A stretch of 64,000 nucleotides of DNA from Planctomycetota bacterium (lineage in GTDB: Bacteria > Planctomycetota > E44-bin39), in contig SOJX01000087.1 of NCBI GenBank assembly GCA_004376375.1, positions 81,238 to 145,237 on the forward strand. Reading direction: 5' to 3'. Of the stretch, positions 1-64,000 are shown in pieces. The position numbers and the translations under genes are program-made. Every line of letters starts with the position of its first letter. Within the stretch, counting starts at the first letter, position 1. Under the pieces are notes generated by a model. It was not told the DNA's origin and made no database searches. It saw nothing but the letters and a program-made list of their open reading frames with translations.

Positions 1-672
1 TTAGGGCTATTCCGGCCAGAATGCCGTGCGGTTTCGTTTCACGAGCTAACCGGAAGATCCATGATTATTGATCTAAGCCAGATTCCTAGCGACGAGATAA
101 AGAATGCACTGGCGCAATTGATCGTAATGTCAGCACATGCCTATTTTAATGCTCTTCCCCAGTCCGGCAGGATTCGCCAACTGTTTGTCATTGATGAGGC
201 ACACCGTGTGTTGGATTACGAATTCATGGCGGACTTCGTACTGCAATGCCGTGCCTATGGTGTTGGTATGATTCTGTCCTCTCAGTATCCAAGCCAATTC
301 CCGCAAGATGTATCGTCATCCATGGCAACCAAGATTCTCCACGGGAACGAGAGGGATAGCAACAGGGTGAAAGACATTGTCAAGCTGATACGTTGCGAGG
401 GGCGTGAAGGAGACGTGGCCAACCTTGATCGATTCCAGGCTTTTGTGGACAACCGTCATTATCCACACACGCTTCTACGCACCATGAACTACCCGCTGTA
501 CCTGGTATGGACCAGGCTCCGAGAGCTTGGGACTGCAACACGGGAAGAACTTTCGGAGGCAGAGGGATTCGATCCTTCCAAGCTGCAGATAGGGAACCTC
601 GTTCGACAATTGGAGCGCTTAGGACTTGCCGAGGAGCGGGAAGGCCGGGTGTTCTTGTTGGAATGCAAGTAA
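1..672 (+). CDS. P-loop NTPase, C-terminal part of a HerA/FtsK/TraG-like (DUF87-type) ATPase; 5' end lies outside the window
   Basis: Frame stays open from nt 1 with no stop before the first Met at 61. Walker-B-like 'LFVIDEAHRV' and a downstream 'RAYGVGMILSSQYPSQ' arginine-finger/sensor-like block typical of HerA/VirB4-type ATPases. C-terminal wHTH-like tail. Confidence 0.5.
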   Translation, partial: LGLFRPECRAVSFHELTGRSMIIDLSQIPSDEIKNALAQLIVMSAHAYFNALPQSGRIRQLFVIDEAHRVLDYEFMADFVLQCRAYGVGMILSSQYPSQFPQDVSSSMATKILHGNERDSNRVKDIVKLIRCEGREGDVANLDRFQAFVDNRHYPHTLLRTMNYPLYLVWTRLRELGTATREELSEAEGFDPSKLQIGNLVRQLERLGLAEEREGRVFLLECK

Positions 673-686
673 GCCGAGGTTAACAC

Positions 687-1541
687 ATGCATCCCTTCGT
701 CCAAGGAGAAAGTTACGACCGTGAGGAAGTACTCCGCTTCCTTGGAAGCAAGCAGAGACAAAGCGGGATCGTCTATGGACGCGACATCCATTCTTACATC
801 GCGATTTTCGCGGGGGGAAGGTCAGGCAAGACTGCCGGGTACGAGGATGGTTGGGGGTCCGATGGTACTTTCCGATACTGCGGGCAGGGTTCGCGTGGTA
901 ACCAGCGGTTAACAGGCCCCAATAAGGTGCTTGCAGAGCATCAAGGTATGATACTACTTTTTGAAACATAGAAGCCTAAACACTCCTGGAAGGGTAGGCA
1001 ACGCTTCCTTGGCGAGTACCACAGAATAGGTTATGAATGGGTAACGGGCAGAGGCTCTCGTCGGGGAGATCGTCTTCTGATGTTCTTGTTTATACCGGTT
1101 GAAAATATGGCAAGCAATAACCGGTTGCTTGTCAGCGCTGGGGAAGAAGTTGATATTGAAACACTCAAGGCCGAAGCAATAGCCGCAGGGCGACCTAGTT
1201 CCTCGACTTATAACACTAGAGCGGAATACCGATCAAGATCTGCATCTGTCGCACATTACGTATTGACGCGGGCAAAAGGAATATGCGAAGCATGTTTTCA
1301 ACCTGCCCCTTTCAATCGACCTGACCGGACCCCTTACCTTGAAGTCCATCATACTCAGCGGCTAGCAGACGAAGGGCCCGATGACATCATGCATGTAACG
1401 GGGATTTGTCCAAATTGCCACAGGGAAGCACACTTCGGTCCAGATACGGATGCGTTTCGGAAACGGTTGGAGAAATTCATTGCCGAGAAGGAAGGTGCTC
1501 TTGATCAAGAAACTCGAGCGGATGATCATCCGGCTTCCTAA
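687..1541 (+). pseudogene. SRA(YDG)-HNH modification-dependent (type IV-like) restriction endonuclease interrupted by one in-frame TAG at 969..971
   Basis: ORFs 687..971 and 1080..1541 are in the same frame, and the frame is open from 972 to 1079. The upstream part has SRA-like blocks ('GYEDGWGSDGTFRYCGQGSRGNQRLTGPNKVL' ... 'GRQRFLGEYHRIGY' ... 'GDRLLMFLFIPVE'), and the alignment continues across the stop. The downstream part has an HNH motif ('CEAC...EVHH...CPNCHREAH'). Confidence 0.55.
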
Positions 1542-2187
1542 ACCTCGGTTAATTCGGCAGTTCAGGGAGAAATTACTTTGTTGGTACGGCAAATACGGCC
1601 GGAAGTTCCCCTGGCGTAGGGCCTCGACCAGTAAGTATCAATACATCATTGCGGAAATACTGCTGCAGAGAACGCGGGCAGAAACTATCGCGGTCTTCTT
1701 CCCGAACTTTGTACGTGAATTTCCGTCGTGGAAGAATCTCGGCTCCGCAAGCGTCGCACGACTTCAACGCTATCTTCAACCAATAGGGCTTTGGCGTCGC
1801 AGGGCTGCATCGGTCAAGGCATTGGCGCGGGAGATGACCAAGAGAAACGGCATATTCCCCAAAAGGCGAGAAGATATCGAAGCGTTGCCTGGTATCGGGC
1901 AGTACATTGCGAACGCCGTGTTGCTCTTTTGCCACGGAACGCCGCAGCCCTTACTTGATGTTAACATGGCCCGTGTATTAGAAAGAGTCTTTGGGCCGAG
2001 AAAACTGGCCGATATACGATATGATCCTTATCTGCAGGAGCTTGCTAAAAAAGTGGTTCAACGCAAGACACCCGCAAAACTCAACTGGGCAATTCTCGAT
2101 CTTGCTAGCACAATTTGCCTGATAAGAAAGCCTCGCTGTAGTGATTGCCCGCTTGCATCAATATGCCTAGAAGCAGTTATCGCCTAA
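1522..2187 (+). CDS. HhH-GPD DNA glycosylase with 4Fe-4S loop; endonuclease III / MutY-catalytic-domain-only, Mig-like
   Basis: 'WYGKYGRKFPWR' MutY-like N-terminus. HhH-GPD block 'LPGIGQYIANAVLLFCHG...DVNMARVLERVFG'. Cys cluster 'CLIRKPRCSDCPLASIC' (Cx6Cx2Cx5C). About 222 aa with no NUDIX-like C-terminal domain. The ATG at 1522 overlaps the HNH ORF end by 20 nt. Confidence 0.7.
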   Translation: MIIRLPKPRLIRQFREKLLCWYGKYGRKFPWRRASTSKYQYIIAEILLQRTRAETIAVFFPNFVREFPSWKNLGSASVARLQRYLQPIGLWRRRAASVKALAREMTKRNGIFPKRREDIEALPGIGQYIANAVLLFCHGTPQPLLDVNMARVLERVFGPRKLADIRYDPYLQELAKKVVQRKTPAKLNWAILDLASTICLIRKPRCSDCPLASICLEAVIA

Positions 2188-2203
2188 TTTAGAAAGGTCT
2201 GAA

Positions 2204-3277
2204 ATGGAAACAATCTTTGGAGATGAATGTGGGTATACTGGCCAAGACCTTCTTCAGCCTGAACAACCTGTATTTGTTGAAGCAACCATAAAAATCTCTG
2301 AAGAGCAGAGCAAGGGATATCACGAAGAATTCTTTAGCAAGATTCAAGCAAAGGAATTAAAACACAAGAAGCTCTCAAAGAGGCCAAAACAGCAAGAGAT
2401 GGTTTTACGGTTTCTTGATTCCATCATTAAGGATTCCGTCCAGATCGATGTATTGATTATGCATAAACCATATGCTCTCCTTGGGAAGTTCGTTGATCTT
2501 GTTGTCGAACCAATAATGAAAATAACTGGCCATGACTTACTTTCAGAGGGAGAAAACCTCGCACTGACTAATTTGTTATGGATGGTTCTGCCCGTATTTA
2601 CCAGTGAGAATTTCTTCAATGAATTCCTGGTTAATTTTCAGAAATTGGTTCGAGAGCGTACTCCTGAGGCCTATGAAGATTTCTTCCGTCCTCTGTTATC
2701 AAGAAAATATCCACGACAACTGGATATTTTGATAACACCAGTTATGCTCTCAAATAGCCTGCTCAATACATCCATACTCTCTGATCTGGAGGATGGCCTA
2801 AAGGTAATGATAACCTGTTATTTCACACTTCTTGCGCGCTGGAACAATAAAGTTGATAAAGATATTACACTTGTGCTTGACCGCTCTTCTGAAGTTGCAC
2901 AGGATTATAAAACTTGGGAAGCATTAATGAATCCCTACAATAAACCCGTCTCTATAGGAACTGGGAATAGAAATACAACTTTCCCGATGAAAGTAAAAGA
3001 AACTTCTTTGGAGGACTCATGTGACTGGTGCGGATTACAGTTGGCTGACATCATTGCTGGTGCCACGACGAGATATGCTCACTGGATATTAAATGGACAA
3101 AATGCCGAAGATGAATATGCGGTTAAACTCGGCGAATTAATCATTAATAACATTATTGAACCAGCATGGAAGCTGTGGCCATCTGACAAAATGACCCCAG
3201 AAGAAATGGGTACTGAAAGGTATAATGGCAATGAGGCGATTGAGCAAATCGGGAAGATAATTGATGACAATGATTAG
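2204..3277 (+). CDS. DUF3800-family protein
   Basis: N-terminal 'IFGDECGYTG' (DUF3800 'DESG'-type start) and C-terminal 'LQLADIIAGA' motif. Confidence 0.6.
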   Translation: METIFGDECGYTGQDLLQPEQPVFVEATIKISEEQSKGYHEEFFSKIQAKELKHKKLSKRPKQQEMVLRFLDSIIKDSVQIDVLIMHKPYALLGKFVDLVVEPIMKITGHDLLSEGENLALTNLLWMVLPVFTSENFFNEFLVNFQKLVRERTPEAYEDFFRPLLSRKYPRQLDILITPVMLSNSLLNTSILSDLEDGLKVMITCYFTLLARWNNKVDKDITLVLDRSSEVAQDYKTWEALMNPYNKPVSIGTGNRNTTFPMKVKETSLEDSCDWCGLQLADIIAGATTRYAHWILNGQNAEDEYAVKLGELIINNIIEPAWKLWPSDKMTPEEMGTERYNGNEAIEQIGKIIDDND

Positions 3278-3408
3278 TGCAAACATAACATAGCCATGTT
3301 TTCAGTAGATTCCAGAGCGTTTTTCTGAACTAGCTGCGTGAAATACTTTGGGGGAGACATAAGTAAACATTATCGGTGCAATGGACGTCCTACCTAATGC
3401 ATTACTCT

Positions 3409-4284
3409 TCAATCAATTTTTCTCCCATCTGTTTCTAGAACGATTTTTTCAAAGCACGCCAGAACGTCAGGGAACTTATCTTTGAGGTATTTCTTGACCT
3501 TCTTGCTGGTAATCAATTTCCCAACGTAGCTGCATGTCTTTAATAGGTCAGTGGAATATCGGTGATACGTAGTAGTGTAGAAATCGTGGCTTTTTTGGGC
3601 TTCTTCCAACTTTGCAACCAGCTCTTTCCCTTTCGTGGGGTCCTGCGTCCAGGGTTTCCTTTTCTTTTTTTCGCCATTGCGCAGACTTTCAGGGGTTTTG
3701 ATTACCAGGGCCCGGGCAAACGACCGGCTGTAATCATTATTTTTCTGCATCTCTCTCAGTATTTGAAGTTGCCGCTTCGGCTTCACATAGGTGAACTCCG
3801 CTGCGCACTTCCGGCTCATAAAATTATCATCCAGTACTTTAATAACTTTCAGATGCAGTTGCTTAATCACAGTGGCCGCGAGCCGATATTTTATAGACCG
3901 CAAGCCAAAGGTCCCAGAAATGGCCGGTTCGGCAACGGTTTTGAGGGCTTTTTGCAGCATTCTATTCTCTTGTACAGCCGAAATCCTACTGACCTTTTTG
4001 TTCCAAGTGTATGTTTCCTTATTTTTCTTATTGCTGAAGACCCGACACGGAACTTTCCTGACGCCGAGTTTTTCAAAAGCCTTAAATCTGAGATAGCCGT
4101 CCAGGATGCTGTACTTCCCGTTTTTTTTATAAACGCAGACAGGTTCGACCAGGCCGACAGCCTTAATGGTGGCCACTATCCTGGCAAATCCCGCGTGAGA
4201 TTTCAGGTTAATGTCTCTTACGCGCAGGGGGACGAGATTCTCTATCGCAATATCTTTTCCCTGTACATTTACAACGTTTGCCAT
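3409..4284 (-). CDS. ParB/Sulfiredoxin-fold (ParB N-terminal nuclease-like) domain protein 1
   Basis: N-terminal 'PLRVRDINL...IKAVGLVEPVCVY...YSILDGYLRFKAFEKLG' matches the ParB-N pattern (G-x-R-R-x-A-like box). Lys-rich C-terminal half. Confidence 0.55.
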   Translation of the reverse strand: MANVVNVQGKDIAIENLVPLRVRDINLKSHAGFARIVATIKAVGLVEPVCVYKKNGKYSILDGYLRFKAFEKLGVRKVPCRVFSNKKNKETYTWNKKVSRISAVQENRMLQKALKTVAEPAISGTFGLRSIKYRLAATVIKQLHLKVIKVLDDNFMSRKCAAEFTYVKPKRQLQILREMQKNNDYSRSFARALVIKTPESLRNGEKKKRKPWTQDPTKGKELVAKLEEAQKSHDFYTTTYHRYSTDLLKTCSYVGKLITSKKVKKYLKDKFPDVLACFEKIVLETDGRKID

Positions 4285-4307
4285 GGGATTCCCTCCTTAG
4301 AAGCAGT

Positions 4308-4706
4308 CTACTTCGGCGACATCCTTCCCCGATTCCGAGTTTTGGGGCCCGCCGCTGGCTTTCGTTTCGCGTCGGCAGACTTGGATGACTTCTTTTTATT
4401 CCTCGGAAGAGTAATAAGTGATTGAAGAAACGAAAGGAACTCCATCTCTTCCCACATGACAAAGCTGGGCGCTTTTACTACTCCCAGATTCCGACATGCG
4501 TTTTCCCATGAAGGGCCGTCGATGATGAGATACCTTCCGTTACCACCGCTGATCATCATTTTCTCGATAAGCCCGATCCTTTTGATTGTCGACATCAGCT
4601 TGTTCAGACGTTCAAGGCCGGGAGAGCTTCCGTTCTTGGGCTTCTGAGACATCAGGAGATTATGCAACGCCAGAACTCTTTCCATGACGGGGTTCTTTTT
4701 AGACAT
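4308..4706 (-). CDS. ParB/Srx-fold domain protein 2 (small, basic C-terminus)
   Basis: 'IKRIGLIEKMMISGGNGRYLIIDGPSWENACRNLG' is ParB-N-like. Its stop overlaps the upstream gene (4699..4706). Confidence 0.45.
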   Translation of the reverse strand: MSKKNPVMERVLALHNLLMSQKPKNGSSPGLERLNKLMSTIKRIGLIEKMMISGGNGRYLIIDGPSWENACRNLGVVKAPSFVMWEEMEFLSFLQSLITLPRNKKKSSKSADAKRKPAAGPKTRNRGRMSPK

Positions 4707-5592
4707 GATACTCTCCTTTCAGTCGGGGGCGCTGGTCGAGCCCTTCGACTTTTAACAAGGCAACCAGTTTTTTGTCCTTCCAAATAGTATTGATTCCATC
4801 CAGGAGAGTGAGCAGGCGATTCACCTTTATGTTTGCCTCATGGTTGAATGACCTTTTCTCCTTGGTAATCTTGGAAATATCTGCCTTCAAGTTTTTGACC
4901 GAATAATTTTTCAGACGCGAGCGCCCTCTTCTATTTCCTGTCTGCTTTCCGCGTTTGATTCTGGTTTCTATAATCTTCCGGACCGAACTGGTATTATTGC
5001 TGCTGATAATGCCTGTATCGAAAGCGTCCATAAGAACATTCTGGATGGTGGAATTATCCGACCTTGCCACCAACATGGCAAAGGTTATGGGGAACAACCC
5101 CTGTTCCACTCCTTTTATCAACCTCGCTTCGCCCTGTTCCACCAGACGGATATAGTCCCGGATGTACGATTCGCATTTGCCGACGATTTTGCTAATCTCA
5201 GCGTATGACCAGCCTTCATCGTGTACCCGTTTGATTTCGTATGCAAACCACATCGTCCCGGGCGGTACGCGAGCGATGTTTTCAACCAGGGAATAAAGCA
5301 GCGCCTCCTTTTTACTACAGCTTCTGATCTCCGCAGGAATATGTGAGTACCCGAGCTCTTTGAAAGCGAGATAACGCCCCTGGCCACAGATCAATTCGTA
5401 ATGACCTGTTCTCTTGAAATTTCGCGTACTTACAAGGATGGGCTTTAGCAAGCCTACTTCCTTGATGCTCCGGATGATTTCCTGAAATTTAGTCTTGCCT
5501 CTGTTCCGAGGGTTCAACACCTTGATCTTGTCAACCGGTATATCCTCGTATTTGCGTTCTGTCATTGGCATTATCTTAATCGTTTTCATAGT
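4699..5592 (-). CDS. ParB-like nuclease domain protein 3
   Basis: 'IKEVGLLKPILVS...YELICGQGRYLAFKELG...LVENIAR' (ParB GERRxRA-like box and ENxxR box). Start chosen at 'MKTIKIMPMTERKYEDIPVDKIKV'. Follows the recombinase directly on the minus strand. Confidence 0.55.
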   Translation of the reverse strand, partial: TMKTIKIMPMTERKYEDIPVDKIKVLNPRNRGKTKFQEIIRSIKEVGLLKPILVSTRNFKRTGHYELICGQGRYLAFKELGYSHIPAEIRSCSKKEALLYSLVENIARVPPGTMWFAYEIKRVHDEGWSYAEISKIVGKCESYIRDYIRLVEQGEARLIKGVEQGLFPITFAMLVARSDNSTIQNVLMDAFDTGIISSNNTSSVRKIIETRIKRGKQTGNRRGRSRLKNYSVKNLKADISKITKEKRSFNHEANIKVNRLLTLLDGINTIWKDKKLVALLKVEGLDQRPRLKGEYHV

Positions 5593-5600
5593 ATGACCTC

Positions 5601-7091
5601 CTAGTCCAAAAGGGCCGCAATCATATCCAAGTTGCGGCACCCGTAGAGTTCGAGTCTGCTGTCACTCGAACTGAAGAGCTTGATGTTGCGGCTGTCTACG
5701 AGCATCCTGGGAAAAGTCAGATAACCTAGAATATCGTGTTTCCCGCTATTGGACAGGGGAACCCCAAGGGTGATATCCACTTCTTTTCTGGAATCCGGCA
5801 GGAACGACCAATAGGTGGTATATCCGTGAAAGACAGGCACCGACGGTTGAATGAGAAGGCTGAAACTGTCATTCAGGACAACGTAATCGTCAATCTCTTC
5901 AACTTGCCTGGCCAACGTTCTGAGCTGATCGACAACTGATTGCCTGGCCCGATCCCGAACATCTTTGTAGATATTCTGAAATGCCATGTCCAGTGACAGA
6001 AAATGCTTTGTGTAAGTTGCTGGAGACACCATCTTCTTGTCTGCAGCAACCTGACGTGGGCCGGCTTTGCCATATCGTTTATATAGTTTCGCAAGCCTCG
6101 CGAGCATGTCCTCGGCTGAATACCTGCGTTCGTGCTCTGCATTCATGGCTTCGATTCTTTCTTGAGCCTGAGTGAACAAAGCCTTATTGATGATCCCCTT
6201 GAATGCATTTTCTTGGCGAACCCACTCTTCTCTGGGGTTCTGCTTGGTGCCAGATTGCAGCTTTTGCCGTGTCTTATTGTAAACCATTGTTCCGATGTAG
6301 AATTCATTGGTCAAAATCGCCTGAATCGCACTGCTCGTCCACTTTTTACCACCGGGAGAAAGAATACTTCCGTCATTAAGAGAAGCCGCAATTTCTTTCG
6401 GGGCACAGCGTTTTTTAACAAAGGAGTTAAATATTTTCCTGACGACAGATGTTTCTTTTCTATCACCCGGAGCCAAAGTAACCCTTTGGTTTTGGATGCT
6501 TTTTCTTTGTCCCGGTTTCAGAATCTGAACGGGGTTGCGTTTTTCATCCAGGAGAAGCCTATGAAGACCATACGGTGGCGGAGCACCCGCCCGGAACCCC
6601 TGCTCGGCAATCTTCACACATCCCTTGAATACTTTGACGCTGAGTTCGCGGCTGTAATTGCCGGCCATAAATCGTTCAATATTCAGGTGCAGGAAACCTA
6701 AGAGGTCATCTTCTTCACGGAAGCCCATTGTCGTATAGACAACTTGTTTTCCGTAATTCAGACACATCGCCGCATAATACGCCGCAATGTCCGGATTCTG
6801 GAATCGCCCCCATCGGGTAGCATCAAGCACCAGGACATAATCGAAGTCCTCCTTGCCCTCAATCACATACTCGATCATTTCAAGGAAGGCATCTCTGCCC
6901 TTGGTTGACAGACCAGATTTTCCCGGCTCTTCAAATTCTTTGATAATCTCAATACGATTATCATCAGCGAACTTTCCTATCCGCTCCCGTTGAATAGGAA
7001 TGGAGTTTTCCTGCCGGTCTTGTGCAGAGTGGCGATAATAAGTTATCGCTTTTTTCCCACCCGGGGCTTTCTTTTGTTTTTTCCACCACAT
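5601..7091 (-). CDS. large serine recombinase (resolvase/invertase catalytic domain plus recombinase and zinc-ribbon region)
   Basis: N-terminal 'AITYYRHSAQDRQENSIPIQRERI...DYVLVLDATRWGR', resolvase-like with a Ser nucleophile context. About 500 aa with a long recombinase-domain tail. Start placed at 'MWWKKQKK'. Confidence 0.75.
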   Translation of the reverse strand: MWWKKQKKAPGGKKAITYYRHSAQDRQENSIPIQRERIGKFADDNRIEIIKEFEEPGKSGLSTKGRDAFLEMIEYVIEGKEDFDYVLVLDATRWGRFQNPDIAAYYAAMCLNYGKQVVYTTMGFREEDDLLGFLHLNIERFMAGNYSRELSVKVFKGCVKIAEQGFRAGAPPPYGLHRLLLDEKRNPVQILKPGQRKSIQNQRVTLAPGDRKETSVVRKIFNSFVKKRCAPKEIAASLNDGSILSPGGKKWTSSAIQAILTNEFYIGTMVYNKTRQKLQSGTKQNPREEWVRQENAFKGIINKALFTQAQERIEAMNAEHERRYSAEDMLARLAKLYKRYGKAGPRQVAADKKMVSPATYTKHFLSLDMAFQNIYKDVRDRARQSVVDQLRTLARQVEEIDDYVVLNDSFSLLIQPSVPVFHGYTTYWSFLPDSRKEVDITLGVPLSNSGKHDILGYLTFPRMLVDSRNIKLFSSSDSRLELYGCRNLDMIAALLD

Positions 7092-7345
7092 ATTATTACT
7101 TTCTGCGGAACTCGCGGATCGCGTTACTGAGAAGCACGGACGCATTGCCGAGCTCTTCCTTTGCAGCACGGCCAAGGAAAAAAGCCGATCCCCCCATTAA
7201 GAAAGGGGAATTATAGGCACTTTTAATGAATTTTTTTCAAAATATTTTTCAGCCTATATCTAGTGGCTTACGCTATCCAAGGCTACAACATGTAGAATTT
7301 TGCCGCTGGTGTGGGTTATGAATATTAATTAATGAGTCACGATTT

Positions 7346-7852
7346 TCAACTGGCCGAGCTAATCTTATGAGAAATCCTACTGGCAAACTCCTGTAAGAGA
7401 TTAGTTGCCTTTCTACGTGTAATTGCCTGATCGAGCAACGTGCCAACAACCCGAATCAGTTCTGCTTCATCGGAAGGCTCCTGCGATTGCTGGGATAGAA
7501 TGAGCAATTTTTTCCTGATTTTCTTTAACGCGCCGCCTACTTTTTTTCCTCGCCTTTTTTTGCCGATTAAATGTTGATTGACCGCTGGTTGGGAAATGTT
7601 CAATTTCTCAGCGATTTCGGACTGGGTGTGGCCGCGGAAACGAAGGATGAGGGCCTGTTGCTGCTTGTATGTCAAATCATTGAGAATGATCCTGTTTAAT
7701 AACGGTATAAACAGCGATAAGATTTCATTTTTTTTCAGCCGGTCTTTTCTTTCGTGATTATAACTGTACCACCGACCGGAGGTCTCGGGTATATTTTGCC
7801 AATGTCTTACATCAAGGTGAGCATTTCCAAAAAAATTCTCCCCGTTTTTCAT
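7346..7852 (-). CDS. small sigma-70 region-4-like / HTH DNA-binding regulator
   Basis: 'LTYKQQQALILRFRGHTQSEIAEKLNISQPAVNQHL' HTH followed by a basic tail. Confidence 0.45.
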   Translation of the reverse strand: MKNGENFFGNAHLDVRHWQNIPETSGRWYSYNHERKDRLKKNEILSLFIPLLNRIILNDLTYKQQQALILRFRGHTQSEIAEKLNISQPAVNQHLIGKKRRGKKVGGALKKIRKKLLILSQQSQEPSDEAELIRVVGTLLDQAITRRKATNLLQEFASRISHKISSAS

Positions 7853-8616
7853 TTTTGTCCCCCGGATCGAATGAAATTTGAAGTGATATTCCGGGGGGCG
7901 AGTTCTGAAAAGAGAAGAGCGAGATTGCGCTGTTCTGTTAAAGACGTAGCGTGGGCAAGGAGGCCTTGTTATCTACTTCCTGGGCAACGAGATTACCACA
8001 TTTTACGGGGTCGTTTCCCATACTTGTTTTAGGCCGAGTAGGAGGCCCGCAGCGTTCTTCAAGCGTTCGGTGCATGGGTCCAATGATGACATATGCTCAT
8101 ATAGACAAAAAATATCTTTGAGATCTTTCGTGCGTATCCTCGATAAGGTTTCGCGGATGTCATTAATGCGCGCGCAGCAGCTTTCGGATTCACACTGATG
8201 TGTGGCTCCTTGCTCTTTCTCCACCATTAAGTTCATTGGTTTCCGCTGTGTCGTTATTGCATTCATTATTTCCCTCCTTCCTGGAGTTAAAAAAATAAGG
8301 GAGCGCCAACACCAAGGTCACTCCCGGCCGACGGGCCTACCAGGGCCCATGCACCGACAGCAAACTCTTGGGCGGCGCTCCCGCAAAATGCGGAAGCACC
8401 ATCGCCAAGCTTTGCCATCCTGGTGCAAATATGGAATCTGGTAGTTTGTCGGCCAGGACACAATGCCTTTGATGAACTTAACGCTTAATTATGCTTATAT
8501 CATTATCCTCCATTATCTGGACTCTAAAAGCGTTTATTACCATAAACAATAGCTCTTATTGGAGTACTGTCAAGCCTCTTTCCTTTATAAAGGGCATAAC
8601 CATTAATGCCGGTTGA

Positions 8617-9318
8617 TCACAAAAAAAGATTTTTCAACTTCAGATTATCTTCGACAAGTTCTTTGGGAGTGCCTTCGAATGAGACCTTACCCAATTTGAG
8701 AGAATACACTCTATGGCAGATTTCAAGCACTTTACGCACTTTTTGTTCCACAATCAAAATGGTTACCCCTGTTTTGATGTTTATATCAACTATTTTATTG
8801 AATATTGAATTGACGAGTTTCGGTGATAACCCCAGAGAAGGTTCATCAAGCATAAGAATCTTAGGATTAGGGACAAGGGCTCTGGCCAATGACAGCATTT
8901 GCTGTTCCCCCCCAGACAGTTTTCCGGCATATTGCCGAATACGTTCCTTTAACAATGGGAACATCTCAAATATTTGAGTTAAACGGTTGGCAAATTCCCT
9001 TCGAGAAAGCTGGAATCCAGCAATTTCTAAATTCTCCATAACGGTCATATCACCAAAAACTCTACTAGCTTGAGGGGCAAGCGTAATTCCTTTTGCGACT
9101 TTTTGTGCTGTTGTATAATTATTAATAATATTATCATTAAAAATTATCTCGCCTCTCCAAACGGGTAGAAGGCTGCAGGCTGCTTTTAGTGCTGTCGACT
9201 TGCCTGCTCCGTTAGGTCCGATTAAAGCAACAATTTCACCTTCACGGATTTCTAAGGTCAACCCGAATAGTATCTGCTTTTCGCCGTAACCTGTCTCAAG
9301 TTTTTTGATTTTCAGCAT
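8617..9318 (-). CDS. livF: branched-chain amino acid ABC transporter ATP-binding protein LivF
   Basis: Walker A 'GPNGAGKST', ABC signature 'LSGGEQQML', Walker B 'ILMLDEP'. Operon position after livG. Confidence 0.85.
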   Translation of the reverse strand: MLKIKKLETGYGEKQILFGLTLEIREGEIVALIGPNGAGKSTALKAACSLLPVWRGEIIFNDNIINNYTTAQKVAKGITLAPQASRVFGDMTVMENLEIAGFQLSRREFANRLTQIFEMFPLLKERIRQYAGKLSGGEQQMLSLARALVPNPKILMLDEPSLGLSPKLVNSIFNKIVDINIKTGVTILIVEQKVRKVLEICHRVYSLKLGKVSFEGTPKELVEDNLKLKNLFL

Positions 9319-9327
9319 TACGATTTC

Positions 9328-10086
9328 TCAGCCTGTGTATGCTTCGATAACTTTAGCATCATTCCTGACTTCACCAGGCGTGCCTTCACAAATCTTGGTT
9401 CCCGCATCCATGAAAATAATTCGATCACATATTTGCATAACGACATCTAGGTTATGCTCAATCAGGATAACTGATTTCTTCTTTTGAGGTAGATCACGAA
9501 TAATTCCAAGGATATTATCAATCATTTCAGGTGCTATCCCAGCTACCGGTTCATCAAGTAGCACAAGATCTCCCTTAGCTGCGAGGCAACAGACAAGGCT
9601 TAACAATTTCTGTTGACCATAAGATAGGTTTTCTGCTTGGTCATTTGCTTTCTCTGCAAGGCCAGCCTCGGCCAGAAGTATAAGTGCTTCATTTCGAATG
9701 GCGGCTTCTTGCTTTTTGCTTTGCTTCCATCTAAAGAAAAGGTTTGCTAAGTGCTCTCCCGGTTGGTTCTCGAATGATAATAGGACATTTTCAAGTACAC
9801 TTAATTGCCGAATAAGCCGGAGATCTTGAAATGTCCTGGCGATTCCAGCACGGGCAATTTTATGCGGAGACATCCTGACAATACTCATTCCTTTAAAAGT
9901 AATATTTCCGCGCTCAGGAGTCGTAAATCCGCTAATGATGTTAAGGAGGGTTGTCTTACCTGCCCCGTTGGGACCGATGAGCCCAAGTATTTGGCCCTGT
10001 GAAAGCGAGCATGAAAAATCCGCAAGAGCTCTAATGCCATCAAAGTTTTTTTCGAGTCCTTGGATTATTAGTAATTCTTCACTCAT
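9328..10086 (-). CDS. livG: branched-chain amino acid ABC transporter ATP-binding protein LivG
   Basis: 'GLIGPNGAGKTT', 'LSYGQQKLL', 'LVLLDEPVAG'. 4-nt overlap with livM. Confidence 0.85.
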   Translation of the reverse strand: MSEELLIIQGLEKNFDGIRALADFSCSLSQGQILGLIGPNGAGKTTLLNIISGFTTPERGNITFKGMSIVRMSPHKIARAGIARTFQDLRLIRQLSVLENVLLSFENQPGEHLANLFFRWKQSKKQEAAIRNEALILLAEAGLAEKANDQAENLSYGQQKLLSLVCCLAAKGDLVLLDEPVAGIAPEMIDNILGIIRDLPQKKKSVILIEHNLDVVMQICDRIIFMDAGTKICEGTPGEVRNDAKVIEAYTG

Positions 10087-10970
10087 TTCCTCGCCTCCCT
10101 ATTCTGGAAAGCGTATTTGCCTAAAAATCCACGTGGTCGCCATATCATAAACGTTACTAGAAGTCCGCCATAAAGAATTTGCCGGAGATTTGCCGCAATT
10201 GAATTGGGCAATCCAACAAAACGAAGTATCTCTGGCAATGTAACAAGGACAAGCGCACCGATAACCGGCCCCCAGGTACTTCCCGCTCCTCCAATTATTA
10301 CAATACATATGATAAATATAGATTCCATCACAGTAAAACTGGTCGGATTGATGTAGCTTACATAATAGGCATACAAAGAACCTGCAAGCGCTGCTATGCC
10401 AGCTCCTAATGTAAATATCAGGATTTTAAAAGTTTCTACACTTTTACCTTTGGATTGCGTAAAAATTTCATCCTCTCGAATTGCCTTTAACACTCGTCCA
10501 AATGGCGAATTGCCAATACGGTGTCCTCCCCAAATAATAATGGCACAAATTCCGCCAACAATAAGGAGAAATCCAATACTTGATGTGACTCTCCATCCCA
10601 AAATAACCGGTTGGGGAATTCCCGGAATACCGTCTGGACCTCCTGTGAATCCTACCCAATTGTTTAATATGCTGAAAGTTATGACTTGGAACGCAAATGT
10701 GGCAATGACAAAATAATCACCCTTGATTCGAAGTGTTGAAACTCCAATTAAGATTCCGAAAAACATTGAAAAGATTATTGAGCATAGTACGGTAACCCCA
10801 AAGGCACAGTTTAATTTAATGGCCATGATTGCGGCAACATATGCTCCAATACCGTAAAATGCAGCATGAGCCATTGAAAGCAGGCCTGTATATCCTACAA
10901 CCATGTTTAGGGATACGGACAGAATAATATAGATGCCGATAAGTATTAATAAATGAAATACGTATTCCAT
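10083..10970 (-). CDS. livM: branched-chain amino acid ABC transporter permease LivM
   Basis: Polytopic membrane protein in liv operon order. Confidence 0.75.
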   Translation of the reverse strand: MEYVFHLLILIGIYIILSVSLNMVVGYTGLLSMAHAAFYGIGAYVAAIMAIKLNCAFGVTVLCSIIFSMFFGILIGVSTLRIKGDYFVIATFAFQVITFSILNNWVGFTGGPDGIPGIPQPVILGWRVTSSIGFLLIVGGICAIIIWGGHRIGNSPFGRVLKAIREDEIFTQSKGKSVETFKILIFTLGAGIAALAGSLYAYYVSYINPTSFTVMESIFIICIVIIGGAGSTWGPVIGALVLVTLPEILRFVGLPNSIAANLRQILYGGLLVTFMIWRPRGFLGKYAFQNREARK

Positions 10971-10982
10971 CCAATCCCCAGG

Positions 10983-11861
10983 TTAAATCGTCGCCTTTTT
11001 TGTGTTTTTTCCTAGAATTCCTTGTGGCTTCACAATCAGGAATCCCAGCAGAATACCAAAAGCGATTGCATCCTGCCATTCAGCTCCGAACTTCCATATA
11101 CCAAGTTGCTGTGCTAATCCCAGTAGTAAACCACCAAGAACAATTCCGGAGACATTAGCCAAGCCGCCTATAATGGCTACTACGAGTCCCATCATGAGCG
11201 CTGTCAGCCCCATTGTAGGTGTCATTCCTACATCAAAAGATAATAAAATACCGGCCAAGCCACAAATTGCCGAACCTATCGCGAAAGCCCATATAATTAT
11301 TCTACTGCTTTCGATACCTGAAATTGCAGCAAGTTCTGGATCACTTGATACTGCTCGAATCGCTTTTCCAGTTCTTGTTATTTTTAGAAACAACACCAAC
11401 AAGAGCAATAAAATGATAGTAGTGCAAATGGTAAGTCCCTGGATAAAGGTTATTCTTGCCCCAAATAGATTAAATCCTTCCGTGATTAAATTACTTCTGA
11501 TAATCTTTGTGTCGTCTCCAAATGCTATAGATATAATATTTTGCAATACGATATAAATTCCAAGAGAAACAAGTAGCATTACAAGGGGTGGGGTAGATTT
11601 GGCCCTGAGCGAACGATAAATCGTTAATTCTATTAAGCATCCTAATAGTGCTGATGCAAATATTGCGGTTGGCACGGCAATAAGAAATGGAAAGCTTAAT
11701 TCCATTCGAAGGAAGAATACAAAATATGCTCCTGCTGTGAAAATAACTGCATGTGTAAAATGGAAAAACCGGACAACACGAAATATTATTGTGAAGCTAA
11801 CAGCGATTAGGATATATATGCTTGCCGATATGAAAGCATTCAGGATAAGTTGGGTAAGCAT
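10983..11861 (-). CDS. livH: branched-chain amino acid ABC transporter permease LivH
   Basis: Polytopic membrane permease with LivH-like spacing of hydrophobic segments. Confidence 0.75.
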   Translation of the reverse strand: MLTQLILNAFISASIYILIAVSFTIIFRVVRFFHFTHAVIFTAGAYFVFFLRMELSFPFLIAVPTAIFASALLGCLIELTIYRSLRAKSTPPLVMLLVSLGIYIVLQNIISIAFGDDTKIIRSNLITEGFNLFGARITFIQGLTICTTIILLLLLVLFLKITRTGKAIRAVSSDPELAAISGIESSRIIIWAFAIGSAICGLAGILLSFDVGMTPTMGLTALMMGLVVAIIGGLANVSGIVLGGLLLGLAQQLGIWKFGAEWQDAIAFGILLGFLIVKPQGILGKNTKKATI

Positions 11862-13450
11862 ATTCGCCCCGGTCGTGAGGTTTCGTCTTTATTTGGCTTA
11901 ATTGTATGGTTATTCCAATGACCAATTACTCGGTAAAGCGGATGTAAAAAGCGAGGAACTGTTTCCCACAGCGCTTCCTGGCATTCAGCCTCAAGCTCTC
12001 CAACTTCTTCCGATGAAAGCACATTCTCCCTCCCAGGCAAATAGGGTACTGACATTGACCAGCCTGAAGCCTTATTGGGAACTGGTGTAACGCCGGGGAC
12101 TTTAGTTCCTCGATCTAATCGAAAAGCAACTAAATCAGCAGTGTCAACTAGTGGTTCGTGTTCGATAAGAAATTCTACAGTGTTCTCAGCATCTTTACGT
12201 GAAGTCCCTGGATAACCAACCATACAGAAAAGGTGTACCATAATTCCGGCATCATAGCAGGCTTTAAGAATACGTAGGGGATTTCCATTATCGCATTTAC
12301 CTAATAAGTTACGATTTGCGCTCGGTGCCTGCTCCAGCCCGAAATAGAGCTTCCGTAACCCACAAGAATGTAATTCTTCAAGAAACGATAACTTTTCCCA
12401 GTTTGGTTCCAGGCGTGCATATGCCTCCCATTCAATGTCCAGATGTGACTTGCTCAGCGATTTGCATAAACTGTCTGCTTTACTAGGCATAAGTGCTTCA
12501 TCAACGAATTTGATCCTTTGTATGGAAGTATCTCTGACAATTTGTGTAAGTTGAGATACTACAAATTCAGCAGGAGCAGAACCTCCATAGCCATTTGGGG
12601 ACCATCCGGCAGGTATTGCGCAAAAATGACACTTGCCCCAATAACAACCTCGCGTGGAGGCATATGGAATAACAGGTATGCCAATATATTTATTGAAATC
12701 TATTCCATCAAATGATGGGATGGGCCAGTTTTCATAAGGGATTAATTCATCACCACTTTCGTTAGATAAAACTGAGCGAGCTTTTTTCACACCAAACTTA
12801 TTCACAGCATTTACAGCTTTGGCAAAAGCCATTTCACCTTGAAAAGATACTATTTGGTCAACTAACCCGGATATGGTGGAAAAAGCTAATGAGTTTCTTA
12901 TACGAGTAACAACGTTACCTCCAAGCAATAAAATGCAGCCTGGTAAGCATTCCCGCACTTTTGTTAGAAGCTCAATTGCTGGAATAATCTGTTGCTCAGA
13001 TGCGATTGTAACCCCAATTATTGATGGTGCCACATCAACCAGTTGCGGGAGAACAATTTCATCAAACATATCTGAAAATACTGTTCCATTTTCCAAGGCA
13101 CGCACAATCTCGTTGGGAGGCAATGAATAGTAATCAGAGAAGCAATATCCTGATAATAAGCGGAATTCGGAATTATTACCCAAAGAACTTCCAACATTTT
13201 TTAACTCATCTTCCCATTTGAAGTATAACTCGTCTAGAGCTTCATAATTATTTTGCGATGAAGCTTCGATGATTCTATCGTTCTTTGGAGGCGATGAATA
13301 CGTCTGGTAGAACAATTGATTTAAATCCCAAGCCTCAACCGGGCAGCTTATGCTGCTTACAGATCCTGCTAGCAAAGGTAAAGCAAGATGAGGCCCAGGA
13401 GTGCAAAAACTCCAATTAGGAGGAAATAGTAGTATCGCCTTATTACGCAT
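11840..13450 (-). CDS. B12-binding-domain radical SAM / Fe-S oxidoreductase family protein
   Basis: N-terminal 'AILLFPPNW' B12-rSAM-like start. Cys cluster 'ASTRGCYWGKCHFCAIP'. Embedded between livK and livH, with a 22-nt overlap on livH. Confidence 0.55.
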   Translation of the reverse strand: MRNKAILLFPPNWSFCTPGPHLALPLLAGSVSSISCPVEAWDLNQLFYQTYSSPPKNDRIIEASSQNNYEALDELYFKWEDELKNVGSSLGNNSEFRLLSGYCFSDYYSLPPNEIVRALENGTVFSDMFDEIVLPQLVDVAPSIIGVTIASEQQIIPAIELLTKVRECLPGCILLLGGNVVTRIRNSLAFSTISGLVDQIVSFQGEMAFAKAVNAVNKFGVKKARSVLSNESGDELIPYENWPIPSFDGIDFNKYIGIPVIPYASTRGCYWGKCHFCAIPAGWSPNGYGGSAPAEFVVSQLTQIVRDTSIQRIKFVDEALMPSKADSLCKSLSKSHLDIEWEAYARLEPNWEKLSFLEELHSCGLRKLYFGLEQAPSANRNLLGKCDNGNPLRILKACYDAGIMVHLFCMVGYPGTSRKDAENTVEFLIEHEPLVDTADLVAFRLDRGTKVPGVTPVPNKASGWSMSVPYLPGRENVLSSEEVGELEAECQEALWETVPRFLHPLYRVIGHWNNHTIKPNKDETSRPGRICLPNLS

Positions 13451-13451
13451 A

Positions 13452-14744
13452 TTATTCTTCTCTACATATACAAAAATCCGGTTTCCCAGTCGTCCAAGCT
13501 TCTTTCACAAGAGGAAGTAGGCCAGGAGGATCCCCTTCTTCTTTAAGTTCATATTCCGGCAGAAAACGCATGCCGTTAACATCACGGCTTTCGTCATCAA
13601 TAAAAACCATGCCAAATCCAGATGTTTCTGAAAGCCTTACAATGAAAATATCATCGTAGTGGCGCAATCTTTCTGGTAGAGAATCAAGGTAGCGGATAAA
13701 AACACCGCCGTCTCCAGGGCTTGGGTCTTCAGAATGATCATGAAATGATTCATGAAAATGATCAATAAGTCGAGTGCCCTGTGTTTTATCCATGTCCTCG
13801 TCTGCATATTTACCAATTAAATAGATATGCGGTTGAAGTTCTTTGGGCAAAGATTGATAATTAAATGTAGAATTAATTATATGGTGTATATCAGGGTGCC
13901 ATTCAATATAATCGTATTGCTCCGCTAGCTCTTTAGCCTTTGGTATTGTTAAGGCATTAGTATCAAATAAAAAATAATCTTTGGCATCCTCAATAGTGGT
14001 TTGAGATAAAATATGAGCAACCAAGCGATAAAGCTTTATTGGTTCTTCCGCCCCCTTCATTTCTCTAATGGTGCTCTTGTAATTTTCCCACCATGGAAAA
14101 GTAATGTTACCTGAATAGGTATTTCCATTATCAATCCAATCCACAGGGAATGGTATGTACCAGTTCCAGATGGGCCTTTTTAGAATAGTCCAGACTTGGG
14201 GGTAAGGCTTCTCGCAATTAAGCTCTCTTATCAAATCTAAAACCGATGAGACCGAATGCGCATATCCCTGAAAATTACAAAATATCACCGGGAATTCTTT
14301 TCTTCCTTGTTCACAATGTAATTCAATTACGTTTTTATCCATTAAGCCCTGGATTGCAGCGGCTGTTAATTTGTTCCATTGCCATCGATTAGGGCTAAAA
14401 AATTTTCCTGGGCGTGCCACTTTTATGGCGCGGTTTAGATGATTAGAAAACTCATGTTGTCCCTCATGACGCGCCGTACGTACTTTTGGATGCAAAGGCA
14501 GTCGCTGAAGTAGCTGAGCTAATATCCATAGAACGAGATATACAGCCAATGCCGATATAAATAAAAAAAAGACCGCTCCCACAAGGGTTTTTAAATCCAA
14601 CAACTTTCCCCAAAAACCAACACCCAAGTCGCGGTACTCTTTAAACTCATCATAAAAAAATACGATAGCGCCCATTACAGTAATAAAACCGCTCACAATT
14701 TGTATGCGGTATGCCTTGATAAAATCTTTGAAATTTTTGCCCAT
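13452..14744 (-). CDS. hypothetical membrane-anchored protein (two N-terminal TM helices)
   Basis: Long intact ORF, tightly packed 2 nt from the rSAM gene. No motif recognised. Confidence 0.4.
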   Translation of the reverse strand: MGKNFKDFIKAYRIQIVSGFITVMGAIVFFYDEFKEYRDLGVGFWGKLLDLKTLVGAVFFLFISALAVYLVLWILAQLLQRLPLHPKVRTARHEGQHEFSNHLNRAIKVARPGKFFSPNRWQWNKLTAAAIQGLMDKNVIELHCEQGRKEFPVIFCNFQGYAHSVSSVLDLIRELNCEKPYPQVWTILKRPIWNWYIPFPVDWIDNGNTYSGNITFPWWENYKSTIREMKGAEEPIKLYRLVAHILSQTTIEDAKDYFLFDTNALTIPKAKELAEQYDYIEWHPDIHHIINSTFNYQSLPKELQPHIYLIGKYADEDMDKTQGTRLIDHFHESFHDHSEDPSPGDGGVFIRYLDSLPERLRHYDDIFIVRLSETSGFGMVFIDDESRDVNGMRFLPEYELKEEGDPPGLLPLVKEAWTTGKPDFCICREE

Positions 14745-14996
14745 TAATTATACCTGAAGGCTATTCAACTCAGTAATGCAAACTTAGAGTTCACGAGCCG
14801 CCTCAGGACGGCGCTTTGTCTTTTGGAATGGGCCAGTTGGTTTTATTCTGGCGAGGATATTTCCATTATGGTTAGAAGCTATATCATTGCTCTCGGGCGC
14901 CTTAATTTCCAAATGGTGCTTTTTTGATATGTTAGAACGTGCTCGCAAGAGTGCCGACCGCTTGGTCATTCAAGTTCTCCTGATTATGTTATGGTC

Positions 14997-16145
14997 CTAC
15001 TTCTTTTCCTGAAGAGGAGTAAATTCCCCGTTTTTGACGCGGTATATTGTAAAAGGTTTTTGCACATCGCCAAAGCTATCGAATTCCGTTATACCTGTTG
15101 GGCCTTCGTATTTCAGTTTCAAAAGAGCTTTTTGGATGCTTGGCCCATCTTTTTTTGATGCAGCAGACAGGGCCTTAGCGAGGACATGTGTGGCATCATA
15201 AAAGAGTCCGGAGTAAACTCCAGGTTCTTCGCCATATTTCTTCTTGTATGCTTCTTTAAATTTCGCAACTGCTGGATTTGAGGATTCATCACCCCATCCA
15301 ATTGTTACCCAATATGATCCTTCCGCAGCATTTCCTGCAATCTTAAATAATTGAGGATCAAATCCGCCATCAGTTCCCATAATTACGCTGGAAATACCTA
15401 ATTCTTTTGATTGACGAAGCAATGTACCCCCTTCGGCGTAATGAACAGCTGCAAATATGAAGTCAGGAGCCGAGGCTTTTACCTTTGCTAATTGCGCTCT
15501 AATGTCCTTTGCGTCGGGAGCTACACCTTCCATACCGACAATCGATCCGCCAAGTTCCTTAAAGGCCTTTTCAAATTTATCACGCAGTGTAACTCCGTAA
15601 TCAACATTTCTGTATAAAATATAAGATGTCTTGAGGCCTAATTTTTTATACGCAAAATTAGCTATCGTCCTTGCCTGTTCGTCATTACTTGGACAAACTC
15701 GGAATACATATTCACCAGCGTTTCTAATATTATCACTGGTTGCAGTTCCTGTTAATAATACGACTTTTAACTTTTCAGCTGTGGGCGCGCATGCAAGAAC
15801 ATTCGAGGAATAAAATGGGCCGAGAATTGCGGGAACTTTGTCTATTGAAGCAAGTTTCTTAAACGCCGATAGTGCATCTTTGGGATTGCCTTTATCATCT
15901 TCATATGTAACCGTGAGTTTTTTGCCATCAATCCCGCCTTCAGCATTAATTTCTTCCAAGGCAAGATCAATTGCAGTTCGAGCCGCTTTTCCATAATTGG
16001 CTCCATCACCTGAAAAAGGAGATATTGCGCCGATTGTAATAGTTGTTTTTGATGTAGATAGAGTATTTATAATAAGAACGATAACAATAATGATAACTGC
16101 AACACCGCCGATAATTAGCCAGGTTAAGCGTCCTTTACTATTCAT
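14997..16145 (-). CDS. livK: branched-chain amino acid ABC transporter substrate-binding protein (LivK/LivJ family, type-1 periplasmic binding protein fold)
   Basis: Signal/TM 'LTWLIIGGVAVIIIVIVLI' followed by a periplasmic-binding-protein type-1-like sequence. Start placed at 'MNSKGRL'. Confidence 0.75.
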   Translation of the reverse strand: MNSKGRLTWLIIGGVAVIIIVIVLIINTLSTSKTTITIGAISPFSGDGANYGKAARTAIDLALEEINAEGGIDGKKLTVTYEDDKGNPKDALSAFKKLASIDKVPAILGPFYSSNVLACAPTAEKLKVVLLTGTATSDNIRNAGEYVFRVCPSNDEQARTIANFAYKKLGLKTSYILYRNVDYGVTLRDKFEKAFKELGGSIVGMEGVAPDAKDIRAQLAKVKASAPDFIFAAVHYAEGGTLLRQSKELGISSVIMGTDGGFDPQLFKIAGNAAEGSYWVTIGWGDESSNPAVAKFKEAYKKKYGEEPGVYSGLFYDATHVLAKALSAASKKDGPSIQKALLKLKYEGPTGITEFDSFGDVQKPFTIYRVKNGEFTPLQEKK

Positions 16146-17199
16146 ATCACATCTCCTTCCGCAAAGGAACTTTTCGTCTGTGCTGGTAGATATTTTCTTT
16201 GGATGAAGTGAAATATGGTGAGAAATCACCCATATTTCTCTCCATACTATTCTGGATAAAAGCCTCTACCACAAGCAAAGTTGGGCTAACCCCAAGCCAT
16301 ACAAAATTATATAAAATATGATATAAAGATGGTATGACCTTGTCAACTTATTTTCGGATAAGAAATTATACCCATTCAAGGTATTAACCATGGATTCTGG
16401 TTGGATTCCTTTTTGCACTAAACGCACAGAGGTCAAAGGCGAAAATTGCACGATATTGTTAATGAGAAAAGTTGAAAACCCGTGCATGAAACGCGAATCG
16501 TTCAATAAAGAACGTTGGCATCAAACGAGTTAGCATGCGTTATTCAATAGGGAAAGGTTTTGACGGGGTATATTCAAAAAGAAAAGTGCTTCTGAGTGGA
16601 GGCATTGACAGGCAATAAAACCGGGAATTTACGCTAACTCTATGCGCACCTTGGCTTCCAGCGTTCTAGCTTGACAACGATTTCGACGGGTGCTATATTT
16701 CCTTTTGATTGTGGCGAGTCGCCCCGACCCGATTGGACGGACAGCCCTTCGGCAAGAATGTCGAAGGGCTTTCTGTATTCAGGAACTACACTTACGCCAT
16801 CGAAGGTTAAGTTCAAACAGGTTGTTTGGAGTAACTGGCGTTTTTTGTGCGGATTAAACGTAACGAACCTTTCTGGAAGCGTTTGCGAAAGTTCAAACGC
16901 TTTCAGGCCTGTGTTGATGTGCTTGGCAAAATTCTTCTCGTGGGATTGCATACTGGCGGCACCTCTGCGAATGCTGAAACACCTGTCTTGGCGGGCTCAA
17001 TGAGAGCAGAACGCCACGCTGGAAGCGTGTCTACTACTTAAAGGGTAGTTTATGTCCAACAATTTTAGGGAACTCTGCTACGAGGGGGTTTTTTGCTTTG
17101 GACCGCGACCACGGAGAGTTTTATTCTCTTCTGAGGGGTCGACATAGCCGCCTTTATTCTGGGACTTCCCTGAAGGTTGCTGAAATGTATAATGAAAAG

Positions 17200-17532
17200 T
17201 TATTGCTCTACCGCTTCGATTGTCAGGGTTTCCCTGTTTCCGGCTTCATCGACGGCTTCAAGGGTAAATTCTTTCCTCTCTCTCATGTCGACGGTTTCGT
17301 CAAAGCTGTTACCGGATAACGAAACGGCAGTACTGTCCAGCGTTAGGGATACGGTTTCAGAAAGCTGATCAGTTACACTCCCTTCCACCCGGATAGAGTC
17401 TACGCTGATCTCAAATGCTTTTGGCATCGGGATAATCGGATACCTGGTCTTTTTCTTCCGGCTGCATCCGGAATACACAGGCAGCATTGCGGCCAAGAGA
17501 AGCAGCGTTATTATTTTCCACGTTGTTTTCAT
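17200..17532 (-). CDS. small lipoprotein, hypothetical
   Basis: 'MKTTWKIITLLLLAAMLPVYSGCS' lipobox-like signal. Confidence 0.4.
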   Translation of the reverse strand: MKTTWKIITLLLLAAMLPVYSGCSRKKKTRYPIIPMPKAFEISVDSIRVEGSVTDQLSETVSLTLDSTAVSLSGNSFDETVDMRERKEFTLEAVDEAGNRETLTIEAVEQ

Positions 17533-18677
17533 TACTTTGTGACTCTCACCTTCCGGGTTGCAGTATAACCGCTTGAGGATTTTGCCGTGATTTCAATTTC
17601 CGAACCTACGGGCGCCTCGATGGTCACCGAGTATTTACCGTCCGTTACCGGATGCTCCGTTCCGTTCACCATCACTGTCTTGACGGAGGAATCAGTAATA
17701 GATCCGCTGATTGTTACTCTTATTAATTCGATTACCGGCGCCTCCTGGTCGTCTGTAATTTCGCAGGAGGCAAAAGCTGCTCCGTCAACCGATTCGATTA
17801 TTACATAAAGGGTCGACTTTCCGTTATCAGGTAGATCACCTTCGCTTATTTGCGTTTGAATCTCAACGTCAGCATCGCATTTACCTTCGGCCAACTGCAG
17901 GCCCGTTCCTCTCGCGCCGTTTCCTCCAAGCTCGACGTAGAAGTCGGCATTCTTGTTTGCCGTCCATGAAATCGTCGCATCCGCTCCAATCGAAATCGAA
18001 GCCGGAATAACGGAATTAATAGTAATCAACGGGGTCAGGACGCAGGTCGTCGTCGTCTGATGCGACTGGCTGTCTCGCCCGTTTGTCGAAGGCCAGTCGT
18101 CTTCAGCGCCTGCTCCGTTCTGGTTTTTCACGATTACCGTATTGTCAGAGAATGCGTGGTCCGATTCGCCCGCAGGCACGCTCACTTCAAGGAAGAAATG
18201 CACGCTTTCACCCGGATCGAGCGTCACGACCGGAGGCAACAGGTCGGTTTCCCCGGGCTGGTGTATCCCGTCGGCGGCAGTTCCGTTTCCCATGCCATTG
18301 TCATTGATAAGGGCCAGTGGCCAGGGTCCGCCGCCGCTGTTGAGTGCCTCGATTGAAACCTGGTCCGCACAGTTTGCGTTGTTGGTAATTGCATACGGGT
18401 AATAAACTTTTTCATCCGGCGGTGTCGTTATATCCACCGGCTCAGGCAGAACAGAGAGATCGAAACCTGAAGCGACTGTCGTCGTTATGGTATTTGAGAA
18501 AGCAGCACGAGAGGCAGTTCCGCTTCTATAGGTGACGATGAAATCCCCCGGCATGTCGGCAATGCCGGGAATACCCCTGTCACCGCCGAATTCTATCTGC
18601 GTGCCGGAGCCGGTACCCGCAGCAAATGCCACGGATAGCACCACGAGTGGCGCAAGTAGTATAAAGACTCTTCGCAT
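17532..18677 (-). CDS. secreted hypothetical protein with Ig-like/beta-sandwich repeats
   Basis: Signal peptide 'MRRVFILLAPLVVLSVAFAAG'. Thr/Gly-rich beta-strand repeats. Confidence 0.45.
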   Translation of the reverse strand: MRRVFILLAPLVVLSVAFAAGTGSGTQIEFGGDRGIPGIADMPGDFIVTYRSGTASRAAFSNTITTTVASGFDLSVLPEPVDITTPPDEKVYYPYAITNNANCADQVSIEALNSGGGPWPLALINDNGMGNGTAADGIHQPGETDLLPPVVTLDPGESVHFFLEVSVPAGESDHAFSDNTVIVKNQNGAGAEDDWPSTNGRDSQSHQTTTTCVLTPLITINSVIPASISIGADATISWTANKNADFYVELGGNGARGTGLQLAEGKCDADVEIQTQISEGDLPDNGKSTLYVIIESVDGAAFASCEITDDQEAPVIELIRVTISGSITDSSVKTVMVNGTEHPVTDGKYSVTIEAPVGSEIEITAKSSSGYTATRKVRVTK

Positions 18678-18714
18678 GTTTTTAGTAACGTCCTCGCAGA
18701 CCTCGGAACCGTTT

Positions 18715-19593
18715 CTACTTAATCGTTACCATAAATGTGAACGAACCTGAAACACTGGCCATCAGGTTATCGTTCAATACGAACTTGATCCGCATGACCA
18801 GCGCAAGCGGATCCGGGACAACAGTAGTCCAGTCGCTGTCTCCGGTCGTCAGTTCAGAATAATATACCGTATAGGCAACGCCTGATACGAAACTAATAGT
18901 ACCTTCAAACACGGTGTTTGCGGGTATCGCAAAGGTCAATTCCACGCTGCTGGCGTTCGCGCCACCCGTGTTCGAATAACTCGCCGTATATGTGAGGTCT
19001 TCATACGGTTTGGCGGTGGCTTTGTCGACGGCTACTGCGAGTCCGACATCCGGAGCCAGAGCAGTCGTAACTATCGGCGGACGCGCAAGAGTATCGTTGC
19101 CGGCGGCCGGCCAGTTATCTTCGGTCCCGGCGCCTCCCTGGTTTCTAATAGTCAGGGTGAAGCTGTCAGTTTCTCCATCGGCAGCCCCCAGAGGAACAGT
19201 CACGGTTACATCAAGCGTGAATTCGGCATCGGCAGCCAAATCGCCTGTGTAATCCGCGCTCAACGCGGTGGTCCACGCATTACCGGTGATTGTAAAGGTC
19301 AGGTTATCCAGGCAATTCGAGACGTTCTTCACCTTGAATGTATAGATCACATTCGTACCATGAATTCCTGAATCCGAAGCAGGATTCAGCGTCATTTGCA
19401 TCGCGTATGCAGCTTCCACCGTCGTTGTGGCAGCTCCGCTGTCTTTCGTCCCGCCGCTCCACGTGCCGGAACCGTTTCCGGTTATTTCCGTTCCGGAAGG
19501 AGTGCCGGCTGCAAAAGCTCCCTGGGCCCCCAGAATGATAACCGCGACGCACAGAACCGACTGTACTGCCTTGAGAATGTGCTGCTTTCCCAT
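18715..19593 (-). CDS. secreted protein with DUF11-like conserved repeat
   Basis: Signal peptide. 'TYTFKVKNVSN...LTFTITGNA' DUF11-like blocks. Confidence 0.45.
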   Translation of the reverse strand: MGKQHILKAVQSVLCVAVIILGAQGAFAAGTPSGTEITGNGSGTWSGGTKDSGAATTTVEAAYAMQMTLNPASDSGIHGTNVIYTFKVKNVSNCLDNLTFTITGNAWTTALSADYTGDLAADAEFTLDVTVTVPLGAADGETDSFTLTIRNQGGAGTEDNWPAAGNDTLARPPIVTTALAPDVGLAVAVDKATAKPYEDLTYTASYSNTGGANASSVELTFAIPANTVFEGTISFVSGVAYTVYYSELTTGDSDWTTVVPDPLALVMRIKFVLNDNLMASVSGSFTFMVTIK

Positions 19594-19618
19594 TTTTCTT
19601 TCCTTTCTAAAAAGAAGC

Positions 19619-22600
19619 CTAATCGACTTTCACTTTAAAAACAACCTCTCCCGAATCCGTATCCGGGAAAGGACCATCGCATATGCCTTCAAACTCGGCT
19701 CCCGAATCCATCCCAACCGGGTCGGAAAACGTCCATCTGATTTTTTGTACCGATTCAGCATTGACGTTATCCCAGCTATCGTCCTGCCACGCCGCCCCAT
19801 CCCAATATGAGACGGTAACGCCGCCCGCATGCAGGCTGTTCGCGCTTTCCGCACTGTCGGCGAGGTAGGTGGTATGCTCAGGTACAGGCGCTTCGATAAC
19901 GAAGGTGCCGATATCTTCGGGGCTGTCGTTGTCATACCTGAACATGTAGGTCAGGTCTTCATAGGGTTTTGCCAAAATCTTGTCCACCGAAAAATCGACG
20001 AAGATTCCGTTTGGAGAAACAGTGATGGATTCGATTCCGCTCCACCCGCTCGAATCGAGATTGCGAAACGCTTTTACGCGGTAGTAGCATGTACCTCCCG
20101 ACGCGCGGCCGCTTATATCATAGAATTTATCGGTAATTGAACCTGAAAGGGAAATCCAGTCGTAAATTGAAAGACCCGTTACTTCGATGTCATCAACGTA
20201 AAAACCCTCTTCCAGTATGCTTCCGTCCGTATCATATCTGAACCGCAGTTGTATGAGTTTTCCCGCATATGGAGAAAGGTCGATTGTTTCCCTGGTCCAT
20301 GTCGTGCCGTCACCGGAATAGATTTTCAGTTTCTTCCAGGTGCTGCCGCCGTTCGTTGAAATTTCACAATATGCGTAATCGTAGTTGACTTCGATGTCAA
20401 ACCATGTCCAGAAACTCAGTTCGGTCGTGCCTCCCACCGTGATCGGGCTGCCATAGGTCATTGAATGACTGATATTGTTGCCGGTACCGCCGAAGAAACT
20501 GTTGGCGTTGCTGTAGTACCGGGCCGATGAAACCTGAAAATTATCGACAATCCATTGCCCGATTCCCGATTCCGCATCGTCCTGGATCAGGTTGCTGAAG
20601 CTGCTTGATTCCTGAAGTTCATACCGGTCAGGGACATTACTGCTGGTCCAGTTAACCCTGTAGTTTCCGTTGTATTCGGGCAGGGGAAAAGCCTGGATGA
20701 CCGGTGTGTCAAGTACTACATCAATAGTTAATTCCCGGGTGTGCGTATCGTAAAGGCTATCTTCAACCTGAACGGTAAACGTCCAGCTTCCGGTGGCGTC
20801 GGGGCTGCCCGTTATCGAGCCGTTGCCATACAGGGTAAGGCTGGCCGGAAGGCTGCCCGATATGATGCTCCACGTATAGGGGGGTGTCCCCCCGGTGGCC
20901 GCGAGCATGGCGGAATAGGGTTTGTCCACTTCTCCGCCCGGGAGAGCGACAGTGGATACGTACAGCAAAGCGTTGGCCACAACGTCAATGTCCGCCTCAA
21001 AGGGAGTGAAGTTATGTTTTGTTACCGTAAGCTTGAGTATCCCTTCGGTCGCCGGATTGATAATGGCCTCGAATACGCCTGATGCATCGGCGTCTCCGAA
21101 TACATATACTTCGTCGGTATCGTCCACCGTTTTCCACAGGCAGACGTGAGCGTTCGGTTCGGCCTTGACGTATATGGTCTGGTTACCTGTCGGAATCTCG
21201 GGCGGATAGATAACGGTCATCGTCTGCGGGTTGTCCGTCCATATCGGAAGCTCCGGATCGCCCATGAGGTTTATATAAAACTGTAGCCACCTGTGCGAGT
21301 TGTATTGCCCGCACAGATCGGCGAGTTGCCATTTGTGCTCGGCAAATGCTTCCCCGAGGTGATAAAGGTCTTCTCCGAGGAGTTTTTCGTAAAATACTCT
21401 GTTGTAGTCGAATGACGATCCGCCAAGACTGGAACTCGGAACGCCCCATCCGTACCGACTGCTGCCGATGAATCCAACGGCACCGCCGTTGGGATTGCGG
21501 GTAAATCCCTCGCTGAGGCAGTTCATATTGTCGTCCCCGAAAGTCCAGCTGTCGAACCCGTTGGTGACGCATGCAATTGTATAGACCAGGCCGCATTGCC
21601 CGTCGTTCGTCTGCACGGAAGCATTATCCGTGTGGTAATTCCCACCCGTTTCCATGGACCAGATGGGGACGTTTCCGTGGGTCGCCATGTTCAGAAAGGC
21701 GTAACCGAGGTTGATCTCGCTGGAAAGCCTGGTTGCCGTCAGGTTTACCCCTGGAGTCGTATCGAAAAGCTCCGTCTTGACCGGCGTCCAGAATGGAGCA
21801 ATGCAATCGTCGTACATGCGCATCGTCCAGATTTCCGCGTCGCTGTCGCCGCCGGACCTACCCCATAATTCAGCTCCGGTCAGCAGGATTTCCCTGCAGA
21901 ATCCACTTGCAGGCGCATTCTTCTCGTAATCGAGAACCTTTTCGACGTACGCCTGGACGTGAGCAGTACTTTTACAACTGTATCTGCCGACGAAGACGTC
22001 CGGTTCCATATCGATGGAATCACCGGTAGTATCCGCTACGTACGAATCGTTGTCATCGTTCCAGTAAATATCGTCAAGCCCTGAGTAGTACAGGTCGGTG
22101 GGTGCGTGGTCTATCTCATAGTTGTTGTCCCCAAGATAAACCTCCCCGTAGCAGTATCTCGGGGGAATTGTGTCGATGTCACCTCCGAGGAGCACGTAAA
22201 CGGTTCCGTTGTTGGTGACATAGTCGATTATGCATTTCTTGATTTTTTCCTGAGTGTCCTCACCGGTGTAATCGGCTGCAATAGACTCGGTAGTTACTAT
22301 TTTCGACGGTACGCCTTTCTTTTTTTTCCAGTCCGCGAGTACCTGGAATTCGCCCTTGAAAGCATCGCAGCAGACAATTAGATAGTCTATTTGTCCGCCG
22401 GGACCAAACGGTTCGGGTGAACCTTCAGCAGGTTTTGGATCTCCCGGGCCGCCTGTATCACCGGGGTCAGGGCCACCGAGGTCTTCAGGATTGCTTACGG
22501 CTCGAGATAGGAGTTTTCTGAATAGTCCGCTTTTTTTCCGGGGCTTCAGAATAGATTTCTTTGGCTTTGCGGTTGTATACTTGATATCAAGCGTGATGCT

Positions 22601-23140
22601 GTCGTATAAAACCAGTTCACCTGTTTTAGGCTGGAATTGTACCGGATTAACCCGGAAGAAGAATATTTTATACCCCCGGATTATTCCTGTTCGGAGAAAC
22701 TTTACGACCTGCACAGGATAGGTATTTTCTCCATTATAGATATCCTGGCTGGCGCTCGCAGGTGGAGCCGTCTGTCCGGGCCGGCAGACCGGTTTTACGA
22801 AATCCGGATTATAAGTTCCCGGCAACTTCTGCTTGTTGAAATTGCTTATTGTAACGTTATTGAACTTCGCATTGATCGGTACTGCAACGCGGACAAAACA
22901 CGCAGGCAACTCAGGTGAACCCGGTTTATCGGCAGGATATCCGCATCGCGGCATTTTGAGGGTAACAACGTCCCGGCCATTCCTTTTTGTGACCTTAACA
23001 GCGTTGCGGTCGAATGTCAGATAGATCTTTTTGCTTTTTCCGGCAGGATCCCCGAAAGAATCCGGGGAACATATAATCAATGCAAAACCAACGATTGTTG
23101 CCGTAAGGATTACCAGAGTTGTGCGAATGTGTTTATTCAT
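19619..23140 (-). CDS. large secreted peptidase C25 (gingipain)-like protein with Ig-like, Fn3-like and DUF11-like C-terminal domains
   Basis: Signal/TM N-terminus. 'LNMATHGNVPIW...CGLVYTIACVTNGFD' resembles the gingipain His/Cys catalytic blocks. 'TGGTPPYTWSI' is a putative Ig domain. 1173 aa. Confidence 0.55.
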   Translation of the reverse strand: MNKHIRTTLVILTATIVGFALIICSPDSFGDPAGKSKKIYLTFDRNAVKVTKRNGRDVVTLKMPRCGYPADKPGSPELPACFVRVAVPINAKFNNVTISNFNKQKLPGTYNPDFVKPVCRPGQTAPPASASQDIYNGENTYPVQVVKFLRTGIIRGYKIFFFRVNPVQFQPKTGELVLYDSITLDIKYTTAKPKKSILKPRKKSGLFRKLLSRAVSNPEDLGGPDPGDTGGPGDPKPAEGSPEPFGPGGQIDYLIVCCDAFKGEFQVLADWKKKKGVPSKIVTTESIAADYTGEDTQEKIKKCIIDYVTNNGTVYVLLGGDIDTIPPRYCYGEVYLGDNNYEIDHAPTDLYYSGLDDIYWNDDNDSYVADTTGDSIDMEPDVFVGRYSCKSTAHVQAYVEKVLDYEKNAPASGFCREILLTGAELWGRSGGDSDAEIWTMRMYDDCIAPFWTPVKTELFDTTPGVNLTATRLSSEINLGYAFLNMATHGNVPIWSMETGGNYHTDNASVQTNDGQCGLVYTIACVTNGFDSWTFGDDNMNCLSEGFTRNPNGGAVGFIGSSRYGWGVPSSSLGGSSFDYNRVFYEKLLGEDLYHLGEAFAEHKWQLADLCGQYNSHRWLQFYINLMGDPELPIWTDNPQTMTVIYPPEIPTGNQTIYVKAEPNAHVCLWKTVDDTDEVYVFGDADASGVFEAIINPATEGILKLTVTKHNFTPFEADIDVVANALLYVSTVALPGGEVDKPYSAMLAATGGTPPYTWSIISGSLPASLTLYGNGSITGSPDATGSWTFTVQVEDSLYDTHTRELTIDVVLDTPVIQAFPLPEYNGNYRVNWTSSNVPDRYELQESSSFSNLIQDDAESGIGQWIVDNFQVSSARYYSNANSFFGGTGNNISHSMTYGSPITVGGTTELSFWTWFDIEVNYDYAYCEISTNGGSTWKKLKIYSGDGTTWTRETIDLSPYAGKLIQLRFRYDTDGSILEEGFYVDDIEVTGLSIYDWISLSGSITDKFYDISGRASGGTCYYRVKAFRNLDSSGWSGIESITVSPNGIFVDFSVDKILAKPYEDLTYMFRYDNDSPEDIGTFVIEAPVPEHTTYLADSAESANSLHAGGVTVSYWDGAAWQDDSWDNVNAESVQKIRWTFSDPVGMDSGAEFEGICDGPFPDTDSGEVVFKVKVD

Positions 23141-23386
23141 ACTCGCGGCTATAATCCGTTGCAGCCTCTAGGATGCTTAACATGCGCGCCGTTTACTATA
23201 TACATCATCACAGGAACATATCGAAAATATGGTTAATATTATACCTCGGATACTTCCTTTTTTCCATCAGGTTCTTGTTAATTTTGGAATATCGGATTAT
23301 TGCATCCCCAAAGCCTCGATGAAAGCCGGCTAACAAATTTCGGTGACCCCTCGGCACACTTCTTACTATGCTGGAAAGGCCGGGAC

Positions 23387-23590
23387 TCAAGCACCTTTCG
23401 CAAGCCGGTTTCTGAGATATTCTGCTGCTTCTGCGTATCCGGCCTGCCTCAGTTCTTCACACAACGAAGGCCAGTTCTGTGCCAGCCTCCTTGATATTGT
23501 GTGAAACTCGACCCGGCACCTCTCACAACAGAACTTGTGATCCGGTCGTATAGGTGTGAAATCAGTCCCGCAACGCTTGCATTGCTTCAT
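23387..23590 (-). CDS. small zinc-ribbon protein, hypothetical
   Basis: 'CKRCGTDF...CCERCRVEF' double CxxC. Confidence 0.3.
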   Translation of the reverse strand: MKQCKRCGTDFTPIRPDHKFCCERCRVEFHTISRRLAQNWPSLCEELRQAGYAEAAEYLRNRLAKGA

Positions 23591-23914
23591 TGAAAAACTC
23601 CTTTCTCGCTCCATACACGCATCCGAATAAGCGGTCTAATACTTTGCTATCAAACGCCTCCAGAAATGCGCGTACGCAGCGCAACCCCCCACCCACGTCC
23701 AAGGAAAATCGATTCTGAGGGTAGGCTGTCGTTTTACATACACCTCGAAATGGGGTGGGAGAACTCACGAAATGATCCATAATGGTGCGATAAATATTTA
23801 TGCACTTGACATTACCTCTATGAATTCAGTAAGATATGATGGAATTTCGGCCGAAAAGACGGAAATGTACTCACCGGAAAAAAGTTCTAACTCTGTCCAC
23901 TCGCCCCGACCAAA

Positions 23915-23945
23915 ATAAAAGGCCGCATGCGGCCTTTTTATTTTG
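23915..23945. terminator. rho-independent-type hairpin (GGCCGCATGCGGCC) flanked by A/T runs on both sides
   Basis: 'aaaataaaaGGCCGCATGCGGCCtttttatttt', a bidirectional terminator shape. Confidence 0.4.
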
Positions 23946-23947
23946 GT

Positions 23948-24030
23948 AGAGCAGGAGAACAGTAGAGAGGAGAAAGTAGAGCAAAGAAAAAGACATTAAA
24001 AGGAGAACGGTATCCGAATCGGCAATAAAC
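23948..24030 (+). repeat. approximately 82-bp direct repeat, copy 1 (upstream of the GH130/GT4 cluster)
   Basis: Near-identical to 31009..31090 ('agagcaggagaacagtagagaggagaaagtagagcaaagaaaaagacattaaaaggagaacggtatccgaatcggcaataa'). Confidence 0.65.
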
Positions 24031-24162
24031 CACATCCGGATTCATATTTTTTCCACGATCTTTCTGCCGCTTTCTGAAACCTTTTCAATACGGAAACTCC
24101 TTTGAATAGAAAGGCATTCATTGAATTATATCTTTGACCCGGTTCCCGAGTAGTGATATCTT

Positions 24163-25152
24163 GTGTCAAGTGTATACAGTATGCGAAAGGACGTCCAGGG
24201 ACAAGTGTCTGCAATGAAAAACAGCAATCGAGAGCTTTTTACGCGGCATCCGGGCAACCCGATTATTACGGCAAAGGACATTCCCTATCCCGCCAACACG
24301 ATCTTCAACGCGGCCGCCGCGAGACTTGAAGGCGAGACTCTGCTTCTTCTGCGTATTGAGGACAGGCGGGGCTTTTCCCACCTCACTGCCGCGAGGAGCG
24401 CAGGCGGCGTTACCGACTGGAACATCGACAAGAAGCCGACTCTTCTCGGCGACGGGAACAAATACCCCGAGGAGGCCTGGGGTATCGAGGATGCCCGCAT
24501 CACCTTCATCGAAGACCTCGGCAAATGGGCCGTCGCCTACACGGCTTACTCGGACCTCGCACCGCTGGTGTCGCTCGCGTTGACAGAGGACTTCAAAAAG
24601 TTCGAGCGCATGGGCCCCGTGCTCCCGCCGGAGAACAAAGACGCCGCGCTCTTTGGAGCGAAGTTTGATGGGCGCTACACCATGCTGCACCGGCCCGTTC
24701 CGGCGGGGCCCGGTGTGGGCGCGCACATCTGGATTTCGTTCTCGCCGGACCTCAGGCACTGGGGCGACCATCGTGTCCTGCTCCGGGCGCGCCAGGGCGG
24801 CTGGTGGGACGCGAACAAGATCGGCCTCTCGACGCCACCCTTGAAGACTGACGAGGGCTGGCTCCTGCTTTATCATGGTGTGCGCGAAACCGCGAGCGGC
24901 TGCATCTACCGGCTGGGCCTTGCTCTTCTCGATCTTGATGACCCGACCAGGGTCGTCTGCCGCTCGGACGAATGGGTCTTCGGGCCCGAGACGTTGTATG
25001 AGAGGGTCGGAGACGTGGGTAACGTCGTCTTCCCATGCGGGTGGACGCTGGAAGGCGACCAACTGCGCATCTACTACGGCGGAGCTGACAGCTGCCTGGC
25101 GCTTGCGACAGGGAGCCTCGCCGAGATCCTCGATTGGCTGAAAAATAAGTGA
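24163..25152 (+). CDS. GH130-family glycosidase / glycoside phosphorylase-like (DUF377 beta-propeller)
   Basis: 'HPGNPIITAKDIPYPANTIFNAAA...' and typical GH130 blocks. The true start may be 'MKNSN' at about 24214. Confidence 0.65.
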   Translation: MSSVYSMRKDVQGQVSAMKNSNRELFTRHPGNPIITAKDIPYPANTIFNAAAARLEGETLLLLRIEDRRGFSHLTAARSAGGVTDWNIDKKPTLLGDGNKYPEEAWGIEDARITFIEDLGKWAVAYTAYSDLAPLVSLALTEDFKKFERMGPVLPPENKDAALFGAKFDGRYTMLHRPVPAGPGVGAHIWISFSPDLRHWGDHRVLLRARQGGWWDANKIGLSTPPLKTDEGWLLLYHGVRETASGCIYRLGLALLDLDDPTRVVCRSDEWVFGPETLYERVGDVGNVVFPCGWTLEGDQLRIYYGGADSCLALATGSLAEILDWLKNK

Positions 25153-25209
25153 ATCAGTAAATCAGTAATAACTGAATAACTGGATAACTGAATAACTGGA
25201 TAACTGAAT

Positions 25210-26238
25210 ATGCGAGTTGCTATGCTTTCACCCGTTGCATGGAGGACGCCGCCGCGCCACTACGGCCCGTGGGAGCGCTTCGTTTCGCTCTTAACGGAGG
25301 CCCTCGTGGAAAAGGGCGTGGACGTGACCTTGTTTGCAACCGCCGACTCGAAAACCCGTGCCAGGCTCCACGCCGTCTGCGAGCGGGGCTACGAGGAAGA
25401 CAAGTCCATCGACCCCAAGGTGTGGGAGTGCCTTCACATCTCGGAGGTTTTCGAGCGCGCAGGCGACTTCGACCTGATTCACAACAGCTTCGACTTCCTG
25501 CCGCTCACCTACTCCGGCCTCGTAAGCATTCCGGTACTGACGACGATCCACGGTTTCTCGTCGCCGAAGATTCTGCCCGTGTACAGGAAGTACAACGGCA
25601 AGGTCTTTTATGTCTCAATCAGCGACGCTGACCGTTCGCATGAGCTGGATTACATTGCCACCATCCACCACGGCATCGACCTTGAAAACTTCACTTTTCG
25701 GCCGGAGGGCGGTGACTACCTGCTTTTCTTCGGACGTATCCACAACGACAAAGGCGCCCGTGAGGCGATAGAAATCGCAAAGCGCGCCGGCCGAAAGCTC
25801 GTCATTGCCGGTGTGATTCAGGACCAGGAGTATTTCGAGCAATGGATAAAACCACACATCGACGGCGAGCGGATTTCCTACGTCGGCAGCGCAGGCCCCG
25901 AGCTGCGCGACGAGCTGCTGGGCGATGCGTATGCGTTGCTGCATCCAATCAATTTCGATGAGCCTTTCGGGTTCTCGGTCGTGGAATCGATGGCCTGCGG
26001 CACGCCGGTAATTGCCATGAACCGCGGCAGCATGCCGGAGCTGATTGAAAACGGCGTAAATGGCCTCCTCGTTTCCAGCGTGGAAGAGGCCGTGGACGCC
26101 GTAGAGAAAGTGGAAAAGATCGACCGCGCCCACTGCCGCAAGGTGGTGGAGGAGCGCTTTACCGCCGAAAACATGGCAGACCAATATATCAAGGTCTACG
26201 AACGTGTAATCAAGGAAGCCGGGGCTTCCCATGAATGA
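25210..26238 (+). CDS. glycosyltransferase family 4 (GT4)
   Basis: 'LLFFGRIHNDKG...EPFGFSVVESMACGTPVIA' GT4 E-x7-E region. Confidence 0.7.
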   Translation: MRVAMLSPVAWRTPPRHYGPWERFVSLLTEALVEKGVDVTLFATADSKTRARLHAVCERGYEEDKSIDPKVWECLHISEVFERAGDFDLIHNSFDFLPLTYSGLVSIPVLTTIHGFSSPKILPVYRKYNGKVFYVSISDADRSHELDYIATIHHGIDLENFTFRPEGGDYLLFFGRIHNDKGAREAIEIAKRAGRKLVIAGVIQDQEYFEQWIKPHIDGERISYVGSAGPELRDELLGDAYALLHPINFDEPFGFSVVESMACGTPVIAMNRGSMPELIENGVNGLLVSSVEEAVDAVEKVEKIDRAHCRKVVEERFTAENMADQYIKVYERVIKEAGASHE

Positions 26239-27166
26239 GCCGGTCGTCAAACGCTACGAGAAAAACCCGATACTCACGAAGCGCGACGTTCCCTACCCGG
26301 TGGAGACCGTGCACAACGCCGGCGTGGTCAAGCACGAGGGGCGGTACATAATGCTCTTTCGCTCGCACTTGCGAAACGGCCGCTCGATTATCGGCATGGC
26401 GGAAAGCGACGACGGCTTTTCCTTCAAGGTCCGCCCTGAGCCGTTCCTCGTGCCCTTCGGCGAGGGCGACTTCGCCCTGTACGAGGAGTACGGGGTGGAA
26501 GACGTCCGCATCTGCCCGCTCGAGGGCGAGTATCTACTCACCTTCAGCGCGTACTCCCGGCACGGCGTGCGGGTGGCGCTTGCAAAAACAAAAGACTTCG
26601 AGTCCGTCGAGCGAATCGCGCTCATCACACAGGCGGACCTGAGAAACGTCGCTATCTTCCCCGGGAAATTTGATGGCCGCTACGCCCGGCTCGACAGACC
26701 GCATTCGGAGATATCCCCGTGGTCGATCTGGATTACCTACTCGCCGGACCTCGTCCACTGGGGCGATTCGAAAGTGGTAATGAAGCCCGTGCAATACCAC
26801 TGGGACGAGATGAAAATCGGCCCCGGCGCAACCCCGATAAAAACCGACCGCGGATGGCTGCACATCTACCACGGAGTCTTTTCCACCATGAGCGGGTCGG
26901 TCTATCGCCTCGGAGTGGCGCTTCACGACCTTGAAGACCCGTCAAAGGTGCTCGGCGTCTCGGATGAATGGATACTTCAGCCCGAGGACCCGTGGGAGAT
27001 CACGGGTTACGTGCCCAACGTGGTTTTCTGCTGCGGCGCGGTGCCGGAGAACGACGGGACGCTGAAAATATACTGGGGAGGAGCGGACACGGTCATGTGC
27101 GTTGGCACGGCGCAAATCGACGACCTTATCAAGATGTGTCTTGACCGGCCGCGGCAACCCATGTAA
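26231..27166 (+). CDS. GH130-family glycosidase / glycoside phosphorylase-like, paralog
   Basis: 'YEKNPILTKRDVPYPVETVHNAGVV'. Paralogous to 24163..25152. 8-nt overlap with the upstream GT4. Confidence 0.65.
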   Translation: MNEPVVKRYEKNPILTKRDVPYPVETVHNAGVVKHEGRYIMLFRSHLRNGRSIIGMAESDDGFSFKVRPEPFLVPFGEGDFALYEEYGVEDVRICPLEGEYLLTFSAYSRHGVRVALAKTKDFESVERIALITQADLRNVAIFPGKFDGRYARLDRPHSEISPWSIWITYSPDLVHWGDSKVVMKPVQYHWDEMKIGPGATPIKTDRGWLHIYHGVFSTMSGSVYRLGVALHDLEDPSKVLGVSDEWILQPEDPWEITGYVPNVVFCCGAVPENDGTLKIYWGGADTVMCVGTAQIDDLIKMCLDRPRQPM

Positions 27167-27358
27167 TATAAAGAAGTTTCGAGTACCGAGTGCCGAGTTT
27201 CGAGTAAAGAAAATAAAAAGAAGTTTCGAGGTTCGAGTAAAGAAATGATTAGGGGATTTTTCACTCGATACTCGGTACTTCTTATTGAGATTGCTTCGCT
27301 TTGCTCGCAATGACAAAAATAGCGTTGCCGTGCTGGTACACCTGGGAGAACTGATGAC

Positions 27359-28576
27359 ATGCGCCCAATTGTGATGATTTCAAGCTGGCCGCCGCGCCTT
27401 TGCGGCATCGCAACGTTCGCCGAGGAGGCACTGGAGTTTATCTGCAAGGCTGATCCCGCGCGCCCGGCCTATGTCATTTCTCACACCGACGGCGAGGGCG
27501 AGTTCGTCAAGCCTGTCATCGACATGAGCCGCGAGGACTGGTACGTCCCGGTCGTCGAAACAGTTAAAGAACTCGACCCCGAGGTCATCCACATCGAGCA
27601 CGAGTACGGCCTTTACAACTACATAAACGACAAGGGCGAAGGCGACGGGAACCGCGGGTTCCTCAAGATGCTCGACCTGCTCAGCGGCTACCCGACAGTT
27701 GTCGAGCCGCATACCATCCACGGCAGGATGAGGGACCAGGAAGAGATTTTCGTCAAGGAACTCGCCGAGAAGTGCTCCGTCCTCCTTTTCAAGTGCCACT
27801 ACCAGAAGTGGCGTCTGCGCTGGAGTTTCGAGGGCCGGGACTGGAAGGTTCCGGAAAACATCATGATTATCCCTCACGGCGCGCGGCCGGACTTCCGCTG
27901 GGCAATTAGCGAAGTCGACAATCTCAAGCGCGAACTCGGGCTCGGTGAGTACGCCGGGAAGCACATCATCGGCCTCGTCGGATGGATACAGTCGAACAAG
28001 CGCTGGGATATCCTCACGAGCATGTGGGAGGACATCTACCACGAGATACGGGAGGAGACGGGGGAGGAATGGTTCCTGTTCGCCGCCGGCTCGATGCGCG
28101 ACCCGAACCACAAGTCAGACTATGAGAAGTACGTAAGCGAGATCAAGCTCCTTGAGTCCGAGGGCATGGCCAGGTACTTCGAGTTCGTGCCCCGCGGAGA
28201 GCTTTACTACAAAGCAATGGCCGTCTGCGACTTCATCGTCCTGCCGAGCCTGGACGAGACCCAGTCCGGGACGCTTGCGAGGATTATCGCCCTCAATAAG
28301 CCGTACATCTCCACTGCTCCGATGGAGGGCCTTACCGCTCAAACCGTGGAGAGCGAAGGCGGGCTCCTCTTCACCCACAAAGCGGGGCTGAGGGAAAAGG
28401 TCATCAGGCTCGCAACTGACGAAGGGTTGCGCATGCGTTTGGGCGAAAACCTGAAAAAGTATCTTGATGAGACGGTCAGTTGGGAAGTGGTTGCAAGGCA
28501 ATACCTCGAGGCGTACCAACTGGCGAGCCGCGAGGTCCGTGAAGGCAAGCCGGTCTACATCCGCCCGGAGTTCTAA
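27359..28576 (+). CDS. glycosyltransferase (GT4-like, divergent)
   Basis: 'ISSWPPRLCGIATFAEE' N-terminus shared with the next gene ('LPRLCGIATFTTDL'). GT-B-like C-terminal half. Confidence 0.55.
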   Translation: MRPIVMISSWPPRLCGIATFAEEALEFICKADPARPAYVISHTDGEGEFVKPVIDMSREDWYVPVVETVKELDPEVIHIEHEYGLYNYINDKGEGDGNRGFLKMLDLLSGYPTVVEPHTIHGRMRDQEEIFVKELAEKCSVLLFKCHYQKWRLRWSFEGRDWKVPENIMIIPHGARPDFRWAISEVDNLKRELGLGEYAGKHIIGLVGWIQSNKRWDILTSMWEDIYHEIREETGEEWFLFAAGSMRDPNHKSDYEKYVSEIKLLESEGMARYFEFVPRGELYYKAMAVCDFIVLPSLDETQSGTLARIIALNKPYISTAPMEGLTAQTVESEGGLLFTHKAGLREKVIRLATDEGLRMRLGENLKKYLDETVSWEVVARQYLEAYQLASREVREGKPVYIRPEF

Positions 28577-28696
28577 CGCGTCGAGGGTCGAGCGTCAAGC
28601 GTCGAGCGTCAAAAATAAGTGATAAGAGATAAGAAAATTATTTATATCCTTATCACCTATTAACCTATCACTTATCACGATTTTTTTGGACGATTT

Positions 28697-30979
28697 ATGC
28701 CGGATAAAAAGAAAAAGTATGAGCTCAATTCCGTTGCTGTGATAGGCAACTACCTGCCGCGGCTGTGCGGCATCGCCACTTTTACAACCGACCTCTGCAA
28801 CGCGCTGAGCGAGAAGCTCGGGGACCAGGGTGATGTCCTTGCACTCGCAATGGATGATATCCCCGGCGGATATTCCTACCCCGAGCGCGTCAAGTTCGAG
28901 CTCCGCGCGAACGTCCAATCCGACTACCTCCGCGCCGCGGACTTTATCAACGTCTACCAGTTTGATGTCGTAATCCTTCAGCACGAGTTCGGCATCTTCG
29001 GCGGTAAGCAGGGCGCCCACATTCTCCACCTCCTGAAACACCTCAGGATGCCGATTCTGACGACGCTTCACACGGTGCTTACGGAGCCGTCGGACGAACA
29101 GCGCGTGATTATTCACGAGTTGGCAAAATATTCCGAACGGTTCGTCGTCATGAGCAACAAGGCCCACGACATCCTGCTTGATACGTTTGCGGTACCCGAG
29201 TCGCAGATCCAGCTCATCCCGCACGGCATCCCGGACGTCGCCTTCGTCGACCCGAGCTTCCACAAGGACCAGTTCGGCGTGGAGGACCGCAAGGTCATCC
29301 TTTCCTTCGGCCTCCTCAGCCCCGGCAAGGGCATCGAACACATGATCGACGCGATGCCTGAGATTCTGGCAAAGCACCCAGATGCGGTCTACATTATACT
29401 CGGCGCCACCCACCCTCACGTTAAGATGGCGACCGGCGACGCTTACCGCCACGGTCTCCTGCAGAGAGTAAGCAAGCTTGGCCTCGAGGACCACGTGCTT
29501 TTCCACAACCACTTTGTCAGCCTCGAGGTGCTCGTCCAGTACATCGGTGCAGCGGATATCTACGTTACACCATATATCTCACCGGCGCAGGTAACATCCG
29601 GAACGCTGGCCTACGCTATCGGCTCGGGGAAGGCGGTTGTATCAACACCATACTGGTATGCCGAAGAACTTCTGGCTGAAGAGCGCGGTCGGTTGGTGCC
29701 CTTTGGCGATCCAGGCGCCATGGCCCGGGAGATAAGCGAACTGCTCGAAAACGACCTTGAACGCAACGCCATGCGCAAGCGGGCTTACCAGTCCACCCGG
29801 CCGATGGTGTGGAAGGAAGTGGCGCGACAGTACCTCGAACTTGCGGTCAGCGCCCTCGAGCGCTGCGTCAGTTCGCCGAAACCCGCGCACGGCGAGGCCA
29901 GGACCCCGAAGATTCTCGACGAGCTGCCGGAAGTTAACCTTGCACACCTCCGATCCCTCACCGACGACACCGGCATCCTCCAGCACGCCAACTACTCCAC
30001 GCCCAACCGCTACCACGGTTACTGTGTAGACGACAACGCCCGGGCCCTTATCGCAACCAGTATGTACTACTCCATGCGCAAGGACGAGAGCGTCATTCCA
30101 CTCATCCACAAGTACCTCGCGTTCCTCTTCCATGCATTTAACCTCAAGACCGAGAGGTTCCGCAACTTCATGTCATACGAGCGGACCTGGCTCGAAGAAA
30201 TTGGAAGCGAGGACTCGCATGCCCGCGCCATCTGGAGCCTTGGTGTCGGGGTGAAGCACGCGCCGAATGACGCCATCCGCGATATGGCGACCCGGCTTTT
30301 CCTCGAGGGGCTCCGCAAGGTCGAGCCCTTCTCATCTCCGCGGGCATGGGCCTTCATTCTGGTCGGCTTACACGCATACCTCGACGTATACGGCGGCGAT
30401 GCCACCGTCCGTCGGCTGCGCAGCGTCCTGGCCGAAAAGCTGCATAAGGCCTTCATCAGGAACGCGGATAATGACTGGCCCTGGTGCGAGGAGACCGTGA
30501 CTTACGCCAATGCGAAGCTGCCCCATGCACTTATCCTCTCCGGCCAGTGGATTCCGGACGCAAAGATGCATGAGACCGGCCTCAAGCTCCTCGAATGGCT
30601 TCTTGAACAACAGACCGTGCCGGACGGCCATCTCTCGGTCATTGGAAACTCGGGCTGGTTTACCCGCGGCGGTATCCGATCCAATTTCGACCAGCAGCCC
30701 ATTGATATCATGGCGCTCGTGGAGGCGTGCACTGAGGCCTTCCGCTCCACCGGCGATAGGAAGTGGCTCGGGGAGTCGCGGCGGGGCCTGGCATGGTTCC
30801 TCGGCAGAAACGATCTCCATGCCGTGATTTATGACTTCAAGACCGGAGGCTGCCGCGACGGCCTGCAACCCCACGGCCCAAATGCCAACCAGGGTGCGGA
30901 GTCTACTCTTGCCTGGCTTATCTCCCTTCTGACCATGTTTGAAATTCTGGGGCAGGAAGTGCTGGTGGTCAAGGGATAA
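28697..30979 (+). CDS. GT4 glycosyltransferase fused to a C-terminal (alpha/alpha)6-barrel glycoside-hydrolase-like domain
   Basis: N-terminal GT4 ('FGLLSPGKGIE...VSTPYWYAEE'). The C-terminal 350 aa ('YCVDDNARALIA...') resemble GH63/debranching-enzyme-like barrels. Confidence 0.55.
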   Translation: MPDKKKKYELNSVAVIGNYLPRLCGIATFTTDLCNALSEKLGDQGDVLALAMDDIPGGYSYPERVKFELRANVQSDYLRAADFINVYQFDVVILQHEFGIFGGKQGAHILHLLKHLRMPILTTLHTVLTEPSDEQRVIIHELAKYSERFVVMSNKAHDILLDTFAVPESQIQLIPHGIPDVAFVDPSFHKDQFGVEDRKVILSFGLLSPGKGIEHMIDAMPEILAKHPDAVYIILGATHPHVKMATGDAYRHGLLQRVSKLGLEDHVLFHNHFVSLEVLVQYIGAADIYVTPYISPAQVTSGTLAYAIGSGKAVVSTPYWYAEELLAEERGRLVPFGDPGAMAREISELLENDLERNAMRKRAYQSTRPMVWKEVARQYLELAVSALERCVSSPKPAHGEARTPKILDELPEVNLAHLRSLTDDTGILQHANYSTPNRYHGYCVDDNARALIATSMYYSMRKDESVIPLIHKYLAFLFHAFNLKTERFRNFMSYERTWLEEIGSEDSHARAIWSLGVGVKHAPNDAIRDMATRLFLEGLRKVEPFSSPRAWAFILVGLHAYLDVYGGDATVRRLRSVLAEKLHKAFIRNADNDWPWCEETVTYANAKLPHALILSGQWIPDAKMHETGLKLLEWLLEQQTVPDGHLSVIGNSGWFTRGGIRSNFDQQPIDIMALVEACTEAFRSTGDRKWLGESRRGLAWFLGRNDLHAVIYDFKTGGCRDGLQPHGPNANQGAESTLAWLISLLTMFEILGQEVLVVKG

Positions 30980-31008
30980 AATCCCCGCCTGCGGTATTTT
31001 ATTTGGGC

Positions 31009-31090
31009 AGAGCAGGAGAACAGTAGAGAGGAGAAAGTAGAGCAAAGAAAAAGACATTAAAAGGAGAACGGTATCCGAATCGGCAATAAC
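31009..31090 (+). repeat. approximately 82-bp direct repeat, copy 2, extended into a long imperfect palindrome (to about 31140) downstream of the GT cluster
   Basis: Same sequence as 23948..24030. Followed by 'ccgttctcctgcggtctcctttctactctctactttc', which folds back on the repeat. Confidence 0.65.
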
Positions 31091-31226
31091 CCGTTCTCCT
31101 GCGGTCTCCTTTCTACTCTCTACTTTCAGAACTTGCGGCGCCGGACGGCGCCCCAAGTTTTTTTAATTCCTGCCCCTCCCCGACGCGACTGATTCAGGAA
31201 ACGAGTCAGGCCCCGGGGCCTGGGGA

Positions 31227-32774
31227 TTACTTCTTTTCGTTGTTTTTCTGCTGCTTCAGGTAGTTTCCCATAAGCGCGTCGAGCAGGGAGCCCTGGCTGC
31301 CTGAGACGGAGACGTCGGGAACCACCTTGATGTTGCCGGCGGCAATTTCTTTGAGGAACTCGAGCAGCGCTATGTTTTCCTTTCCGAGTTCCTTTGCCAG
31401 TTTCCCGTAAGCCACCGCCTCGGCGTCGCCGAGGAGCTCAACTTTTTTCGCCTCCGCCTGGGCGGTGCGCTCGATTGCGCGTGCTTCGCCATCGGCCTTT
31501 TTCTCCGCGGCGTCCGCCTCCTGCTCGGCAATAATTATCTTCTGCTCGGCAATGACTACCTTTCTCTCTTCTTCCGCCTCCTGTTCCGTGCGGTTGAGGA
31601 CCTTCTTTTCTTTGGCAGCTTCCTGCTGGCGTATGTATGTAGTCTTATTCTGGTCCGCAATTTCACGGTCCGTCTGGGTCTTCAGGAGAGCCGCGAGTTG
31701 CGGGTCCTTGCTGAAATCTATATCGCGGATGTAAACCTCGTGGATTTCGACCTTGTGCTGCTTGAGCCTCGCCGACAGATTTTGCAGGACGAGTTTTTCC
31801 TGCTGCTCGCGCTGGAGGATGAAATTGAGCATCGGCACTTTGCCTGCCGCGTTGCGGAATTCGGCCCGGATAGTCGGCCTCACGAGGCTCTTCTCGAGGC
31901 CTTTGTTGTCGACGAAGCGGGCAACTATCTCGGGGGCGTTCTCTTCCAGTACCTGGTAGATGATATCCACGTCAATCGGGGCCTCGAACCCGTCCTGGCT
32001 GCGGACGGTTATCTGACCGTAACCGGATTCCCCCTTGATCAGGGGGTTGAAACTCAGCGTCTCTTTCTGGACGCTTATCCGGTTGACTTCATACGCGTCG
32101 GTGTTGAGATAGTACATACCGCGGGAAAGGGGTATTAAAACTATTCCCCGGTAGGTGCGGTCCGGCACGGTGAGCGCTCCCGTTTCAGGTTCTTTGCCGA
32201 CGTTTGATTTTATAACCCCGACCTTTCCGACTTCGATGTTCACGGCAGGCATAATCTTGACCCGGAAGTGCTCGGTGTTCAAGCGGTACGCGCCCGGCGG
32301 CAGGACAGACGTCTGGGGTCCCTTATAACCCTTCCCGTCCGTAAGGAAATACTGCGAGTCAAGCATCTTGCCGAATTCTTTTTCCGGCCATTCCGGCGCG
32401 AAGGTCTGACCCGGCGGCAACGGCTTGCCGTCAACAGCGGTAAGTATGCCGACAAACCCTTCCTTTATCTCGGTGACGGGCGCTTTTTTAATGTCGTACT
32501 TCCACGGCCAGTAGAAGAAATGGTAGCCGGGCCCGAGTGTCCACGCCTGCGGGCCTTTTTCGTTATCTGTCGCGATTACCGTCCCCGCGGGCAGGTTCGC
32601 GCCGAGCGTTACCGAGACCAGGCCCACATCCTTCTCCCCCACGCTCGTAACAGTGAAAAGAATAACAATGACAATAAGAACAATGAAAACAACCAGGCCT
32701 GCGGCAGTCAGAGAAATCATCTTCGTGCCGCTGCTCATTCTCTTGTAGAAGTCAACAACTTTGTGCTCTGCCAT
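31227..32774 (-). CDS. flotillin-like SPFH/band-7 domain protein
   Basis: N-terminal TM, SPFH region, C-terminal Ala/Glu-rich coiled coil ('EQEAEEERKVVIAEQKIIIAEQEADAAEKKADGEARAIE'). Confidence 0.65.
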   Translation of the reverse strand: MAEHKVVDFYKRMSSGTKMISLTAAGLVVFIVLIVIVILFTVTSVGEKDVGLVSVTLGANLPAGTVIATDNEKGPQAWTLGPGYHFFYWPWKYDIKKAPVTEIKEGFVGILTAVDGKPLPPGQTFAPEWPEKEFGKMLDSQYFLTDGKGYKGPQTSVLPPGAYRLNTEHFRVKIMPAVNIEVGKVGVIKSNVGKEPETGALTVPDRTYRGIVLIPLSRGMYYLNTDAYEVNRISVQKETLSFNPLIKGESGYGQITVRSQDGFEAPIDVDIIYQVLEENAPEIVARFVDNKGLEKSLVRPTIRAEFRNAAGKVPMLNFILQREQQEKLVLQNLSARLKQHKVEIHEVYIRDIDFSKDPQLAALLKTQTDREIADQNKTTYIRQQEAAKEKKVLNRTEQEAEEERKVVIAEQKIIIAEQEADAAEKKADGEARAIERTAQAEAKKVELLGDAEAVAYGKLAKELGKENIALLEFLKEIAAGNIKVVPDVSVSGSQGSLLDALMGNYLKQQKNNEKK

Positions 32775-33047
32775 ATCGCCTCCCTATATTCTCCTGTACC
32801 CAGACACACATTACCCGACTTGCAGGTTTCAATTCCGAAGCATCGTAATGACCCGCACCAGCGGCGCAATCAGCTTCACCACATCCTCGACAGGGTCCTT
32901 CCGTCATCCGGTGTTAGTATTTGCATCCAAGACCTTTTCATGATACTATTATTTCCGGCTGACTTCTACAATTTCTTTTTATAATAATACCAAGGCTGCT
33001 ACAGGCGCAAGCAGTAGCTAAATAACGATAATATTCTTGGAATAACC

Positions 33048-33743
33048 ATGCCCTACCAGAGAAGGCGTCGGCCGGTAAGCAGGCAACGAAGGCCGCGCGA
33101 ATATTATCCTGCGAAGAAAGACAACAGGCTGGTGCTTGCAATCATCGGAGGCGTTATTGTCATCTTCGCGGTGGCTGCATATGTCGGATTCTCTACTCAT
33201 GGCAGCCGGGATGATGAAGACGACGGCTCGCTGGCGGGAAACCTCTGCCTTCTGAAGGGAGCTGAAAAACTTGAGAAAGGCGATCTGGAAGGCGCGCTCC
33301 AGAGTTTCAACTCGGCTATTGCACTCGACCCGGACATTGCCCGGAACTACGCAATGCGGGGGCTGGTCAAGCTGCAGCTTGATGACACGTTCGGCGCCCT
33401 CAGGGACTTCAACACGGCCATCGAGCTGAATCCCGACGAGGGATTGGCATACGCCGGGCGGGGAAGCATAAGGATCGGCCTGGGCCAGCTCGATAATGCA
33501 ATCGAAGATTTCAGTAAGGCGATCGAGGTCGACCCGAAAGACGAGATATCCTATTGCGGCCGGGGAGCTGCGAAGCTGCAGATGGGCGACTGCGACGGCG
33601 CGATCGCCGACCTGAGCAAAGCGATCGAAATCGATCCCGAATACGCCGATGCCTACCAGGAACGAGGGGCCGCCAGGCTGGAGAACGGGAACCAGGAGGG
33701 CGCAGACGCGGATTTCAAAAAAGCAGAAGAACTTGACCAGTAA
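33048..33743 (+). CDS. TPR-repeat protein with N-terminal membrane anchor
   Basis: Five 34-aa repeats of the type 'AxxxfnxAIelDPdxaxAYxxRG'. Confidence 0.7.
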   Translation: MPYQRRRRPVSRQRRPREYYPAKKDNRLVLAIIGGVIVIFAVAAYVGFSTHGSRDDEDDGSLAGNLCLLKGAEKLEKGDLEGALQSFNSAIALDPDIARNYAMRGLVKLQLDDTFGALRDFNTAIELNPDEGLAYAGRGSIRIGLGQLDNAIEDFSKAIEVDPKDEISYCGRGAAKLQMGDCDGAIADLSKAIEIDPEYADAYQERGAARLENGNQEGADADFKKAEELDQ

Positions 33744-33901
33744 AAAAACAGCCCGGTGGCAATCCCGAAAGATTCATATCACCCCCAAAACCGTCATCAT
33801 GATATCAGCCAGTTGACTGCAATTTTTGGATGCACTCTCCGTTTCCACCCGCGCTGGAAATTGGTTGAAAACCCGACACAATAAGAGTAGTTTCGTCGAT
33901 T

Positions 33902-34930
33902 ATGGCTAAGGCAATTCTGCTACTATCAGGAGGCCTTGACAGCACGCTTGCGGGCAAACTGCTGCTGGAGCTCGGCTTCGAAGTTGAAGCCGTGAACTTC
34001 GTTTCCCAGTTCTGCCGCTGCACGCCGAAATCATTCAGTTGCTCCGCCGCGCAAACGGCCGCAAAACAACTCGACATTCCGCTGAAGGTGTTTGCCAAGG
34101 GCGAAGATTATTTTGAACTGGTCAAGAAACCCCGCTTCGGCCGGGGCCGCGGCGTGAATCCCTGCATCGACTGCCGGATTTACACCTTCAGGCGTGCCGG
34201 CGAATACATGAGGGAAATCGGCGCCGACTTTATTGCTACGGGAGAAGTCCTCGGCCAGCGGCCCATGTCCCAGAGAAAACATACGATGATGCTTATTGAA
34301 AAAGAATCCGGACTTGAAGGATTCATTGTCCGCCCGCTCTGTGCACATCTTCTGCCGCCTTCAATCCCGGAGCAGAAAGGCGTTATTGACCGGGACAAGC
34401 TTAAATCCATTCAGGGACGTAACCGCCGGCCGCAGTTCAGGCTGGCCGAGGAGCTTGGGTTAAAAGATTATCTGTGCCCCAGCGGCGGTTGCCAGCTTAC
34501 TGATGTCGAGTTCGCCGCGCGCTTCAAAGACATGCTCGAGTACGAGCCGGACGCTGATTTGAATTCCGCCCGGCTCCTGAGCTATGGCAGGCACTTTCGC
34601 CTGCCGGGCGGAGCGAAAATCGTCGTCGGGCGGAACGAACCTGAAAACCTTGAAATCGAGCGCCTTGTCAACGACGACGACGTACTTCTCGAGCCGATAG
34701 ATATACCGGGGCCTTCCGTTCTTTGCAGGGGCGCAAAATCCCCTGAGAGTTTAAAAACCGCAGCCGCCCTGCTGGTTTCGTACACAAAAAGCAATACGGC
34801 TGACGTCGAAGTGACAAAAGGCCCGAACTCAATCCAGAATACTGTTATAAAAAATGTTGCCCCGCCAGATAAAACCCGGATCGAAGAATGGCGAGTCATC
34901 GCCGGGCGCACAAAGTCGAAAAACAAATAA
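33902..34930 (+). CDS. PP-loop ATP pyrophosphatase, ThiI-like tRNA sulfurtransferase-type core without THUMP domain
   Basis: 'LLLSGGLDS' PP-loop. 'ATGEVLGQRPMSQ' ThiI-like block. 'NPCIDCR'. Confidence 0.5.
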   Translation: MAKAILLLSGGLDSTLAGKLLLELGFEVEAVNFVSQFCRCTPKSFSCSAAQTAAKQLDIPLKVFAKGEDYFELVKKPRFGRGRGVNPCIDCRIYTFRRAGEYMREIGADFIATGEVLGQRPMSQRKHTMMLIEKESGLEGFIVRPLCAHLLPPSIPEQKGVIDRDKLKSIQGRNRRPQFRLAEELGLKDYLCPSGGCQLTDVEFAARFKDMLEYEPDADLNSARLLSYGRHFRLPGGAKIVVGRNEPENLEIERLVNDDDVLLEPIDIPGPSVLCRGAKSPESLKTAAALLVSYTKSNTADVEVTKGPNSIQNTVIKNVAPPDKTRIEEWRVIAGRTKSKNK

Positions 34931-34968
34931 ATGTAACTTTCGCAGTGCGAAACTCACCGGAGGTAAAC

Positions 34969-35211
34969 ATGAAGGTAATGCGGCTGGACAACGGTAAATT
35001 CCAGGTTGAATTCGAGACGCCGTTCATACACGGCGACCTCGTCGAATACGAATCCGAAATGAACGGGAGCGGTCGCGGCGCCATCGGCGATATCAACGTC
35101 CTCGAGGACGGCGAGCTGCTATTTACGATTATCGGTGAAGACGAAGCGTGGCAGCCGGGAATTCTCGAAGAGGAAATCAAACTCATCAAAAGGGCAAGCC
35201 AGTTCGAGTAA
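34969..35211 (+). CDS. small hypothetical protein
   Basis: ORF just downstream of the PP-loop gene. No motif recognised. Confidence 0.25.
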   Translation: MKVMRLDNGKFQVEFETPFIHGDLVEYESEMNGSGRGAIGDINVLEDGELLFTIIGEDEAWQPGILEEEIKLIKRASQFE

Positions 35212-35225
35212 TAACAGAATATGCA

Positions 35226-35261
35226 GGGGCACAAAACACGCGCGCGCTGTGCCCCTACAAT
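35226..35261. repeat. REP-like palindromic element (GGGGCA...TGCCCCTACAAT family), short copy
   Basis: 'ggggcacaaaacacgcgcgcgctgtgcccctacaat' shares the 'TGCCCCTACAAT' core with copies at 40201, 50199 and 50428. Confidence 0.45.
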
Positions 35262-35278
35262 AAGTTACATTTCAATTC

Positions 35279-37018
35279 TCACTTCCAATCCATATACGTA
35301 ACCCGCGTCATGTCGGGGATCAGGCGGACGGGCTCGCCGCCGCCGGGCGGGATGCGGAGGATTTCCGTGTAATCGAGGCCCCACCCCCGCAGGAATACAC
35401 AACCGTTTTCCGCGCTCCGCTCGCCGACCGGTAGCCACTCGGCGCTGATGCACGGGTGCGCGAGGTTGAGGCGCTTCACTTCCGAGCCGTCGGGCCGCAC
35501 GCCCCAGATTTCCCAGTTCGTTTCGCACCACAGCGAGTTATCCGGACCCCACAGCAGCGCCACCGAGTCGGTCCAGAACCCGGGGCCGATGTAACGCTCG
35601 AAAAGAATCCACTCACCGTCAGCCGTGTATACGCCGTCGTGGTCGGAATAAATGTTATCGGTGAGCCGCACGACGTTTTTCCCGCCCGGCCAGGTCGAGG
35701 AGTCGCCGTCCGAATCCATAAGCGCCAACTGCTCAACCCCGGTCCACCGCTTACTCTTGAAAATGATTTTTGTCCCGTCGGGCGACCAGTCGGAATCGTT
35801 TTCATCCGTGAGGGTATCCGTCAACCTTCTTAGGTCCATACCGTTGCCGGGATCCATGACGAAGATATCGGCCGCGTCCGGGTTGGTGAATTTTGAGTAC
35901 GAAATCTCGGAATCGTCCGGCGACCACGCCGGGTGCCCGTCCAGCACGCCGGCGCTGTTGGTCAGCTTCGTAAGCAGCGCCCCGTCCGTACGTATCTTAT
36001 AAATTTCGTAGTTGCCGAAATCGTCCCATGTCGGCGCGCCGTGGAAAGCAACCCACTGCCCGTCGTTGGAGATCGAGACGCCGTCCTTGTAAATATCGTG
36101 CGCCGGTATCGTGTTCCCATCGGTGACCCGTATAAGCGAATCACAGTCGAAGTCGTAAACGTAGATGTCTCCCTTTTCAAAGTCACGCTGCGAGATAAAG
36201 GCCAGCCTGCCGGTAAACGCGGGCAGGCTCGGCGGCGTGGAGGGAGTCGCGGCAACGGTCACAAGCGTTCCGATAATATTAGGCAACTCATGGAAAAGGG
36301 CGGTCTGCCCCCGTATTGTAGCCATTCCCGGGTCAAAACCGTCATACATGGTGATTTGAACGCCGATCGCATCGCCGGGCGTAATCGCGATATCGTTCGG
36401 ATCGCCCGAGTTAAGCGGAATCTTCATCTCGACATGAAACCGCTTTTCGGAAGCGTGGTAGCGCATCCGCCCGTTACCGTCAAAGCGGCTGTCCGTATCG
36501 GAACCGTTATCGCCGTACTTGTCGAAAAACCCGCCTGCCCATATTGCAACAAAACCCTTGCGGTCCTCGCCCGGGTCGATCGTGCCGGAATTGTCCTCGT
36601 CAAACGCGATGCCGAAGATATCGATCACCGCGGGGTTATTGCTGCAATCGAGCTCCGCGTCCCAGATATCGTCCTCGTAGCGAAACGCCATGTAAAGGTT
36701 GTCGCCGTCGTTCTTGACAAGGACAAGCGCTTTCGTGGTGTTTCCGGTCTCCACAAAACCCGCATCAACCCACGGGAGCGTTGCCTTGTAGGCGTTCGCG
36801 TCGAGCCATTCCGCCTCGTTGATATCACCGTCGATGGTCGGAACCGTTTTCGACAGACCGCATTTAAGTTCGCCGCTGAGCGTATAAGGCATATAAATGG
36901 AGCCGACTTTCGGGAAAAAGGTTCTTCTCTTCTTGTCCCCGCACCCGCCTGCAAGATTCAGTGCCAGGACGAAAACCGTTACGGCGATCATGAGCTTTAC
37001 AGCTGTACTGCGTTTCAT
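35279..37018 (-). CDS. secreted lipoprotein with CBM9/DOMON-like N-domain and TolB-like (PD40) beta-propeller
   Basis: 'MKRSTAVKLMIAVTVFVLALNLAGGC' lipobox. PD40-like 'HPAWSPDDSEISYS' and 'DSDWSPDGTKIIF'. Confidence 0.55.
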   Translation of the reverse strand: MKRSTAVKLMIAVTVFVLALNLAGGCGDKKRRTFFPKVGSIYMPYTLSGELKCGLSKTVPTIDGDINEAEWLDANAYKATLPWVDAGFVETGNTTKALVLVKNDGDNLYMAFRYEDDIWDAELDCSNNPAVIDIFGIAFDEDNSGTIDPGEDRKGFVAIWAGGFFDKYGDNGSDTDSRFDGNGRMRYHASEKRFHVEMKIPLNSGDPNDIAITPGDAIGVQITMYDGFDPGMATIRGQTALFHELPNIIGTLVTVAATPSTPPSLPAFTGRLAFISQRDFEKGDIYVYDFDCDSLIRVTDGNTIPAHDIYKDGVSISNDGQWVAFHGAPTWDDFGNYEIYKIRTDGALLTKLTNSAGVLDGHPAWSPDDSEISYSKFTNPDAADIFVMDPGNGMDLRRLTDTLTDENDSDWSPDGTKIIFKSKRWTGVEQLALMDSDGDSSTWPGGKNVVRLTDNIYSDHDGVYTADGEWILFERYIGPGFWTDSVALLWGPDNSLWCETNWEIWGVRPDGSEVKRLNLAHPCISAEWLPVGERSAENGCVFLRGWGLDYTEILRIPPGGGEPVRLIPDMTRVTYMDWK

Positions 37019-37155
37019 TTCCTTCTCCTTGAGAAATGTGAAAACAGTGGAGCTATTATGATGAATGCCGGGGTGTTTTTCAACCATATATCATCACGAC
37101 ACGCAGCTACAAAAAGATTGACGCCTGCCTTGTGGAATGTGTAAAGTAACAATGT

Positions 37156-37593
37156 ATGATGATGTTACTGCCGCTTGCAGATGCATCCAACGCCGACCCG
37201 GGACTCCTGTTCCTTACTGTGCTGCTTTTTACGAGCACCGGCGGATGCATTGCCGGCTGTTGGGTAGTCGATCGGTTTATCGGAAAATTCTATTCCAAAG
37301 ACGCCTACGACCGCTCATCTCCCATTATCCTGGCGATTGTCATCTGTATTACTCTGGCATTTGTCTACGGAGTTTTTACGGGTTTTTTCCTGCGCGGTAC
37401 GGGTTTGGAAATACTTGCAAAATTTGTTTCCGTTTACGTAGCCAGCATAGCAGCGGTCGCGGCGGCAATCTGGTACGGAACCCACAAAAGCGAACCCACG
37501 AATTTCCTGAAACTGTTGATTGTCAGCACTCTGGCAACCGTCATTTTCCTGGTTTTTATCGTCTTCCCGCTTTTACTTGTCGTTGCATTTTGA
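37156..37593 (+). CDS. small integral membrane protein, hypothetical
   Basis: Four hydrophobic segments. Alternative to the upstream part of the overlapping long ORF. Confidence 0.35.
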   Translation: MMMLLPLADASNADPGLLFLTVLLFTSTGGCIAGCWVVDRFIGKFYSKDAYDRSSPIILAIVICITLAFVYGVFTGFFLRGTGLEILAKFVSVYVASIAAVAAAIWYGTHKSEPTNFLKLLIVSTLATVIFLVFIVFPLLLVVAF

Positions 37594-37669
37594 AGTCTGC
37601 TATAGCAAGCCTGTGAACCCCAACCTTCTCTTCATTGACCGCTGCATCCCGCCCGGTTATAATGCAAGA

Positions 37670-40201
37670 ATGGAAAAGAAGGAAAGACACCCTGATCCAT
37701 TTCCGGGATTCGGCCGGGTGCAGAGGCCGACGCGGTATATCGGCGGGGAAGTCGGCTCTATCATGAAAGACCCGGCGAAGGTCAATTGCCGCATCGCGCT
37801 CGCCTTCCCGGACGTCTACGAAATAGGCATGAGCCATCTCGGATATTCCATCGTCTATCACGGGTTCAACAGCGACAGGCGTGTTTACGCCGAGCGCGTA
37901 TTCGCACCATGGTTCGACGCGGAAGAGGAAATAAGAAAAGCGAATCAGAAACTTTCCACGCTCGAGACCGGTACCCCGCTTTCGGATTTCGATATAATCG
38001 GTTTTACGCTCTCGCACGAACTCGCCGCCACGAACGTCCTGAACATGCTCGACCTCGGCGGCGTGCCGGTTCTCGCGGGAGACCGCAGAGACGGCGACCC
38101 GATAGTAATCGCGGGCGGATGCTCGGCCGCGAACCCTGAGCCGCTTTCCGATTTCATCGACGCATTCTACCTCGGCGACGCTGAACCGGTCTTTTCCGAG
38201 CTCGCGGACGTGCTGACCGAGGCCAGGGAAAAGAAATGGCCGCGTAATAAAATCGTCGAAGCAATAGCATATATCGGCGGCATGTATGTCCCGTCTTTCT
38301 TCGACCCGCAATATGAGAATGGAAAATTTACCGGGATGCTTACGCGCACGCAGAGCTTTCCCACGCCGACGCGGCGCGTTGCCGCCGATCTTGATAATTA
38401 TCCGCTGCCGGACAAGCCGGTAATACCGCTTGCCGAGGCCGTACATAACCGGATCGCGGTCGAAGTCGCCCGCGGCTGCACGCGGGGATGCCGCTTCTGC
38501 GAAGCCGGTATGTATTACCGCCCGGTGCGGGAACGCTCGCCCAAAAACGTAATCGGTTACGCCTGCGCCGCGCTCGATAATACCGGGCACGAAGAACTCT
38601 CGCTCATGGCGCTCACGACCGGCGACTACACCCGGCTCGGCGAAACTCTGCGCGCGCTTGTAGACGAATGCGAAGAGAGACGTGTAGAAATCTCGCTCCC
38701 CTCGATGCGCTTCGGAACGCTCGAGAAATCGCTTGCCTCCGAGCTGGCCCGCTTCCGCAAGACCGGCTTCACCCTCGCGCCCGAGGCCGCGACGGACCGG
38801 TTGCGCCGCGTGATAAACAAGGTCATCGACGAAGAACAGATGATAGCAGAAGTAACCGCGCTTGCCGGGATGGGATGGAAACAGTTCAAGCTCTATTTCA
38901 TCATCGGCCTCCCGACTGAAACGGAGAAAGATATCAAAGGGATTGTTGAGCTTTCAAAAAAAATCAAAAGCGCGGCCGGCAAGGGCGCAAAGGTGACGGC
39001 CTCGGCCTCAACGTTCGTGCCGAAACCTTTCACACCCTTTCAATGGGAGGCTATGCTTCCGCTCGATGAGATCCACAGGCGGCAGTCGTTCCTGCGAACA
39101 GAGCTCGGCGGGTCGGGCATCAAATGGAAATACCACGATGCGCGCACATCCGTCGTGGAAGGCGTTCTCGCCCGCGGCGGGCGTGAGTGCGGCAGACTTC
39201 TTCTCGAGCTTCACAAACGCGGCGCAAAATTCTGCGCGTGGACGGATTACTTCAACAAAGAAGCATGGAACGAGTCATTCGCCGCCGCAGGGATTGACCT
39301 TGATAAAGCCCTCGGCACAAAGGAAGTCGCCGACCCCCTGCCGTGGGACCACATCGACATGCGTATTGACAGGAAATTTCTCGAATCCGAGCGGGAGAAA
39401 GCGCACCGAGCCGAGCCGACGCCGGACTGCCGCGTCGGCGGCTGTGTCGATTGCGGCGCATGCGATTCCAGTGGAACTGAAACCAGGCTTGCAGCCGATG
39501 CGCCCGCCTTGCCCGAACGGAAAAGCGGGCAGGATATTTCCCCGCAGCCCGAAACCTTTTCCCGCTATCGCATCACGTTCAGGAAATTCGGAAAGGCAAT
39601 TTTTCTCGGCCACCTTGAATTGAAGTCTGTTTTCGAAAAAGCGCTCCGGCGTACAAAACTTCCGCTGCGGTTCACCCGCGGTTTCCACCCGCAGATGCGG
39701 CTCGTGTTCTCGCCGCCCCTGCCGGTCGGAATCGCAAGCGAGGCGGAACTTGCCGACGTTTTTTTGAACGAAGAAGTCGAACCGAACAAAATCCTGGACC
39801 GGCTCCGCGCCGAGGTGCCGGAAGGACTCGAGATAACGCGCGTCACGGAAATACAACCGCAGCAATCGTCGCTTCAGCAGGCGATAACCGCAACCACTTA
39901 CAGCGTTGATATTTCTCAACTTGAAATTCCGCCGGCCCAACTGGAGAAATCTATTTATAATTTCGAAAAACTCGACGAAATGCCTGTCATGCGCAAACAG
40001 GACGACAGAGCCCCGATGGATTTGAAAATTTTCGTGCAGGACATCAGCGTCGCCAGCGGTCAGATTAAATTTTCGACCGACGTGGTCGACGGTTTCATGG
40101 TCCGCGCGGCATTGGTGCTTGAACACATTTTTGAATTTACAGACGAAACGTTCGAAAAAGTGCTAATTACCAAGACCGGTATTGAGATGGAAAACAGTTA
40201 G
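37670..40201 (+). CDS. radical SAM protein (TIGR03960-like) fused to a DUF2344 (TIGR03936-like) domain
   Basis: 'ARGCTRGCRFCEAG' CxxxCxxC motif. C-terminal 'RITFRKFGKAIFLGHLEL' DUF2344-like block. Start at ATG 37670 ('MEKKERH'). Confidence 0.65.
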   Translation: MEKKERHPDPFPGFGRVQRPTRYIGGEVGSIMKDPAKVNCRIALAFPDVYEIGMSHLGYSIVYHGFNSDRRVYAERVFAPWFDAEEEIRKANQKLSTLETGTPLSDFDIIGFTLSHELAATNVLNMLDLGGVPVLAGDRRDGDPIVIAGGCSAANPEPLSDFIDAFYLGDAEPVFSELADVLTEAREKKWPRNKIVEAIAYIGGMYVPSFFDPQYENGKFTGMLTRTQSFPTPTRRVAADLDNYPLPDKPVIPLAEAVHNRIAVEVARGCTRGCRFCEAGMYYRPVRERSPKNVIGYACAALDNTGHEELSLMALTTGDYTRLGETLRALVDECEERRVEISLPSMRFGTLEKSLASELARFRKTGFTLAPEAATDRLRRVINKVIDEEQMIAEVTALAGMGWKQFKLYFIIGLPTETEKDIKGIVELSKKIKSAAGKGAKVTASASTFVPKPFTPFQWEAMLPLDEIHRRQSFLRTELGGSGIKWKYHDARTSVVEGVLARGGRECGRLLLELHKRGAKFCAWTDYFNKEAWNESFAAAGIDLDKALGTKEVADPLPWDHIDMRIDRKFLESEREKAHRAEPTPDCRVGGCVDCGACDSSGTETRLAADAPALPERKSGQDISPQPETFSRYRITFRKFGKAIFLGHLELKSVFEKALRRTKLPLRFTRGFHPQMRLVFSPPLPVGIASEAELADVFLNEEVEPNKILDRLRAEVPEGLEITRVTEIQPQQSSLQQAITATTYSVDISQLEIPPAQLEKSIYNFEKLDEMPVMRKQDDRAPMDLKIFVQDISVASGQIKFSTDVVDGFMVRAALVLEHIFEFTDETFEKVLITKTGIEMENS

Positions 40202-40286
40202 CGGCCGCGCTTGCGCGGCGTTGTAGGGGCAAGGCACGCGCCTGTTCTTTGCCCCCTACATATCAACGCGCCGCAAGCGGCGCCGC
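40201..40286. repeat. approximately 86-bp near-perfect palindrome (REP-like, GCCCCTACA family) exactly filling the gap between convergent genes
   Basis: Left arm 'gcggccgcgcttgcgcggcgttgtaggggcaa'. Right arm 'ttgccccctacatatcaacgcgccgcaagcggcgccgc'. Confidence 0.55.
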
Positions 40287-40289
40287 TAA

Positions 40290-41678
40290 CTAAGATATCT
40301 CCTCGAGATGCCCGACCAGCCGTTTCACGATTTCGGGCACATAATCCAGGTGCTCGGGTTTCATCAGGACGCCGCGAAGGACGGTCATATCGGGCGTGTC
40401 CCAGAAATCTTTCCCGAACCTGTCGCCCAGAAGCGGCGGCGATATTTTCATCTTCGCGGTCCAGACAGGCTTTTCAGGATGGTTCATTGCAGCGGTAAAG
40501 AGTTTTTCTGAAAGGGCAGAAGCTGTTGAGGCTTTATCCGCACGCGGAAAATAGGCGACGATATCGAGCTCGGGCTCGACAAGCATTTCAAATTTACCAC
40601 TTTCCTTCATCAGCTTCGACCATTCCATAGCGGCTTTGCGGCATTTTGCCAGTATCGGCCCGAAGCCTTCATCGGTCCTGAGCGGAAAGCATTTCAGCGT
40701 CACCCAAAGCGCGGCTGCGGCCGCGCCGGCGCGTGAACATTCGAGGCTTATTTCGCCGAGGTGCAAATCCTTCGACGTGAAATATGTGTAAGGCGAATCG
40801 TGCCTGTAGAAACGCCCGACCGCCGGGTCGGCGAAAATCACGCACCCGCAGCTGTAAGCCTGCAGCCCGTGCTTGTGCGGGTCGATTACGATGCTGTCGC
40901 AATCTTTCAGGCACCTGAACGGCCCGGGATTTATCAGCGGTTCGTCGGCATCGGCGAGCAGTTTGAAAAAACCACCGTAGGCCGCGTCGGCGTGAACGCG
41001 AATACCGTGCTTCTCCTTGAGCAGCACAAGCTCGTCAACCGGGTCGACCGCGCCCAGGCCGGTCGTGCCGACCGTCGCGACGACGGTGCCGACATTTTCC
41101 GTTTTCAGTTTCGCCTCGAGGTCGTTCAAATCCATCCGTCCGGACTCGTCGTTTTCGATTACGATTCCCCGCGCGCCTATTACCTCGCAAAGCCGCGGGT
41201 GCGTGTAATGGCACTGCCTGCTGAAAGCGATCGCCTTGTCGGGATGCAGATTCTTCGCCACCCACAGCGCTTCGAGGTTCGCGACCGTGCCGCCGCCGGT
41301 GAGGTGGCCGAGATGCTGCGGAAAATCGAACATCTGCGCAAGCTCGTCAACCGCTTCGATCTCCATCGAAGACGTCGCGGGCCCGCCGTCGAGCGCGTGA
41401 TTGTTCGGGTTAATATGCATCGCGGCGAAATACGCTGCCACCGCGACCGGGTGCGGCGGCTTCATCATCTGCCCGGCGTAGAAGGGGCTGTAGAATGGAT
41501 AAGACTCAACAAGGCGGTCGAAATATTCTTCAAGCACCGGTTCTATTTTTTCAAACGGCAGACTTGTCGTTGAATCAGCCTCGGACACGGGTGCTTTCGC
41601 ATGCCAGCGCTCGACAGCCTCCAGACACATTTGAAGCACTTTTCTGTAATCTCCGCCGTTCATGCCCGCTCCGTTCAC
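40290..41678 (-). CDS. PLP-dependent group II decarboxylase (tyrosine/aspartate/glutamate decarboxylase family)
   Basis: 'SIVIDPHKHGLQAYSCG' PLP-lysine motif. 'GGTVANLEALWVAK'. Confidence 0.75.
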   Translation of the reverse strand: MNGAGMNGGDYRKVLQMCLEAVERWHAKAPVSEADSTTSLPFEKIEPVLEEYFDRLVESYPFYSPFYAGQMMKPPHPVAVAAYFAAMHINPNNHALDGGPATSSMEIEAVDELAQMFDFPQHLGHLTGGGTVANLEALWVAKNLHPDKAIAFSRQCHYTHPRLCEVIGARGIVIENDESGRMDLNDLEAKLKTENVGTVVATVGTTGLGAVDPVDELVLLKEKHGIRVHADAAYGGFFKLLADADEPLINPGPFRCLKDCDSIVIDPHKHGLQAYSCGCVIFADPAVGRFYRHDSPYTYFTSKDLHLGEISLECSRAGAAAAALWVTLKCFPLRTDEGFGPILAKCRKAAMEWSKLMKESGKFEMLVEPELDIVAYFPRADKASTASALSEKLFTAAMNHPEKPVWTAKMKISPPLLGDRFGKDFWDTPDMTVLRGVLMKPEHLDYVPEIVKRLVGHLEEIS

Positions 41679-41681
41679 ATC

Positions 41682-43124
41682 CTAATTCTTCCCGGCAGGT
41701 ACAGTGCTTTTCCTGCTCTTGTCAGAGTGGAAAATTTTCACGTTCGTCGCAAGGGCATATGTAATATCATCGTCGACTGAATACGTGGCCACGGCCAGTA
41801 TCGCAACGCAGCCTTTCTCAGGGCTTTTACGGTCATATGAGTATGTATATTCAGTTTTTTCCTTTTTCATTCCATAAGGTTTCCATTTTGATTCCCTGAA
41901 ATCCGTCGAATCCGAAGTCGCGACCCAGGTGCGCACGTGAAGGGGCTCGATGTCGGAGCCCACCCTGACGGACAGTCGCCCGTTTATCTCTGCAAACTCC
42001 CATACCAGCTTGGGCCATTTTAATCGCCTGTCCACCATTAGAGTAAACGCGATTATCGACTTGACTGCCGTCATCATCCCGTTCTTCAGTCCGTGGCCGT
42101 CGTTGGGGCAGTATAAAACGTGCTTCTCGCCCTCCAGACCGCCCCAGTAAAGGTTCAGGGCGTCAAGCGGCCAGTAATCATCGTTGGTGCCGATAAAAAT
42201 AAATTTGGGCAGCGACAGTTTTTCGCGAAAAGTGAACGGATCGACAATTTCCCCGAGCGAAGTACCCCAGTCTTCCTTCTCGACGAGTTGCTGCGGGAGG
42301 TTGCGTTTTGTATACGGCGCGATTTTCCGGCTGAACTCCCCCCACATCTCGAGCTGGTGCTTCATCTGCGAGCGCAGGTCAAGGTTGTCGTACACGATCG
42401 GCGCAATCGCCTTGACGCGCTCATCAACGACCGGCGTCAGCCAGGTCGTCCAGCCGCGTTTCGACGCACCGGTCACGACAAAGCCTGAAATGCTTATGTC
42501 GCAATCTTTTTTCAGGAATTCCTCGACCGCATCCATCGCCTTTACCGCGCCCTTCACCATCGGCAACAGAAGCGGCCATGTCTCATCCCGCGTCTCGAAG
42601 TATTTCACGAAAGTGTGCGCGATAATGTCGTCTTCGCGAAGACCCCCGAACAGGGGCTGGTTTGGAATATCCATAACGCCTGCGATGGGGAGTCCGACCT
42701 GGTTTGCCAGCTGCGCTACGATTCTCAATTCATTGCTCAGATGTCTTCTTCTCGGTTGCCCGGGCTCCCTTTCTTTCAGCTTACCGGTTTTGCGGTCCCT
42801 GTTGCTCCCCCCCAGAACCATCATAACGGCAAGCGACGGCTGCTTCTCGACCTTCTCCGGCCTGACAACGTAAACCGTATGTTTCCACGTAATACCACGC
42901 CACTTCTGCGAGGTAAGATTAAGCTCGTAGGCGACAGCGCCCCCGGGAAGCTTAATCTCACCGACTCTTTCCCATTTGTACGCGCCGTCGTCTGCATTAA
43001 CATACCTGGTCAGTGCGGACGGCTTTTCCTTTTTATCCGATCCCGCTTTTTGCGTTCGGGCAGTCGTGCAGGAAGCGAACGCAACAAGGAAAAAGGCGAT
43101 TATTATTCTAGTCATACGCATCAT
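41682..43124 (-). CDS. PhoPQ-activated pathogenicity-related protein (PqaA)-family lipoprotein / alpha-beta hydrolase-like
   Basis: 'MMRMTRIIIAFFLVAFASC' lipobox. 'FVVTGASKRGWTTWLT' PqaA-like Ser block. Confidence 0.55.
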   Translation of the reverse strand: MMRMTRIIIAFFLVAFASCTTARTQKAGSDKKEKPSALTRYVNADDGAYKWERVGEIKLPGGAVAYELNLTSQKWRGITWKHTVYVVRPEKVEKQPSLAVMMVLGGSNRDRKTGKLKEREPGQPRRRHLSNELRIVAQLANQVGLPIAGVMDIPNQPLFGGLREDDIIAHTFVKYFETRDETWPLLLPMVKGAVKAMDAVEEFLKKDCDISISGFVVTGASKRGWTTWLTPVVDERVKAIAPIVYDNLDLRSQMKHQLEMWGEFSRKIAPYTKRNLPQQLVEKEDWGTSLGEIVDPFTFREKLSLPKFIFIGTNDDYWPLDALNLYWGGLEGEKHVLYCPNDGHGLKNGMMTAVKSIIAFTLMVDRRLKWPKLVWEFAEINGRLSVRVGSDIEPLHVRTWVATSDSTDFRESKWKPYGMKKEKTEYTYSYDRKSPEKGCVAILAVATYSVDDDITYALATNVKIFHSDKSRKSTVPAGKN

Positions 43125-43174
43125 TGTGGCTTTCTCCCGCTGAGAAAAACAGGGCGGCTTGACCGCGACGGGAA

Positions 43175-44149
43175 CTAGGGTGTGACGATACCGGTCCTGG
43201 CGAATGCGCTTACGATTCGCCATGTCGGAAGCCAGCGGTCCGGGCCGCGGCCCCACGTGCCGTCGGACCGGCGCTCGTTGAGCAGGGAGCCGGAAAGCTT
43301 ACGCACGATTTCTTTCGCAAGCTCGCCCGGAAAGCGGGAAACCGTCTCGACGATATAAGCCTCAGCCACGCGGCTCAATCGCTTCTTTGGCCCGCCGGGC
43401 GTGCGCCTGACAACGAAATGCCCGCTCTGCGCCTGGTGCGCGGAAAGGAATTCGAGCGCCGACGCCGCAGCCCCCAGCTTCACAAGAGACTCCTTGCCGG
43501 ACAGCGCGCGCAACACCATTACGGTCGAGGCGACTCGCCCACCCGCCCCCGGCGCAGGCCAGGAACCGTCGTCCAGTTGCATGGACATAATCCGCTCATT
43601 AACCGGCGCAATGTCGGAATCTTCCGGGCTTACTTTGTAACGGAAAAGCGCTTCCAGTTCCAGGCCCAGGAATCCAAGTCCGTTCGCAAACGCCGCCCGA
43701 ACGTCAGGCCAGTTGCCGCCAAGCGTATCATATTGATAAAACTTCGTCTCTTTCTTAACGTACTTATCCCGCTCTTCAAGAGGAACAGGAATAAAACCGC
43801 CTTCGAGCCTGACGCTTTTGCGCGGCCCCGGCACAAGCCTCGCGCCCGAGGCGACAATCGAGCGAAGCCATTTAATCGCGCTTTCAACCCCCGGCTTATC
43901 GGGCGAGACGCCGAGCCCGCTGAAGCGGCGCAGGATCTGGCACGTCCCTACAACCGAACCGTCCACGGAGCCGTCGTAACGCTGTTTGCGGCGCAACCGG
44001 CTGAGCAGGGTCGAAATGAAGCGTTTATCTTCGTCGGAGTGCGTGTTCAGAATTCTGAATCGGACCAAAAGGCCGAGCAGGTTCGGGTCTTCGCGGTATG
44101 GTGCAAAAAAATCTTTTGCGGCATGCGGCATATCTCTGCTCTCGCTCAA
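43175..44149 (-). CDS. prenyltransferase/squalene-oxidase-repeat (alpha/alpha toroid) protein
   Basis: Repeated 'DGSW...'/'DGTWG' motifs. No signal peptide. Confidence 0.45.
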   Translation of the reverse strand: MSESRDMPHAAKDFFAPYREDPNLLGLLVRFRILNTHSDEDKRFISTLLSRLRRKQRYDGSVDGSVVGTCQILRRFSGLGVSPDKPGVESAIKWLRSIVASGARLVPGPRKSVRLEGGFIPVPLEERDKYVKKETKFYQYDTLGGNWPDVRAAFANGLGFLGLELEALFRYKVSPEDSDIAPVNERIMSMQLDDGSWPAPGAGGRVASTVMVLRALSGKESLVKLGAAASALEFLSAHQAQSGHFVVRRTPGGPKKRLSRVAEAYIVETVSRFPGELAKEIVRKLSGSLLNERRSDGTWGRGPDRWLPTWRIVSAFARTGIVTP

Positions 44150-44306
44150 TCAGGATGCCTTCAGCACAGCAGACAAGCGACGGCATTATGCCACCGTACG
44201 CGTTGAATTTCAACACCATTTTTTTGAGTCGAAAGTCAAACGTCACAAGGGATAAACGTGTATTCATTATGACCTGAGACCCGTGACATGTGATATGAAC
44301 CGGGAT

Positions 44307-44343
44307 ATAAAAAACAACGCCGCGGAATTAACCGCGGCGTTCT
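44307..44343 (-). terminator. candidate rho-independent terminator (minus strand): stem aacgccgcgg/ccgcggcgtt followed by a T-run
   Basis: Minus-strand read is 'aacgccgcggttaattccgcggcgttgtttttt'. Confidence 0.3.
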
Positions 44344-44628
44344 GCACCTCAGCCGGTGCGGGGAAGGGAGGGTATATGAAATCGGCAATGCGAAAAATCT
44401 TTGCATTGCCGATTATTGTTAATCCGACCTGTCGGTGTGGCGCTGGCGGTATGGTCAGCGTTTCGCGCGCCTGACAACTTACGGAAAAGGCCGCGCGATA
44501 TTGCCGCACTGCGGGGAACGGAAGGGAGGGAAACACGCCGGGCCGCAGGTCGGTTGATTTTAGACCTGCCGTCGGACACAGGAGGAAAGTCCGAAGCGCC
44601 GCAATGTCCTCCACTTTTTAAAATACAA
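44344..44628 (+). ncRNA. candidate structured noncoding RNA of unknown class (approximately 285 nt) ending in a terminator-like hairpin
   Basis: No credible ORF. Several strong internal hairpins ('atcggcaatgcgaaaaatctttgcattgccgat', 'ccgcaggtcggttgattttagacctgccg'). 3' 'ggaggaaagtccgaagcgccgcaatgtcctcc' followed by 'acttttttaaaa'. Confidence 0.15.
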
Positions 44629-45063
44629 TATTTCCTACATCGCCCATGCCCGACGGAAGGAGTTTCAAAGAACAGTTACTACTTCTGTTCTTAGTATCAG
44701 CAAAGGATGTGCCGGAAAAAAATCTGAAGTCGGAATTTTATAATAACAGATACTACAAGGGGTTAAGCGAAAGTGCCTTTTCGTGCCCGCTGCCTGGAAT
44801 TGTAAGAATAAGAAATTAGTAAAAGACACATTGCGATAGCCTAAAATCCTTCAAACCTGTAAATGCCTCCTTACAACAAAGAATGGAATTGCCCATTTCA
44901 ACAGGTAGAGGAAATGTAATAGTTTTGTAATATTTTGCGGAAAATTCCCACTTTTTTCGGTTCTGAGACCCCTTTGAAACCCCTGTGCAGGCCGAGTAAA
45001 GGGGTGCATCAGGCCGCAATCGGGAGGTATCGGTTGCGAAAAGACGGTATTCGTCGTTTTTTT

Positions 45064-45730
45064 GTTACAGAATTCCTGGGTTTGTAACCCTGAAAATTTT
45101 CGGCATGGTTTTTGTCGGGAGTTAAAAGTTTAAAGTGTAATCTGAAGTTACATCAATGCTTTGGGAGTCAAAAGTTTAAAGTTATAAGTTTAAAGTTAAA
45201 TCATTTGCTCTGGACTTTTAACTTTCGACTTTTGACTTTAAACTCTATTTCCTGATTTTTCCCAGGTTGCAGAATGCGAATAGAATGGTTATTGGTTTTT
45301 GGTCATTGGTTTTTGGTTAAAGGTCTCAAGTCTCAGGACTAATTATTGGCCGAATGACTGAGTGACTTTTCCCGACCGAAAGGTTTTATGAATCGAAAGC
45401 TCCATTCTGGTATTCTGGTAAGACAATACCACAATGGTGTTCTTTGAAGCATTTGAAATGGGAAGGGGAAAGAAGGAAATGCAAGAATGCCGGAACGATG
45501 TGCTGTTAAGTTTGTAATGCGGAAATTTTTTGGCACGGGATTTGAGGGCGTAGTTAAAAGTTTAAAGTTGTAAGTTCTAAGTTAAATCCAATGCTCCGGA
45601 CTTTTAACTTAGGACTTTTGACTTTAAACTTCTTACCCGATTTTCGATTGTCGATTTTACTTATTACCTTGTCAACCTGTTACCGTGTTCCTTCTCCCGA
45701 TTCCCGGCCGAATGACGGAGTGATTTTTTC
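45064..45730. repeat. tandemly duplicated noncoding module (unit A 45064..45375, unit B 45503..45730), each with a long AT-rich imperfect palindrome built from TAAAGTT/AACTTT heptamers (45166..45245 and 45552..45631)
   Basis: Shared blocks 'gtttgtaa..gaaaatttt(c/t)ggca(t/c)gg', 'agttaaaagtttaaagt...gacttttaactt..gacttttgactttaaact', 'ggccgaatgac(t/g)gagtga(c/t)tttt'. Confidence 0.55.
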
Positions 45731-45852
45731 CAAATTTAGATTTTCGATTGGATGGTTCGGCACTTAGAAAAACATTTCGCTGGTAACTTCCGGTTCATCG
45801 TTATAAAATCTTTATCATTCCATAATGTTTCAGAAAGTTGAAAGGTAAGGAA

Positions 45853-48792
45853 ATGGGAGCGCCAAAGAAAATCAGGGAACTTGTCAAAGGATTCGAACTA
45901 AATCTGAAGATTGATGGAAAGGATTTCATAGATGAAGCAAATCTCCGAAATGAATATATAAACGAGTTCTTTAAGTGCCTTGGCTGGGATGTGGAGAATA
46001 ATAAGCGCAGAATCGCAAGCTGGAAAGAAGTTATTCTAGAGCGGTCACATGGTGCAAAGGGAAAGAAGAAGCGTGCTGATTACACGATCCGCATTGGGCA
46101 AACTCCTGTTTTTCTGGTGGAGGCAAAGAGGCCATCAGTCAATATAAGGAAAGATGTAGATTCGGTATACCAACTGCGAAAGTATGGATGGAACCAAAGG
46201 GTTGTTCTAAGTATTTTGACGAATTTTGAATTCTTTGCAGTATATGATTGCCGCAAGCAGCCTTTCAGGAGTGAAAGGGCAAAGACTTCGCTTGTTCCCA
46301 AGCTTTCATTCCATTACAGGGAATACGTTTCCCGATGGGCTGAAATCGAATCAATGTTCTCAAAGGCAGCGATTGAAAAAGGCTCATTTGATGAATTCGC
46401 GATCAAGAAAAGAAGTGGAACTCTGCCGGTCGACGAAGCTTTTCTTGAGGAAATAGAATCATGGCGAAAACAACTTGCGAAAGATATTGCAAAGAGAAAC
46501 AGGCGGCTTTCGAATGATCAGATTACTTCAGTCGTTCAGCGCACGATAGACAGGATAATATTCCTTCGTATCTGCGAGGGTCGGGGAATAGAACACGAAC
46601 AACTGATCAAACTTCTTGAGGAAAGCAACACGTACAATTGCCTCGGCGTTTTGTTTAAAACCGCGGACAAGAAATACAATTCAGGGCTTTTCTACTTTAA
46701 AAAAGAAAAGAACCGCCTTCCCGAAACAGACGAATGGATGCTAAACCTAAAAATCGATGACAAGGTGATCAAGAGAATAATCAGGCAACTTTATGAGCCA
46801 TATTGCCACTACCAGTTCGCAATGATGCCGGCTGACGTTCTTGGGCAGGTTTACGAACAATTTCTTGGAAAAACTATAAAGCTTAAGAAATCTCGCCGTG
46901 TAGAGATTAAATATAAACCAGAGGTAAAGAAGGCAGGCGGGGTCTACTATACTCCAACCTATATCGTAGACTACATTGTTGAGAATACGGTTGGCAAACT
47001 ACTTGAAAAATGCAAAACACCGAGAACGGCCTCCAATCTGAAAATCCTCGATCCTGCATGCGGCTCTGGTTCCTTCCTGATTGTCGCTTACCAGAAGCTT
47101 ATGGACTGGCATCTCGAATATTATATTATGGATGGGCCAAAGAAATACTCTAGGGGCAGAAAACCAAAAATATTCGAGTTTAACGGCGAGTGGCACCTGA
47201 CGACGGGAGAGAAGAAAAGGATTCTGTTAAACAACATCTTCGGCGTTGATATTGACGAGCAGGCTGTGGAAGTTACGAAACTCTCTCTGCTTCTGAAAGT
47301 ACTGGAGGGAGAAAATGACCGCACACTTCAGAAGCAGTTGTTACTCTTTCCGGAGCGGGTTCTGCCGGACCTCCACAGAAATATCAGGTGTGGAAACTCG
47401 CTTATCGGGACGGATTTCGAGGATGAAATAGGAAGAAGTTATGAAAGTGAAAAAGAACGCTCACAGGTAAATGCGTTCGACTGGGATGGGGAAAAAGGAT
47501 TTCCGGAAATTTTCAATAGAAAGAATCCGGGCTTTGACGCGGTGATTGCGAATCCGCCATATGACGTTTTGGAAAAGGAAAGAGGGAAGGCCTCTTGGCC
47601 ACATGATTTGTTGTCAGATTATGTTAGAATTAATAAGAATTATAAATATGGACTTGGAGGGAAGCTTAATCTATTTAGGTTCTTCATTATCCGTTTCGTT
47701 CATCTTCTGCGAAGAAACGGAAAACTTGGGATGATTACCCCATTAGCTTTGCTTGCGGATATTAGTTGTGCTAGAACCCGCCGCCATCTAGTTTGTTGTA
47801 CTACGAAATCCATTGCAAACTGCTTTCCGCAAAAAGACAATCCAAAGCGCCGGGTATTTACCAAAGCAAAGCTCTCAACCGTAGTGTATACAGGGACTAG
47901 AACACCGAAACAGTCCGAAGAACGAGCGCAAGTTCGCGTTCGTGCCTTTCCATGGAATAGCTTTAATGACCAATACGTTGAATGTCTTATAAGATTGCAG
48001 GATACAAGGCTATTGGACCCCGAAAACACACCTATTCCTCTTCTTAACGAAGACACATGGCGCTTATGCAAAAAGATACATAAGATGAGGATGGTTGTTC
48101 GTATTGCGGAATTATCCGATATAGAAGTTCGGCGCGGTGAAATCAACCAGACGGTTTATAGAAGCTTCATATCGAGCAATAAGAAATTGCATCGCCTCCT
48201 GAAAGGTGTTGAATTCGGGCAATATATAATGCATAAAGAATTAAGTCAAGGAAAGCGAGAATGGTTTAATGAGAAGGCGTTTTTAAAGAAACATTCATCT
48301 TATTCCATTATAAAGAAGAGACGCATTGCAACTCAGCGAATCACCGGTGTTGATGAAAAGCTAAGGATAGTGGCAACAATCATTGAATCACCAGCATATT
48401 TTGCAGACTCAACTAACTCTGTCTCTCTTTCTGAAGAATCACCCTACGCACTTGAATACGTTTTGGGATTACTAAACTCAAAAATGTTCCAATGGCGTTT
48501 CAAAGTTACAAGCACAAATAATAACGTCGGGACAAATGAAATTAAATCCTTGCCATTTCGCAGCATGATTTTTTCGCATAAAAAGGACAAAGCTCGCCAT
48601 GACCGGATAGTGAAGCTCGTTGAGACGATGATTGATTTGAACAAGAAGCTGCCAAAGGCAAAGGGCGGGCATCAGAAGGAAGTGATTCAGCGGCAGATTG
48701 ACGCGACGAACAGGAAGATTGATAAGCTTGTTTACGAGCTTTACGGGTTAACAAATAGGGAAATTAAAATTGTAGAAGAAGGGGCCTTATAG
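45853..48792 (+). CDS. type IIL/IIG restriction-modification fusion enzyme (MmeI-like): N-terminal PD-ExK nuclease, N6-adenine methyltransferase and target-recognition domain
   Basis: 'ADYTIRIGQTPVFLVEAKRP' (D...EAK). Motif I 'ILDPACGSGSFL'. Motif IV 'VIANPPYDV'. About 980 aa. Strong RBS 'aaggtaaggaa' before ATG 45853 (the ORF track starts at a TTG at 45838). Confidence 0.75.
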   Translation: MGAPKKIRELVKGFELNLKIDGKDFIDEANLRNEYINEFFKCLGWDVENNKRRIASWKEVILERSHGAKGKKKRADYTIRIGQTPVFLVEAKRPSVNIRKDVDSVYQLRKYGWNQRVVLSILTNFEFFAVYDCRKQPFRSERAKTSLVPKLSFHYREYVSRWAEIESMFSKAAIEKGSFDEFAIKKRSGTLPVDEAFLEEIESWRKQLAKDIAKRNRRLSNDQITSVVQRTIDRIIFLRICEGRGIEHEQLIKLLEESNTYNCLGVLFKTADKKYNSGLFYFKKEKNRLPETDEWMLNLKIDDKVIKRIIRQLYEPYCHYQFAMMPADVLGQVYEQFLGKTIKLKKSRRVEIKYKPEVKKAGGVYYTPTYIVDYIVENTVGKLLEKCKTPRTASNLKILDPACGSGSFLIVAYQKLMDWHLEYYIMDGPKKYSRGRKPKIFEFNGEWHLTTGEKKRILLNNIFGVDIDEQAVEVTKLSLLLKVLEGENDRTLQKQLLLFPERVLPDLHRNIRCGNSLIGTDFEDEIGRSYESEKERSQVNAFDWDGEKGFPEIFNRKNPGFDAVIANPPYDVLEKERGKASWPHDLLSDYVRINKNYKYGLGGKLNLFRFFIIRFVHLLRRNGKLGMITPLALLADISCARTRRHLVCCTTKSIANCFPQKDNPKRRVFTKAKLSTVVYTGTRTPKQSEERAQVRVRAFPWNSFNDQYVECLIRLQDTRLLDPENTPIPLLNEDTWRLCKKIHKMRMVVRIAELSDIEVRRGEINQTVYRSFISSNKKLHRLLKGVEFGQYIMHKELSQGKREWFNEKAFLKKHSSYSIIKKRRIATQRITGVDEKLRIVATIIESPAYFADSTNSVSLSEESPYALEYVLGLLNSKMFQWRFKVTSTNNNVGTNEIKSLPFRSMIFSHKKDKARHDRIVKLVETMIDLNKKLPKAKGGHQKEVIQRQIDATNRKIDKLVYELYGLTNREIKIVEEGAL

Positions 48793-48884
48793 CAAAATGG
48801 CGAAACTTAATTTTGTGCTTGATGTAAGCATTATGTTTGGGTAATATGGTGGCCCACGTAACAGTCTTCGTAAAGGAGGATCAA

Positions 48885-49100
48885 ATGCCAAAAGCAAAGA
48901 AAAAAGCCAAAAAAAAAGCCAGAAAAAAAGCTAAAAAAACAGATAAGGAAACACAAATTCTTGAGGAGTTGATGGGGATAAAGAGACTCTTGGTTTTGGC
49001 AATTATAAAGAAGGATAAAATCAAACAGAAAGATATTTCAAAAGTGCTTAATGTTGGGGAAGCTACGATAAGCAGAATGATGTCGAAGGGAACGGGATAA
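48885..49100 (+). CDS. small Lys-rich HTH DNA-binding protein (possible controller/regulator)
   Basis: RBS 'aaggagg' 8 nt before ATG 48885. 'QKDISKVLNVGEATISRMM' HTH. Confidence 0.4.
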   Translation: MPKAKKKAKKKARKKAKKTDKETQILEELMGIKRLLVLAIIKKDKIKQKDISKVLNVGEATISRMMSKGTG

Positions 49101-49139
49101 ATAGACAAATATGCTCGGAAGCCAAGAGAGTAAGAAATT

Positions 49140-50021
49140 ATGCCGTTAGAAGTATCGGATGCGATATCAAATGCTCCGGAGCAAATCAAATTCGCTGCCG
49201 AAGCATTATGTCGGTCTGATATCGCCTTTAAAGTCTTCGATGCAATATATAAGGGCAAGAAAAAAGCCAAAACTGTTGAAGAAATTGTGGGTAAAACAAA
49301 ACTTACAAGGAAGCAAGTCCTAACACACGGCAATAGATTAGCACAAAAACATATTGTAAAGCAAATTGGAAAATATGGAAACATCGCTTACGAAAAAATA
49401 GATTTCTTCTATCCACACAAGCGGGAAATATTGCGACTCGCTAAGGACCCTAAGAAGCGTGAAGCATATACGACAAAAAGAAATCCGAAATCTGGTAGTT
49501 CGGGTTTTGTGAATATAAGGATTCAAACAAAAAGAACAAGGACAGAGCAAATTACTGTAGACGATATTGGGTCTTTCAAGAAAATTGGCAAGGTCGCGAC
49601 ATCAAAACACATACCAAATACTGTTTCTGAGAGAAAATTCAAGAGGGGTATTAAAAATATTCTTGGTGAACATGGTGAGTTCAAGGATTGGGGTGGCGAA
49701 AAGAATGACCTATACACAACGCGCCTAAGAATGGATGGCAAACGTCGGGTGGTTGCATTTGCCTTTAAAGGGCCGGGAACCCGTGGCAAATTAGTTCCCG
49801 GCAAGCTTGGAAAAAATGGCGACCAGATTCAGAGACTATTTGAGGCAGACGCCGATGTCTTTATTATTCAGTACTGGCGCGATATCGCCGAAAGCGTGAT
49901 TCAACAGATGTTCCAACTCGCCATTGCAAAATCCGCGATGACTGGTAGAAAAGTATCTTACGGCATTATAGATGGGTATGATTCAAACAGAATTTTCAAA
50001 GCATACCGAAAAAAGTTTTAG
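49140..50021 (+). CDS. hypothetical protein: N-terminal wHTH-like region, C-terminal region weakly Mrr/PD-(D/E)xK-nuclease-like
   Basis: 'FKDWGGEKNDLYTTRLRMDGKRRVVAFAFKG...DADVFIIQYW' loosely resembles restriction-endonuclease cores. AT-rich like the adjacent R-M gene. Confidence 0.35.
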   Translation: MPLEVSDAISNAPEQIKFAAEALCRSDIAFKVFDAIYKGKKKAKTVEEIVGKTKLTRKQVLTHGNRLAQKHIVKQIGKYGNIAYEKIDFFYPHKREILRLAKDPKKREAYTTKRNPKSGSSGFVNIRIQTKRTRTEQITVDDIGSFKKIGKVATSKHIPNTVSERKFKRGIKNILGEHGEFKDWGGEKNDLYTTRLRMDGKRRVVAFAFKGPGTRGKLVPGKLGKNGDQIQRLFEADADVFIIQYWRDIAESVIQQMFQLAIAKSAMTGRKVSYGIIDGYDSNRIFKAYRKKF

Positions 50022-50561
50022 CCTCGATAAATAGCAATAAATGGGGGGAAACCGCCTATTTATTTTTGTTCCGCCCTTTCAGGGCGGGTTGTTTATTGGG
50101 GGCTTTTCCCAGGGCGGCGGTTTGCTTCGCAAACCTTGCCCTGGGCTACTATATTACGGCCCTTCGGGGCCTTCACAAGGAATAGCATATTAAGAAGCGG
50201 GCATAGCATGCTATGCCCCTACAATTCAACGCGCCGCAAGCGGCGCGGCTTCACAAAAATCCTGGATTCCCGCCTGCGCGGGAATGACGGAAGAAATCAA
50301 TCGGCAGAAGTCCCGAGTACCGAGTCGTGAGTCTCGCGGCGCGGGGGGCGCGGCTACACGAAGAACAAGACCGCGCCACTGGGTGGCGCTGAATAAGGGA
50401 TAAGGTAATAAGTAGATAAGGGAATATGGGCATTGCATGCAATGCCCCTACAATTTAACGCGCCGCAGGCGGCGCGGCGGTTAACCGCACCCGGAGAATT
50501 CACCACGCCTTCCGGCGTGGTGCTTCCGGGCATAGATTAATGTTGTTATCGTTTTTATGAA
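50022..50561. repeat. hairpin-dense intergenic region with two REP-like copies (50199..50249, 50428..50478) plus several other GC hairpins and a GAGTNNN heptamer run (50300..50345)
   Basis: 'ccgccctttcagggcgg', 'cccagggc..gccctggg', 'ggcccttcggggcc', 'gggcatagcatgctatgcccctacaattcaacgcgccgcaagcggcgcggc', 'gggcattgcatgcaatgcccctacaatttaacgcgccgcaggcggcgcggcg', 'gcgccactgggtggcgc', 'cacgccttccggcgtg'. Confidence 0.55.
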
Positions 50562-51074
50562 TCAATCGGCAGAGGTCACGCGGAAAGAGCGCTTTCTCTT
50601 ATCCGGCTTCGCCGGCCGGGCGGCGATGCGGAAACTCTTTGCGGAAACTTGAAATTCCAGCCTGTAATCATTCGCCTCAATACTCTTTATATGCATTTCC
50701 ACAACAGGATACGCGGCAGCCAGCTCGGACTCAGAGGCATATCGCCCGTGCTTGCGGTGAAACCGCTTCTCCAGATCAGCCAGGATATCCAGCGACCCGG
50801 ACACCATGAAAGTCTCCTGCTCAACCCCCTCTCTTGCCGGTTCGTTCGAGTTACCGAGCGGCAGCAAAATGACAACCATTACCGCAATCCCGGCAAATAT
50901 TGCTATGCTAATCGCCAGGCGCCACCTCACCCGCCGGCCTTTTTCAAAACGGGCCTTCATGGCATCGGTGCCCAGCATCGCCCTGACGTCAATCGGAACG
51001 TCTTTGTTTTTCTGTAAGTCGTTTTCATCTGGGGAAGGGGAAGGATGCGGGTTCTGGTTATCACCTTCGGTCAC
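50562..51074 (-). CDS. membrane-anchored hypothetical protein (co-transcribed downstream of hflX)
   Basis: Single TM 'LAISIAIFAGIAVMVVILL'. 4-nt overlap with the hflX stop. Confidence 0.4.
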   Translation of the reverse strand: MTEGDNQNPHPSPSPDENDLQKNKDVPIDVRAMLGTDAMKARFEKGRRVRWRLAISIAIFAGIAVMVVILLPLGNSNEPAREGVEQETFMVSGSLDILADLEKRFHRKHGRYASESELAAAYPVVEMHIKSIEANDYRLEFQVSAKSFRIAARPAKPDKRKRSFRVTSAD

Positions 51075-52399
51075 GGGATAATGACCTCGACGTCGGGATT
51101 TCTGCGCAATCTTTCGGCGTGTCTGGTTTCGATGAGGACCTTGAGAACGACCGAGTCGCCTTCGTAGGACCGCTCGAGTATGTTCGCGCGCTCCTCAACG
51201 AACGAAATAAGCTTGCCGAGCCCGGCGTGAATCGCAAGCACAAGTTCCTGATACCTCTGGTCGATATGGCCGGTTATCGTGCCGGCCAGCCGGTCGATAC
51301 CCTCCCCGCTCTTCGCCGAAATGGGGATACAATCACCGTAGTTTTCCTGCAGATACCGAAGCTCGACCGGGTCGGGAAGAAGGTCGATCTTGTTTGCGAG
51401 AAGAACGTTCGGCTTGCCCGCACAGCCTATCTCCCCAAGCACGGACTTCACAGCTTCAATCAGCCTGGAAGGATCGGTACGTGAGCCGTCGACCACGTGC
51501 AGGAGCAGGTTGGCCTGGCTGACTTCTTCAAGCGTAGCGTTAAAACTGGCGACGAGGTGGTGGGGAAGATTACGTATGAAGCCGACGGTATCCGACAGGA
51601 GAACGCGATAGTTTCTGCCGATATCCCAGAGCCGGGTCCTGGTATCGAGTGTGGCAAAAAGCTTATCGTCGACCTTTACGTCCGCACCGGTGAGGGAGTT
51701 GAACAGCGTCGACTTACCCGCGTTCGTATACCCGACCAGCGCGATGGTGAAATCTTTTTCACGGGTCTGCACTTCCCGTTTTTTACGCTCGGAAATCTTG
51801 CTTATCTTTTTCTTGAGGTCAGCAATGCGTTTATTAACGATACGGCGGTCGGTCTCGAGCTGGGTTTCACCCGGTCCGCGCAGTCCGATACCGGGATCGC
51901 CGCCCCCGCCCGCGCCGGCAAGACGCGAAAGGTGGGTCCACATTTTTTTGAGGCGCGGCTGGCTGTATTCCAGTTGCGCAAGCTCGACCTGCAGTTTCGC
52001 CTGCCTGGTTTTGGCATGGGTGGCGAAAATATCCAGGATAAGCTCGGAGCGGTCGATCACCTTTACTTTGAGCGCTTCTTCAAGGGAGCGAACCTGCGCG
52101 GGCGAAAGGTCGTTGTCGACTATGACCACGTCTGCGCGCATTTCTTTTACAAGGTCAGCAATCTCTTCGACTTTGCCGCGGCCGAAAAACCTGGCCGGAT
52201 TCGGGCGGTCTTTTTTCTGAATTACCTCGCCGACAATATCCGCGCCCGCGGTTCCGACAAGGCTGCGCATTTCCGAAAGAGGTTCCTCGTAACCGCGGGC
52301 GTCACCTCGCCGCAGCAGGCCGGCAAGGACGGCGCGTTCGCGCAGGACGTGCAGTTCGCCGCGGGCTGTTTCATGAAATGGACGGTACTTCCTGGGCAT
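51071..52399 (-). CDS. hflX: GTPase HflX
   Basis: HflX N-domain plus G-domain ('GYTNAGKSTLFN', 'DTVGF', 'NKID'). Start at 'MPRKYRPFHE'. The upstream part of the long ORF is repeat-derived. Confidence 0.8.
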   Translation of the reverse strand: MPRKYRPFHETARGELHVLRERAVLAGLLRRGDARGYEEPLSEMRSLVGTAGADIVGEVIQKKDRPNPARFFGRGKVEEIADLVKEMRADVVIVDNDLSPAQVRSLEEALKVKVIDRSELILDIFATHAKTRQAKLQVELAQLEYSQPRLKKMWTHLSRLAGAGGGGDPGIGLRGPGETQLETDRRIVNKRIADLKKKISKISERKKREVQTREKDFTIALVGYTNAGKSTLFNSLTGADVKVDDKLFATLDTRTRLWDIGRNYRVLLSDTVGFIRNLPHHLVASFNATLEEVSQANLLLHVVDGSRTDPSRLIEAVKSVLGEIGCAGKPNVLLANKIDLLPDPVELRYLQENYGDCIPISAKSGEGIDRLAGTITGHIDQRYQELVLAIHAGLGKLISFVEERANILERSYEGDSVVLKVLIETRHAERLRRNPDVEVIIP

Positions 52400-52409
52400 A
52401 AAAAACTGA

Positions 52410-52560
52410 AGAAAGTATGAAGTATGAAGGCTGAAGTATGAAAAGAAGTACCAAGTACCAAGTACCGAGTACCAAGTATCAAGTACCAAGTATCAAATAC
52501 CAAGTATCAAGTACCGTAAAAAGAGACATCTGGTACTTGGTTCCTGGTACTTGGTACTTT
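52410..52560. repeat. tandem heptamer array ((G/C)AAGTA(T/C), about 17 units) followed by its inverted complement (TGGTACT units), forming a long hairpin in the nadB-hflX spacer
   Basis: 'gaagtatgaaggctgaagtatgaaaagaagtaccaagtaccaagtaccgagtaccaagtatcaagtaccaagtatcaaataccaagtatcaagtaccg ... tggtacttggttcctggtacttggtact'. Confidence 0.7.
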
Positions 52561-52566
52561 CTTGAT

Positions 52567-54240
52567 TCAGCCTTCATCCTTCTCTTCCGGCACTCCTATT
52601 ATTTCAGTATGTCTTTTCCAGTTCGCGTCATCCTGCTCGGGAAAATCGGTGCGGTAATGGACGCCGCGGCTCTCGGTCCGCGCGAGCGCGGATACCAGCA
52701 TCAGTCGGGCGACGAGCATCATGTTCTGGAGCCGCCAGCCGTCAGGCGCGTCAAATTCCATGCGCTCGATATACTGTCTCCAAAATCGGATATTTTCGAG
52801 CGCTTCATGAAGGACTTCCCCGTCCCGTTCGATACCCATTGCACGCCACATGAGCGCCCTGAGGGAGTTTTCGACATCGCTGAGGATGATCGGAGGTTTC
52901 GGAGCGTCGATAATTCGAAACTCGATGGCCCGGCTCGAGAAATCACCGTTATCGGATGCAAGTTCGCGCCCGATTGCCTCGCCTGCGCGCCAGCCCATGA
53001 CAAGCCCTTCGAGAAGCGAGTTCGACGCCAGCCTGTTCGTACCGTGAAAGCCAAGGCACGCGCACTCGCCGACTGCATACAGGTTCGGTGCGCTGGTTGC
53101 TCCGTTGAGGTTTGTTTTAATGCCGCCGATAAAGTAATGCGCGCTGGGTCTGACCGGTATGCGGTCGCGGGAGATGTCGATCGCGAACATACTGCATAGC
53201 TCCGCAATCTGCGGGAACCGCTGTTTTACGTCTATATTCAGTTTTGTCATGTCGAGATACACGCAGGTATCTCCCGTCTTTTTCAACTCGGAGACGATCG
53301 AGCGGCTGACTATGTCTCTCGGCGCAAGCTCACCCGCGGGGTCATAGTCGGTCATGAAACGCCTGCCGTCCTTTGTCTCGAGTATCGCCCCCTCCCCGCG
53401 CGCGGCTTCGCTTATCAAAGCGCGAATAGCGCCCGCGACGTAAAGCGTGGTAGGATGGAATTGAACGAATTCAAGGTCGGTAAGCATCGCCCCTGCGCGA
53501 AACGCCATCGCCAGCCCGTCGCCGGAAGCCGTAACCGGATTGGTGGTTTCACGAAAAATCTGGCCGGCGCCTCCGGTTGCCAGTACCGTTTTCCTCGCCC
53601 AGATTATTTCTTTTCCCTTGTGTTCGTCCATTAGCAGCGCGCCGATACAGCCGCCGCCGTGCCTGCGTGAGATAAGGTCCACAACGAAATGTCGAGGCAG
53701 TAGTTTCACATTCGAAAGCGAAGACACGTAATCGAGAAGAGCTTTCTGGATGTAACGCCCGCTCTGGTCACCGTAGACGTGAAGAACCCGCGCACGAGAA
53801 TGCCCTCCTTCGAGGTGGCGGTCAAAACCATCACCCTTGCGGTCAAAGCGCACACCCCACTCCTCGAGATCAGGCTGCCGCTCCACTCCGCCCCGGCAGA
53901 TTGTGCGCACCACTTCTTCCTCGGACAGGCCGTGCCCGGTACGAATTGTATCCCTGGCATGCTCTTCGCTGGAATCACCCGGTCCGTTGGCAATTGCTAT
54001 ACCGCCCTGCGCCATATTGGTTGCGGTCGCATCAAGCTCGCCTTTTGTAACAACCAGAACCTTACCCGAGCGCGAAGCTACAATCGCCGCGACAAGGCCG
54101 GCAATGCCGCTGCCGATAACTAGGACGTCGGTAAGCCTTTGAGGGATTTCGAAGGTGTTGAGTTCGGATAAATAACGCCGTCCGATAGGATTTTTCAGCG
54201 GGCCGGCGCTATCGTCCGACCTGGCGGTTGCTTCTGCCAC
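52567..54240 (-). CDS. nadB: L-aspartate oxidase
   Basis: FAD dinucleotide fold 'DVLVIGSGIAGL' and succinate-dehydrogenase/fumarate-reductase-flavoprotein-like blocks. About 550 aa. Confidence 0.8.
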   Translation of the reverse strand: MAEATARSDDSAGPLKNPIGRRYLSELNTFEIPQRLTDVLVIGSGIAGLVAAIVASRSGKVLVVTKGELDATATNMAQGGIAIANGPGDSSEEHARDTIRTGHGLSEEEVVRTICRGGVERQPDLEEWGVRFDRKGDGFDRHLEGGHSRARVLHVYGDQSGRYIQKALLDYVSSLSNVKLLPRHFVVDLISRRHGGGCIGALLMDEHKGKEIIWARKTVLATGGAGQIFRETTNPVTASGDGLAMAFRAGAMLTDLEFVQFHPTTLYVAGAIRALISEAARGEGAILETKDGRRFMTDYDPAGELAPRDIVSRSIVSELKKTGDTCVYLDMTKLNIDVKQRFPQIAELCSMFAIDISRDRIPVRPSAHYFIGGIKTNLNGATSAPNLYAVGECACLGFHGTNRLASNSLLEGLVMGWRAGEAIGRELASDNGDFSSRAIEFRIIDAPKPPIILSDVENSLRALMWRAMGIERDGEVLHEALENIRFWRQYIERMEFDAPDGWRLQNMMLVARLMLVSALARTESRGVHYRTDFPEQDDANWKRHTEIIGVPEEKDEG

Positions 54241-54245
54241 TCTCG

Positions 54246-55730
54246 CTACTTGCCTTTCTTGAGTCCGGTGCCGGTCCAGATGATTCTATCGTTCGGGTTG
54301 CCGATAAGGGGCGTGGTGGCCCGCTTCAGAAACAGGATGCAAAAACATGTGTTGGCGGTCGCGCCGGAAAACCTGTCGGTAGGCCAGCTTCCGTCGGCGA
54401 GCTGGCTGCCGAGAATAGCATTCGCGCCCTCTGTGTACCAGTCATGGGTTCCCAGCATTTCGCAGCAGGAAAGCACTCCCGCGCGCTCAAGGCCGTAAAG
54501 ATAATAGTAATAGTGCTGAGAACCGAGCCCGGGATTGGCGGTCGCGCTGAAGTTATGGGCAAGCCAGGCAGCGCCGTCGCGGATACCCTTGTTTACTTTC
54601 TTCTTCATGCCTTTCCAGGCCCCGGGGTAATATTCCAGCGCGGCCTTGCAGATCACAAGCGCGGCGACGCCGGAGGTCGTCATCGATCCGATGACCTGTT
54701 CACCGTGAGGCGTTCCTCCCTTGCCTTTCGGAGTGTATGACCAGCCGCGGGCAAACATTTCCCGGTTCTCAACACCGAGTCCGAATTCCTCGGGATCGAT
54801 GGTGCCCGTGCGCGGGCCTTTGTCTTTGTCTTTTTCTTCTTCTTTCTCGTCTTTTTTCTTACGGGCCTGTTCTTTTTCTTTTTTCCTGCGCGCGGTCTGC
54901 AGCTTCTTGAGGAATTTCTTCTGTACTTTCTTAAGCTTCGAGATGTCCCAGTCGGCCGCGGGGACTACGAACGGCTTCACTTTCGGGCCTTCTTTTTCCT
55001 GTTCGGCAACGAAATATTTCGCCGTCTTGATCCAGACGTTGGCCGGGATTTTACAGTTGCACCGGCGGCCCGCGTTCAGCGCAAGCAGCGCGTACTGGGT
55101 GTTGGAATTGTCGACCGGGGATGTATCGTTTGCGGGTATTACGGTGACCTCCTTCGGGTACCGCCATACCGTATCCGTCTGCTTGGATACCATCCAGTCG
55201 ATCAATTCCTGCATCCTCCTTTTGTCTTTAGGAGAAGCGCCTTTTACCCAGTTTCGCTTGACCTGCTCCTCGTATGGAGTGGTCGACATCTTGGATTTCT
55301 TTTTTTTGGTTTTGTCAGCGGGTTTCGGAGGCGGAGGAGCGTACCGTGCCTCGAGCGCAAGAATGTAGCAGGCGACCGAATATGTCTGCTCCAGTTTGGC
55401 ATCCGCAAGGTATGCGAACGCTTTATTGATTACGGGGTCGTTGCGCTTGACGCCGCCCTTGAGGAGCGCAAACGTACAAAGCGCGGTATAGCCCATCTTA
55501 AAAATTTTGGTATGGCCTAGGCCGTCGCTCGACCAGCTTCCGTCTGCTTCCTGTTTGCCTTTCACCCAGGCGATTGCCTTGTCTATCGCTTCGTCAATGC
55601 GTTTCGGGTCCACGTCAACGCCGTCTTTGCTGTCATCGTCATCCTCGCCCGGAAAGACGGCTCCCGAGGTAAAAACAAACGCAATCGACACTACCGCCAG
55701 TACAAGAATTCGAAAGTATCGGTTATACAT
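54246..55730 (-). CDS. secreted prenyltransferase/squalene-oxidase-repeat protein with Lys/Glu-rich low-complexity linkers, paralog 1
   Basis: Signal peptide 'FRILVLAVVSIAFVFTSGAVFP'. 'DGSWSSDG', 'QLADGSWP'. 'RRKKEKEQARKKKDEKEEEKDKDK'. Confidence 0.5.
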   Translation of the reverse strand: MYNRYFRILVLAVVSIAFVFTSGAVFPGEDDDDSKDGVDVDPKRIDEAIDKAIAWVKGKQEADGSWSSDGLGHTKIFKMGYTALCTFALLKGGVKRNDPVINKAFAYLADAKLEQTYSVACYILALEARYAPPPPKPADKTKKKKSKMSTTPYEEQVKRNWVKGASPKDKRRMQELIDWMVSKQTDTVWRYPKEVTVIPANDTSPVDNSNTQYALLALNAGRRCNCKIPANVWIKTAKYFVAEQEKEGPKVKPFVVPAADWDISKLKKVQKKFLKKLQTARRKKEKEQARKKKDEKEEEKDKDKGPRTGTIDPEEFGLGVENREMFARGWSYTPKGKGGTPHGEQVIGSMTTSGVAALVICKAALEYYPGAWKGMKKKVNKGIRDGAAWLAHNFSATANPGLGSQHYYYYLYGLERAGVLSCCEMLGTHDWYTEGANAILGSQLADGSWPTDRFSGATANTCFCILFLKRATTPLIGNPNDRIIWTGTGLKKGK

Positions 55731-55770
55731 TCTCTTTCCCTCCCTTTATCCTGATTCCTCCGTCATCCCG

Positions 55771-57246
55771 TTACTTGCCCTTCTTTCTTCCGGGACCGGT
55801 CCAGATGATTCGCTCGTCCGGACTGCCGATAAGGGGCGTGGTGGCACGCTTCAAAAACAGAACAGCGAAACACGTATTGGCGGTCGGACCGGAAAAATTG
55901 TTGCTGTCGGGCCAGCATCCATCGGCGAGCTGACTGCCGAGGATTGCTTCTGCTCCCTTGTTGTACCAGTCGTGCTTGCCGTATTTCTCGCAGCATGAAA
56001 GGACGCCGGCGCGTTCGAGACCGTACAAGTAATAATAGTAATTCCTGTTTCCCCCTTTTGGATTGGAAGTTGCGCTGAAATTATGGGCAAGCCACGCGCA
56101 ACCATCGCGAATCGCCTGGTTCACGTCTTTTCTCATCCCCCGCCACGCTCCGGGATTCAACTCCAGAGCGGCCTTACAGATAACGAGCGAGGCAATCCCG
56201 GACGTCGTCATCGAACCGGTAAACTTCTCGTCCTTTTTGCTTTCTTCATTGCGCTTGAACCCGGGTATGTAGGACCAGCCACGCGCCTTCATTTCATGCT
56301 GCTCGACTCCAAGGCCGTACTCTTTGGGATCAATGGCGCTGGTCCTCGGCCCTTTGTCTTTTTTTTCTTCTTCTTCCGCTTCTTTCCTCTTTTTCGGGCT
56401 GCAGGCTTTCTCCAGTTCGGCTTTTCTTCGCGCGGTATGCAGTTTCTTGAGGAATTTCTTCTGTATCTTTTTCAGTTTCGCTATGGGCCAGTCGGCCGCA
56501 GGCACAACAAACGGCTTGACTTTGGGGCCGTCCTTCTCCTGAGCCTTGATAAAGTATTCGGCCGTCTTGCCCCAGCACTCCACCGGAATCTTGCATCCGC
56601 ACCGGCGGCCTGCGCTGAGTGCGAGCAGCACATACTGTGTGTTGGAGTTGTCAACGTCGCTGCCATATCCTCCCGGATACCGCCACACGGTCTCGGTCCG
56701 TTTGGATAGAAGCCAGTCAATCAATTCCTGCATCTTTTTGCGGTCTTTCGGGCGCGCCTTGCCGTGCCAGTTGCGCTGCATCTGCTCTTCATAGGGAATA
56801 GTACGCGACTTTTTTTTCTTCTTTTTCTCGTCCTTTTCTGACGCTTTAGGCAAAGGCGGCGCATAACGAGCCTCAAGAGCCAGAACATAGCAGGACACGT
56901 CATAGGTTTTTTTAAGCTCCTGCTCCTCAAGAGAAGCGAACGCCCTGTTGATAACCGGATCGTTGGGTTTCAGGCCCCCCTTCAGCAGCGCGAAAGTCAC
57001 AAGCGCCGTGTATCCCATCTGAAAGTCTTTTGTGTGGTCAGAGCCATCGCTTTCCCAGCTTCCATCGTCTTTCTGTTTGCTTTTCAGCCAGGCAACAGCC
57101 TTGTCAATCGCGTCGTCGATGCGCTTTGGGTCCACGTCAACGCCGTCTTTGTCGTCATCACCCGGTAAGCCGGCTCCAGGGGCGAAAACGAATACAATCG
57201 ACACAATCGCCAGTACAAGAATTCGAAAGCGGCGAGTGCACATCAT
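55771..57246 (-). CDS. secreted prenyltransferase/squalene-oxidase-repeat protein, paralog 2 (about 70% identical to paralog 1)
   Basis: Collinear with 54246..55730 ('DGVDVDPKRID', 'SNTQYVLLAL', 'YYYYLYGLERAGVLSCCE', 'IIWTGPG'). Confidence 0.5.
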   Translation of the reverse strand: MMCTRRFRILVLAIVSIVFVFAPGAGLPGDDDKDGVDVDPKRIDDAIDKAVAWLKSKQKDDGSWESDGSDHTKDFQMGYTALVTFALLKGGLKPNDPVINRAFASLEEQELKKTYDVSCYVLALEARYAPPLPKASEKDEKKKKKKSRTIPYEEQMQRNWHGKARPKDRKKMQELIDWLLSKRTETVWRYPGGYGSDVDNSNTQYVLLALSAGRRCGCKIPVECWGKTAEYFIKAQEKDGPKVKPFVVPAADWPIAKLKKIQKKFLKKLHTARRKAELEKACSPKKRKEAEEEEKKDKGPRTSAIDPKEYGLGVEQHEMKARGWSYIPGFKRNEESKKDEKFTGSMTTSGIASLVICKAALELNPGAWRGMRKDVNQAIRDGCAWLAHNFSATSNPKGGNRNYYYYLYGLERAGVLSCCEKYGKHDWYNKGAEAILGSQLADGCWPDSNNFSGPTANTCFAVLFLKRATTPLIGSPDERIIWTGPGRKKGK

Positions 57247-57718
57247 CTTCCCCCCCAGAAGTCCGTATCTCTCTTTATGTGACATATTTTTAGTTTACTG
57301 GAATCCGCAAAAGGATTCAAGCAAAATACACGCTTTACAACCTTAGATCGTGCCGAGAATAACAAAATGCGCTGCAAACAATCTGCAGATAATGCGGGTC
57401 CGTCATGAATTTTCCGGAAAGTCCCTGTCGAGTTTAAACGGAATTGTAATTAGTGCTTCAATGGAGAAAATTAGGCCGTTAGAGTTGCCAAACGCCAATC
57501 TGTATTGTATAATATAGTGGATCTTTTTACGGGCGTGAAATCGTCGAGTTGCATATATCCGTCGAAGCCACATGATTGTTCTAACTCGTTATGATGGACG
57601 CGATTCCGATTATGAGGTTTTATCTGGCAGATAAGACTGGTCTGTCATGAGTGCGCATGCAATATGCGTAAACCAGTTGGGTGATATATTTGCTTCGAAA
57701 CTAAGTCTCCAACATGGG

Positions 57719-58177
57719 ATGATAGACATGACTAATACCCCAAATACACAACTATGCGATAATCCTAGAATAACGACCCCAACGTCCAGAGGCCGCCGGG
57801 AAGGTGTCACCCTTCTTGAGATTGTTATAGCGGCGATGGTCCTGGTGGTTGGCCTTTTGAGCTTTTTTGCGGTATTTTTAAACTGCACGAAGCTTGATCA
57901 GACTTCCAAGGAAAGCATTACAGCCATGAACTTCGCCCGGAAAACTATGGAGAACCTTCGCGCAACGGACTTTGATTCAATCGGGGGCAAAGCTGGTCCG
58001 ATTCCTGCCAACGAGGCGCCCGTTGAGCTTGATGTCATTACCGGCGTACCTGTCGGAAACGTCACTGTTGTCACGAGACCTGACGGCCTTCTTGACGTTA
58101 CAGTTATAGTTCGTTGGGCCGGCATAACCGGCGATCGGAGACTCGAACTGGAAGCCCTGTTCGCCCCGACGGAATAA
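57719..58177 (+). CDS. minor pseudopilin, GspI/PilV-like (prepilin-type N-terminal cleavage/methylation domain)
   Basis: 'RREGVTLLEIVIAAMVLVVGLL', a class III signal with Glu5. Confidence 0.55.
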   Translation: MIDMTNTPNTQLCDNPRITTPTSRGRREGVTLLEIVIAAMVLVVGLLSFFAVFLNCTKLDQTSKESITAMNFARKTMENLRATDFDSIGGKAGPIPANEAPVELDVITGVPVGNVTVVTRPDGLLDVTVIVRWAGITGDRRLELEALFAPTE

Positions 58178-58191
58178 GCCCGGCGAATGTC

Positions 58192-58893
58192 ATGATACAA
58201 GGGAGCAAAAGCAGCATGAACATAAACATTTTCACCCGCCGCTCACGGCAAAAGGGCATGACCCTTATCGAGATGATGCTTGCCGTGGCGTTGCTGACTG
58301 TTATACTTGCCGCTCTTTTCACATCGCTTACGAGCAGCCAGAAAGCATATAACTTCGGCATGTCCGAACTCACTCTACAGGAAACGGCAAACAGGGTCGT
58401 AGGTCAGATCACGGAGAAAATCCGCGAGTCGAGCGCGAATAACATGATACGCGACCTGGACAACGGCCTCTGGATAACTCTACAAAAACCGGTAGACCAC
58501 GACCTCGACAACGACGTTTTCGATTTAAACTGGAACGTTGAATACGGCGAGCGTTACGGCGGCGCCGACCACCTCGGCGCGTACTGCACTATCAGCTACG
58601 AGGTCGTCGGAAACGACAGTCGAATAAAGTTTAGCTACTACGACAACAATGCGGTGCTTCAATCCGAAAAAGTCGTATGCGAAAACCTGATCTTTCCCAT
58701 CGACGAGGACGGTGACGGAGTGGATGAACACATATTCACGCGCATCAATGCTGCAGAATACGAGGATTCAGATGGAAATTGCATTAAATTAAGGTTCATA
58801 ATCCTGGCAACCGATCAAGCCGGGCTTCAGCACCAACTTGAATTTACTGAAAGAAAAAAAACGGCAATAATTATTCATCTAAGAAATCCATAA
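58192..58893 (+). CDS. minor pseudopilin, GspJ/PilW-like
   Basis: 'QKGMTLIEMMLAVALLTVILAALF' prepilin N-terminus. Confidence 0.55.
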   Translation: MIQGSKSSMNINIFTRRSRQKGMTLIEMMLAVALLTVILAALFTSLTSSQKAYNFGMSELTLQETANRVVGQITEKIRESSANNMIRDLDNGLWITLQKPVDHDLDNDVFDLNWNVEYGERYGGADHLGAYCTISYEVVGNDSRIKFSYYDNNAVLQSEKVVCENLIFPIDEDGDGVDEHIFTRINAAEYEDSDGNCIKLRFIILATDQAGLQHQLEFTERKKTAIIIHLRNP

Positions 58894-58937
58894 CCTTTAA
58901 CCATTCCCGGCGCCGGACGCCGGATAAGGAGACGCTG

Positions 58938-60665
58938 ATGGAACACCCAGAAAACACCGACAAGAAAGGCAGCGCCCTGATAATCACGATGATACTTCTT
59001 ATCGTCATCATGGGCCTTGCCGGATCATATCTCACACTTTCAGTCTCGGGCGCGCAAGTAACGACCCGGGAGATGGAATTCGCTAACGCCTCATACCTGG
59101 CCGAAACGGCTATTAGTATTGCGATTAACCAGGTAAACGCCGGCAACTCCGGCGACTGCAGCGGTTATTTCCCGCCGGGGCAAACGGACGGAAAGTACGA
59201 ATCGTATGAATTGCCCTGCCCCCCTGGCTCGGATTATCGTAAAATCATCGGAACCGGAACCTACACGGGCCCCTATGGTGATGCGACATACTCAATTGAG
59301 GTCTATATAAAACGTGTGAGGCTTTACCCGTTTACGGGAGCGGCGTTCGGCAATACTTCCGTCTCACTGGCAGCCTTTACAGACAGCTATAACTCCTCAG
59401 AAGGAGACGGCACTTACAACAGCCAGGCCACAAACAGCATTTCGCTTGAAGAGGCAAACGAAAGCTGCACCACCTGCGGCGGCGGTGGCTCTGAAACCTG
59501 CCCAACCTGCAGCGGCACAGGCGACGCCGCATGCGGCGACTGCAACGGCGGAATCCTTCCCTGCGTCGACTGCGGCGGGGCAGGCGGCAGCACCTGCGCA
59601 ACCTGCAGCGGAAGCGGCACCCTGGGCGTCTGTACCGTTTGCTCGGGGACAGGCCGCACTCCCGTCGGATGCACTTTCTGCGGCGGCGACGGGCTCAAAG
59701 ATAACGGTAATCCATGCGTCAAATGCGGTGTCTGCGGGAACTGCGGCGGAAGCGGCGGTTCGGGAGCGTGCACCGATTGCGGCGGTGACGGGACAATCGA
59801 GTGCGCCACCTGCAGCGGGAGCGGTACCGGCGACATCTGCACCACCTGCAGCGGCGACGGACTGGTTACGTGCGGCATTTGCTCCGGAGGCGGAAGCGTC
59901 ACCTGCGGAACCTGCAGCGGAACAGGAATAGTCCCCACCGATCCCGTCGTATACGCAGATACCGAAGGCGACATAGGCGCAAACGAGACTGTCACAATCG
60001 CCAGCTCGGGAGTGATTTTTGGAAATGCGACATCAGGACCGAACGGAACCGTAACCAACGGCGGCTACGTCTACGGCGACATATATGCCGATACCGTAGA
60101 CAGGACATTCGACATACCGCCGTACAGCACAACCCTAACAAGCGAGGGCGCTTTATCCGGCTCGACTACGATAAACGGGGGAGAACATCGCTACGACACC
60201 GTAAACATCGCCGGAAGTAATGTCGTAACCATTACCGGCAATGTTACAATGTACGTCGATGGTGATTTCAAAACAGCCGGAAGTGGAGAGTTCAAGCTCG
60301 CCTCGGGGGCTTCTCTTATCCTCTACCACGGCAGCGGCAATTTTCACATTGCCGGAACAGGCATTGTAAACGAGGATAATGCACCGACGAAACTGATCAT
60401 CATCTCCTCGGCGAAAACGGCAGTTGACGGCGCCTTTTTCCATTTCAACGGCCAGGCCGATTTCTCGGGAGCGGTGTTCGCACCCGGAGCGGATATAAGA
60501 GTCAACGGCCAGACTGAAAACTATGGCTCGCTTGTGGGAAGAAACATCACGACAAGCGGATCGGGAAAATGCATTATCCATTATGACGAAGCTCTTGACG
60601 GAATGAACTTTAACCTCTGGAAGAAGAAGTTTGTACTCAGGAGCTGGAGAAGGTACTGGCCGTAA
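58938..60665 (+). CDS. GspK/PilX-like minor pilin carrying an inserted array of about 14 CxxCxGxG (DnaJ-type zinc-finger-like) units and a Gly-rich beta-helix-like C-terminal domain
   Basis: PilX_N-like 'GSALIITMILLIVIMGLAGSYLTLSVSGAQVTTREMEFANASYLAETAISIAINQ' with no Glu5. Residues about 177-326 contain 28 Cys as 14 CxxC pairs, most followed by G-x-G. Confidence 0.6.
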   Translation: MEHPENTDKKGSALIITMILLIVIMGLAGSYLTLSVSGAQVTTREMEFANASYLAETAISIAINQVNAGNSGDCSGYFPPGQTDGKYESYELPCPPGSDYRKIIGTGTYTGPYGDATYSIEVYIKRVRLYPFTGAAFGNTSVSLAAFTDSYNSSEGDGTYNSQATNSISLEEANESCTTCGGGGSETCPTCSGTGDAACGDCNGGILPCVDCGGAGGSTCATCSGSGTLGVCTVCSGTGRTPVGCTFCGGDGLKDNGNPCVKCGVCGNCGGSGGSGACTDCGGDGTIECATCSGSGTGDICTTCSGDGLVTCGICSGGGSVTCGTCSGTGIVPTDPVVYADTEGDIGANETVTIASSGVIFGNATSGPNGTVTNGGYVYGDIYADTVDRTFDIPPYSTTLTSEGALSGSTTINGGEHRYDTVNIAGSNVVTITGNVTMYVDGDFKTAGSGEFKLASGASLILYHGSGNFHIAGTGIVNEDNAPTKLIIISSAKTAVDGAFFHFNGQADFSGAVFAPGADIRVNGQTENYGSLVGRNITTSGSGKCIIHYDEALDGMNFNLWKKKFVLRSWRRYWP

Positions 60666-60747
60666 ATTCATACTGTCGGAAAAAACAAATAAAAGAAAAT
60701 TTCTTCACCGGCGGCTTTAAAGCCGCCGGTGTTATTATATGGTCGGA

Positions 60748-63306
60748 TTAATTCCCGAAGTTGTCAGGAATGTTTAAACGGATGCGCCGCGGAATAGAAG
60801 CACGCGGCTCCCGCAGGAAACGAGTAACACTGATTTCAGGCCCGGAAATGTAAACCGTTACAGTTCCGTAAAGGCCCGTGATATGAACCTCGCCGGCTGC
60901 ATCATAAGGTGAAACCATATCAGCATAAAGCCTCGAAGCGTAATTTGAAATCAGGAAAATCGACGCGCCGGTTGCACGGGCCAGATCGGACGCGTTCTCA
61001 AACTTACAGCCATGATGTGGAACCTGTACAACGTCGACCGACAGGTCTGCTCCAGATTCCACAAGTCTTGCATAACCGTACTCCTCAATGTCGCCGGTAA
61101 GCATGATACGCCGCCCGTCCCACTCAAGTCGCACGACCAGGGATGTTTCATTTTCAATCTTGCGTCGCGGAAGCGGCGAATCCGTCGGGGCCAGCACATT
61201 AATTTTCAGCCCGGGAACACTTTCGATTGCATCACCGCTGCCGACAACGTGCAAAGGAATCCCCGCTTCTGCCAGCTCCTTCTGAAGTTCAACTGCCTTC
61301 CACTGCGGCGTCCATTGCGGCGAGCCGCGAAAATACCTGTTCACATATACCGCGCCTATCTTGAACTTGTCGAGCAGGTAAGCCGCGCCCCCGTAGTGGT
61401 CCATTTGCGCGTGTGAAAGCACCAAGGCATCGATATTACTCACCCCGCAATGCCAGAGATAGGGCGACAGCACGCTTCGCCCCGCGTTGAAGCCCGGCTT
61501 GGCACCGCAGTCGTATACCAGGATTCCACCCTCCGGCGTCCGTGCAACCATGCAACTCATATCGCCGACATCGAGCATTGCAAGCTCGAATCGAGCCGGA
61601 CGTTTCTCCGGCAATCGGGTCAGAATAAAAGCAACTGCAAACAGGACGAATCCAAAGCCGATCCACATTCGTCTGACCGGAAACGGCAGTCGGCGCGAAA
61701 GCTCATCTCTGAACGCAAGAATCAGAAGAAAGAGATAATATACCAGCAGCCACACTGCGGAAAAATCGCCGATATACCAGTATGCGCGGAGCGGTTCGGG
61801 CAGGGAAATGATTGTATGAAAGCATTGCACGGCCCATTCGATCGGCCGCGCGAGTGCAGTGATACCCGTTATCGCCACCAAGGCCAGAGCGAGGAAACCT
61901 CCGCCGATAACGACCCATATGAAAAGACACGCCGCCACTGACAGAATAACGGCCAATGGTGTTACAATGTGAAAATAATAGGCGACGAGCGGACCCGTGG
62001 CAAGCCACGCGGCAAGCGAAACCACCAGGTTGGCGCGAAGGAAACTCCAGGCGAGTCTAATCCCTTTCAGGCGGAATTCCGGCTCGGCCAGTCGTTCGAA
62101 AAGCCTGTCCTCCTCCCGTGTCATCAGACGCTCCAGCGGGCGGGCCAGAAACATTATTCCCAGTACGCCGCCGAAGGAAAGCTGGAACCCCGGACCGATA
62201 AGATCGAATGGATTGACAAGGAGCACGAAAACGGCGGCAGCGGCAATCGCATCCAACCCCCGCCTCTGGCGCCTGAAAAAAACTGCGCCCAGGTAAAAAA
62301 GTATCATCACGAGCGCACGCAGAACCGATGGGCGAAAGCCGGCAATCGCAGCATAAAGCGTAACCGCTATTCCGATAACCAGCATCCGCGGCCTGCGCGG
62401 AATAAACCATAACGCGATCCCCAGGAAAGCCGCAAATAGTGCCAGGTGCAGGCCGCTTATCGCAAGAATATGGGCCGTCCCGCTGGTGATGTATGCATCC
62501 CGCCTTTCATTCGTAAGGAGACGCCGCTCGCCAAGCAGAATGGCCAGTAGAAAATCAAGCGTGCTGCCTTCAGCCTTTCCTTTCTCACCGAAAGTGGAAA
62601 CGGTCAGTTTTACCATTGCGGCGCGTAGGTCGGCGAGCGGATGAAAGCCGCGCCTTCCGAGAACTTCTATTTCGCTGCTGCTTTTGACAACTATGTTGGC
62701 GAATATTTTATTGCGCGCCAGAAAAGCCCGGAAATCAAAGCCGCCGGGCGTCGACTTCGCAAAAGGCCTGTAAATATTGCAGGTAAGACGAATCCGGCTT
62801 CCGACCGGCAGAAATTCATAGAGTTTGTAAAACTTGATTCTTGCATGCCCGTGAATATTCGCCGTCTTTCCATCCGGCATGGTAACCGACTCTATTTGAA
62901 TCTCGCCCTTGGCCTGCCGGTCTGCATAAGAAAACTTCCTGCTCCTGCCAGCCTGCTTGTTATCGTATTCCTTCTCACCGCTGAGCATGGCCCGCGATAT
63001 CGGCGGTTCTATAATTATGCCGGTAACGCTCACGGTGCCTTCAATTTTATCGACATGGAAACGAATATGATTTCTGCCATAGAAACCGGCATGGGCAGCG
63101 ACAGCGGCAAGGCCGGTCATAAGCCCGCATAAAACCACTTTAATGAAACCGGGGCGAAATGCCGAGAAGACAAGGACCGCAATTACCGCGGCAATAAGCA
63201 AAACAGGAAGAAGAAGCGGCGCGGGGTCCGGAAACAGCAGCAATCCGGCGATAATGCCGGGCAGAAACCCAAGAGTGAAAGTGGGTACTGGGCGTGAAGA
63301 TTCCAA
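60748..63306 (-). CDS. comEC: DNA internalisation-related competence protein ComEC/Rec2 (DUF4131, competence domain and metallo-beta-lactamase domain)
   Basis: Polytopic N-terminal half. MBL motif 'LSHAQMDHYGG'. 'VVQVPHHG'. About 850 aa. Confidence 0.8.
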   Translation of the reverse strand: MESSRPVPTFTLGFLPGIIAGLLLFPDPAPLLLPVLLIAAVIAVLVFSAFRPGFIKVVLCGLMTGLAAVAAHAGFYGRNHIRFHVDKIEGTVSVTGIIIEPPISRAMLSGEKEYDNKQAGRSRKFSYADRQAKGEIQIESVTMPDGKTANIHGHARIKFYKLYEFLPVGSRIRLTCNIYRPFAKSTPGGFDFRAFLARNKIFANIVVKSSSEIEVLGRRGFHPLADLRAAMVKLTVSTFGEKGKAEGSTLDFLLAILLGERRLLTNERRDAYITSGTAHILAISGLHLALFAAFLGIALWFIPRRPRMLVIGIAVTLYAAIAGFRPSVLRALVMILFYLGAVFFRRQRRGLDAIAAAAVFVLLVNPFDLIGPGFQLSFGGVLGIMFLARPLERLMTREEDRLFERLAEPEFRLKGIRLAWSFLRANLVVSLAAWLATGPLVAYYFHIVTPLAVILSVAACLFIWVVIGGGFLALALVAITGITALARPIEWAVQCFHTIISLPEPLRAYWYIGDFSAVWLLVYYLFLLILAFRDELSRRLPFPVRRMWIGFGFVLFAVAFILTRLPEKRPARFELAMLDVGDMSCMVARTPEGGILVYDCGAKPGFNAGRSVLSPYLWHCGVSNIDALVLSHAQMDHYGGAAYLLDKFKIGAVYVNRYFRGSPQWTPQWKAVELQKELAEAGIPLHVVGSGDAIESVPGLKINVLAPTDSPLPRRKIENETSLVVRLEWDGRRIMLTGDIEEYGYARLVESGADLSVDVVQVPHHGCKFENASDLARATGASIFLISNYASRLYADMVSPYDAAGEVHITGLYGTVTVYISGPEISVTRFLREPRASIPRRIRLNIPDNFGN

Positions 63307-63387
63307 AGGTGCCCCACCGGAAATATCCGTCCCCGGAAACCTGCGATCAGGAAATAAAGCTCTTCAAGCCATGGGTCTCAACTACGT

Positions 63388-63597
63388 TCACCGTTTTTTC
63401 TTTTCCAGCCTTGCAATGATCCTGGAGGGAGAAACGCGCAATGCCGCGCAGATACGGAGGAAGACATCAAGCGTCGGACTTTTCACATCTCTTTCCAAAA
63501 GGCTTATGTATGTGCGGTGGACGCCGGCCTTGTGGGCAAGCTTCTCTTGAGTCAGGCCGGCCCTTTTTCTTTCTTTTACCAGTTCTTTACCAACCAT
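63388..63597 (-). CDS. XRE-family HTH transcriptional regulator
   Basis: 'LTQEKLAHKAGVHRTYISLLERDVKSPTLDVFLRICAAL'. Confidence 0.7.
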   Translation of the reverse strand: MVGKELVKERKRAGLTQEKLAHKAGVHRTYISLLERDVKSPTLDVFLRICAALRVSPSRIIARLEKKKR

Positions 63598-63628
63598 GAA
63601 GGCATAATATAGACTAATGTAAATCCAT

Positions 63629-63650
63629 GTCTACAGACTATAGTCTACAA
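63629..63650. promoter_or_regulatory. candidate operator: perfect 12-bp palindrome AGACTATAGTCT inside direct GTCTACA repeats, 30-50 bp upstream of the XRE regulator start
   Basis: 'gtctacAGACTATAGTCTacaa'. Additional 'tagacta' half-site at about 63610. Confidence 0.3.
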
Positions 63651-64000
63651 GCGCCGTTTGCTGCATTAGAAGCTGTAGAGGCGGGTCTCAGACCCGCCCA
63701 TATCGCGCGAAGCTCATTATAACCGACCAACCGAATAACCGGGCAACCGAACAACCATTCAACCGCTTGCACAATCCGCGTTTGGGTGTAGAATATAGAA
63801 GAAGTCCTGAGTCCCGAGTCCTGAGTCCTGAGTCAGAAGAAAAGAAATAATAATGCGCGGCGGAGCCGCACAAAACGGAACCGCGAAGCGGTGAAATATA
63901 GTAGCCCAGGGCGTGAGCCCTGGGTATGAGTACCCAATAATTTCAGAGAGCCCTGAAAGGGCGAAACAATCTGGAGAACAGGATGATTTTTGTACCGCCC

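Follow-up and report, generated by a model that had tools for sequence, protein, structure and literature searches.

The planctomycete locus at the start of the window is the downstream end of a methyltransferase–DptFGH-like–glycosylase operon on a prophage-like element

The first 3,277 nucleotides of the window (by which we mean the whole 64,000-nucleotide stretch of Planctomycetota DNA that was analysed) carry four reading frames on the + strand. These are co-directional and tightly spaced, as an initial annotation of the sequence had recognised: two of the junctions are gaps, of 14 and 16 nt, and the third is an overlap. It might seem most natural to treat them as one module, as that annotation did. 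However, the ATPase and the glycosylase at this locus belong to an operon that encodes a methyltransferase, three DptFGH-like proteins (F, G and H) and the glycosylase. The question is then which of the neighbouring genes act together, and to what end. The features that bear on it are as follows.

1..672, +: 3' end of a DptH/DndH-like gene (H), 223 codons plus stop of 1849 aa (translation, profile matches)
687..1541, +: inactivated gene for a type IV-like SRA-HNH nuclease; what remains in the one frame is an ORF of 94 aa (687-971) and another of 153 aa (1080-1541)
969..971, +: in-frame TAG, a TGG-to-TAG nonsense mutation at the invariant Trp (FETWKP) of close homologues
1522..2187, +: Mig.MthI-like HhH-GPD/[4Fe-4S] DNA glycosylase, 221 aa (Pfam, NCBIfam, PADLOC and PDB matches)
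2204..3277, +: DUF3800 protein, 357 aa (Pfam PF12686, 25.4 bits against a cut-off of 21)
3409-4284, -: ParB/RepB-like gene (Pfam ParB_N, RepB; PHROG ParB-like)
4308-4706, -: 132-aa ORF between the ParB/RepB-like genes
4699-5640, -: second ParB/RepB-like gene (Pfam ParB_N, RepB; PHROG ParB-like)
5601..7175, -: large serine recombinase, the element's integrase (Pfam Resolvase and Recombinase; PHROG 95 integrase, 5e-49)
7346..7852, -: Sigma-70 region-4 HTH protein, last gene of the element (Pfam, PHROG, gene order)

The operon and the element that carries it

The first frame is open at nucleotide 1 and stops at 672, and its 5' end was correctly placed outside the window by the initial annotation. 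Extending the contig leftward, which that annotation had advised as a way to obtain the full ATPase, gave a DptH/DndH-like gene for a protein of 1849 aa, the rest of which lies left of the window (L014, 10001-15550). On the same contig, also left of the window, are genes for a C5 cytosine methyltransferase, a DptF-like protein (677 aa) and a DptG-like protein (530 aa). The methyltransferase gene, which heads the operon, lies about 8.5 kb to the left of the window, and its motifs I, IV (PCQ), VI (ENV), VIII and X are intact. It overlaps the F gene by 1 nt, F overlaps G by 8 nt, and a gap of 10 nt separates G from H.

The part of H inside the window contains a Walker B motif (VIDEAH), a sensor Gln (ILSSQ) and the C-terminal winged-helix-like tail of a HerA/FtsK ATPase. 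This agrees with its earlier description as HerA/FtsK-like, as do matches of the P-loop C-terminus to PADLOC mad8 (2e-10), HerA (7e-8) and DndH. In PADLOC, the DndH models cover no more than the final ~300 residues of H, and a profile of the full-length H family matches PDB 7es4, the DptH C-terminal domain, at 1e-23. Aligned to canonical DptH with hhalign, H gives a probability of 99.9% (E 1e-36) over residues 1023-1750 and 662 columns, spanning nuclease and ATPase, with the nuclease motif D...D-LLAV...ESK of H placed on D...EVK of DptH. Judged by sequence, H is clearly homologous to DptH in this part, with a PD-(D/E)XK nuclease ahead of its C-terminal HerA/FtsK ATPase. Its first ~1000 residues are a different matter: the hhalign comparison with DptH shows no alignment before residue ~1020, and a Pfam scan of 14 members, with E up to 1, gave no family for the N-terminal region. 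The N-terminal domains of canonical H are an inactive SWI2/SNF2 lobe, β-sandwiches, a target-recognition domain and an inactive adenine methyltransferase (PMC10853773). The H family counts 156 or more clusters, with full-length identities of 49-77%. In a deeply divergent sub-type, L016, the ATPase of H is swapped for an AAA+ domain, a change reminiscent of the 'ATPase capture' reported for DndH (PMC10853773).

For F and G the resemblance is fainter. In F, a Cys-rich insert comes after a Walker A P-loop; the canonical F protein is a P-loop kinase whose lid is enlarged, and canonical G is a triple winged-helix protein. F matched DptF weakly, below usual significance (probability 32%, E 5e-4), and G matched DptG, likewise below usual significance, over its C-terminal ~70 residues only, a winged helix (probability 30%, E 6e-4). 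F also matches PADLOC SspF at 3e-8 over about 110 residues. The matches to DptF, SspF and DptG are weak yet colinear. With E up to 0.01, none of the curated NCBIfam models of DptF, DptG and DptH matched any of the three proteins.

The gene order provides further evidence. F, G and H are adjacent and co-directional, and their order on the window's contig recurs in 10 further loci. The complete series from methyltransferase to glycosylase is colinear in 10 independent loci of at least six phyla, which include Dehalococcoides, MAGs of Deltaproteobacteria, Ca. Saccharicenans and Nitrospiraceae, and several metagenome contigs. A Clostridia MAG contig ends within H, and only the methyltransferase, F, G and H are visible there. 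A C5 methyltransferase gene (PF00145) lies upstream in all 11 loci whose 5' side is visible and the glycosylase gene keeps its place after H in 10 of 10, in a small sample of 12 systems, 5 of which were retrieved with the SRA-HNH gene as bait. A serine recombinase gene usually adjoins these loci. The conserved unit is C5 cytosine methyltransferase, DptF-like, DptG-like and DptH-like proteins and Mig-like T:G glycosylase, in that order. Of the four families named in the initial annotation, which had suggested a survey of their co-occurrence, ATPase and glycosylase are linked in these loci; SRA-HNH is optional, and DUF3800 is unlinked elsewhere.

It is important to consider whether F, G and H depend on the genes that flank them. 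Canonical DndFGH has been argued to work without a modification module of its own and is often decoupled from DndABCDE (PMC10853773), and therefore a coupling to methylation cannot be assumed from homology. By the same argument, F-G-H might be a stand-alone, modification-independent system against invaders, with the methyltransferase and glycosylase serving a separate function of the prophage that happens to share the locus, e.g., self-protection of the phage genome against host restriction. The glycosylase family is also found behind C5 methyltransferases on plasmids, in restriction-modification settings unrelated to this one. The element is a prophage, and orphan methyltransferases are common on phages. 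However, wherever both flanks are visible, including in L016, F-G-H lies between the methyltransferase gene and a repair gene, in one orientation and with frames abutting or overlapping. This holds in at least six phyla, and such an interleaved order is not expected for two unrelated functions. We consider a stand-alone F-G-H unlikely, if worth keeping in mind.

The first 3,277 nucleotides are the downstream end of a co-directional, close-packed row of genes on an integrated prophage-like element. Tail fibre and Tail_P2_I genes lie upstream of the operon, and the ParB genes and the serine recombinase gene lie on the other side; host ABC-transporter genes begin at 8617, past the Sigma-70 region-4 HTH gene. 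The same ParB-ParB-recombinase backbone is found in L020, the closest relative. The initial annotation saw a defence-island-like cassette here, and a reading of the region as defence cargo, carried by a mobile element, is supported.

The DUF3800 gene stands apart. That it belongs to this family, as first proposed, is supported by the Pfam match listed above and by PHROG 12991 (1e-45), and it has the N-terminal DE (DECGYTG) and C-terminal QxxD (LQLADIIAG) motifs. Its GC content is 40%, against 50-57% for the operon, and DUF3800 is beside the operon in none of the 11 other loci with a visible 3' side. It is a separate single-gene cargo of phage type, outside the conserved operon. An AlphaFold model gave weak matches, to RNase HII/HIII only, and the modelled fold is probably RNase H-like, in line with the RNase H2-like fold suggested for DUF3800 (PMC7736814). 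Members of this family serve as effectors in other defence systems.

The interrupted SRA-HNH gene

The second frame had been described as a nuclease in which an SRA domain is joined to HNH. As to fold and domains this description stands. The HNH domain is found by Pfam (1.7e-6) and matches EcoKMcrA (6ghc) at 5e-15, and the catalytic H, N and H and the two CxxC pairs of a Cys4 zinc site are kept in the window sequence. For the SRA part, a precomputed Pfam SRA_ScoMcrA match covers the 94-aa ORF, and the ScoMcrA SRA segment aligns to the N-terminal half at E about 0.02-0.07; a local Pfam scan of the frame found no SRA family. The possibility raised at the outset, that the SRA-like segment has an unrelated fold, is contradicted by the AlphaFold model for an intact homologue with 60% identity, which in Foldseek matches the SRA folds of ScoMcrA, TagI, UHRF1, SUVH and MspJI, best of all ScoMcrA and TagI. 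SRA_ScoMcrA and HNH are both found by Pfam across the clade of homologues.

What does not stand is the assumption of an intact gene, as the TAG at 969-971 splits the frame. The codon is identical in the JGI and Logan assemblies, and full-length homologues (270-300 aa, 49-69% identity) have Trp in its place. The copy is a fresh nonsense pseudogene. It could be supposed that the TAG is read through or recoded and a full-length functional protein made. Some phages do recode stop codons, and the frame shows no damage other than the TAG, with all HNH and zinc-binding residues intact. However, of the 50 long ORFs in the window 15 end in TAG, among them that of the neighbouring DUF3800 gene; the window contains no tRNA gene; and the TGG of the homologues is one transition away. 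We accordingly give readthrough hardly any credence.

The SRA-HNH gene is also absent from all six loci that were retrieved without it as bait, and is an optional insert between H and the glycosylase. Where it is present, its stop overlaps the glycosylase start. For the window an overlap of 20 nt had been noted; this holds if the glycosylase starts at ATG 1522, while TTG 1501 and ATG 1450 are in-frame starts chosen by different gene callers. Several operons have both the C5 methyltransferase and the SRA-HNH in intact form, which calls for an explanation, such as specificity for sequence context or for the modification.

These observations bear on the first interpretation of the locus, in which NTPase, SRA-HNH, glycosylase and DUF3800 are one composite module directed against modified (5mC/5hmC) phage DNA. 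The tight, co-directional spacing of the four genes and the overlap just described speak for it, as does the fact that SRA-HNH enzymes are known modification-dependent nucleases (PMC4333417, PMC6212794). However, the SRA-HNH gene is missing from every independently retrieved operon and is a pseudogene here, DUF3800 is linked nowhere else, the operon begins with an enzyme that writes 5mC, and the glycosylase can be exchanged for Vsr. The composite module is largely refuted by these neighbourhood data, and we regard it as very improbable.

The glycosylase and its predicted role

The glycosylase gene had been described as encoding a short FeS HhH-GPD enzyme resembling either the MutY catalytic domain or Mig. 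The HhH-GPD and HhH motifs and the FeS loop are present, and the length is that of the MutY catalytic domain, which the protein matches at 4e-32; Mig (1kea) is matched at 1e-26, with alignment to residues 12-213 of its 221 aa, and the MutY C-terminal domain is absent. Between the two enzymes, the substrate pocket points to Mig.MthI and away from MutY. MutY L22, Q42, V45, S120 and Q182 correspond to F, R, A, Y and W in the protein from the window. The first four are identical to F27, R47, A50 and Y126 of Mig.MthI (4 of 5), and the fifth position is hydrophobic. The roles of these thymine-pocket residues, and that of Mig in the repair of deaminated 5mC, are described in PMC2714593. Tabulation showed no variation in A, Y and W among all 12 alignable homologues, while F and R were read for the window protein only. 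All 12 alignable homologues, each linked to the operon or to a methyltransferase, likewise keep the catalytic Glu and Asp and three FeS cysteines; the remaining cysteine of the four is replaced by His at a single locus, L008.

In a sister sub-type, L027, Vsr occupies the slot of the glycosylase, and glycosylase homologues on plasmids also follow C5 methyltransferases. Because of the Mig-type pocket and the replacement by Vsr, the glycosylase is best read as a predicted T:G/U:G mismatch repair partner of the operon's C5 methyltransferase. A partnership in deamination repair with a 5mC system was one of the two possibilities first put forward, and the C5 methyltransferase at the head of the operon lends it support.

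One might instead suppose that the protein is a 'restriction glycosylase', which excises bases at unmethylated target sites and is not a repair enzyme. Its gene closes a defence operon, its best PADLOC model is filed under type II 'nicking endonuclease', and base-excision restriction enzymes exist (PMC10273834, PMC4357717). However, the protein has the Mig thymine-pocket signature, it is displaced in L027 by a dedicated T:G repair nuclease, and H already has a conserved PD-(D/E)XK nuclease. The known restriction glycosylases just mentioned belong to another fold family than the HhH-GPD protein found here. A restriction glycosylase is extremely unlikely.

A proposed function, and comparison with known systems

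Most likely, the operon is a 5mC-based restriction-modification system built on DndFGH-type machinery, with a mechanism that we infer by analogy. The methyltransferase would mark host and prophage DNA with 5mC at target sites as self. The F-G-H complex would translocate on DNA and nick or cut what is unmarked, as DndFGH does in relation to phosphorothioate. The glycosylase would excise T (or U) from T:G mismatches left by deamination of the system's own 5mC, a role parallel to that of Vsr for Dcm. SRA-HNH may be an optional second nuclease against modified-cytosine DNA missed by ordinary restriction, switched off in the window. The analysis establishes which genes are present, their order and homologies, the stop codon and how the genes co-occur; methylation as self mark, restriction by F-G-H, the T:G specificity and the part played by SRA-HNH are inferred. 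Taken as a whole, i.e., the five-gene unit with this mechanism, an optional SRA-HNH and a passenger DUF3800, this explanation is in our judgement a probable one. In the literature searched we found no description of a C5 methyltransferase and T:G repair coupled to DndFGH-type machinery.

A more far-reaching proposal is that the operons form a mobile clade with a 5mC self mark and built-in T:G repair, in which, where it is present, SRA-HNH would be no conventional type IV enzyme but would sense the cognate 5mC sites as reader of the mark and, as a second nuclease, gate or complement F-G-H. We consider this version doubtful. If it were true, DndFGH-type machines would not be tied to phosphorothioate, and a widespread clade would pay for its 5mC with a Mig-like enzyme or Vsr.

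Parts of the locus resemble several known systems. The DUF3800 effectors of type VII retrons and of some CRISPR-associated loci have the same Pfam family and the same DE and QxxD motifs, but the window gene is stand-alone, without a reverse transcriptase or CRISPR partner. With MADS the locus has in common the involvement of a methyltransferase and a mad8 match to the HerA/FtsK domain of H (1e-19). However, that match is limited to the ATPase domain, the gene architecture differs, and the other models of the mad1-mad8 set did not match F, G or the methyltransferase; membership in MADS was rejected on these grounds. TagI, ScoA3IV/Sco5333 and ScoMcrA resemble the SRA-HNH protein in that a ββα-Me HNH domain, with two CxxC pairs, comes after an SRA fold. 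The window gene differs in its premature stop and in its setting in a 5mC-writing operon, and it lacks the sulfur-binding (wHTH) domain of ScoMcrA.

Mig.MthI, the thymine mismatch glycosylase of the Methanothermobacter plasmid pFV1, is encoded beside a C5 methyltransferase and equals the operon's glycosylase in length (221 aa), in HhH-GPD/FeS fold and in the pocket residues F, R, A and Y. However, its L187 (MutY Q182) is an invariant Trp in the operon glycosylases, and its restriction partner is a type II endonuclease, whereas theirs would be a DptFGH-like machine. Dcm-Vsr is a functional parallel, with Vsr itself filling the glycosylase slot in L027.

The closest comparison is with DndFGH, DptFGH and SspFGH. 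With canonical plasmid loci used for comparison, the order of F, G and H, the similar protein sizes and the giant H (~1700 aa in DndFGH/DptFGH) are common to both, although no resemblance to DptFGH can be recognised in the first ~1000 residues of H or in most of F and G. No dndABCDE or sspABCD modification genes lie within 10 kb in any locus. Where the known systems are paired with genes for phosphorothioate modification, these operons instead have a C5 methyltransferase upstream and a predicted T:G repair enzyme downstream.

Gene layout and extent of the operon

The initial annotation read four genes at the start of the window, encoding an ATPase, an SRA-HNH nuclease, a glycosylase and a DUF3800 protein, as a possible composite anti-phage module. 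The four domain labels hold up in profile, PDB and fold tests, so the content of that reading was partly right. However, the unit was drawn incorrectly, as the operon runs leftward to a C5 methyltransferase. The features within the window are as follows.

Open at nt 1, stop at 672, + strand: 3' fragment of H (DptH-like gene), a reading frame of 223 residues
687-1541, + strand: SRA-HNH frame, with an in-frame TAG at 969-971; the ORF finder lists pieces of 94 aa (687-971) and 153 aa (1080-1541)
ATG 1522 to 2187, + strand: glycosylase; other possible starts are TTG 1501 and ATG 1450
2204-3277, + strand: DUF3800 gene, from its reading frame
3' of the four genes, - strand: two ParB/RepB-like genes, a large serine recombinase and a sigma-70 region-4 protein, from order and domain matches

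With the start at 1522, the glycosylase overlaps the SRA-HNH stop by 20 nt. Promoter and terminator scans of window positions 1-3600 gave results at chance level.

The parent contig (JGI Ga0247413_1234937, 120 kb) was reached via the DUF3800 protein, and a further 7 kb upstream were read through a cluster member of the big protein, H. As the initial annotation had anticipated, extending leftward yields the complete ATPase gene: full-length H has 1849 aa (1858 aa in the NCBI version; NCBI copy TET34897.1, from a Planctomycetota MAG), and the annotated "HerA-like ATPase" is a single domain of a giant nuclease-motor protein. Close-packed on the same strand 5' of H are a 530-aa gene (G, DptG-like), a 677-aa gene (F, DptF-like) and a 456-aa C5 cytosine methyltransferase in which every catalytic motif is intact. 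The methyltransferase, F and G are preceded by genes for a tail fibre and a P2-type baseplate protein. Given these tail genes, and the serine recombinase as the other boundary, the operon lies at the end of a prophage-like element. Ordinary ABC-transporter genes begin at 8617, beyond the sigma-70 region-4 gene.

The flanking "host" DNA is compositionally mixed, with a GC content of ~40-47% over 1-17000 (the prophage end together with ABC-transporter and radical-SAM genes) versus 55-60% over 24000-44000. A low-GC island at ~44000-50000 (38-44% GC, strong positive GC and AT skew) holds a gene at 45838-48792 (+) for a 984-aa type IIG-like fused restriction/N6-adenine methyltransferase (Pfam Eco57I at 1e-27, MmeI_Mtase, N6_Mtase and HSDR_N), which is a predicted second, unrelated restriction-modification system in the window. 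A full-length match to the Rfam small RNA Acido-Lenti-1 occurs at 63879-63924 (-), scoring 59.5 bits where the gathering threshold is 37.

Conservation of the operon and its relation to DptFGH

We used the SRA-HNH protein, H and F as baits in a small locus survey, which gave 12 distinct systems. A scan of genome contigs with the F alignment, using just two peptide patterns, gave 4 loci, and a scan of viral contigs gave one incomplete locus. In the main sub-type, a C5 methyltransferase precedes F in all 11 loci whose 5' side is visible, and a short HhH-GPD glycosylase follows H in all 10 loci whose 3' side is visible. The hosts include Dehalococcoides mccartyi and MAGs of Deltaproteobacteria, Ca. 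Saccharicenans, Nitrospiraceae, Clostridia and Planctomycetota. It is conceivable that F-G-H acts independently of modification, with the methyltransferase and glycosylase having a separate role for the prophage. This is the main rival to a joint system, but the invariant, interleaved gene order speaks against separate functions, and we consider it improbable.

The SRA-HNH gene is found between H and the glycosylase in four collected systems, and in none of the six that were retrieved without SRA-HNH as a bait. The closest relative of the window's operon (locus L020) has an H that is 77% identical and the same ParB-ParB-recombinase backbone, without SRA-HNH and without DUF3800. Further defense-type genes, AbiEi/AbiEii and a Prok-E2/ThiF/JAB (ubiquitin-like) gene set, flank the system in relatives (this locus, 21654-25583, and L021, 1-3200).

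Two loci represent further sub-types. In L016 (1-11555), the operon consists of a methyltransferase, F' (691 aa), G' (510 aa), H' (1719 aa), SRA-HNH and a glycosylase. Its methyltransferase, SRA-HNH and glycosylase are ~50% identical to those of the window, whereas F and G are just ~23% identical, and H' terminates in an AAA+/RuvB-like ATPase instead of HerA/FtsK. The third sub-type, in L027 (10982-20703, -, and 10001-10882), has F-G-H proteins of 710, 512 and 1823 aa, which are followed on the 3' side by Vsr (PF03852) in place of the HhH-GPD glycosylase; an SRA-HNH gene is convergently adjacent to the module. This Vsr is a putative non-homologous swap of the T:G repair gene.

To relate F-G-H to known systems, we took as a comparison set three annotated dptFGH loci from plasmids. 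In a profile-profile comparison, H matches plasmid DptH at residues 1023-1750 (99.9% probability, E 1e-36), a region that spans the ATPase and a PD-(D/E)XK motif (PVD...DLLAV...ESK) aligned with the DptH nuclease; the first ~1000 residues of H have no match to DptH in this comparison. When searched against the PDB, a profile of 14 H proteins finds the DptH C-terminal domain (7es4) at 1e-23, while Pfam searches of these 14 proteins, at E values up to 1, give nothing for the N-terminal 1400 residues. Besides a Walker A P-loop, F contains a Cys-rich insert; it matches SspF models (up to 3e-8) and, weakly, DptF. The match of G to DptG is confined to the C-terminal ~70 residues. F, G and H are not recognised by the curated models for DptF, DptG and DptH. 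Since these models are silent, and given the ~1000 unmatched N-terminal residues of H, we classify F-G-H from its sequence as a distant DptFGH-like module outside the curated family. The 223-residue ATPase fragment matches the PADLOC mad8, HerA and DndH models; MADS was rejected as a candidate, as only the ATPase matches. In the conservation profile of H, a clear hypervariable target-recognition segment was not seen, just a disordered linker at about residues 1360-1460.

The accessory nuclease, glycosylase and DUF3800 genes

The C-terminal half of the SRA-HNH protein is an HNH domain (Pfam 1.7e-6), nearest to that of E. coli McrA (6ghc, 5e-15). The N-terminal half gives a weak alignment with the ScoMcrA SRA segment and has a precomputed Pfam match to SRA_ScoMcrA (PF26348). 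Local Pfam and NCBIfam scans of the window's gene did not find an SRA family, and the SRA call rests on the precomputed PF26348 match, the PDB alignment and a fold search. The latter used a model (mean pLDDT 89.6) of an intact homologue that is 60% identical to the window's copy. The model most closely resembles ScoMcrA, TagI, the ScoMcrA SBD-SRA fragment and EcoKMcrA, followed by the SRA domains of KRYPTONITE, SUVH, UHRF1, MspJI and AbaSI.

A database search gave ~1000 relatives of SRA-HNH, of which the closest two dozen are uninterrupted, have 270-300 aa and are 47-69% identical across ~95% of the readthrough sequence. The window's TAG aligns exactly with a Trp kept in close homologues (motif FETWKP), and a change from TGG to TAG is one transition. 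The remainder of the frame is undamaged and keeps the catalytic His/Asn/His and both CxxC pairs, which suggests a recent lesion. An independent Logan assembly has the same TAG-bearing sequence as the JGI contig. This "McrA-like" gene is a pseudogene in this genome. Recoding of the TAG, including as pyrrolysine, seems unlikely: TAG closes 15 of the 50 long ORFs in the window, among them the adjacent DUF3800 gene, and a tRNA gene was not found in the window. Read on the other strand, the G-to-A change at 969-971 is C-to-T (CCA to CTA), the type of change that arises from 5mC deamination, and it falls in an operon encoding a 5mC writer and a T:G glycosylase. In a further locus (L017, 9782-10600), the SRA-HNH ORF, which the gene caller had shortened to 199 aa, is intact, but its HNH motif EVHH reads EAHR. 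The replaced His is invariant in a 91-sequence alignment, and this change may be another route by which the accessory gene is inactivated.

The glycosylase is an HhH-GPD protein with an FeS loop, and it scores alike against MutY catalytic domains (4e-32) and Mig.MthI (1kea, 1e-26). Twelve operon- or methyltransferase-linked homologues could be aligned with E. coli MutY, whose numbering is used here. All 12 retain the catalytic residues Glu37 and Asp138, as well as three of the four cysteines; the fourth cysteine (Cys199) is His in one of them (L008).

Pocket residues of MutY, the window's glycosylase and Mig.MthI
MutY L22; window F; Mig.MthI F27
MutY Q42; window R; Mig.MthI R47
MutY V45; window A; Mig.MthI A50
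MutY S120; window Y; Mig.MthI Y126
MutY Q182; window W; Mig.MthI L187

All 12 homologues have A, Y and W at positions 45, 120 and 182; for the window's protein, the F at position 22 and the R at position 42 were taken from the same alignment. At four of the five positions the window's glycosylase agrees with the pocket residues reported to distinguish the thymine glycosylase Mig.MthI (PMC2714593), and its fifth residue is hydrophobic like the Leu of Mig.MthI. These residues, together with a Mig-like length that leaves out the C-terminal domain of MutY, rule out a MutY identity. Genes of the same family occur on two plasmids: on one from Alisedimentitalea, a C5 methyltransferase gene is followed by that of an MvaI/BcnI-type endonuclease and then by the glycosylase gene, and on one from Thermus the glycosylase gene is likewise 3' of a C5 methyltransferase. 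Based on the Mig-type residues, the methyltransferase-linked homologues and the replacement by Vsr in L027, repair of 5mC deamination is the best-supported predicted role of the glycosylase.

The DUF3800 protein exceeds the Pfam threshold, matches PHROG 12991 end to end (1e-45) and carries the DE and QxxD motifs of its family. Its inclusion in the module did not survive comparison: among the collected systems it is confined to the window's locus, its gene has a GC content of 40% versus 50-57% for the six operon genes, and no functional link to the operon was found among the collected loci. The DUF3800 family is reported to act as the effector in type VII retrons, and its model there is RNase H2-like (PMC7736814). 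Our model (pLDDT 77) has only weak structural matches, with RNase HII or HIII in each of the first 14 places. P2-sized phages encode distant homologues, and one homologue is a lone gene amid restriction-type genes (Mrr, UvrD, Z1, DUF4420). It is plausibly a defense or exclusion gene in its own right.

Proposed function and comparison with known systems

From the gene set, gene order, homologies and co-occurrence, which were observed directly, we infer the following functional steps. The C5 methyltransferase would write 5mC as a self mark, and the HerA/FtsK motor and the nuclease of H would let F-G-H act on unmarked DNA, comparable to DndFGH with phosphorothioate. The glycosylase (or Vsr) would clear T:G mismatches arising from methylation. 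Where present, SRA-HNH would be an added modification-dependent nuclease against cytosine-modified phages that escape conventional restriction; this auxiliary role was proposed for SRA-HNH genes near BREX and Dnd loci (PMC12839542) by the authors of the DndFGH study discussed below. An intact SRA-HNH would have to tolerate the operon's own 5mC, a question that is moot in this genome, where the gene is dead. The use of one slot by a Mig-like glycosylase or by Vsr in different sub-types points to selection, within a mobile defense operon, for countering the mutations that 5mC causes.

Each gene family on its own is already known. What appears to be new is their combination: a DptFGH-like machine whose operon also encodes a C5 methyltransferase and a dedicated enzyme for T:G repair, with SRA-HNH as an optional member. 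We did not find a C5-methyltransferase-linked DptFGH system among the PADLOC 2.0 models, nor in the searchable literature, although many subscription papers lie outside it and this absence is not proof. The fullest comparative study (Rakesh, Aravind, Krishnan; PMC10853773) describes DndFGH as stand-alone, "lacking an inbuilt modification module", and its text mentions neither a glycosylase, nor Vsr, nor an FGH-attached methyltransferase. It assigns DndH eight domains, of which the last are a restriction-type nuclease and a repeatedly "captured" HerA/FtsK ATPase; the H described here likewise has a PD-(D/E)XK nuclease and then a HerA/FtsK ATPase. The dependence of DndFGH on any DNA mark is disputed. 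In the clade described here, the genes of distant DptFGH relatives alternate with those for a cytosine methyltransferase and for an enzyme predicted to repair its mutagenic side-effect, and it would thus present a testable case in which the same machinery is coupled to an ordinary, easily assayed base methylation.

Follow-up and report, generated by a model that had tools for sequence, protein, structure and literature searches.

Probable recent inactivation of an SRA-HNH nuclease gene in a six-gene cassette on a prophage-like element of a Planctomycetota bacterium

Positions 687..1541 of a 64,000-nucleotide stretch of Planctomycetota DNA (the window) probably represent a single SRA-HNH gene that has recently been inactivated by one G-to-A transition, which converted the TGG codon of Trp95 into TAG. 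Taken alone, the nonsense codon is routine: it makes a young pseudogene, ordinary in kind, out of a member of a known enzyme family. Its value lies in its context, and the surrounding cassette is the more interesting object: conserved, apparently undescribed and prophage-borne, it unites in a single operon a C5 cytosine methylase, a glycosylase of the deamination-repair type, and a nuclease that would read 5-methylcytosine (5mC) and that ordinarily clashes with 5mC methylation. The features at the left end of the window are collected in Table 1.

Table 1. Coordinates of the interrupted gene and its neighbors, counted from the first base of the window.
Feature	Position	Strand	Description
3′ end of the giant-protein gene	1..672	+	Last 223 codons of a 1849-aa protein, part of its C-terminal HerA/FtsK-type (DptH-like) ATPase; open from base 1
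SRA-HNH gene, 5′ part	687..971	+	94 codons of the SRA-like domain, then a premature TAG; PF26348 on the 94-aa product
Nonsense codon TAG	969..971	+	From TGG (Trp95) via G970A; W95*
SRA-HNH gene, remainder	972..1541	+	Last SRA strands, linker and HNH nuclease domain; contains ORF 1080..1541
Mig-like HhH-GPD/Fe-S DNA glycosylase	1522..2187	+	221 aa from ATG 1522; alternative starts TTG 1501 and ATG 1450
DUF3800-family gene	2204..3277	+	Low GC (0.40 vs. about 0.51); adjoins the cassette
Three ParB/RepB-like genes and a large serine recombinase (5601..7175)	3409..7175	-	Pfam ParB_N, RepB, Resolvase, Recombinase

The interrupted gene and its family

The open reading frames 687..971 (94 codons) and 1080..1541 (153 codons) lie in a common frame, and the stretch between them, 972..1079, is open in the same frame. 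This had been claimed in the earlier note and is confirmed by translation of the whole segment, which yields 284 codons with the TAG as the sole internal stop. Such an in-frame arrangement is far beyond chance. A ribosome-binding site (GAGG) is located 7 nt 5′ of the ATG at 687, and in the multiple alignment the 94-aa product matches residues 1-94 of full-length orthologs. When the two parts are joined, with X at the stop, the protein retrieves 1050 homologs at E<=1e-3, the best of them with an E value of 2.5e-123 and 69% identity over 95% of the query; the best homologs as a group share 57-69% identity over 95-99% of the query. Nearly all homologs are single chains of 265-300 aa that carry both PF26348 (SRA_ScoMcrA) and PF01844 (HNH). 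The alignment runs without gaps across the stop (...LLFET*KPKHSWKGRQRFLGEY in the window, ...LIFETWKPRNSWKGRQRFLGEY in the homologs), and relatives read FETWKP where the window reads FET*KP. Among 104 full-length homologs the residue in the stop column is variable (R, W, L, T); at least 90% of the close clade (23 proteins, about 47-69% identity) has Trp there. At the DNA level the codon is TGG at all six of the orthologous loci that were checked, as at locus L174 (TTCGAAACATGGAAGCC, against TTTGAAACATAGAAGCC in the window). Because the orthologous codon of close relatives is TGG, encoding Trp, the lesion corresponds to G970A, by which W95 became an amber codon. The comparison with orthologs, which are one full-length gene with no natural split found, bears out the proposal of one gene with one nonsense codon: single-chain proteins span the stop position. 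In the window copy, with TAG at codon 95, the two domains do not form part of one translated polypeptide, as they do in the orthologs. The window protein also departs from the close clade at six other conserved positions, where intact members show a median of about 2 such departures, a comparison that is biased against the window sequence.

The SRA assignment is based on precomputed PF26348 matches, recorded on the 94-aa fragment as well as on the orthologs, and on a fold search. The HNH domain is recognized by Pfam at residues 200-249 (PF01844, E 1.7e-6). All of the HNH residues C200, C203, H221, H222, C241, N243, C244, H245, and H249 are kept in the aligned window sequence, among them the complete family-invariant set (C200, H221, H222, C241, N243, H245, H249). 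The best sequence matches in the PDB are EcoKMcrA (6ghc, 5e-15) and ScoMcrA, and a conserved GYxD...YxGxG segment lines up with the latter. An AlphaFold2 model of the joined protein, built on the homolog alignment, has a mean pLDDT of 86.9. With this model as the query, Foldseek finds ScoMcrA (1e-12), TagI (2e-8) and EcoKMcrA in the PDB; its matches to SRA domains comprise the ScoMcrA SBD-SRA fragment (5zmn), SUVH6, KRYPTONITE, and the SRA domain of UHRF1, together with the SRA-like domains of MspJI and LpnPI. By sequence and modeled fold, the assignment to the ScoMcrA/TagI/ScoA3IV kind is sound, and the intact protein is predicted to be a modification-dependent, type IV-like nuclease, in agreement with what had been read from the letters. 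In the model, residue 95 lies just past the strand 88-93 and ahead of strands 105-120 and 129-137 of the SRA barrel. The stop cuts the base-flipping, PUA-superfamily SRA domain about midway, and the 94-aa product would accordingly be deprived of three core strands of the barrel and of the entire nuclease.

The characterized enzymes TagI, ScoA3IV/Sco5333, TbiR51I, and the SRA-HNH part of ScoMcrA share an N-terminal SRA-like domain and a C-terminal HNH domain with a CxxC...CxxC zinc finger. The window gene resembles them in size (272-290 aa) and in its Foldseek matches (5zmm, 6ghs, 6ghc), but the sequence identity to solved SRA-HNH enzymes is only 18-24%, and the window copy, unlike the characterized ones, is broken by a nonsense codon. 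A further difference concerns the genetic setting. Characterized SRA-HNH enzymes are stand-alone and conflict with 5mC methylation, whereas in the window clade the gene shares its operon with a C5 methylase and has a glycosylase gene overlapping it. SRA-HNH relatives are common on prophage and viral contigs; distant homologs (<=40% identity), likewise common on viral contigs, are mostly stand-alone.

Authenticity, tolerance and age of the stop codon

Three assemblies contain the region: a JGI metagenome contig (3300022538, 120 kb), the NCBI MAG GCA_030588815.1 (202 kb) and the Logan assembly of SRR7716471. These alternative assemblies were compared as DNA at 969..971 and all three contain the TAG, being 100% identical over 6-14 kb; a fourth record, a 346-kb Planctomycetota MAG contig, lists the same two split ORF products. 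The concordant contigs rule out a one-off assembly error. Given their complete identity they probably share one read set and are then not independent confirmation. It is improbable, nevertheless, that the TAG misrepresents the organism, be it through a sequencing or consensus error or through a polymorphism, with an intact TGG allele circulating in a mixed population. An error would leave the rest of the gene looking intact, as it does here, and the source is a metagenome-assembled genome whose contigs may all stem from the same reads; yet the same base is delivered by three pipelines, the split products recur in the 346-kb record, and single-base substitution errors are rare in a consensus. 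The database record also speaks against this reading: no intact near-identical allele occurs among 5.8 billion protein clusters, where the best match is 69% identical, nor is such a protein recorded among 15 billion sequences.

A second possibility is that the codon is read as sense. Genome-wide amber recoding, including pyrrolysine, is excluded, because TAG terminates 12 of the 47 long non-overlapping ORFs of the window (the neighboring gene 2204..3277 among them) and the window contains no tRNA gene. This agrees with the earlier judgment that such recoding was unlikely, and no other genuine in-frame TAG was found among the window genes. A single other large same-frame pair split by a TAG, at 41682, was considered and rejected; it consists of two unrelated adjacent genes (a PhoPQ-related protein and a PLP decarboxylase).

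The split might instead be tolerated, either through a restart at the first in-frame Met past the stop (Met132, ATG 1080), which would release a free 153-aa HNH protein, possibly alongside the 94-aa SRA piece, or through low-level readthrough of the TAG that yields some full-length enzyme. The downstream ORF is open, retains every catalytic and zinc residue of the HNH domain, shows no decay, and is annotated in GenBank as "HNH endonuclease" (TET34898.1); JGI leaves it uncalled. An SD-like GGGGAG is also present, but it lies 12 nt upstream of ATG 1080, a poor spacing for a restart, and the 94-aa piece, with three core strands of the predicted SRA barrel removed, is unlikely to fold. In ScoA3IV and Tbis1, activity in vivo requires SRA and HNH together in one protein (PMC4333417). 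Readthrough is disfavored by the lack of any suppressor tRNA or recoding signal in the window. Taken with the relatives that were checked, among which there is no natural split and no HNH-only form, these points make a tolerated split very unlikely, and we retain inactivation as the preferred reading. The GenBank entry for the tail is then an annotation trap, a piece of a split gene listed as a free nuclease.

Several apparent exceptions among the relatives were considered. In P0022 the gene caller shortened an intact ORF. P0032, from a 3.2-kb contig, breaks off within the HNH zinc finger, probably because the contig ends there; neither was accepted as a short relative. L075 and L090 resemble HNH-only forms and were rejected as such, as they possess a different N-terminal sensor domain. 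P0028 (188 aa, starting inside the SRA domain) was left out of the count by which no naturally split SRA/HNH gene occurs among the relatives checked.

The sequence downstream of the stop also bears on the age of the lesion. The segment 687..1541 contains no second stop and no frameshift, and the family-invariant residues are all present. The ratio of identity after the stop to identity before it is 0.865 in the window gene, compared with 0.861 +/- 0.064 in intact ortholog pairs. Because there is neither extra divergence after the stop nor a second lesion, the nonsense event appears to be recent, or its fixation still pending. As for the mutation itself, deamination of 5mC finds no support in the local context: the bottom-strand C-to-T context, TTCCATG, fits no identified methylase motif.

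The six-gene cassette and its carrier

With 10-kb flanks on each side (locus L009), the SRA-HNH gene is seen to be the fifth of six co-oriented genes that overlap or lie at most 16 nt apart, the other five being open. The order is C5 cytosine methylase (456 aa), 677-aa protein, 530-aa protein, 1849-aa protein with a DptH-like ATPase cap, SRA-HNH, and Mig-like glycosylase. The giant gene starts to the left of the window and is complete at L009 4437..9986. The methylase (P0127, PF00145), just left of the window, heads the cassette and keeps all the canonical C5 motifs (FAGCGG, GPPCQGFS, ENV, QLRPR, GNAVPP). A search for a Dcm-type methylase elsewhere in the genome had been suggested in the earlier note; the C5 methylase turned out to be the first gene of the same operon. 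A promoter/terminator scan gave nothing above shuffled expectation.

The full six-gene order, with an intact SRA-HNH gene, is found in other metagenomic lineages (L171/L172, L173, L174, L093), and part of it, limited by contig ends or flanks, at L007/L011, L008, L012, and L092. SRA-HNH and the C5 methylase occur in one operon on the window contig and at L171, L173, L174, and L093, so that the gene is not stand-alone in this clade. Because the gene order recurs with an intact SRA-HNH gene in other lineages, the methylase is ancestral to the cassette and not newly acquired, and its linkage with SRA-HNH and the glycosylase is ancestral as well. A few distant SRA-HNH homologs (L015, L016, L018) adjoin related methylase or F-G-H genes. 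At L091, a DruE-like helicase and a NERD-UvrD helicase precede SRA-HNH and the glycosylase in place of the usual cassette genes, and these two therefore behave like a portable module. No description of the cassette arrangement was found in the literature searched. PADLOC matches to MADS (mad8) and Druantia (DruM) reflect shared ATPase and methylase domains only, with no matches to DruF, DruG, DruE, or mad1-7, and were rejected as assignments.

The last gene of the cassette overlaps the 3′ end of the SRA-HNH frame, an overlap that is also found at L171, L007, and L008. Its product contains the Pfam domains PF00730, PF00633, and PF10576 (the EndIII Fe-S motif) and matches the PADLOC model PDLC03398 (3e-28). 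It scores 157 bits against the mutY model TIGR01084, under the cutoff of 286, and also misses the nth equivalog cutoff. In the PDB it matches the MutY catalytic domain (4e-32) and, end to end (residues 12-213 of 221), Mig (1kea, 1e-26). The C-terminal (NUDIX-like) domain of MutY is absent from the 221-aa protein, and the label Mig-like, proposed earlier from the sequence, is well founded. Its candidate substrate could be T:G, A:G, or a modified base. The co-encoding of a C5 methylase with a short Fe-S HhH-GPD glycosylase (Mig.MthI-like) recalls the pairs Dcm-Vsr and M.MthTI-Mig, although here, unlike in those pairs, the glycosylase gene overlaps SRA-HNH instead of the methylase gene, from which it is separated by about 10 kb on the downstream side. 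The glycosylase gene of L173 owes its apparent truncation to the gene caller; read from a TTG start, it is intact.

The three large proteins invite comparison with DndFGH/DptFGH. Both sets comprise three consecutive genes of similar sizes (677, 530, and 1849 aa in the cassette; 532, 445, and 1729 aa in DptF, DptG, and DptH), and in both a HerA/FtsK ATPase closes the giant protein encoded last, that of the cassette matching DptH. The 1849-aa protein matches the PADLOC DndH models (E 1.9e-23) by its C-terminal domain only and the DptH ATPase domain 7es4 in the PDB (2.1e-11), and hhalign against bona fide DptH gives a probability of 96% over 280 columns, again restricted to the ATPase. For its neighbors the likeness fades. 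The 677-aa protein has weak PADLOC matches to SspF (1e-6) and the 530-aa protein has none; neither matches the DptF or DptG NCBIfam models, and with shallow profiles (7-9 sequences) hhalign gives 29% over 45 columns for DptF and 0.7% for DptG. An assignment of the three genes as DndFGH was therefore rejected, as the ATPase domain of the giant protein alone matches, and the module is called no more than DptH-like. The genes dndABCDE for phosphorothioation, whose link to DndFGH/DptFGH is frequent but not universal, are absent from roughly 28 kb around the cassette, where the C5 methylase holds the modification slot. The methylase at the head of the operon and the SRA-HNH and glycosylase genes at its tail likewise set the cassette apart from DndFGH/DptFGH.

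The cassette exists in two variants, in which the giant protein ends in either a HerA/FtsK ATPase or an AAA+ RuvB-like ATPase. Across the variants the giant protein's middle region, like the two proteins encoded before it, is homologous at 24-27% identity. This exchangeable ATPase cap echoes the ATPase "capture" in DndH that Rakesh, Aravind and Krishnan (2024, PMC10853773) describe, together with "HerA/FtsK capture" systems; the word "glycosylase" does not occur in their article, and the sections consulted present no such cassette arrangement.

Upstream of the methylase (L176), the genes are of phage-like character and encode a DUF3799/PD-(D/E)XK exonuclease, AAA_24 and Tail_P2_I, together with small ORFs. 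At the other end, the DUF3800-family gene is not conserved in orthologous cassettes. The segment 3409..7175 likely marks the integration end of the prophage-like carrier, and ordinary chromosomal genes follow beyond the serine recombinase. The cassette is thus carried as cargo by a prophage-like element of this Planctomycetota MAG.

Loss of the nuclease in a cytosine-methylating cassette

Judging from domain content, the methylase of an intact cassette would mark self DNA, while the three large proteins would act on unmarked DNA. The Mig-like glycosylase would repair the T:G mismatches that follow 5mC deamination, as Vsr does for Dcm, and SRA-HNH would add an attack on foreign DNA with modified cytosine. 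In the window lineage, loss of the nuclease may have been neutral, or it may reflect the danger that a nuclease reading 5mC poses to a cell whose DNA carries this mark. The earlier note had suggested that inactivation would fit the acquisition of cytosine methylation. The self-toxicity in this suggestion is plausible; the acquisition is too simple an account, as the methylase is an ancestral partner of this nuclease clade and most relatives keep both genes.

An adaptive loss, in which the nonsense codon was selected because the nuclease hit its own DNA, methylated by the C5 methylase of the cassette or by another, is a narrower form of the preferred reading and a possible but tentative explanation. 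SRA-HNH enzymes are lethal in dcm+ E. coli, where escape mutants arise readily (PMC4333417), which provides a precedent for such selection in the presence of the intact-looking C5 methylase of the same operon. PUA/SRA-type modification-dependent nuclease genes are also seldom near DNA methylases, fewer than 6% having one within 3 kb (PMC6765204). Suspicious substitutions in the HNH motifs of L174 (HH to HR, CEAC to CKAC) and P0002 (CPNCH to CPNYH) point in the same direction. However, in most cassettes both genes are present with their catalytic residues complete, which indicates that the pair is normally compatible. Because most cassettes keep methylase and SRA-HNH together, the conflict between the two is not automatic. 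Neutral loss fits the data as well as self-toxicity does.

A modification-dependent nuclease inside a methylation-based defense locus is also known from BREX, with its associated type IV enzyme BrxU. The likeness lies in a nuclease for modified DNA within a locus whose own methylase marks self, which suggests complementary cover against modified phages. The parts differ: BrxU is a GmrSD enzyme and not SRA-HNH, and BREX uses an N6-adenine methylase and other core machinery. SRA-HNH and the overlapping glycosylase could be working parts of an undescribed, prophage-carried, 5mC-based defense system formed by the six cassette proteins, with SRA-HNH as its integral reader-nuclease, although we regard this as rather unlikely. 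The SRA domain might then read the methyl mark of the system itself (self vs. non-self, or hemimethylated vs. unmethylated DNA), and not act as a stand-alone type IV enzyme. If this were true, the window would contain a natural knock-out, showing that the reader-nuclease is dispensable or costly. On any of these accounts the broken copy provides a natural experiment on whether the cassette can do without the nuclease and otherwise remain intact, and the cassette supplies a concrete set of six genes for tests of defense and of self-mark handling. One effect on the rest of the operon can be envisaged, as the early stop may lower the expression or translation of the overlapping glycosylase gene.

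Organization and carrier of the cassette

The operon that includes the interrupted SRA-HNH gene also encodes, upstream of it, the C5 cytosine methylase P0127, a 677-aa protein, a 530-aa protein and a DptH-like ATPase-capped protein of 1849 aa. The methylase appears intact, with every motif present. Together with SRA-HNH and the glycosylase, these four proteins constitute a six-gene cassette that is kept across several lineages. The upstream flank of the cassette (L176, the stretch preceding the methylase) carries a phage-like DUF3799/PD-(D/E)XK exonuclease, AAA_24 and Tail_P2_I; on the downstream flank, a DUF3800 gene of low GC content is accompanied by three ParB-like genes and by genes for a large serine recombinase and a small sigma-70-like protein. 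It seems that a prophage carries the cassette as cargo.

The giant cassette protein occurs in two versions, ending in either a C-terminal HerA/FtsK ATPase or an AAA+ RuvB-like ATPase (L009, the present locus with 10 kb on each side, and L171, L174 and L007 versus L173, L008, L012, L092 and L093; all but L009 are related cassettes in other lineages). The remaining cassette is homologous between both. This looks like an ATPase-domain swap, resembling the 'HerA/FtsK capture' reported for DndH.

Location of the features discussed
Feature	Location	Strand	Remarks
Operon genes left of the window, with the window's 5' end	L009 1..9986		window 1 = L009 9315
Phage-like and recombinase flanks of the cassette	L176 453..7923; window 2204..7852		
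Cassette-type SRA-HNH gene	L174 9782..10600		conserved HNH motifs substituted
SRA-HNH and Mig-like glycosylase pair with helicases	L091 407..9879		
HNH-only-matching planctomycete relatives	L075 9512..10381; L090 195..1136		
Same-frame ORF pair, 524 + 462 aa	window 40290..43256	-	lone TAG at 41682 between
Type IIG restriction-modification enzyme, Eco57I/MmeI type, 984 aa	window 45838..48792	+	HSDR_N, N6_Mtase, TaqI_C domains; NPPY motif

SRA-HNH in other contexts

In locus L091, the SRA-HNH gene and its Mig-like glycosylase partner are preceded by two helicases, one of DEAD/MZB (DruE-like) type with 2049 aa and the other of NERD-UvrD type, in place of the DptH-like module. Because it follows helicases instead of this module, the pair is regarded as a mobile two-gene unit among different defence loci. 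Conserved HNH motifs are altered in the SRA-HNH of L174 (HH to HR and CEAC to CKAC) and in P0002, another cassette-type protein (CPNCH to CPNYH); these may be independent missense inactivations. In the planctomycete relatives of L075 and L090, the match is confined to the HNH half, and another N-terminal domain, with the motif VVIYIAGYGFYATA, is fused to a similar HNH. This domain is possibly EVE/PUA-like; the fusion would be a further combination of modification sensor and nuclease.

Gene calls and other window genes

Public gene calls at the locus disagree (window 1450..1541; L002, L003, L173, L174). The window's HNH ORF is not called by JGI, the glycosylase is given a start at either 1450 or 1501, and the intact L174 SRA-HNH and L173 glycosylase are both called as truncated proteins. 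Pseudogene counts by protein length would therefore be unreliable for this family.

The same-frame ORF pair was rejected as a split gene: one member is PhoPQ-related, the other is a PLP-dependent decarboxylase, and the two are unrelated, so the resemblance created by the TAG is coincidental. The type IIG enzyme is a second defence gene of the window, based on adenine methylation.

Follow-up and report, generated by a model that had tools for sequence, protein, structure and literature searches.

The question raised by this locus is what a short DNA glycosylase of the MutY/EndoIII superfamily does beside a gene for a McrA-like nuclease. A preliminary description had coupled the two, proposing that a catalytic-domain-only, Mig-like glycosylase works with a modified-cytosine-dependent nuclease and either repairs deamination damage linked to cytosine methylation or attacks modified phage bases. 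The window considered here, that is, the whole stretch of DNA analysed, comprises 64,000 nucleotides from a Planctomycetota bacterium (contig SOJX01000087.1), and its features up to the glycosylase stop are as follows:

1..672, forward strand: C-terminal 223 codons of a DndH-like HerA/FtsK-type ATPase ("H"), cut by the window start; H is about 1850 aa long in relatives.
687..1541, forward strand: McrA-like type IV nuclease gene (SRA-like N-terminal domain plus HNH), a probable pseudogene with an in-frame TAG at 969-971.
1522..2187, forward strand: Mig-like HhH-GPD/[4Fe-4S] DNA glycosylase, 221 aa, on the basis of Pfam, NCBIfam, PADLOC and PDB matches, alignment and a structure model.
1654-1656 (E45), 1903-1905 (Y128), 1957-1959 (D146), 1963-1965 (N148) and 2086-2088 (W189): codons of the glycosylase residues discussed below.
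About 1846-1929, forward strand: HhH motif of the glycosylase.
2116-2166, forward strand: Cys loop of the glycosylase, C199..C215.

The 221-aa glycosylase open reading frame (1522-2187, forward strand) is real. An alternative TTG start at 1501, with GGAAGG lying 5 nt 5′ of it, would give 228 aa and is the gene-caller choice for an identical database protein (P0001); the stop-to-stop frame also permits an ATG at 1450. Pfam detects HhH-GPD (PF00730, 3.7e-14) and HHH (PF00633, 1.4e-7), and EndIII_4Fe-2S (PF10576) reaches 18.6 bits, slightly below its 20.5-bit cut-off. Direct reading of the sequence gives the Cx6Cx2Cx5C loop (C199-x6-C206-x2-C209-x5-C215), which is invariant across the family alignment, and the PDB sequence match aligns the N-terminus, LLCWYGKYGRKFPWR, to VLDWYDKYGRKTLPWQ of E. 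coli MutY. Since the chain stops 6 residues past the last Cys, a NUDIX domain is absent. These four observations (MutY-type N-terminus, HhH-GPD motif, Cys loop and lack of NUDIX) had all been made in the preliminary description, and Pfam, alignment and direct reading bear them out. Every residue that is invariant in the family alignment is kept in the window glycosylase. Its AlphaFold model (pLDDT 88) superposes with a TM of about 0.81 on both the MutY core (1kg4) and Mig (1kea), the low confidence at residues 200-205 being expected of a model built without the cluster. The HhH and GPD motifs, the catalytic Asp and the predicted fold agree on membership of the HhH-GPD superfamily, within which the Cys loop, as read from the sequence, places the protein in the FeS-cluster subgroup (Nth/MutY/Mig).

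Within that subgroup the curated NCBIfam models return 158.1 for mutY (TIGR01084, cut-off 286.5) and 68.4 for nth (TIGR01083, cut-off 211.7), scores so far under both cut-offs that the glycosylase is an orthologue of neither. MutY identity is ruled out by the TIGR01084 score, the missing NUDIX domain and the residues at the two adenine-determinant positions, A53 for V and W189 for Q; Nth identity is ruled out by the TIGR01083 score and by Tyr128 at the K120 position. PADLOC model PDLC03398 matches the protein over its full length at 3.2e-28, and the length and match coordinates of that model are those of Mig.MthI (1kea). By raw sequence score in the PDB search the MutY core (115 bits) stands slightly above Mig (97 bits). 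A neighbour-joining tree of 143 sequences, star-like, without support values and used for the MutY/Mig grouping only, puts E. coli MutY with NUDIX-bearing relatives and Mig among the short proteins; NUDIX_4 is present in the true MutY relatives P0206 and P0248, and the window glycosylase lies within a large clade of short proteins. The placement inside housekeeping Nth or MutY that had been named beforehand as telling against a Mig-like enzyme was thus not found, the protein falling outside both groups by scores and tree and its homologues lying among restriction or defence genes. The sequence data support the earlier assignment to the MutY/EndoIII superfamily as a Mig-like protein that consists of the catalytic domain alone, with Mig-type residues in a single domain of ~220 aa.

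Among the closest known systems, Mig.MthI is a T/G and U/G mismatch glycosylase from the Methanothermobacter plasmid pFV1 (PDB 1KEA). It is likewise a single ~220-aa HhH-GPD domain with a Cx6Cx2Cx5C loop, it shares the catalytic Glu, Asp and Asn, and its TM to our model is 0.81, but identity is about 28-30% and Leu187 stands opposite Trp189 of the window protein. The MutY catalytic domain (E. coli 1KG2/1KG4, G. stearothermophilus 1RRQ) comes first by raw sequence score and by fold (115 bits, about 32% identity, TM about 0.81), sharing the N-terminal WY..GR..PWR motif and the equivalents of E37, D138 and N140. MutY, however, carries a C-terminal NUDIX-like domain that reads 8-oxoG, has V45, Q182 and S120 where the window glycosylase has A, W and Y, and sits in a housekeeping context, whereas the window glycosylase is found among restriction-modification and defence genes. 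Endonuclease III (Nth) belongs to the same superfamily and shares the FeS loop, Asp138 and a Trp aligned with W189, but has Lys120 where the window glycosylase has Tyr, so that lyase activity is not expected of the latter.

Most of the pocket residues follow Mig. F29, R50, A53, Y128 and W189 of the window glycosylase correspond to F27, R47, A50, Y126 and L187 of Mig (its sequence checked against PDB 1kea) and to L22, Q42, V45, S120 and Q182 of E. coli MutY, so that the first four match Mig.MthI and position 189 differs. There the window has the residue found in 101 representatives, W, the others including L (12), F (7) and Y (6); Trp189 is hydrophobic, differing from the Gln of MutY, but because it replaces Leu the pocket is not identical to that of Mig. 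Y128 and D146 are each present in 139 of 139 representatives, and D146 takes the place of D138 in MutY, D144 in Mig and D138 in Nth. V45 and Q182 are adenine determinants of MutY, and A50V/L187Q shifts Mig towards A/G (PMC2714593); T is recognised by Tyr126 of Mig, and Y126K makes Mig a lyase (PMC9945173). With E45 and D146 kept, and Tyr instead of a catalytic Lys at the Nth K120 position, the enzyme is predicted to be monofunctional by the Asp-versus-Lys comparison suggested in the preliminary description.

The SRA-HNH gene has its stop codon at 1539-1541 and overlaps the glycosylase start by 20 nt. Pfam finds HNH (PF01844), the HNH half matches E. coli McrA (6ghc) at 4.5e-18, and the PADLOC mREase_IV model matches at 4.1e-16. 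The N-terminal half matches the ScoMcrA SRA region weakly (domain E 0.007), and Pfam calls no SRA domain either here or in the intact homologues. At 969-971 a TGG>TAG change creates an in-frame stop where two intact homologues (L014:925-1752 and L028:7669-8589) have Trp. Judged by this comparison the gene is a probable nonsense-mutated pseudogene; an intact McrA-like SRA-HNH enzyme at 687..1541 is ruled out by the stop at a conserved Trp, the SRA part being weakly supported in any case. Of the coupling proposed earlier, then, an adjoining gene with an HNH match to McrA stands, a modified-cytosine-reading SRA domain is weakly supported and the frame is broken. Nor does the SRA-HNH enzyme hold up as a functional partner: such a gene lies beside the glycosylase in 2 of 81 non-redundant loci and the window, three in total.

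A different neighbour recurs. All 30 loci whose flanks are full (9.9 kb or more to each side) have a C5 methyltransferase (PF00145) within 10 kb of the glycosylase homologue, as do 62 of the 81 loci overall. Fusions of methyltransferase and glycosylase exist in both domain orders (P0192, P0222, P0252), and on RefSeq plasmids (Thermus, Alisedimentitalea) the homologue directly follows a "DNA cytosine methyltransferase", or a methyltransferase plus MvaI/BcnI restriction enzyme. The window, which starts inside the H gene, holds no methyltransferase. Restriction partners vary by locus (F-G-H, GHKL plus a 300-aa protein, GHKL plus Mrr-helicase, MvaI/BcnI or Dazbog); where the partner is MvaI/BcnI, and in those loci only, it hints at CCNGG-type methylation sites. 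A comparison of the methyltransferases with E. coli Dcm aligned the catalytic motifs alone (21-31% identity) and not the target-recognition region. The methyltransferases, of three architecture groups, are less conserved than the glycosylase homologues, whose identity averages 57% and stays at or above 43%. The clade counts about 2,800 clusters at 90% identity and has members at 49-72% identity in over a dozen phyla as well as in one archaeon, a spread that indicates horizontal transfer; cultured carriers include Tunturiibacter lichenicola MP8S11, Maribellus luteus XSD2 and Mucilaginibacter sp. E4BP6. A search of viral contigs for relatives found none, and a phage origin was discarded on that account. 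Compared with Mig.MthI, which serves a simple type II system, the window clade is mostly bacterial, comes from varied environmental metagenome-assembled genomes, is horizontally mobile and partners multi-gene defence modules (DndFGH/SspFGH-like, paraMORC, Dazbog, MvaI/BcnI). The C5 cytosine methyltransferase neighbour, observed in relatives of the window glycosylase, is common to both, Mig on pFV1 being encoded beside the C5 methyltransferase M.MthTI. Most likely, therefore, the conserved partner of the glycosylase is the cytosine methyltransferase of mobile defence cassettes rather than the adjoining, disrupted nuclease gene.

The cassette of the window itself can be pictured from its upstream end. 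The H fragment, which PADLOC matches to HerA, DndH and mad8, is 60% identical to the C-terminus of a 1848-aa open reading frame (called gene 1830 aa) directly upstream of the glycosylase homologue in locus L008. The closest relatives (73-75% identity) all have a C5 methyltransferase, an SspF-like F, G, a DndH-like H and the glycosylase, in that order. The matches of full-length H relatives to DndH are confined to its C-terminal ATPase (1e-31 to 7e-33), F relatives match SspF weakly (4.6e-10 to 7.5e-7), and the G protein of the relatives' cassette gave no match; F-G-H gene sizes and order resemble DndFGH, a likeness that falls short of proof of homology. A single-linkage cluster that joined the SspF-like F with GHKL ATPases proved to be a wrong merge through a fragment in L040, the two being separate families. 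Because the window opens inside H and the relatives' operon starts with the methyltransferase, we predict by analogy that a C5 methyltransferase lies ~9 kb upstream of the window, in an operon that ends, as far as its conserved genes go, with the glycosylase; an exact 60-nt search of metagenome contigs for this upstream DNA gave no match.

In three Bacteroidota loci (L049, L061, L075) open reading frames of 37-49 codons encoding a Vsr N-terminus lie directly upstream of the glycosylase. Operons of paraMORC, helicase and DCM have been described with Vsr in the slot held here by glycosylase homologues (PMC2292703), and the literature searched on the paraMORC operon, DndFGH and archaeal restriction-modification mentions Vsr but not an HhH glycosylase in these contexts. 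Vsr, the very-short-patch repair endonuclease and Dcm partner, would thus do the same job from the same slot beside C5 methyltransferases, including those of paraMORC/helicase operons. The likeness is one of function: Vsr has an unrelated restriction-endonuclease fold (PF03852), and membership of that family was rejected upon finding the HhH-GPD fold. Vsr nicks 5′ of the T, whereas the glycosylase would remove the base; Vsr is specific for sequence context, whereas the glycosylase clade appears generic across methyltransferase types. The methyltransferase linkage, the fusions, the vsr remnants and the varying restriction partners together lead us to regard the glycosylase as a Vsr-like "V" gene with glycosylase chemistry.

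We consider it likely that the gene product is a mismatch glycosylase of the Mig.MthI type, monofunctional and with an HhH-GPD fold and an iron-sulfur cluster, and that it supplies the repair ("V") function in a defence cassette built on a C5-cytosine methyltransferase. Fold, motifs, residue signature and gene linkage are what we observe, and from them we infer both what the enzyme would act on (T or U opposite G) and its physiological role. The 5-methylcytosine made by the cassette methyltransferase would deaminate to T, and cytosine attacked by the methyltransferase could become U. From the T:G or U:G mispair so formed, the T or U would be flipped into the pocket of F29, R50, A53, Y128 and W189, and its N-glycosidic bond cleaved using D146 and E45; since Tyr occupies the Nth-Lys120 position, no lyase step is foreseen. 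Host AP endonuclease, polymerase and ligase would then restore C:G. The enzyme would in this way do the job of Vsr by base excision, not nicking, and spare the host the C-to-T mutational cost of the methyltransferase. A role tied to cytosine methylation, one of the two put forward in the preliminary description, is thus upheld by the methyltransferase in all 30 full loci, by the fusions and by the truncated vsr at the glycosylase site.

The other role put forward, in defence, can be widened to that of a restriction effector excising bases of foreign DNA, either at unmethylated sites (as R.PabI) or where phage bases are modified (as Brig1), with the C5 methyltransferase guarding self or F-G-H exploiting the AP sites or nicks. 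The gene is always in defence or restriction-modification operons, as the neighbourhood survey of homologues found and as is also true of R.PabI and Brig1, and is co-oriented with restriction genes; it is unusually well conserved and is fused to methyltransferases, as in type IIG enzymes. Fusion to a methyltransferase is just as characteristic of restriction enzymes. We nevertheless judge this unlikely: most loci already hold a restriction component (MvaI/BcnI enzyme, Mrr-helicase or DndH-like module), the 221-aa protein is a catalytic core with no additional DNA-recognition domain, and identity of at least 43% (mean 57%) despite changing methyltransferase architectures and recognition regions is unexpected of a sequence-specific restriction enzyme. 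The Mig-type mismatch pocket, the vsr remnants at the glycosylase position and the absence of relatives from the viral contigs searched also weigh against it. R.PabI and Brig1 have folds different from that of the window glycosylase and target foreign DNA, a target for which we see no evidence here; for action on modified phage bases in particular we found nothing in favour. A related and similarly improbable reading takes the five genes (C5 methyltransferase, SspF-like F, G, DndH-like H and Mig-like glycosylase) as an undescribed defence system marked by 5-methylcytosine, not phosphorothioate, of which the glycosylase is an integral part and not just a repair accessory. AP sites or nicks made by the glycosylase could load or license the H translocase-nuclease, or its working partners might be the GHKL (MutL-like) ATPases found in sister cassettes, in the way that Vsr acts with MutL. 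Glycosylase and methyltransferase lie at opposite operon ends in the F-G-H cassettes, and this distance would also fit a role within a restriction complex. The literature searched does not describe the distant DndFGH/SspFGH-like module with a methyltransferase or a glycosylase.

Cassette decay, which would leave the glycosylase as an intact remnant no longer needed, is suggested by the nonsense codon in the adjoining gene, the decayed H genes of the related loci L015 and L007 and the methyltransferase unseen within the window, but the glycosylase keeps all family-invariant residues and H, as far as it is visible (223 codons), has an open frame with 60% identity to intact relatives, which makes this quite improbable. 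A housekeeping role in oxidative damage seems to us very unlikely, whether as a truncated MutY acting on A opposite 8-oxoG or G, or as an Nth-like protein caught in a mobile island by chance. The top raw-score PDB and NCBIfam matches are indeed MutY, and JGI labels several relatives "A/G-specific adenine glycosylase"; against this, the protein scores under both equivalog cut-offs, has no 8-oxoG-reading NUDIX domain, replaces all of MutY V45, S120 and Q182, lacks Nth K120, is linked to a C5 methyltransferase in 30 of 30 fully sampled loci and, by its taxonomic spread at 49-72% identity, has been transferred horizontally. Equally hard to credit is 5-methylcytosine excision in the manner of DEMETER and ROS1, which are also HhH-GPD/FeS enzymes (PMC3045615), be it to erase the partner's methylation (regulation or phase variation) or to attack foreign 5mC DNA with the SRA-HNH nuclease. 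The window neighbour is McrA-like, of the 5mC-dependent nucleases, but such neighbours are rare and this one is broken; removing the mark of the cognate methyltransferase would make AP sites genome-wide, and the pattern of residues resembles that of Mig, which acts on mismatches.

If a Mig-like mismatch glycosylase is the repair component, base excision and strand nicking by Vsr appear as two exchangeable ways of meeting the mutational cost that 5mC brings, and the loci that keep vsr stubs as a non-orthologous displacement seen mid-swap. Clade members, which public databases list as "hypothetical protein" or "A/G-specific adenine glycosylase", could be re-annotated as Mig-type mismatch glycosylases; the methyltransferase-glycosylase pair may serve as a marker for C5-methylation-based defence cassettes, and the enzymes, given their predicted activity, as mesophilic T:G/U:G glycosylase tools.

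Downstream of the glycosylase the window continues with the following features:

2204..3277, forward strand: DUF3800 protein (Pfam PF12686, 2.5e-5), 16 nt past the glycosylase stop.
3409..7852, reverse strand: mobile-element backbone (Pfam), made up of the four entries below.
3409-4284 and 4699-5640, reverse strand: ParB_N/RepB-like genes (Pfam).
4308-4706, reverse strand: short open reading frame between the ParB_N/RepB-like genes, with no Pfam match.
5601-7175, reverse strand: large serine recombinase (Pfam).
7346-7852, reverse strand: sigma-70 region-4 HTH protein (Pfam).

The DUF3800 gene has no homologue in any related locus and is not a conserved partner of the glycosylase; the composition profile puts its GC at about 40%, against 50-54% upstream. 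At the locus of the close relative P0012, DUF2924 and a large serine recombinase directly follow the glycosylase.

The glycosylase gene lies on the + strand and ends at position 2187, with possible starts at ATG 1450, TTG 1501 and ATG 1522. Its identical database copy (P0001, 100% identity, 228 aa) is called from TTG 1501, with a GGAAGG 5 nt upstream; since alignments to homologues start at about residue 4-14 in the form starting at 1522, the choice is immaterial to the later analysis. In the 221-aa product of the latter form, Pfam detects HhH-GPD (3.7e-14) and HHH (1.4e-7), its EndIII FeS loop model scores 18.6 bits, slightly under the 20.5-bit cut-off, and four cysteines are read from the sequence as C199-x6-C206-x2-C209-x5-C215. 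The protein ends six residues past the last cysteine and is thus without a NUDIX domain. Its AlphaFold model (17 family members as input, mean pLDDT 88) aligns structurally with the MutY core of E. coli (1kg4) and with Mig.MthI (1kea), the T/G mismatch glycosylase of Methanothermobacter, at a TM of ~0.81 each, and with EndoIII at ~0.77. ORF, Pfam domains, cysteine loop, missing NUDIX and model fold all agree with the preliminary physical description of 1522-2187 as a catalytic-domain-only glycosylase.

The NCBIfam scores (158 bits for mutY against a cut-off of 286.5, 68 bits for nth against 211.7) place the protein in the MutY/Mig part of the superfamily, yet as an orthologue of neither housekeeping enzyme. 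Its sole PADLOC match is PDLC03398, "type II nicking endonuclease" (3.2e-28), whose length (221) and match coordinates equal those of the PDB match to Mig.MthI 1kea, from which we infer that this model was built on Mig. Pocket residues were mapped by aligning reference sequences with 139 relatives; the reference sequences of Mig.MthI, E. coli Nth and E. coli Vsr are identical to PDB or RefSeq entries.

Corresponding residues in the window glycosylase, Mig.MthI, E. coli MutY and E. coli Nth, in that order
F29, F27, L22, H19
E45, E42, E37, V36
R50, R47, Q42, Q41
A53, A50, V45, D44
Y128, Y126, S120, K120
D146, D144, D138, D138
N148, N146, N140, H140
W189, L187, Q182, W178

The catalytic E, D and N are common to the window glycosylase, Mig and MutY. 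Four of the five positions separating Mig from MutY carry the Mig residue, and the fifth is a Trp, hydrophobic and not the Gln of MutY. V45 and Q182 are the adenine determinants of MutY, and A50V/L187Q moves Mig from T/G to A/G (PMC2714593); thymine is recognised by Mig Tyr126, and Y126K makes Mig an AP lyase (PMC9945173). All 139 representatives carry both Tyr128 and Asp146. In Nth, the position of Tyr128 is taken by the nucleophile Lys120. On the catalytic Asp versus Lys comparison proposed earlier, the alignment has Asp in place and Lys absent, so that the glycosylase is predicted to be monofunctional.

With the glycosylase as query, a word-indexed search gave 2,839 clusters (90% identity); among the best 120, identity is 61-100% and nearly all lengths lie within 220-280 aa. 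An exhaustive search of 50% representatives gave 495 with E < 1e-30, almost all short. True MutYs bearing NUDIX_4 (P0206, P0248) show up only at 29-36% identity. A neighbour-joining tree, star-like and without support values, groups them with E. coli MutY and places Mig among the short proteins. In species-representative genomes, members at 49-72% identity to the window glycosylase are found in Omnitrophota, Thermodesulfobacteriota, Gammaproteobacteria, Alphaproteobacteria, Nitrospirota, Acidobacteriota, Chloroflexota, Planctomycetota, Bacteroidota, Gemmatimonadota and the archaeon Methanolinea, a pattern that indicates horizontal transfer. A search of viral contigs found no relatives.

Genomic context proved decisive: when ORFs were called and clustered in 81 non-redundant loci of these relatives, the only gene family travelling with the glycosylase was a C5 cytosine methyltransferase (motifs GGPPCQGFS, ENV, TVREYARLQSFPDW and GNAVPP; PF00145 at 4e-48 to 7e-53). 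It is present in 62 loci, including all 30 with at least 9.9 kb on both sides, and most of the 19 loci without it have an incomplete flank. Three more distant relatives are single-polypeptide fusions of the two enzymes, in both domain orders: P0192 (677 aa) and P0222 (652 aa) are glycosylase-methyltransferase, P0252 (620 aa) methyltransferase-glycosylase. In RefSeq, Thermus thermophilus pAA1-1c has a homologue directly after a "DNA cytosine methyltransferase", overlapping it by 29 nt, and an Alisedimentitalea plasmid has the order methyltransferase, "MvaI/BcnI family restriction endonuclease", homologue. Plasmid homologues (NZ_CP123587.1 55072-55596, NZ_AP024928.1 6086-6793) are labelled "hypothetical protein" by RefSeq and other relatives "A/G-specific adenine glycosylase" by JGI; both labels likely miss a Mig-type function. 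The glycosylases share a mean pairwise identity of 57% (minimum 43%). Three architectures are seen among the methyltransferases, of about 420, 536 and 740 aa, and alignments between these groups cover only 22-76% of the length. One conserved glycosylase beside methyltransferases of differing recognition regions fits a mismatch-specific, not a sequence-specific, enzyme.

Using E. coli Vsr, the very-short-patch repair endonuclease, as tblastn query, we found a complete vsr gene in one locus (L058:8075) and stubs of the Vsr N-terminus immediately upstream of the glycosylase in three others (L049:90, L061:8527, L075:9739), with a comparable stub ~2 kb upstream in a fourth (L044:8043). Their readable sequence, MADVHDK.TRS.NMS.I..K.TKPE, ends at a stop after 37-49 codons. 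Operons of MORC/paraMORC, SF2 helicase and DCM with Vsr were described by Iyer et al., with no mention of a glycosylase (PMC2292703); the same operon types here bear an HhH-GPD protein in place of Vsr. Replacement of vsr in situ by the Mig-like glycosylase is thus an apparent non-orthologous displacement.

Taken together, fold, motifs, pocket residues and methyltransferase linkage make it quite probable that this is a Mig-type monofunctional T:G/U:G glycosylase serving the sites of the cassette methyltransferase, and it is from them that we infer substrate and phenotype. The enzyme would remove the deamination products of 5mC (and C) at those sites and pass the resulting AP site to host base-excision repair. 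A restriction or effector enzyme would also be compatible with the methyltransferase fusions and with the distal position of the gene in its operon, but is improbable given that most loci hold recognisable restriction genes, that the glycosylase is without an extra recognition domain and is conserved across methyltransferase types, and that vsr stubs occur at its position. A housekeeping MutY or Nth role, set against the sub-threshold family scores, is very unlikely, as are excision of 5mC itself and local decay. The concept of a C5 methyltransferase guarded by a glycosylase goes back to Mig.MthI; in the literature searched, we found no description of how large this bacterial clade is and how widely it is distributed across phyla, or of its systematic substitution for Vsr.

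The other cassette genes differ between loci.

Modules accompanying the methyltransferase and glycosylase (some loci have several, e.g. four with both Mrr-helicase and MvaI/BcnI, so that rows total more than 81; three loci have none or are cut)
29 loci: F-G-H module
18 loci: GHKL (paraMORC-like) ATPase and 300-aa protein
13 loci: GHKL ATPase and Mrr_cat-ResIII helicase, often with MzaA-like sigma protein
17 loci: MvaI/BcnI-type restriction enzyme, in five also DzbA and DzbB
7 loci: small groups c13 (4 loci) and c15+c16 (3 loci)

F matches SspF weakly, G has no match, and H (1,700-1,950 aa) has a C-terminal ATPase matching DndH at ~1e-31. The five-gene cassette (C5 methyltransferase, 680-aa gene with the weak SspF match, 515-aa gene with no match, 1,850-aa DndH-like ATPase, glycosylase) is seen in L008, L010-L013, L016, L090-L093 and other loci, and window 1..672 belongs here. 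It has the look of a DndFGH/SspFGH relative marked by methylation; our literature search found no description of the glycosylase as fifth gene of a cassette of methyltransferase and distant DndFGH/SspFGH-like genes. Five Bacteroidota loci (L049, L064, L070, L078, L085) contain Dazbog DzbA (1e-100) and DzbB (5.5e-48) by PADLOC, flanked on one side by a 740-aa C5 methyltransferase that has Arm-DNA-bind_5 at its N-terminus and on the other by an MvaI/BcnI-type restriction enzyme and the glycosylase. In L018, L030, L036 and L060, a sigma-70-domain protein resembling MzaA (PADLOC 4e-42) follows the GHKL ATPase and Mrr_cat-ResIII helicase, sharing the cassette with methyltransferase and glycosylase.

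Window 1-672 encodes the last 223 residues of H (60% identity to the L008 H gene). No methyltransferase, F or G gene was found inside the window; the predicted place of all three is immediately upstream. The closest glycosylase relatives (P0005, P0006, P0012; 73-75% identical) share the order methyltransferase (PF00145), 678-aa gene, ~515-aa gene, ~1,850-aa gene, glycosylase, followed after the P0012 cassette by DUF2924 and a large serine recombinase. Downstream of the window glycosylase lie:

2204..3277, + strand, DUF3800 protein, 16 nt past the glycosylase stop
3409..7852, - strand, ParB_N/RepB-like ORFs, large serine recombinase and sigma-70 region-4 HTH protein
5601-7175, - strand, the large serine recombinase (524 aa, Pfam)

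The genes at 3409..7852 are likely the integration and maintenance module of a cassette-bearing island, and host genes restart at ~8.6 kb with an ABC transporter ATPase. GC is 50-54% over H and glycosylase versus ~40% in the flanking genome; this drop, the serine recombinase and ParB-like genes, and the P0012 parallel indicate that the cassette is cargo of an integrative element. The DUF3800 gene, of much lower GC (~40%) and with no counterpart found in related loci, is probably a separate insertion.

The preliminary description had coupled the glycosylase to a modified-cytosine-dependent SRA-HNH nuclease, a pairing that did not hold up, being seen only here and in 2 of the 81 loci, with the window copy interrupted. 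The single reading frame of this McrA-like gene, at 687-1541, has an in-frame TAG at 969-971, where both intact homologues (L014, 60% identity, order H-HNH-glycosylase; L028, 56%, order F-G-H-HNH-glycosylase) have Trp, so that the lesion is TGG to TAG and the gene is probably dead. Similarity to E. coli McrA (4.5e-18) is seen in the HNH half, and the N-terminal half is only weakly similar to the SRA region of ScoMcrA, with no Pfam call of an SRA domain. F-G-H cassettes occasionally carry this gene as an accessory; it is not the partner of the glycosylase. In relatives, a C5 methyltransferase gene opens the operon that contains this 5mC-directed nuclease, an odd, potentially self-conflicting pairing, and this conflict may explain its loss. 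At the far end of the window, a hint of an Acidobacteriota- or Lentisphaerota-like host comes from 63879..63924 (- strand), a full-length match to the Rfam Acido-Lenti-1 sRNA (RF01687, 59.5 bits).
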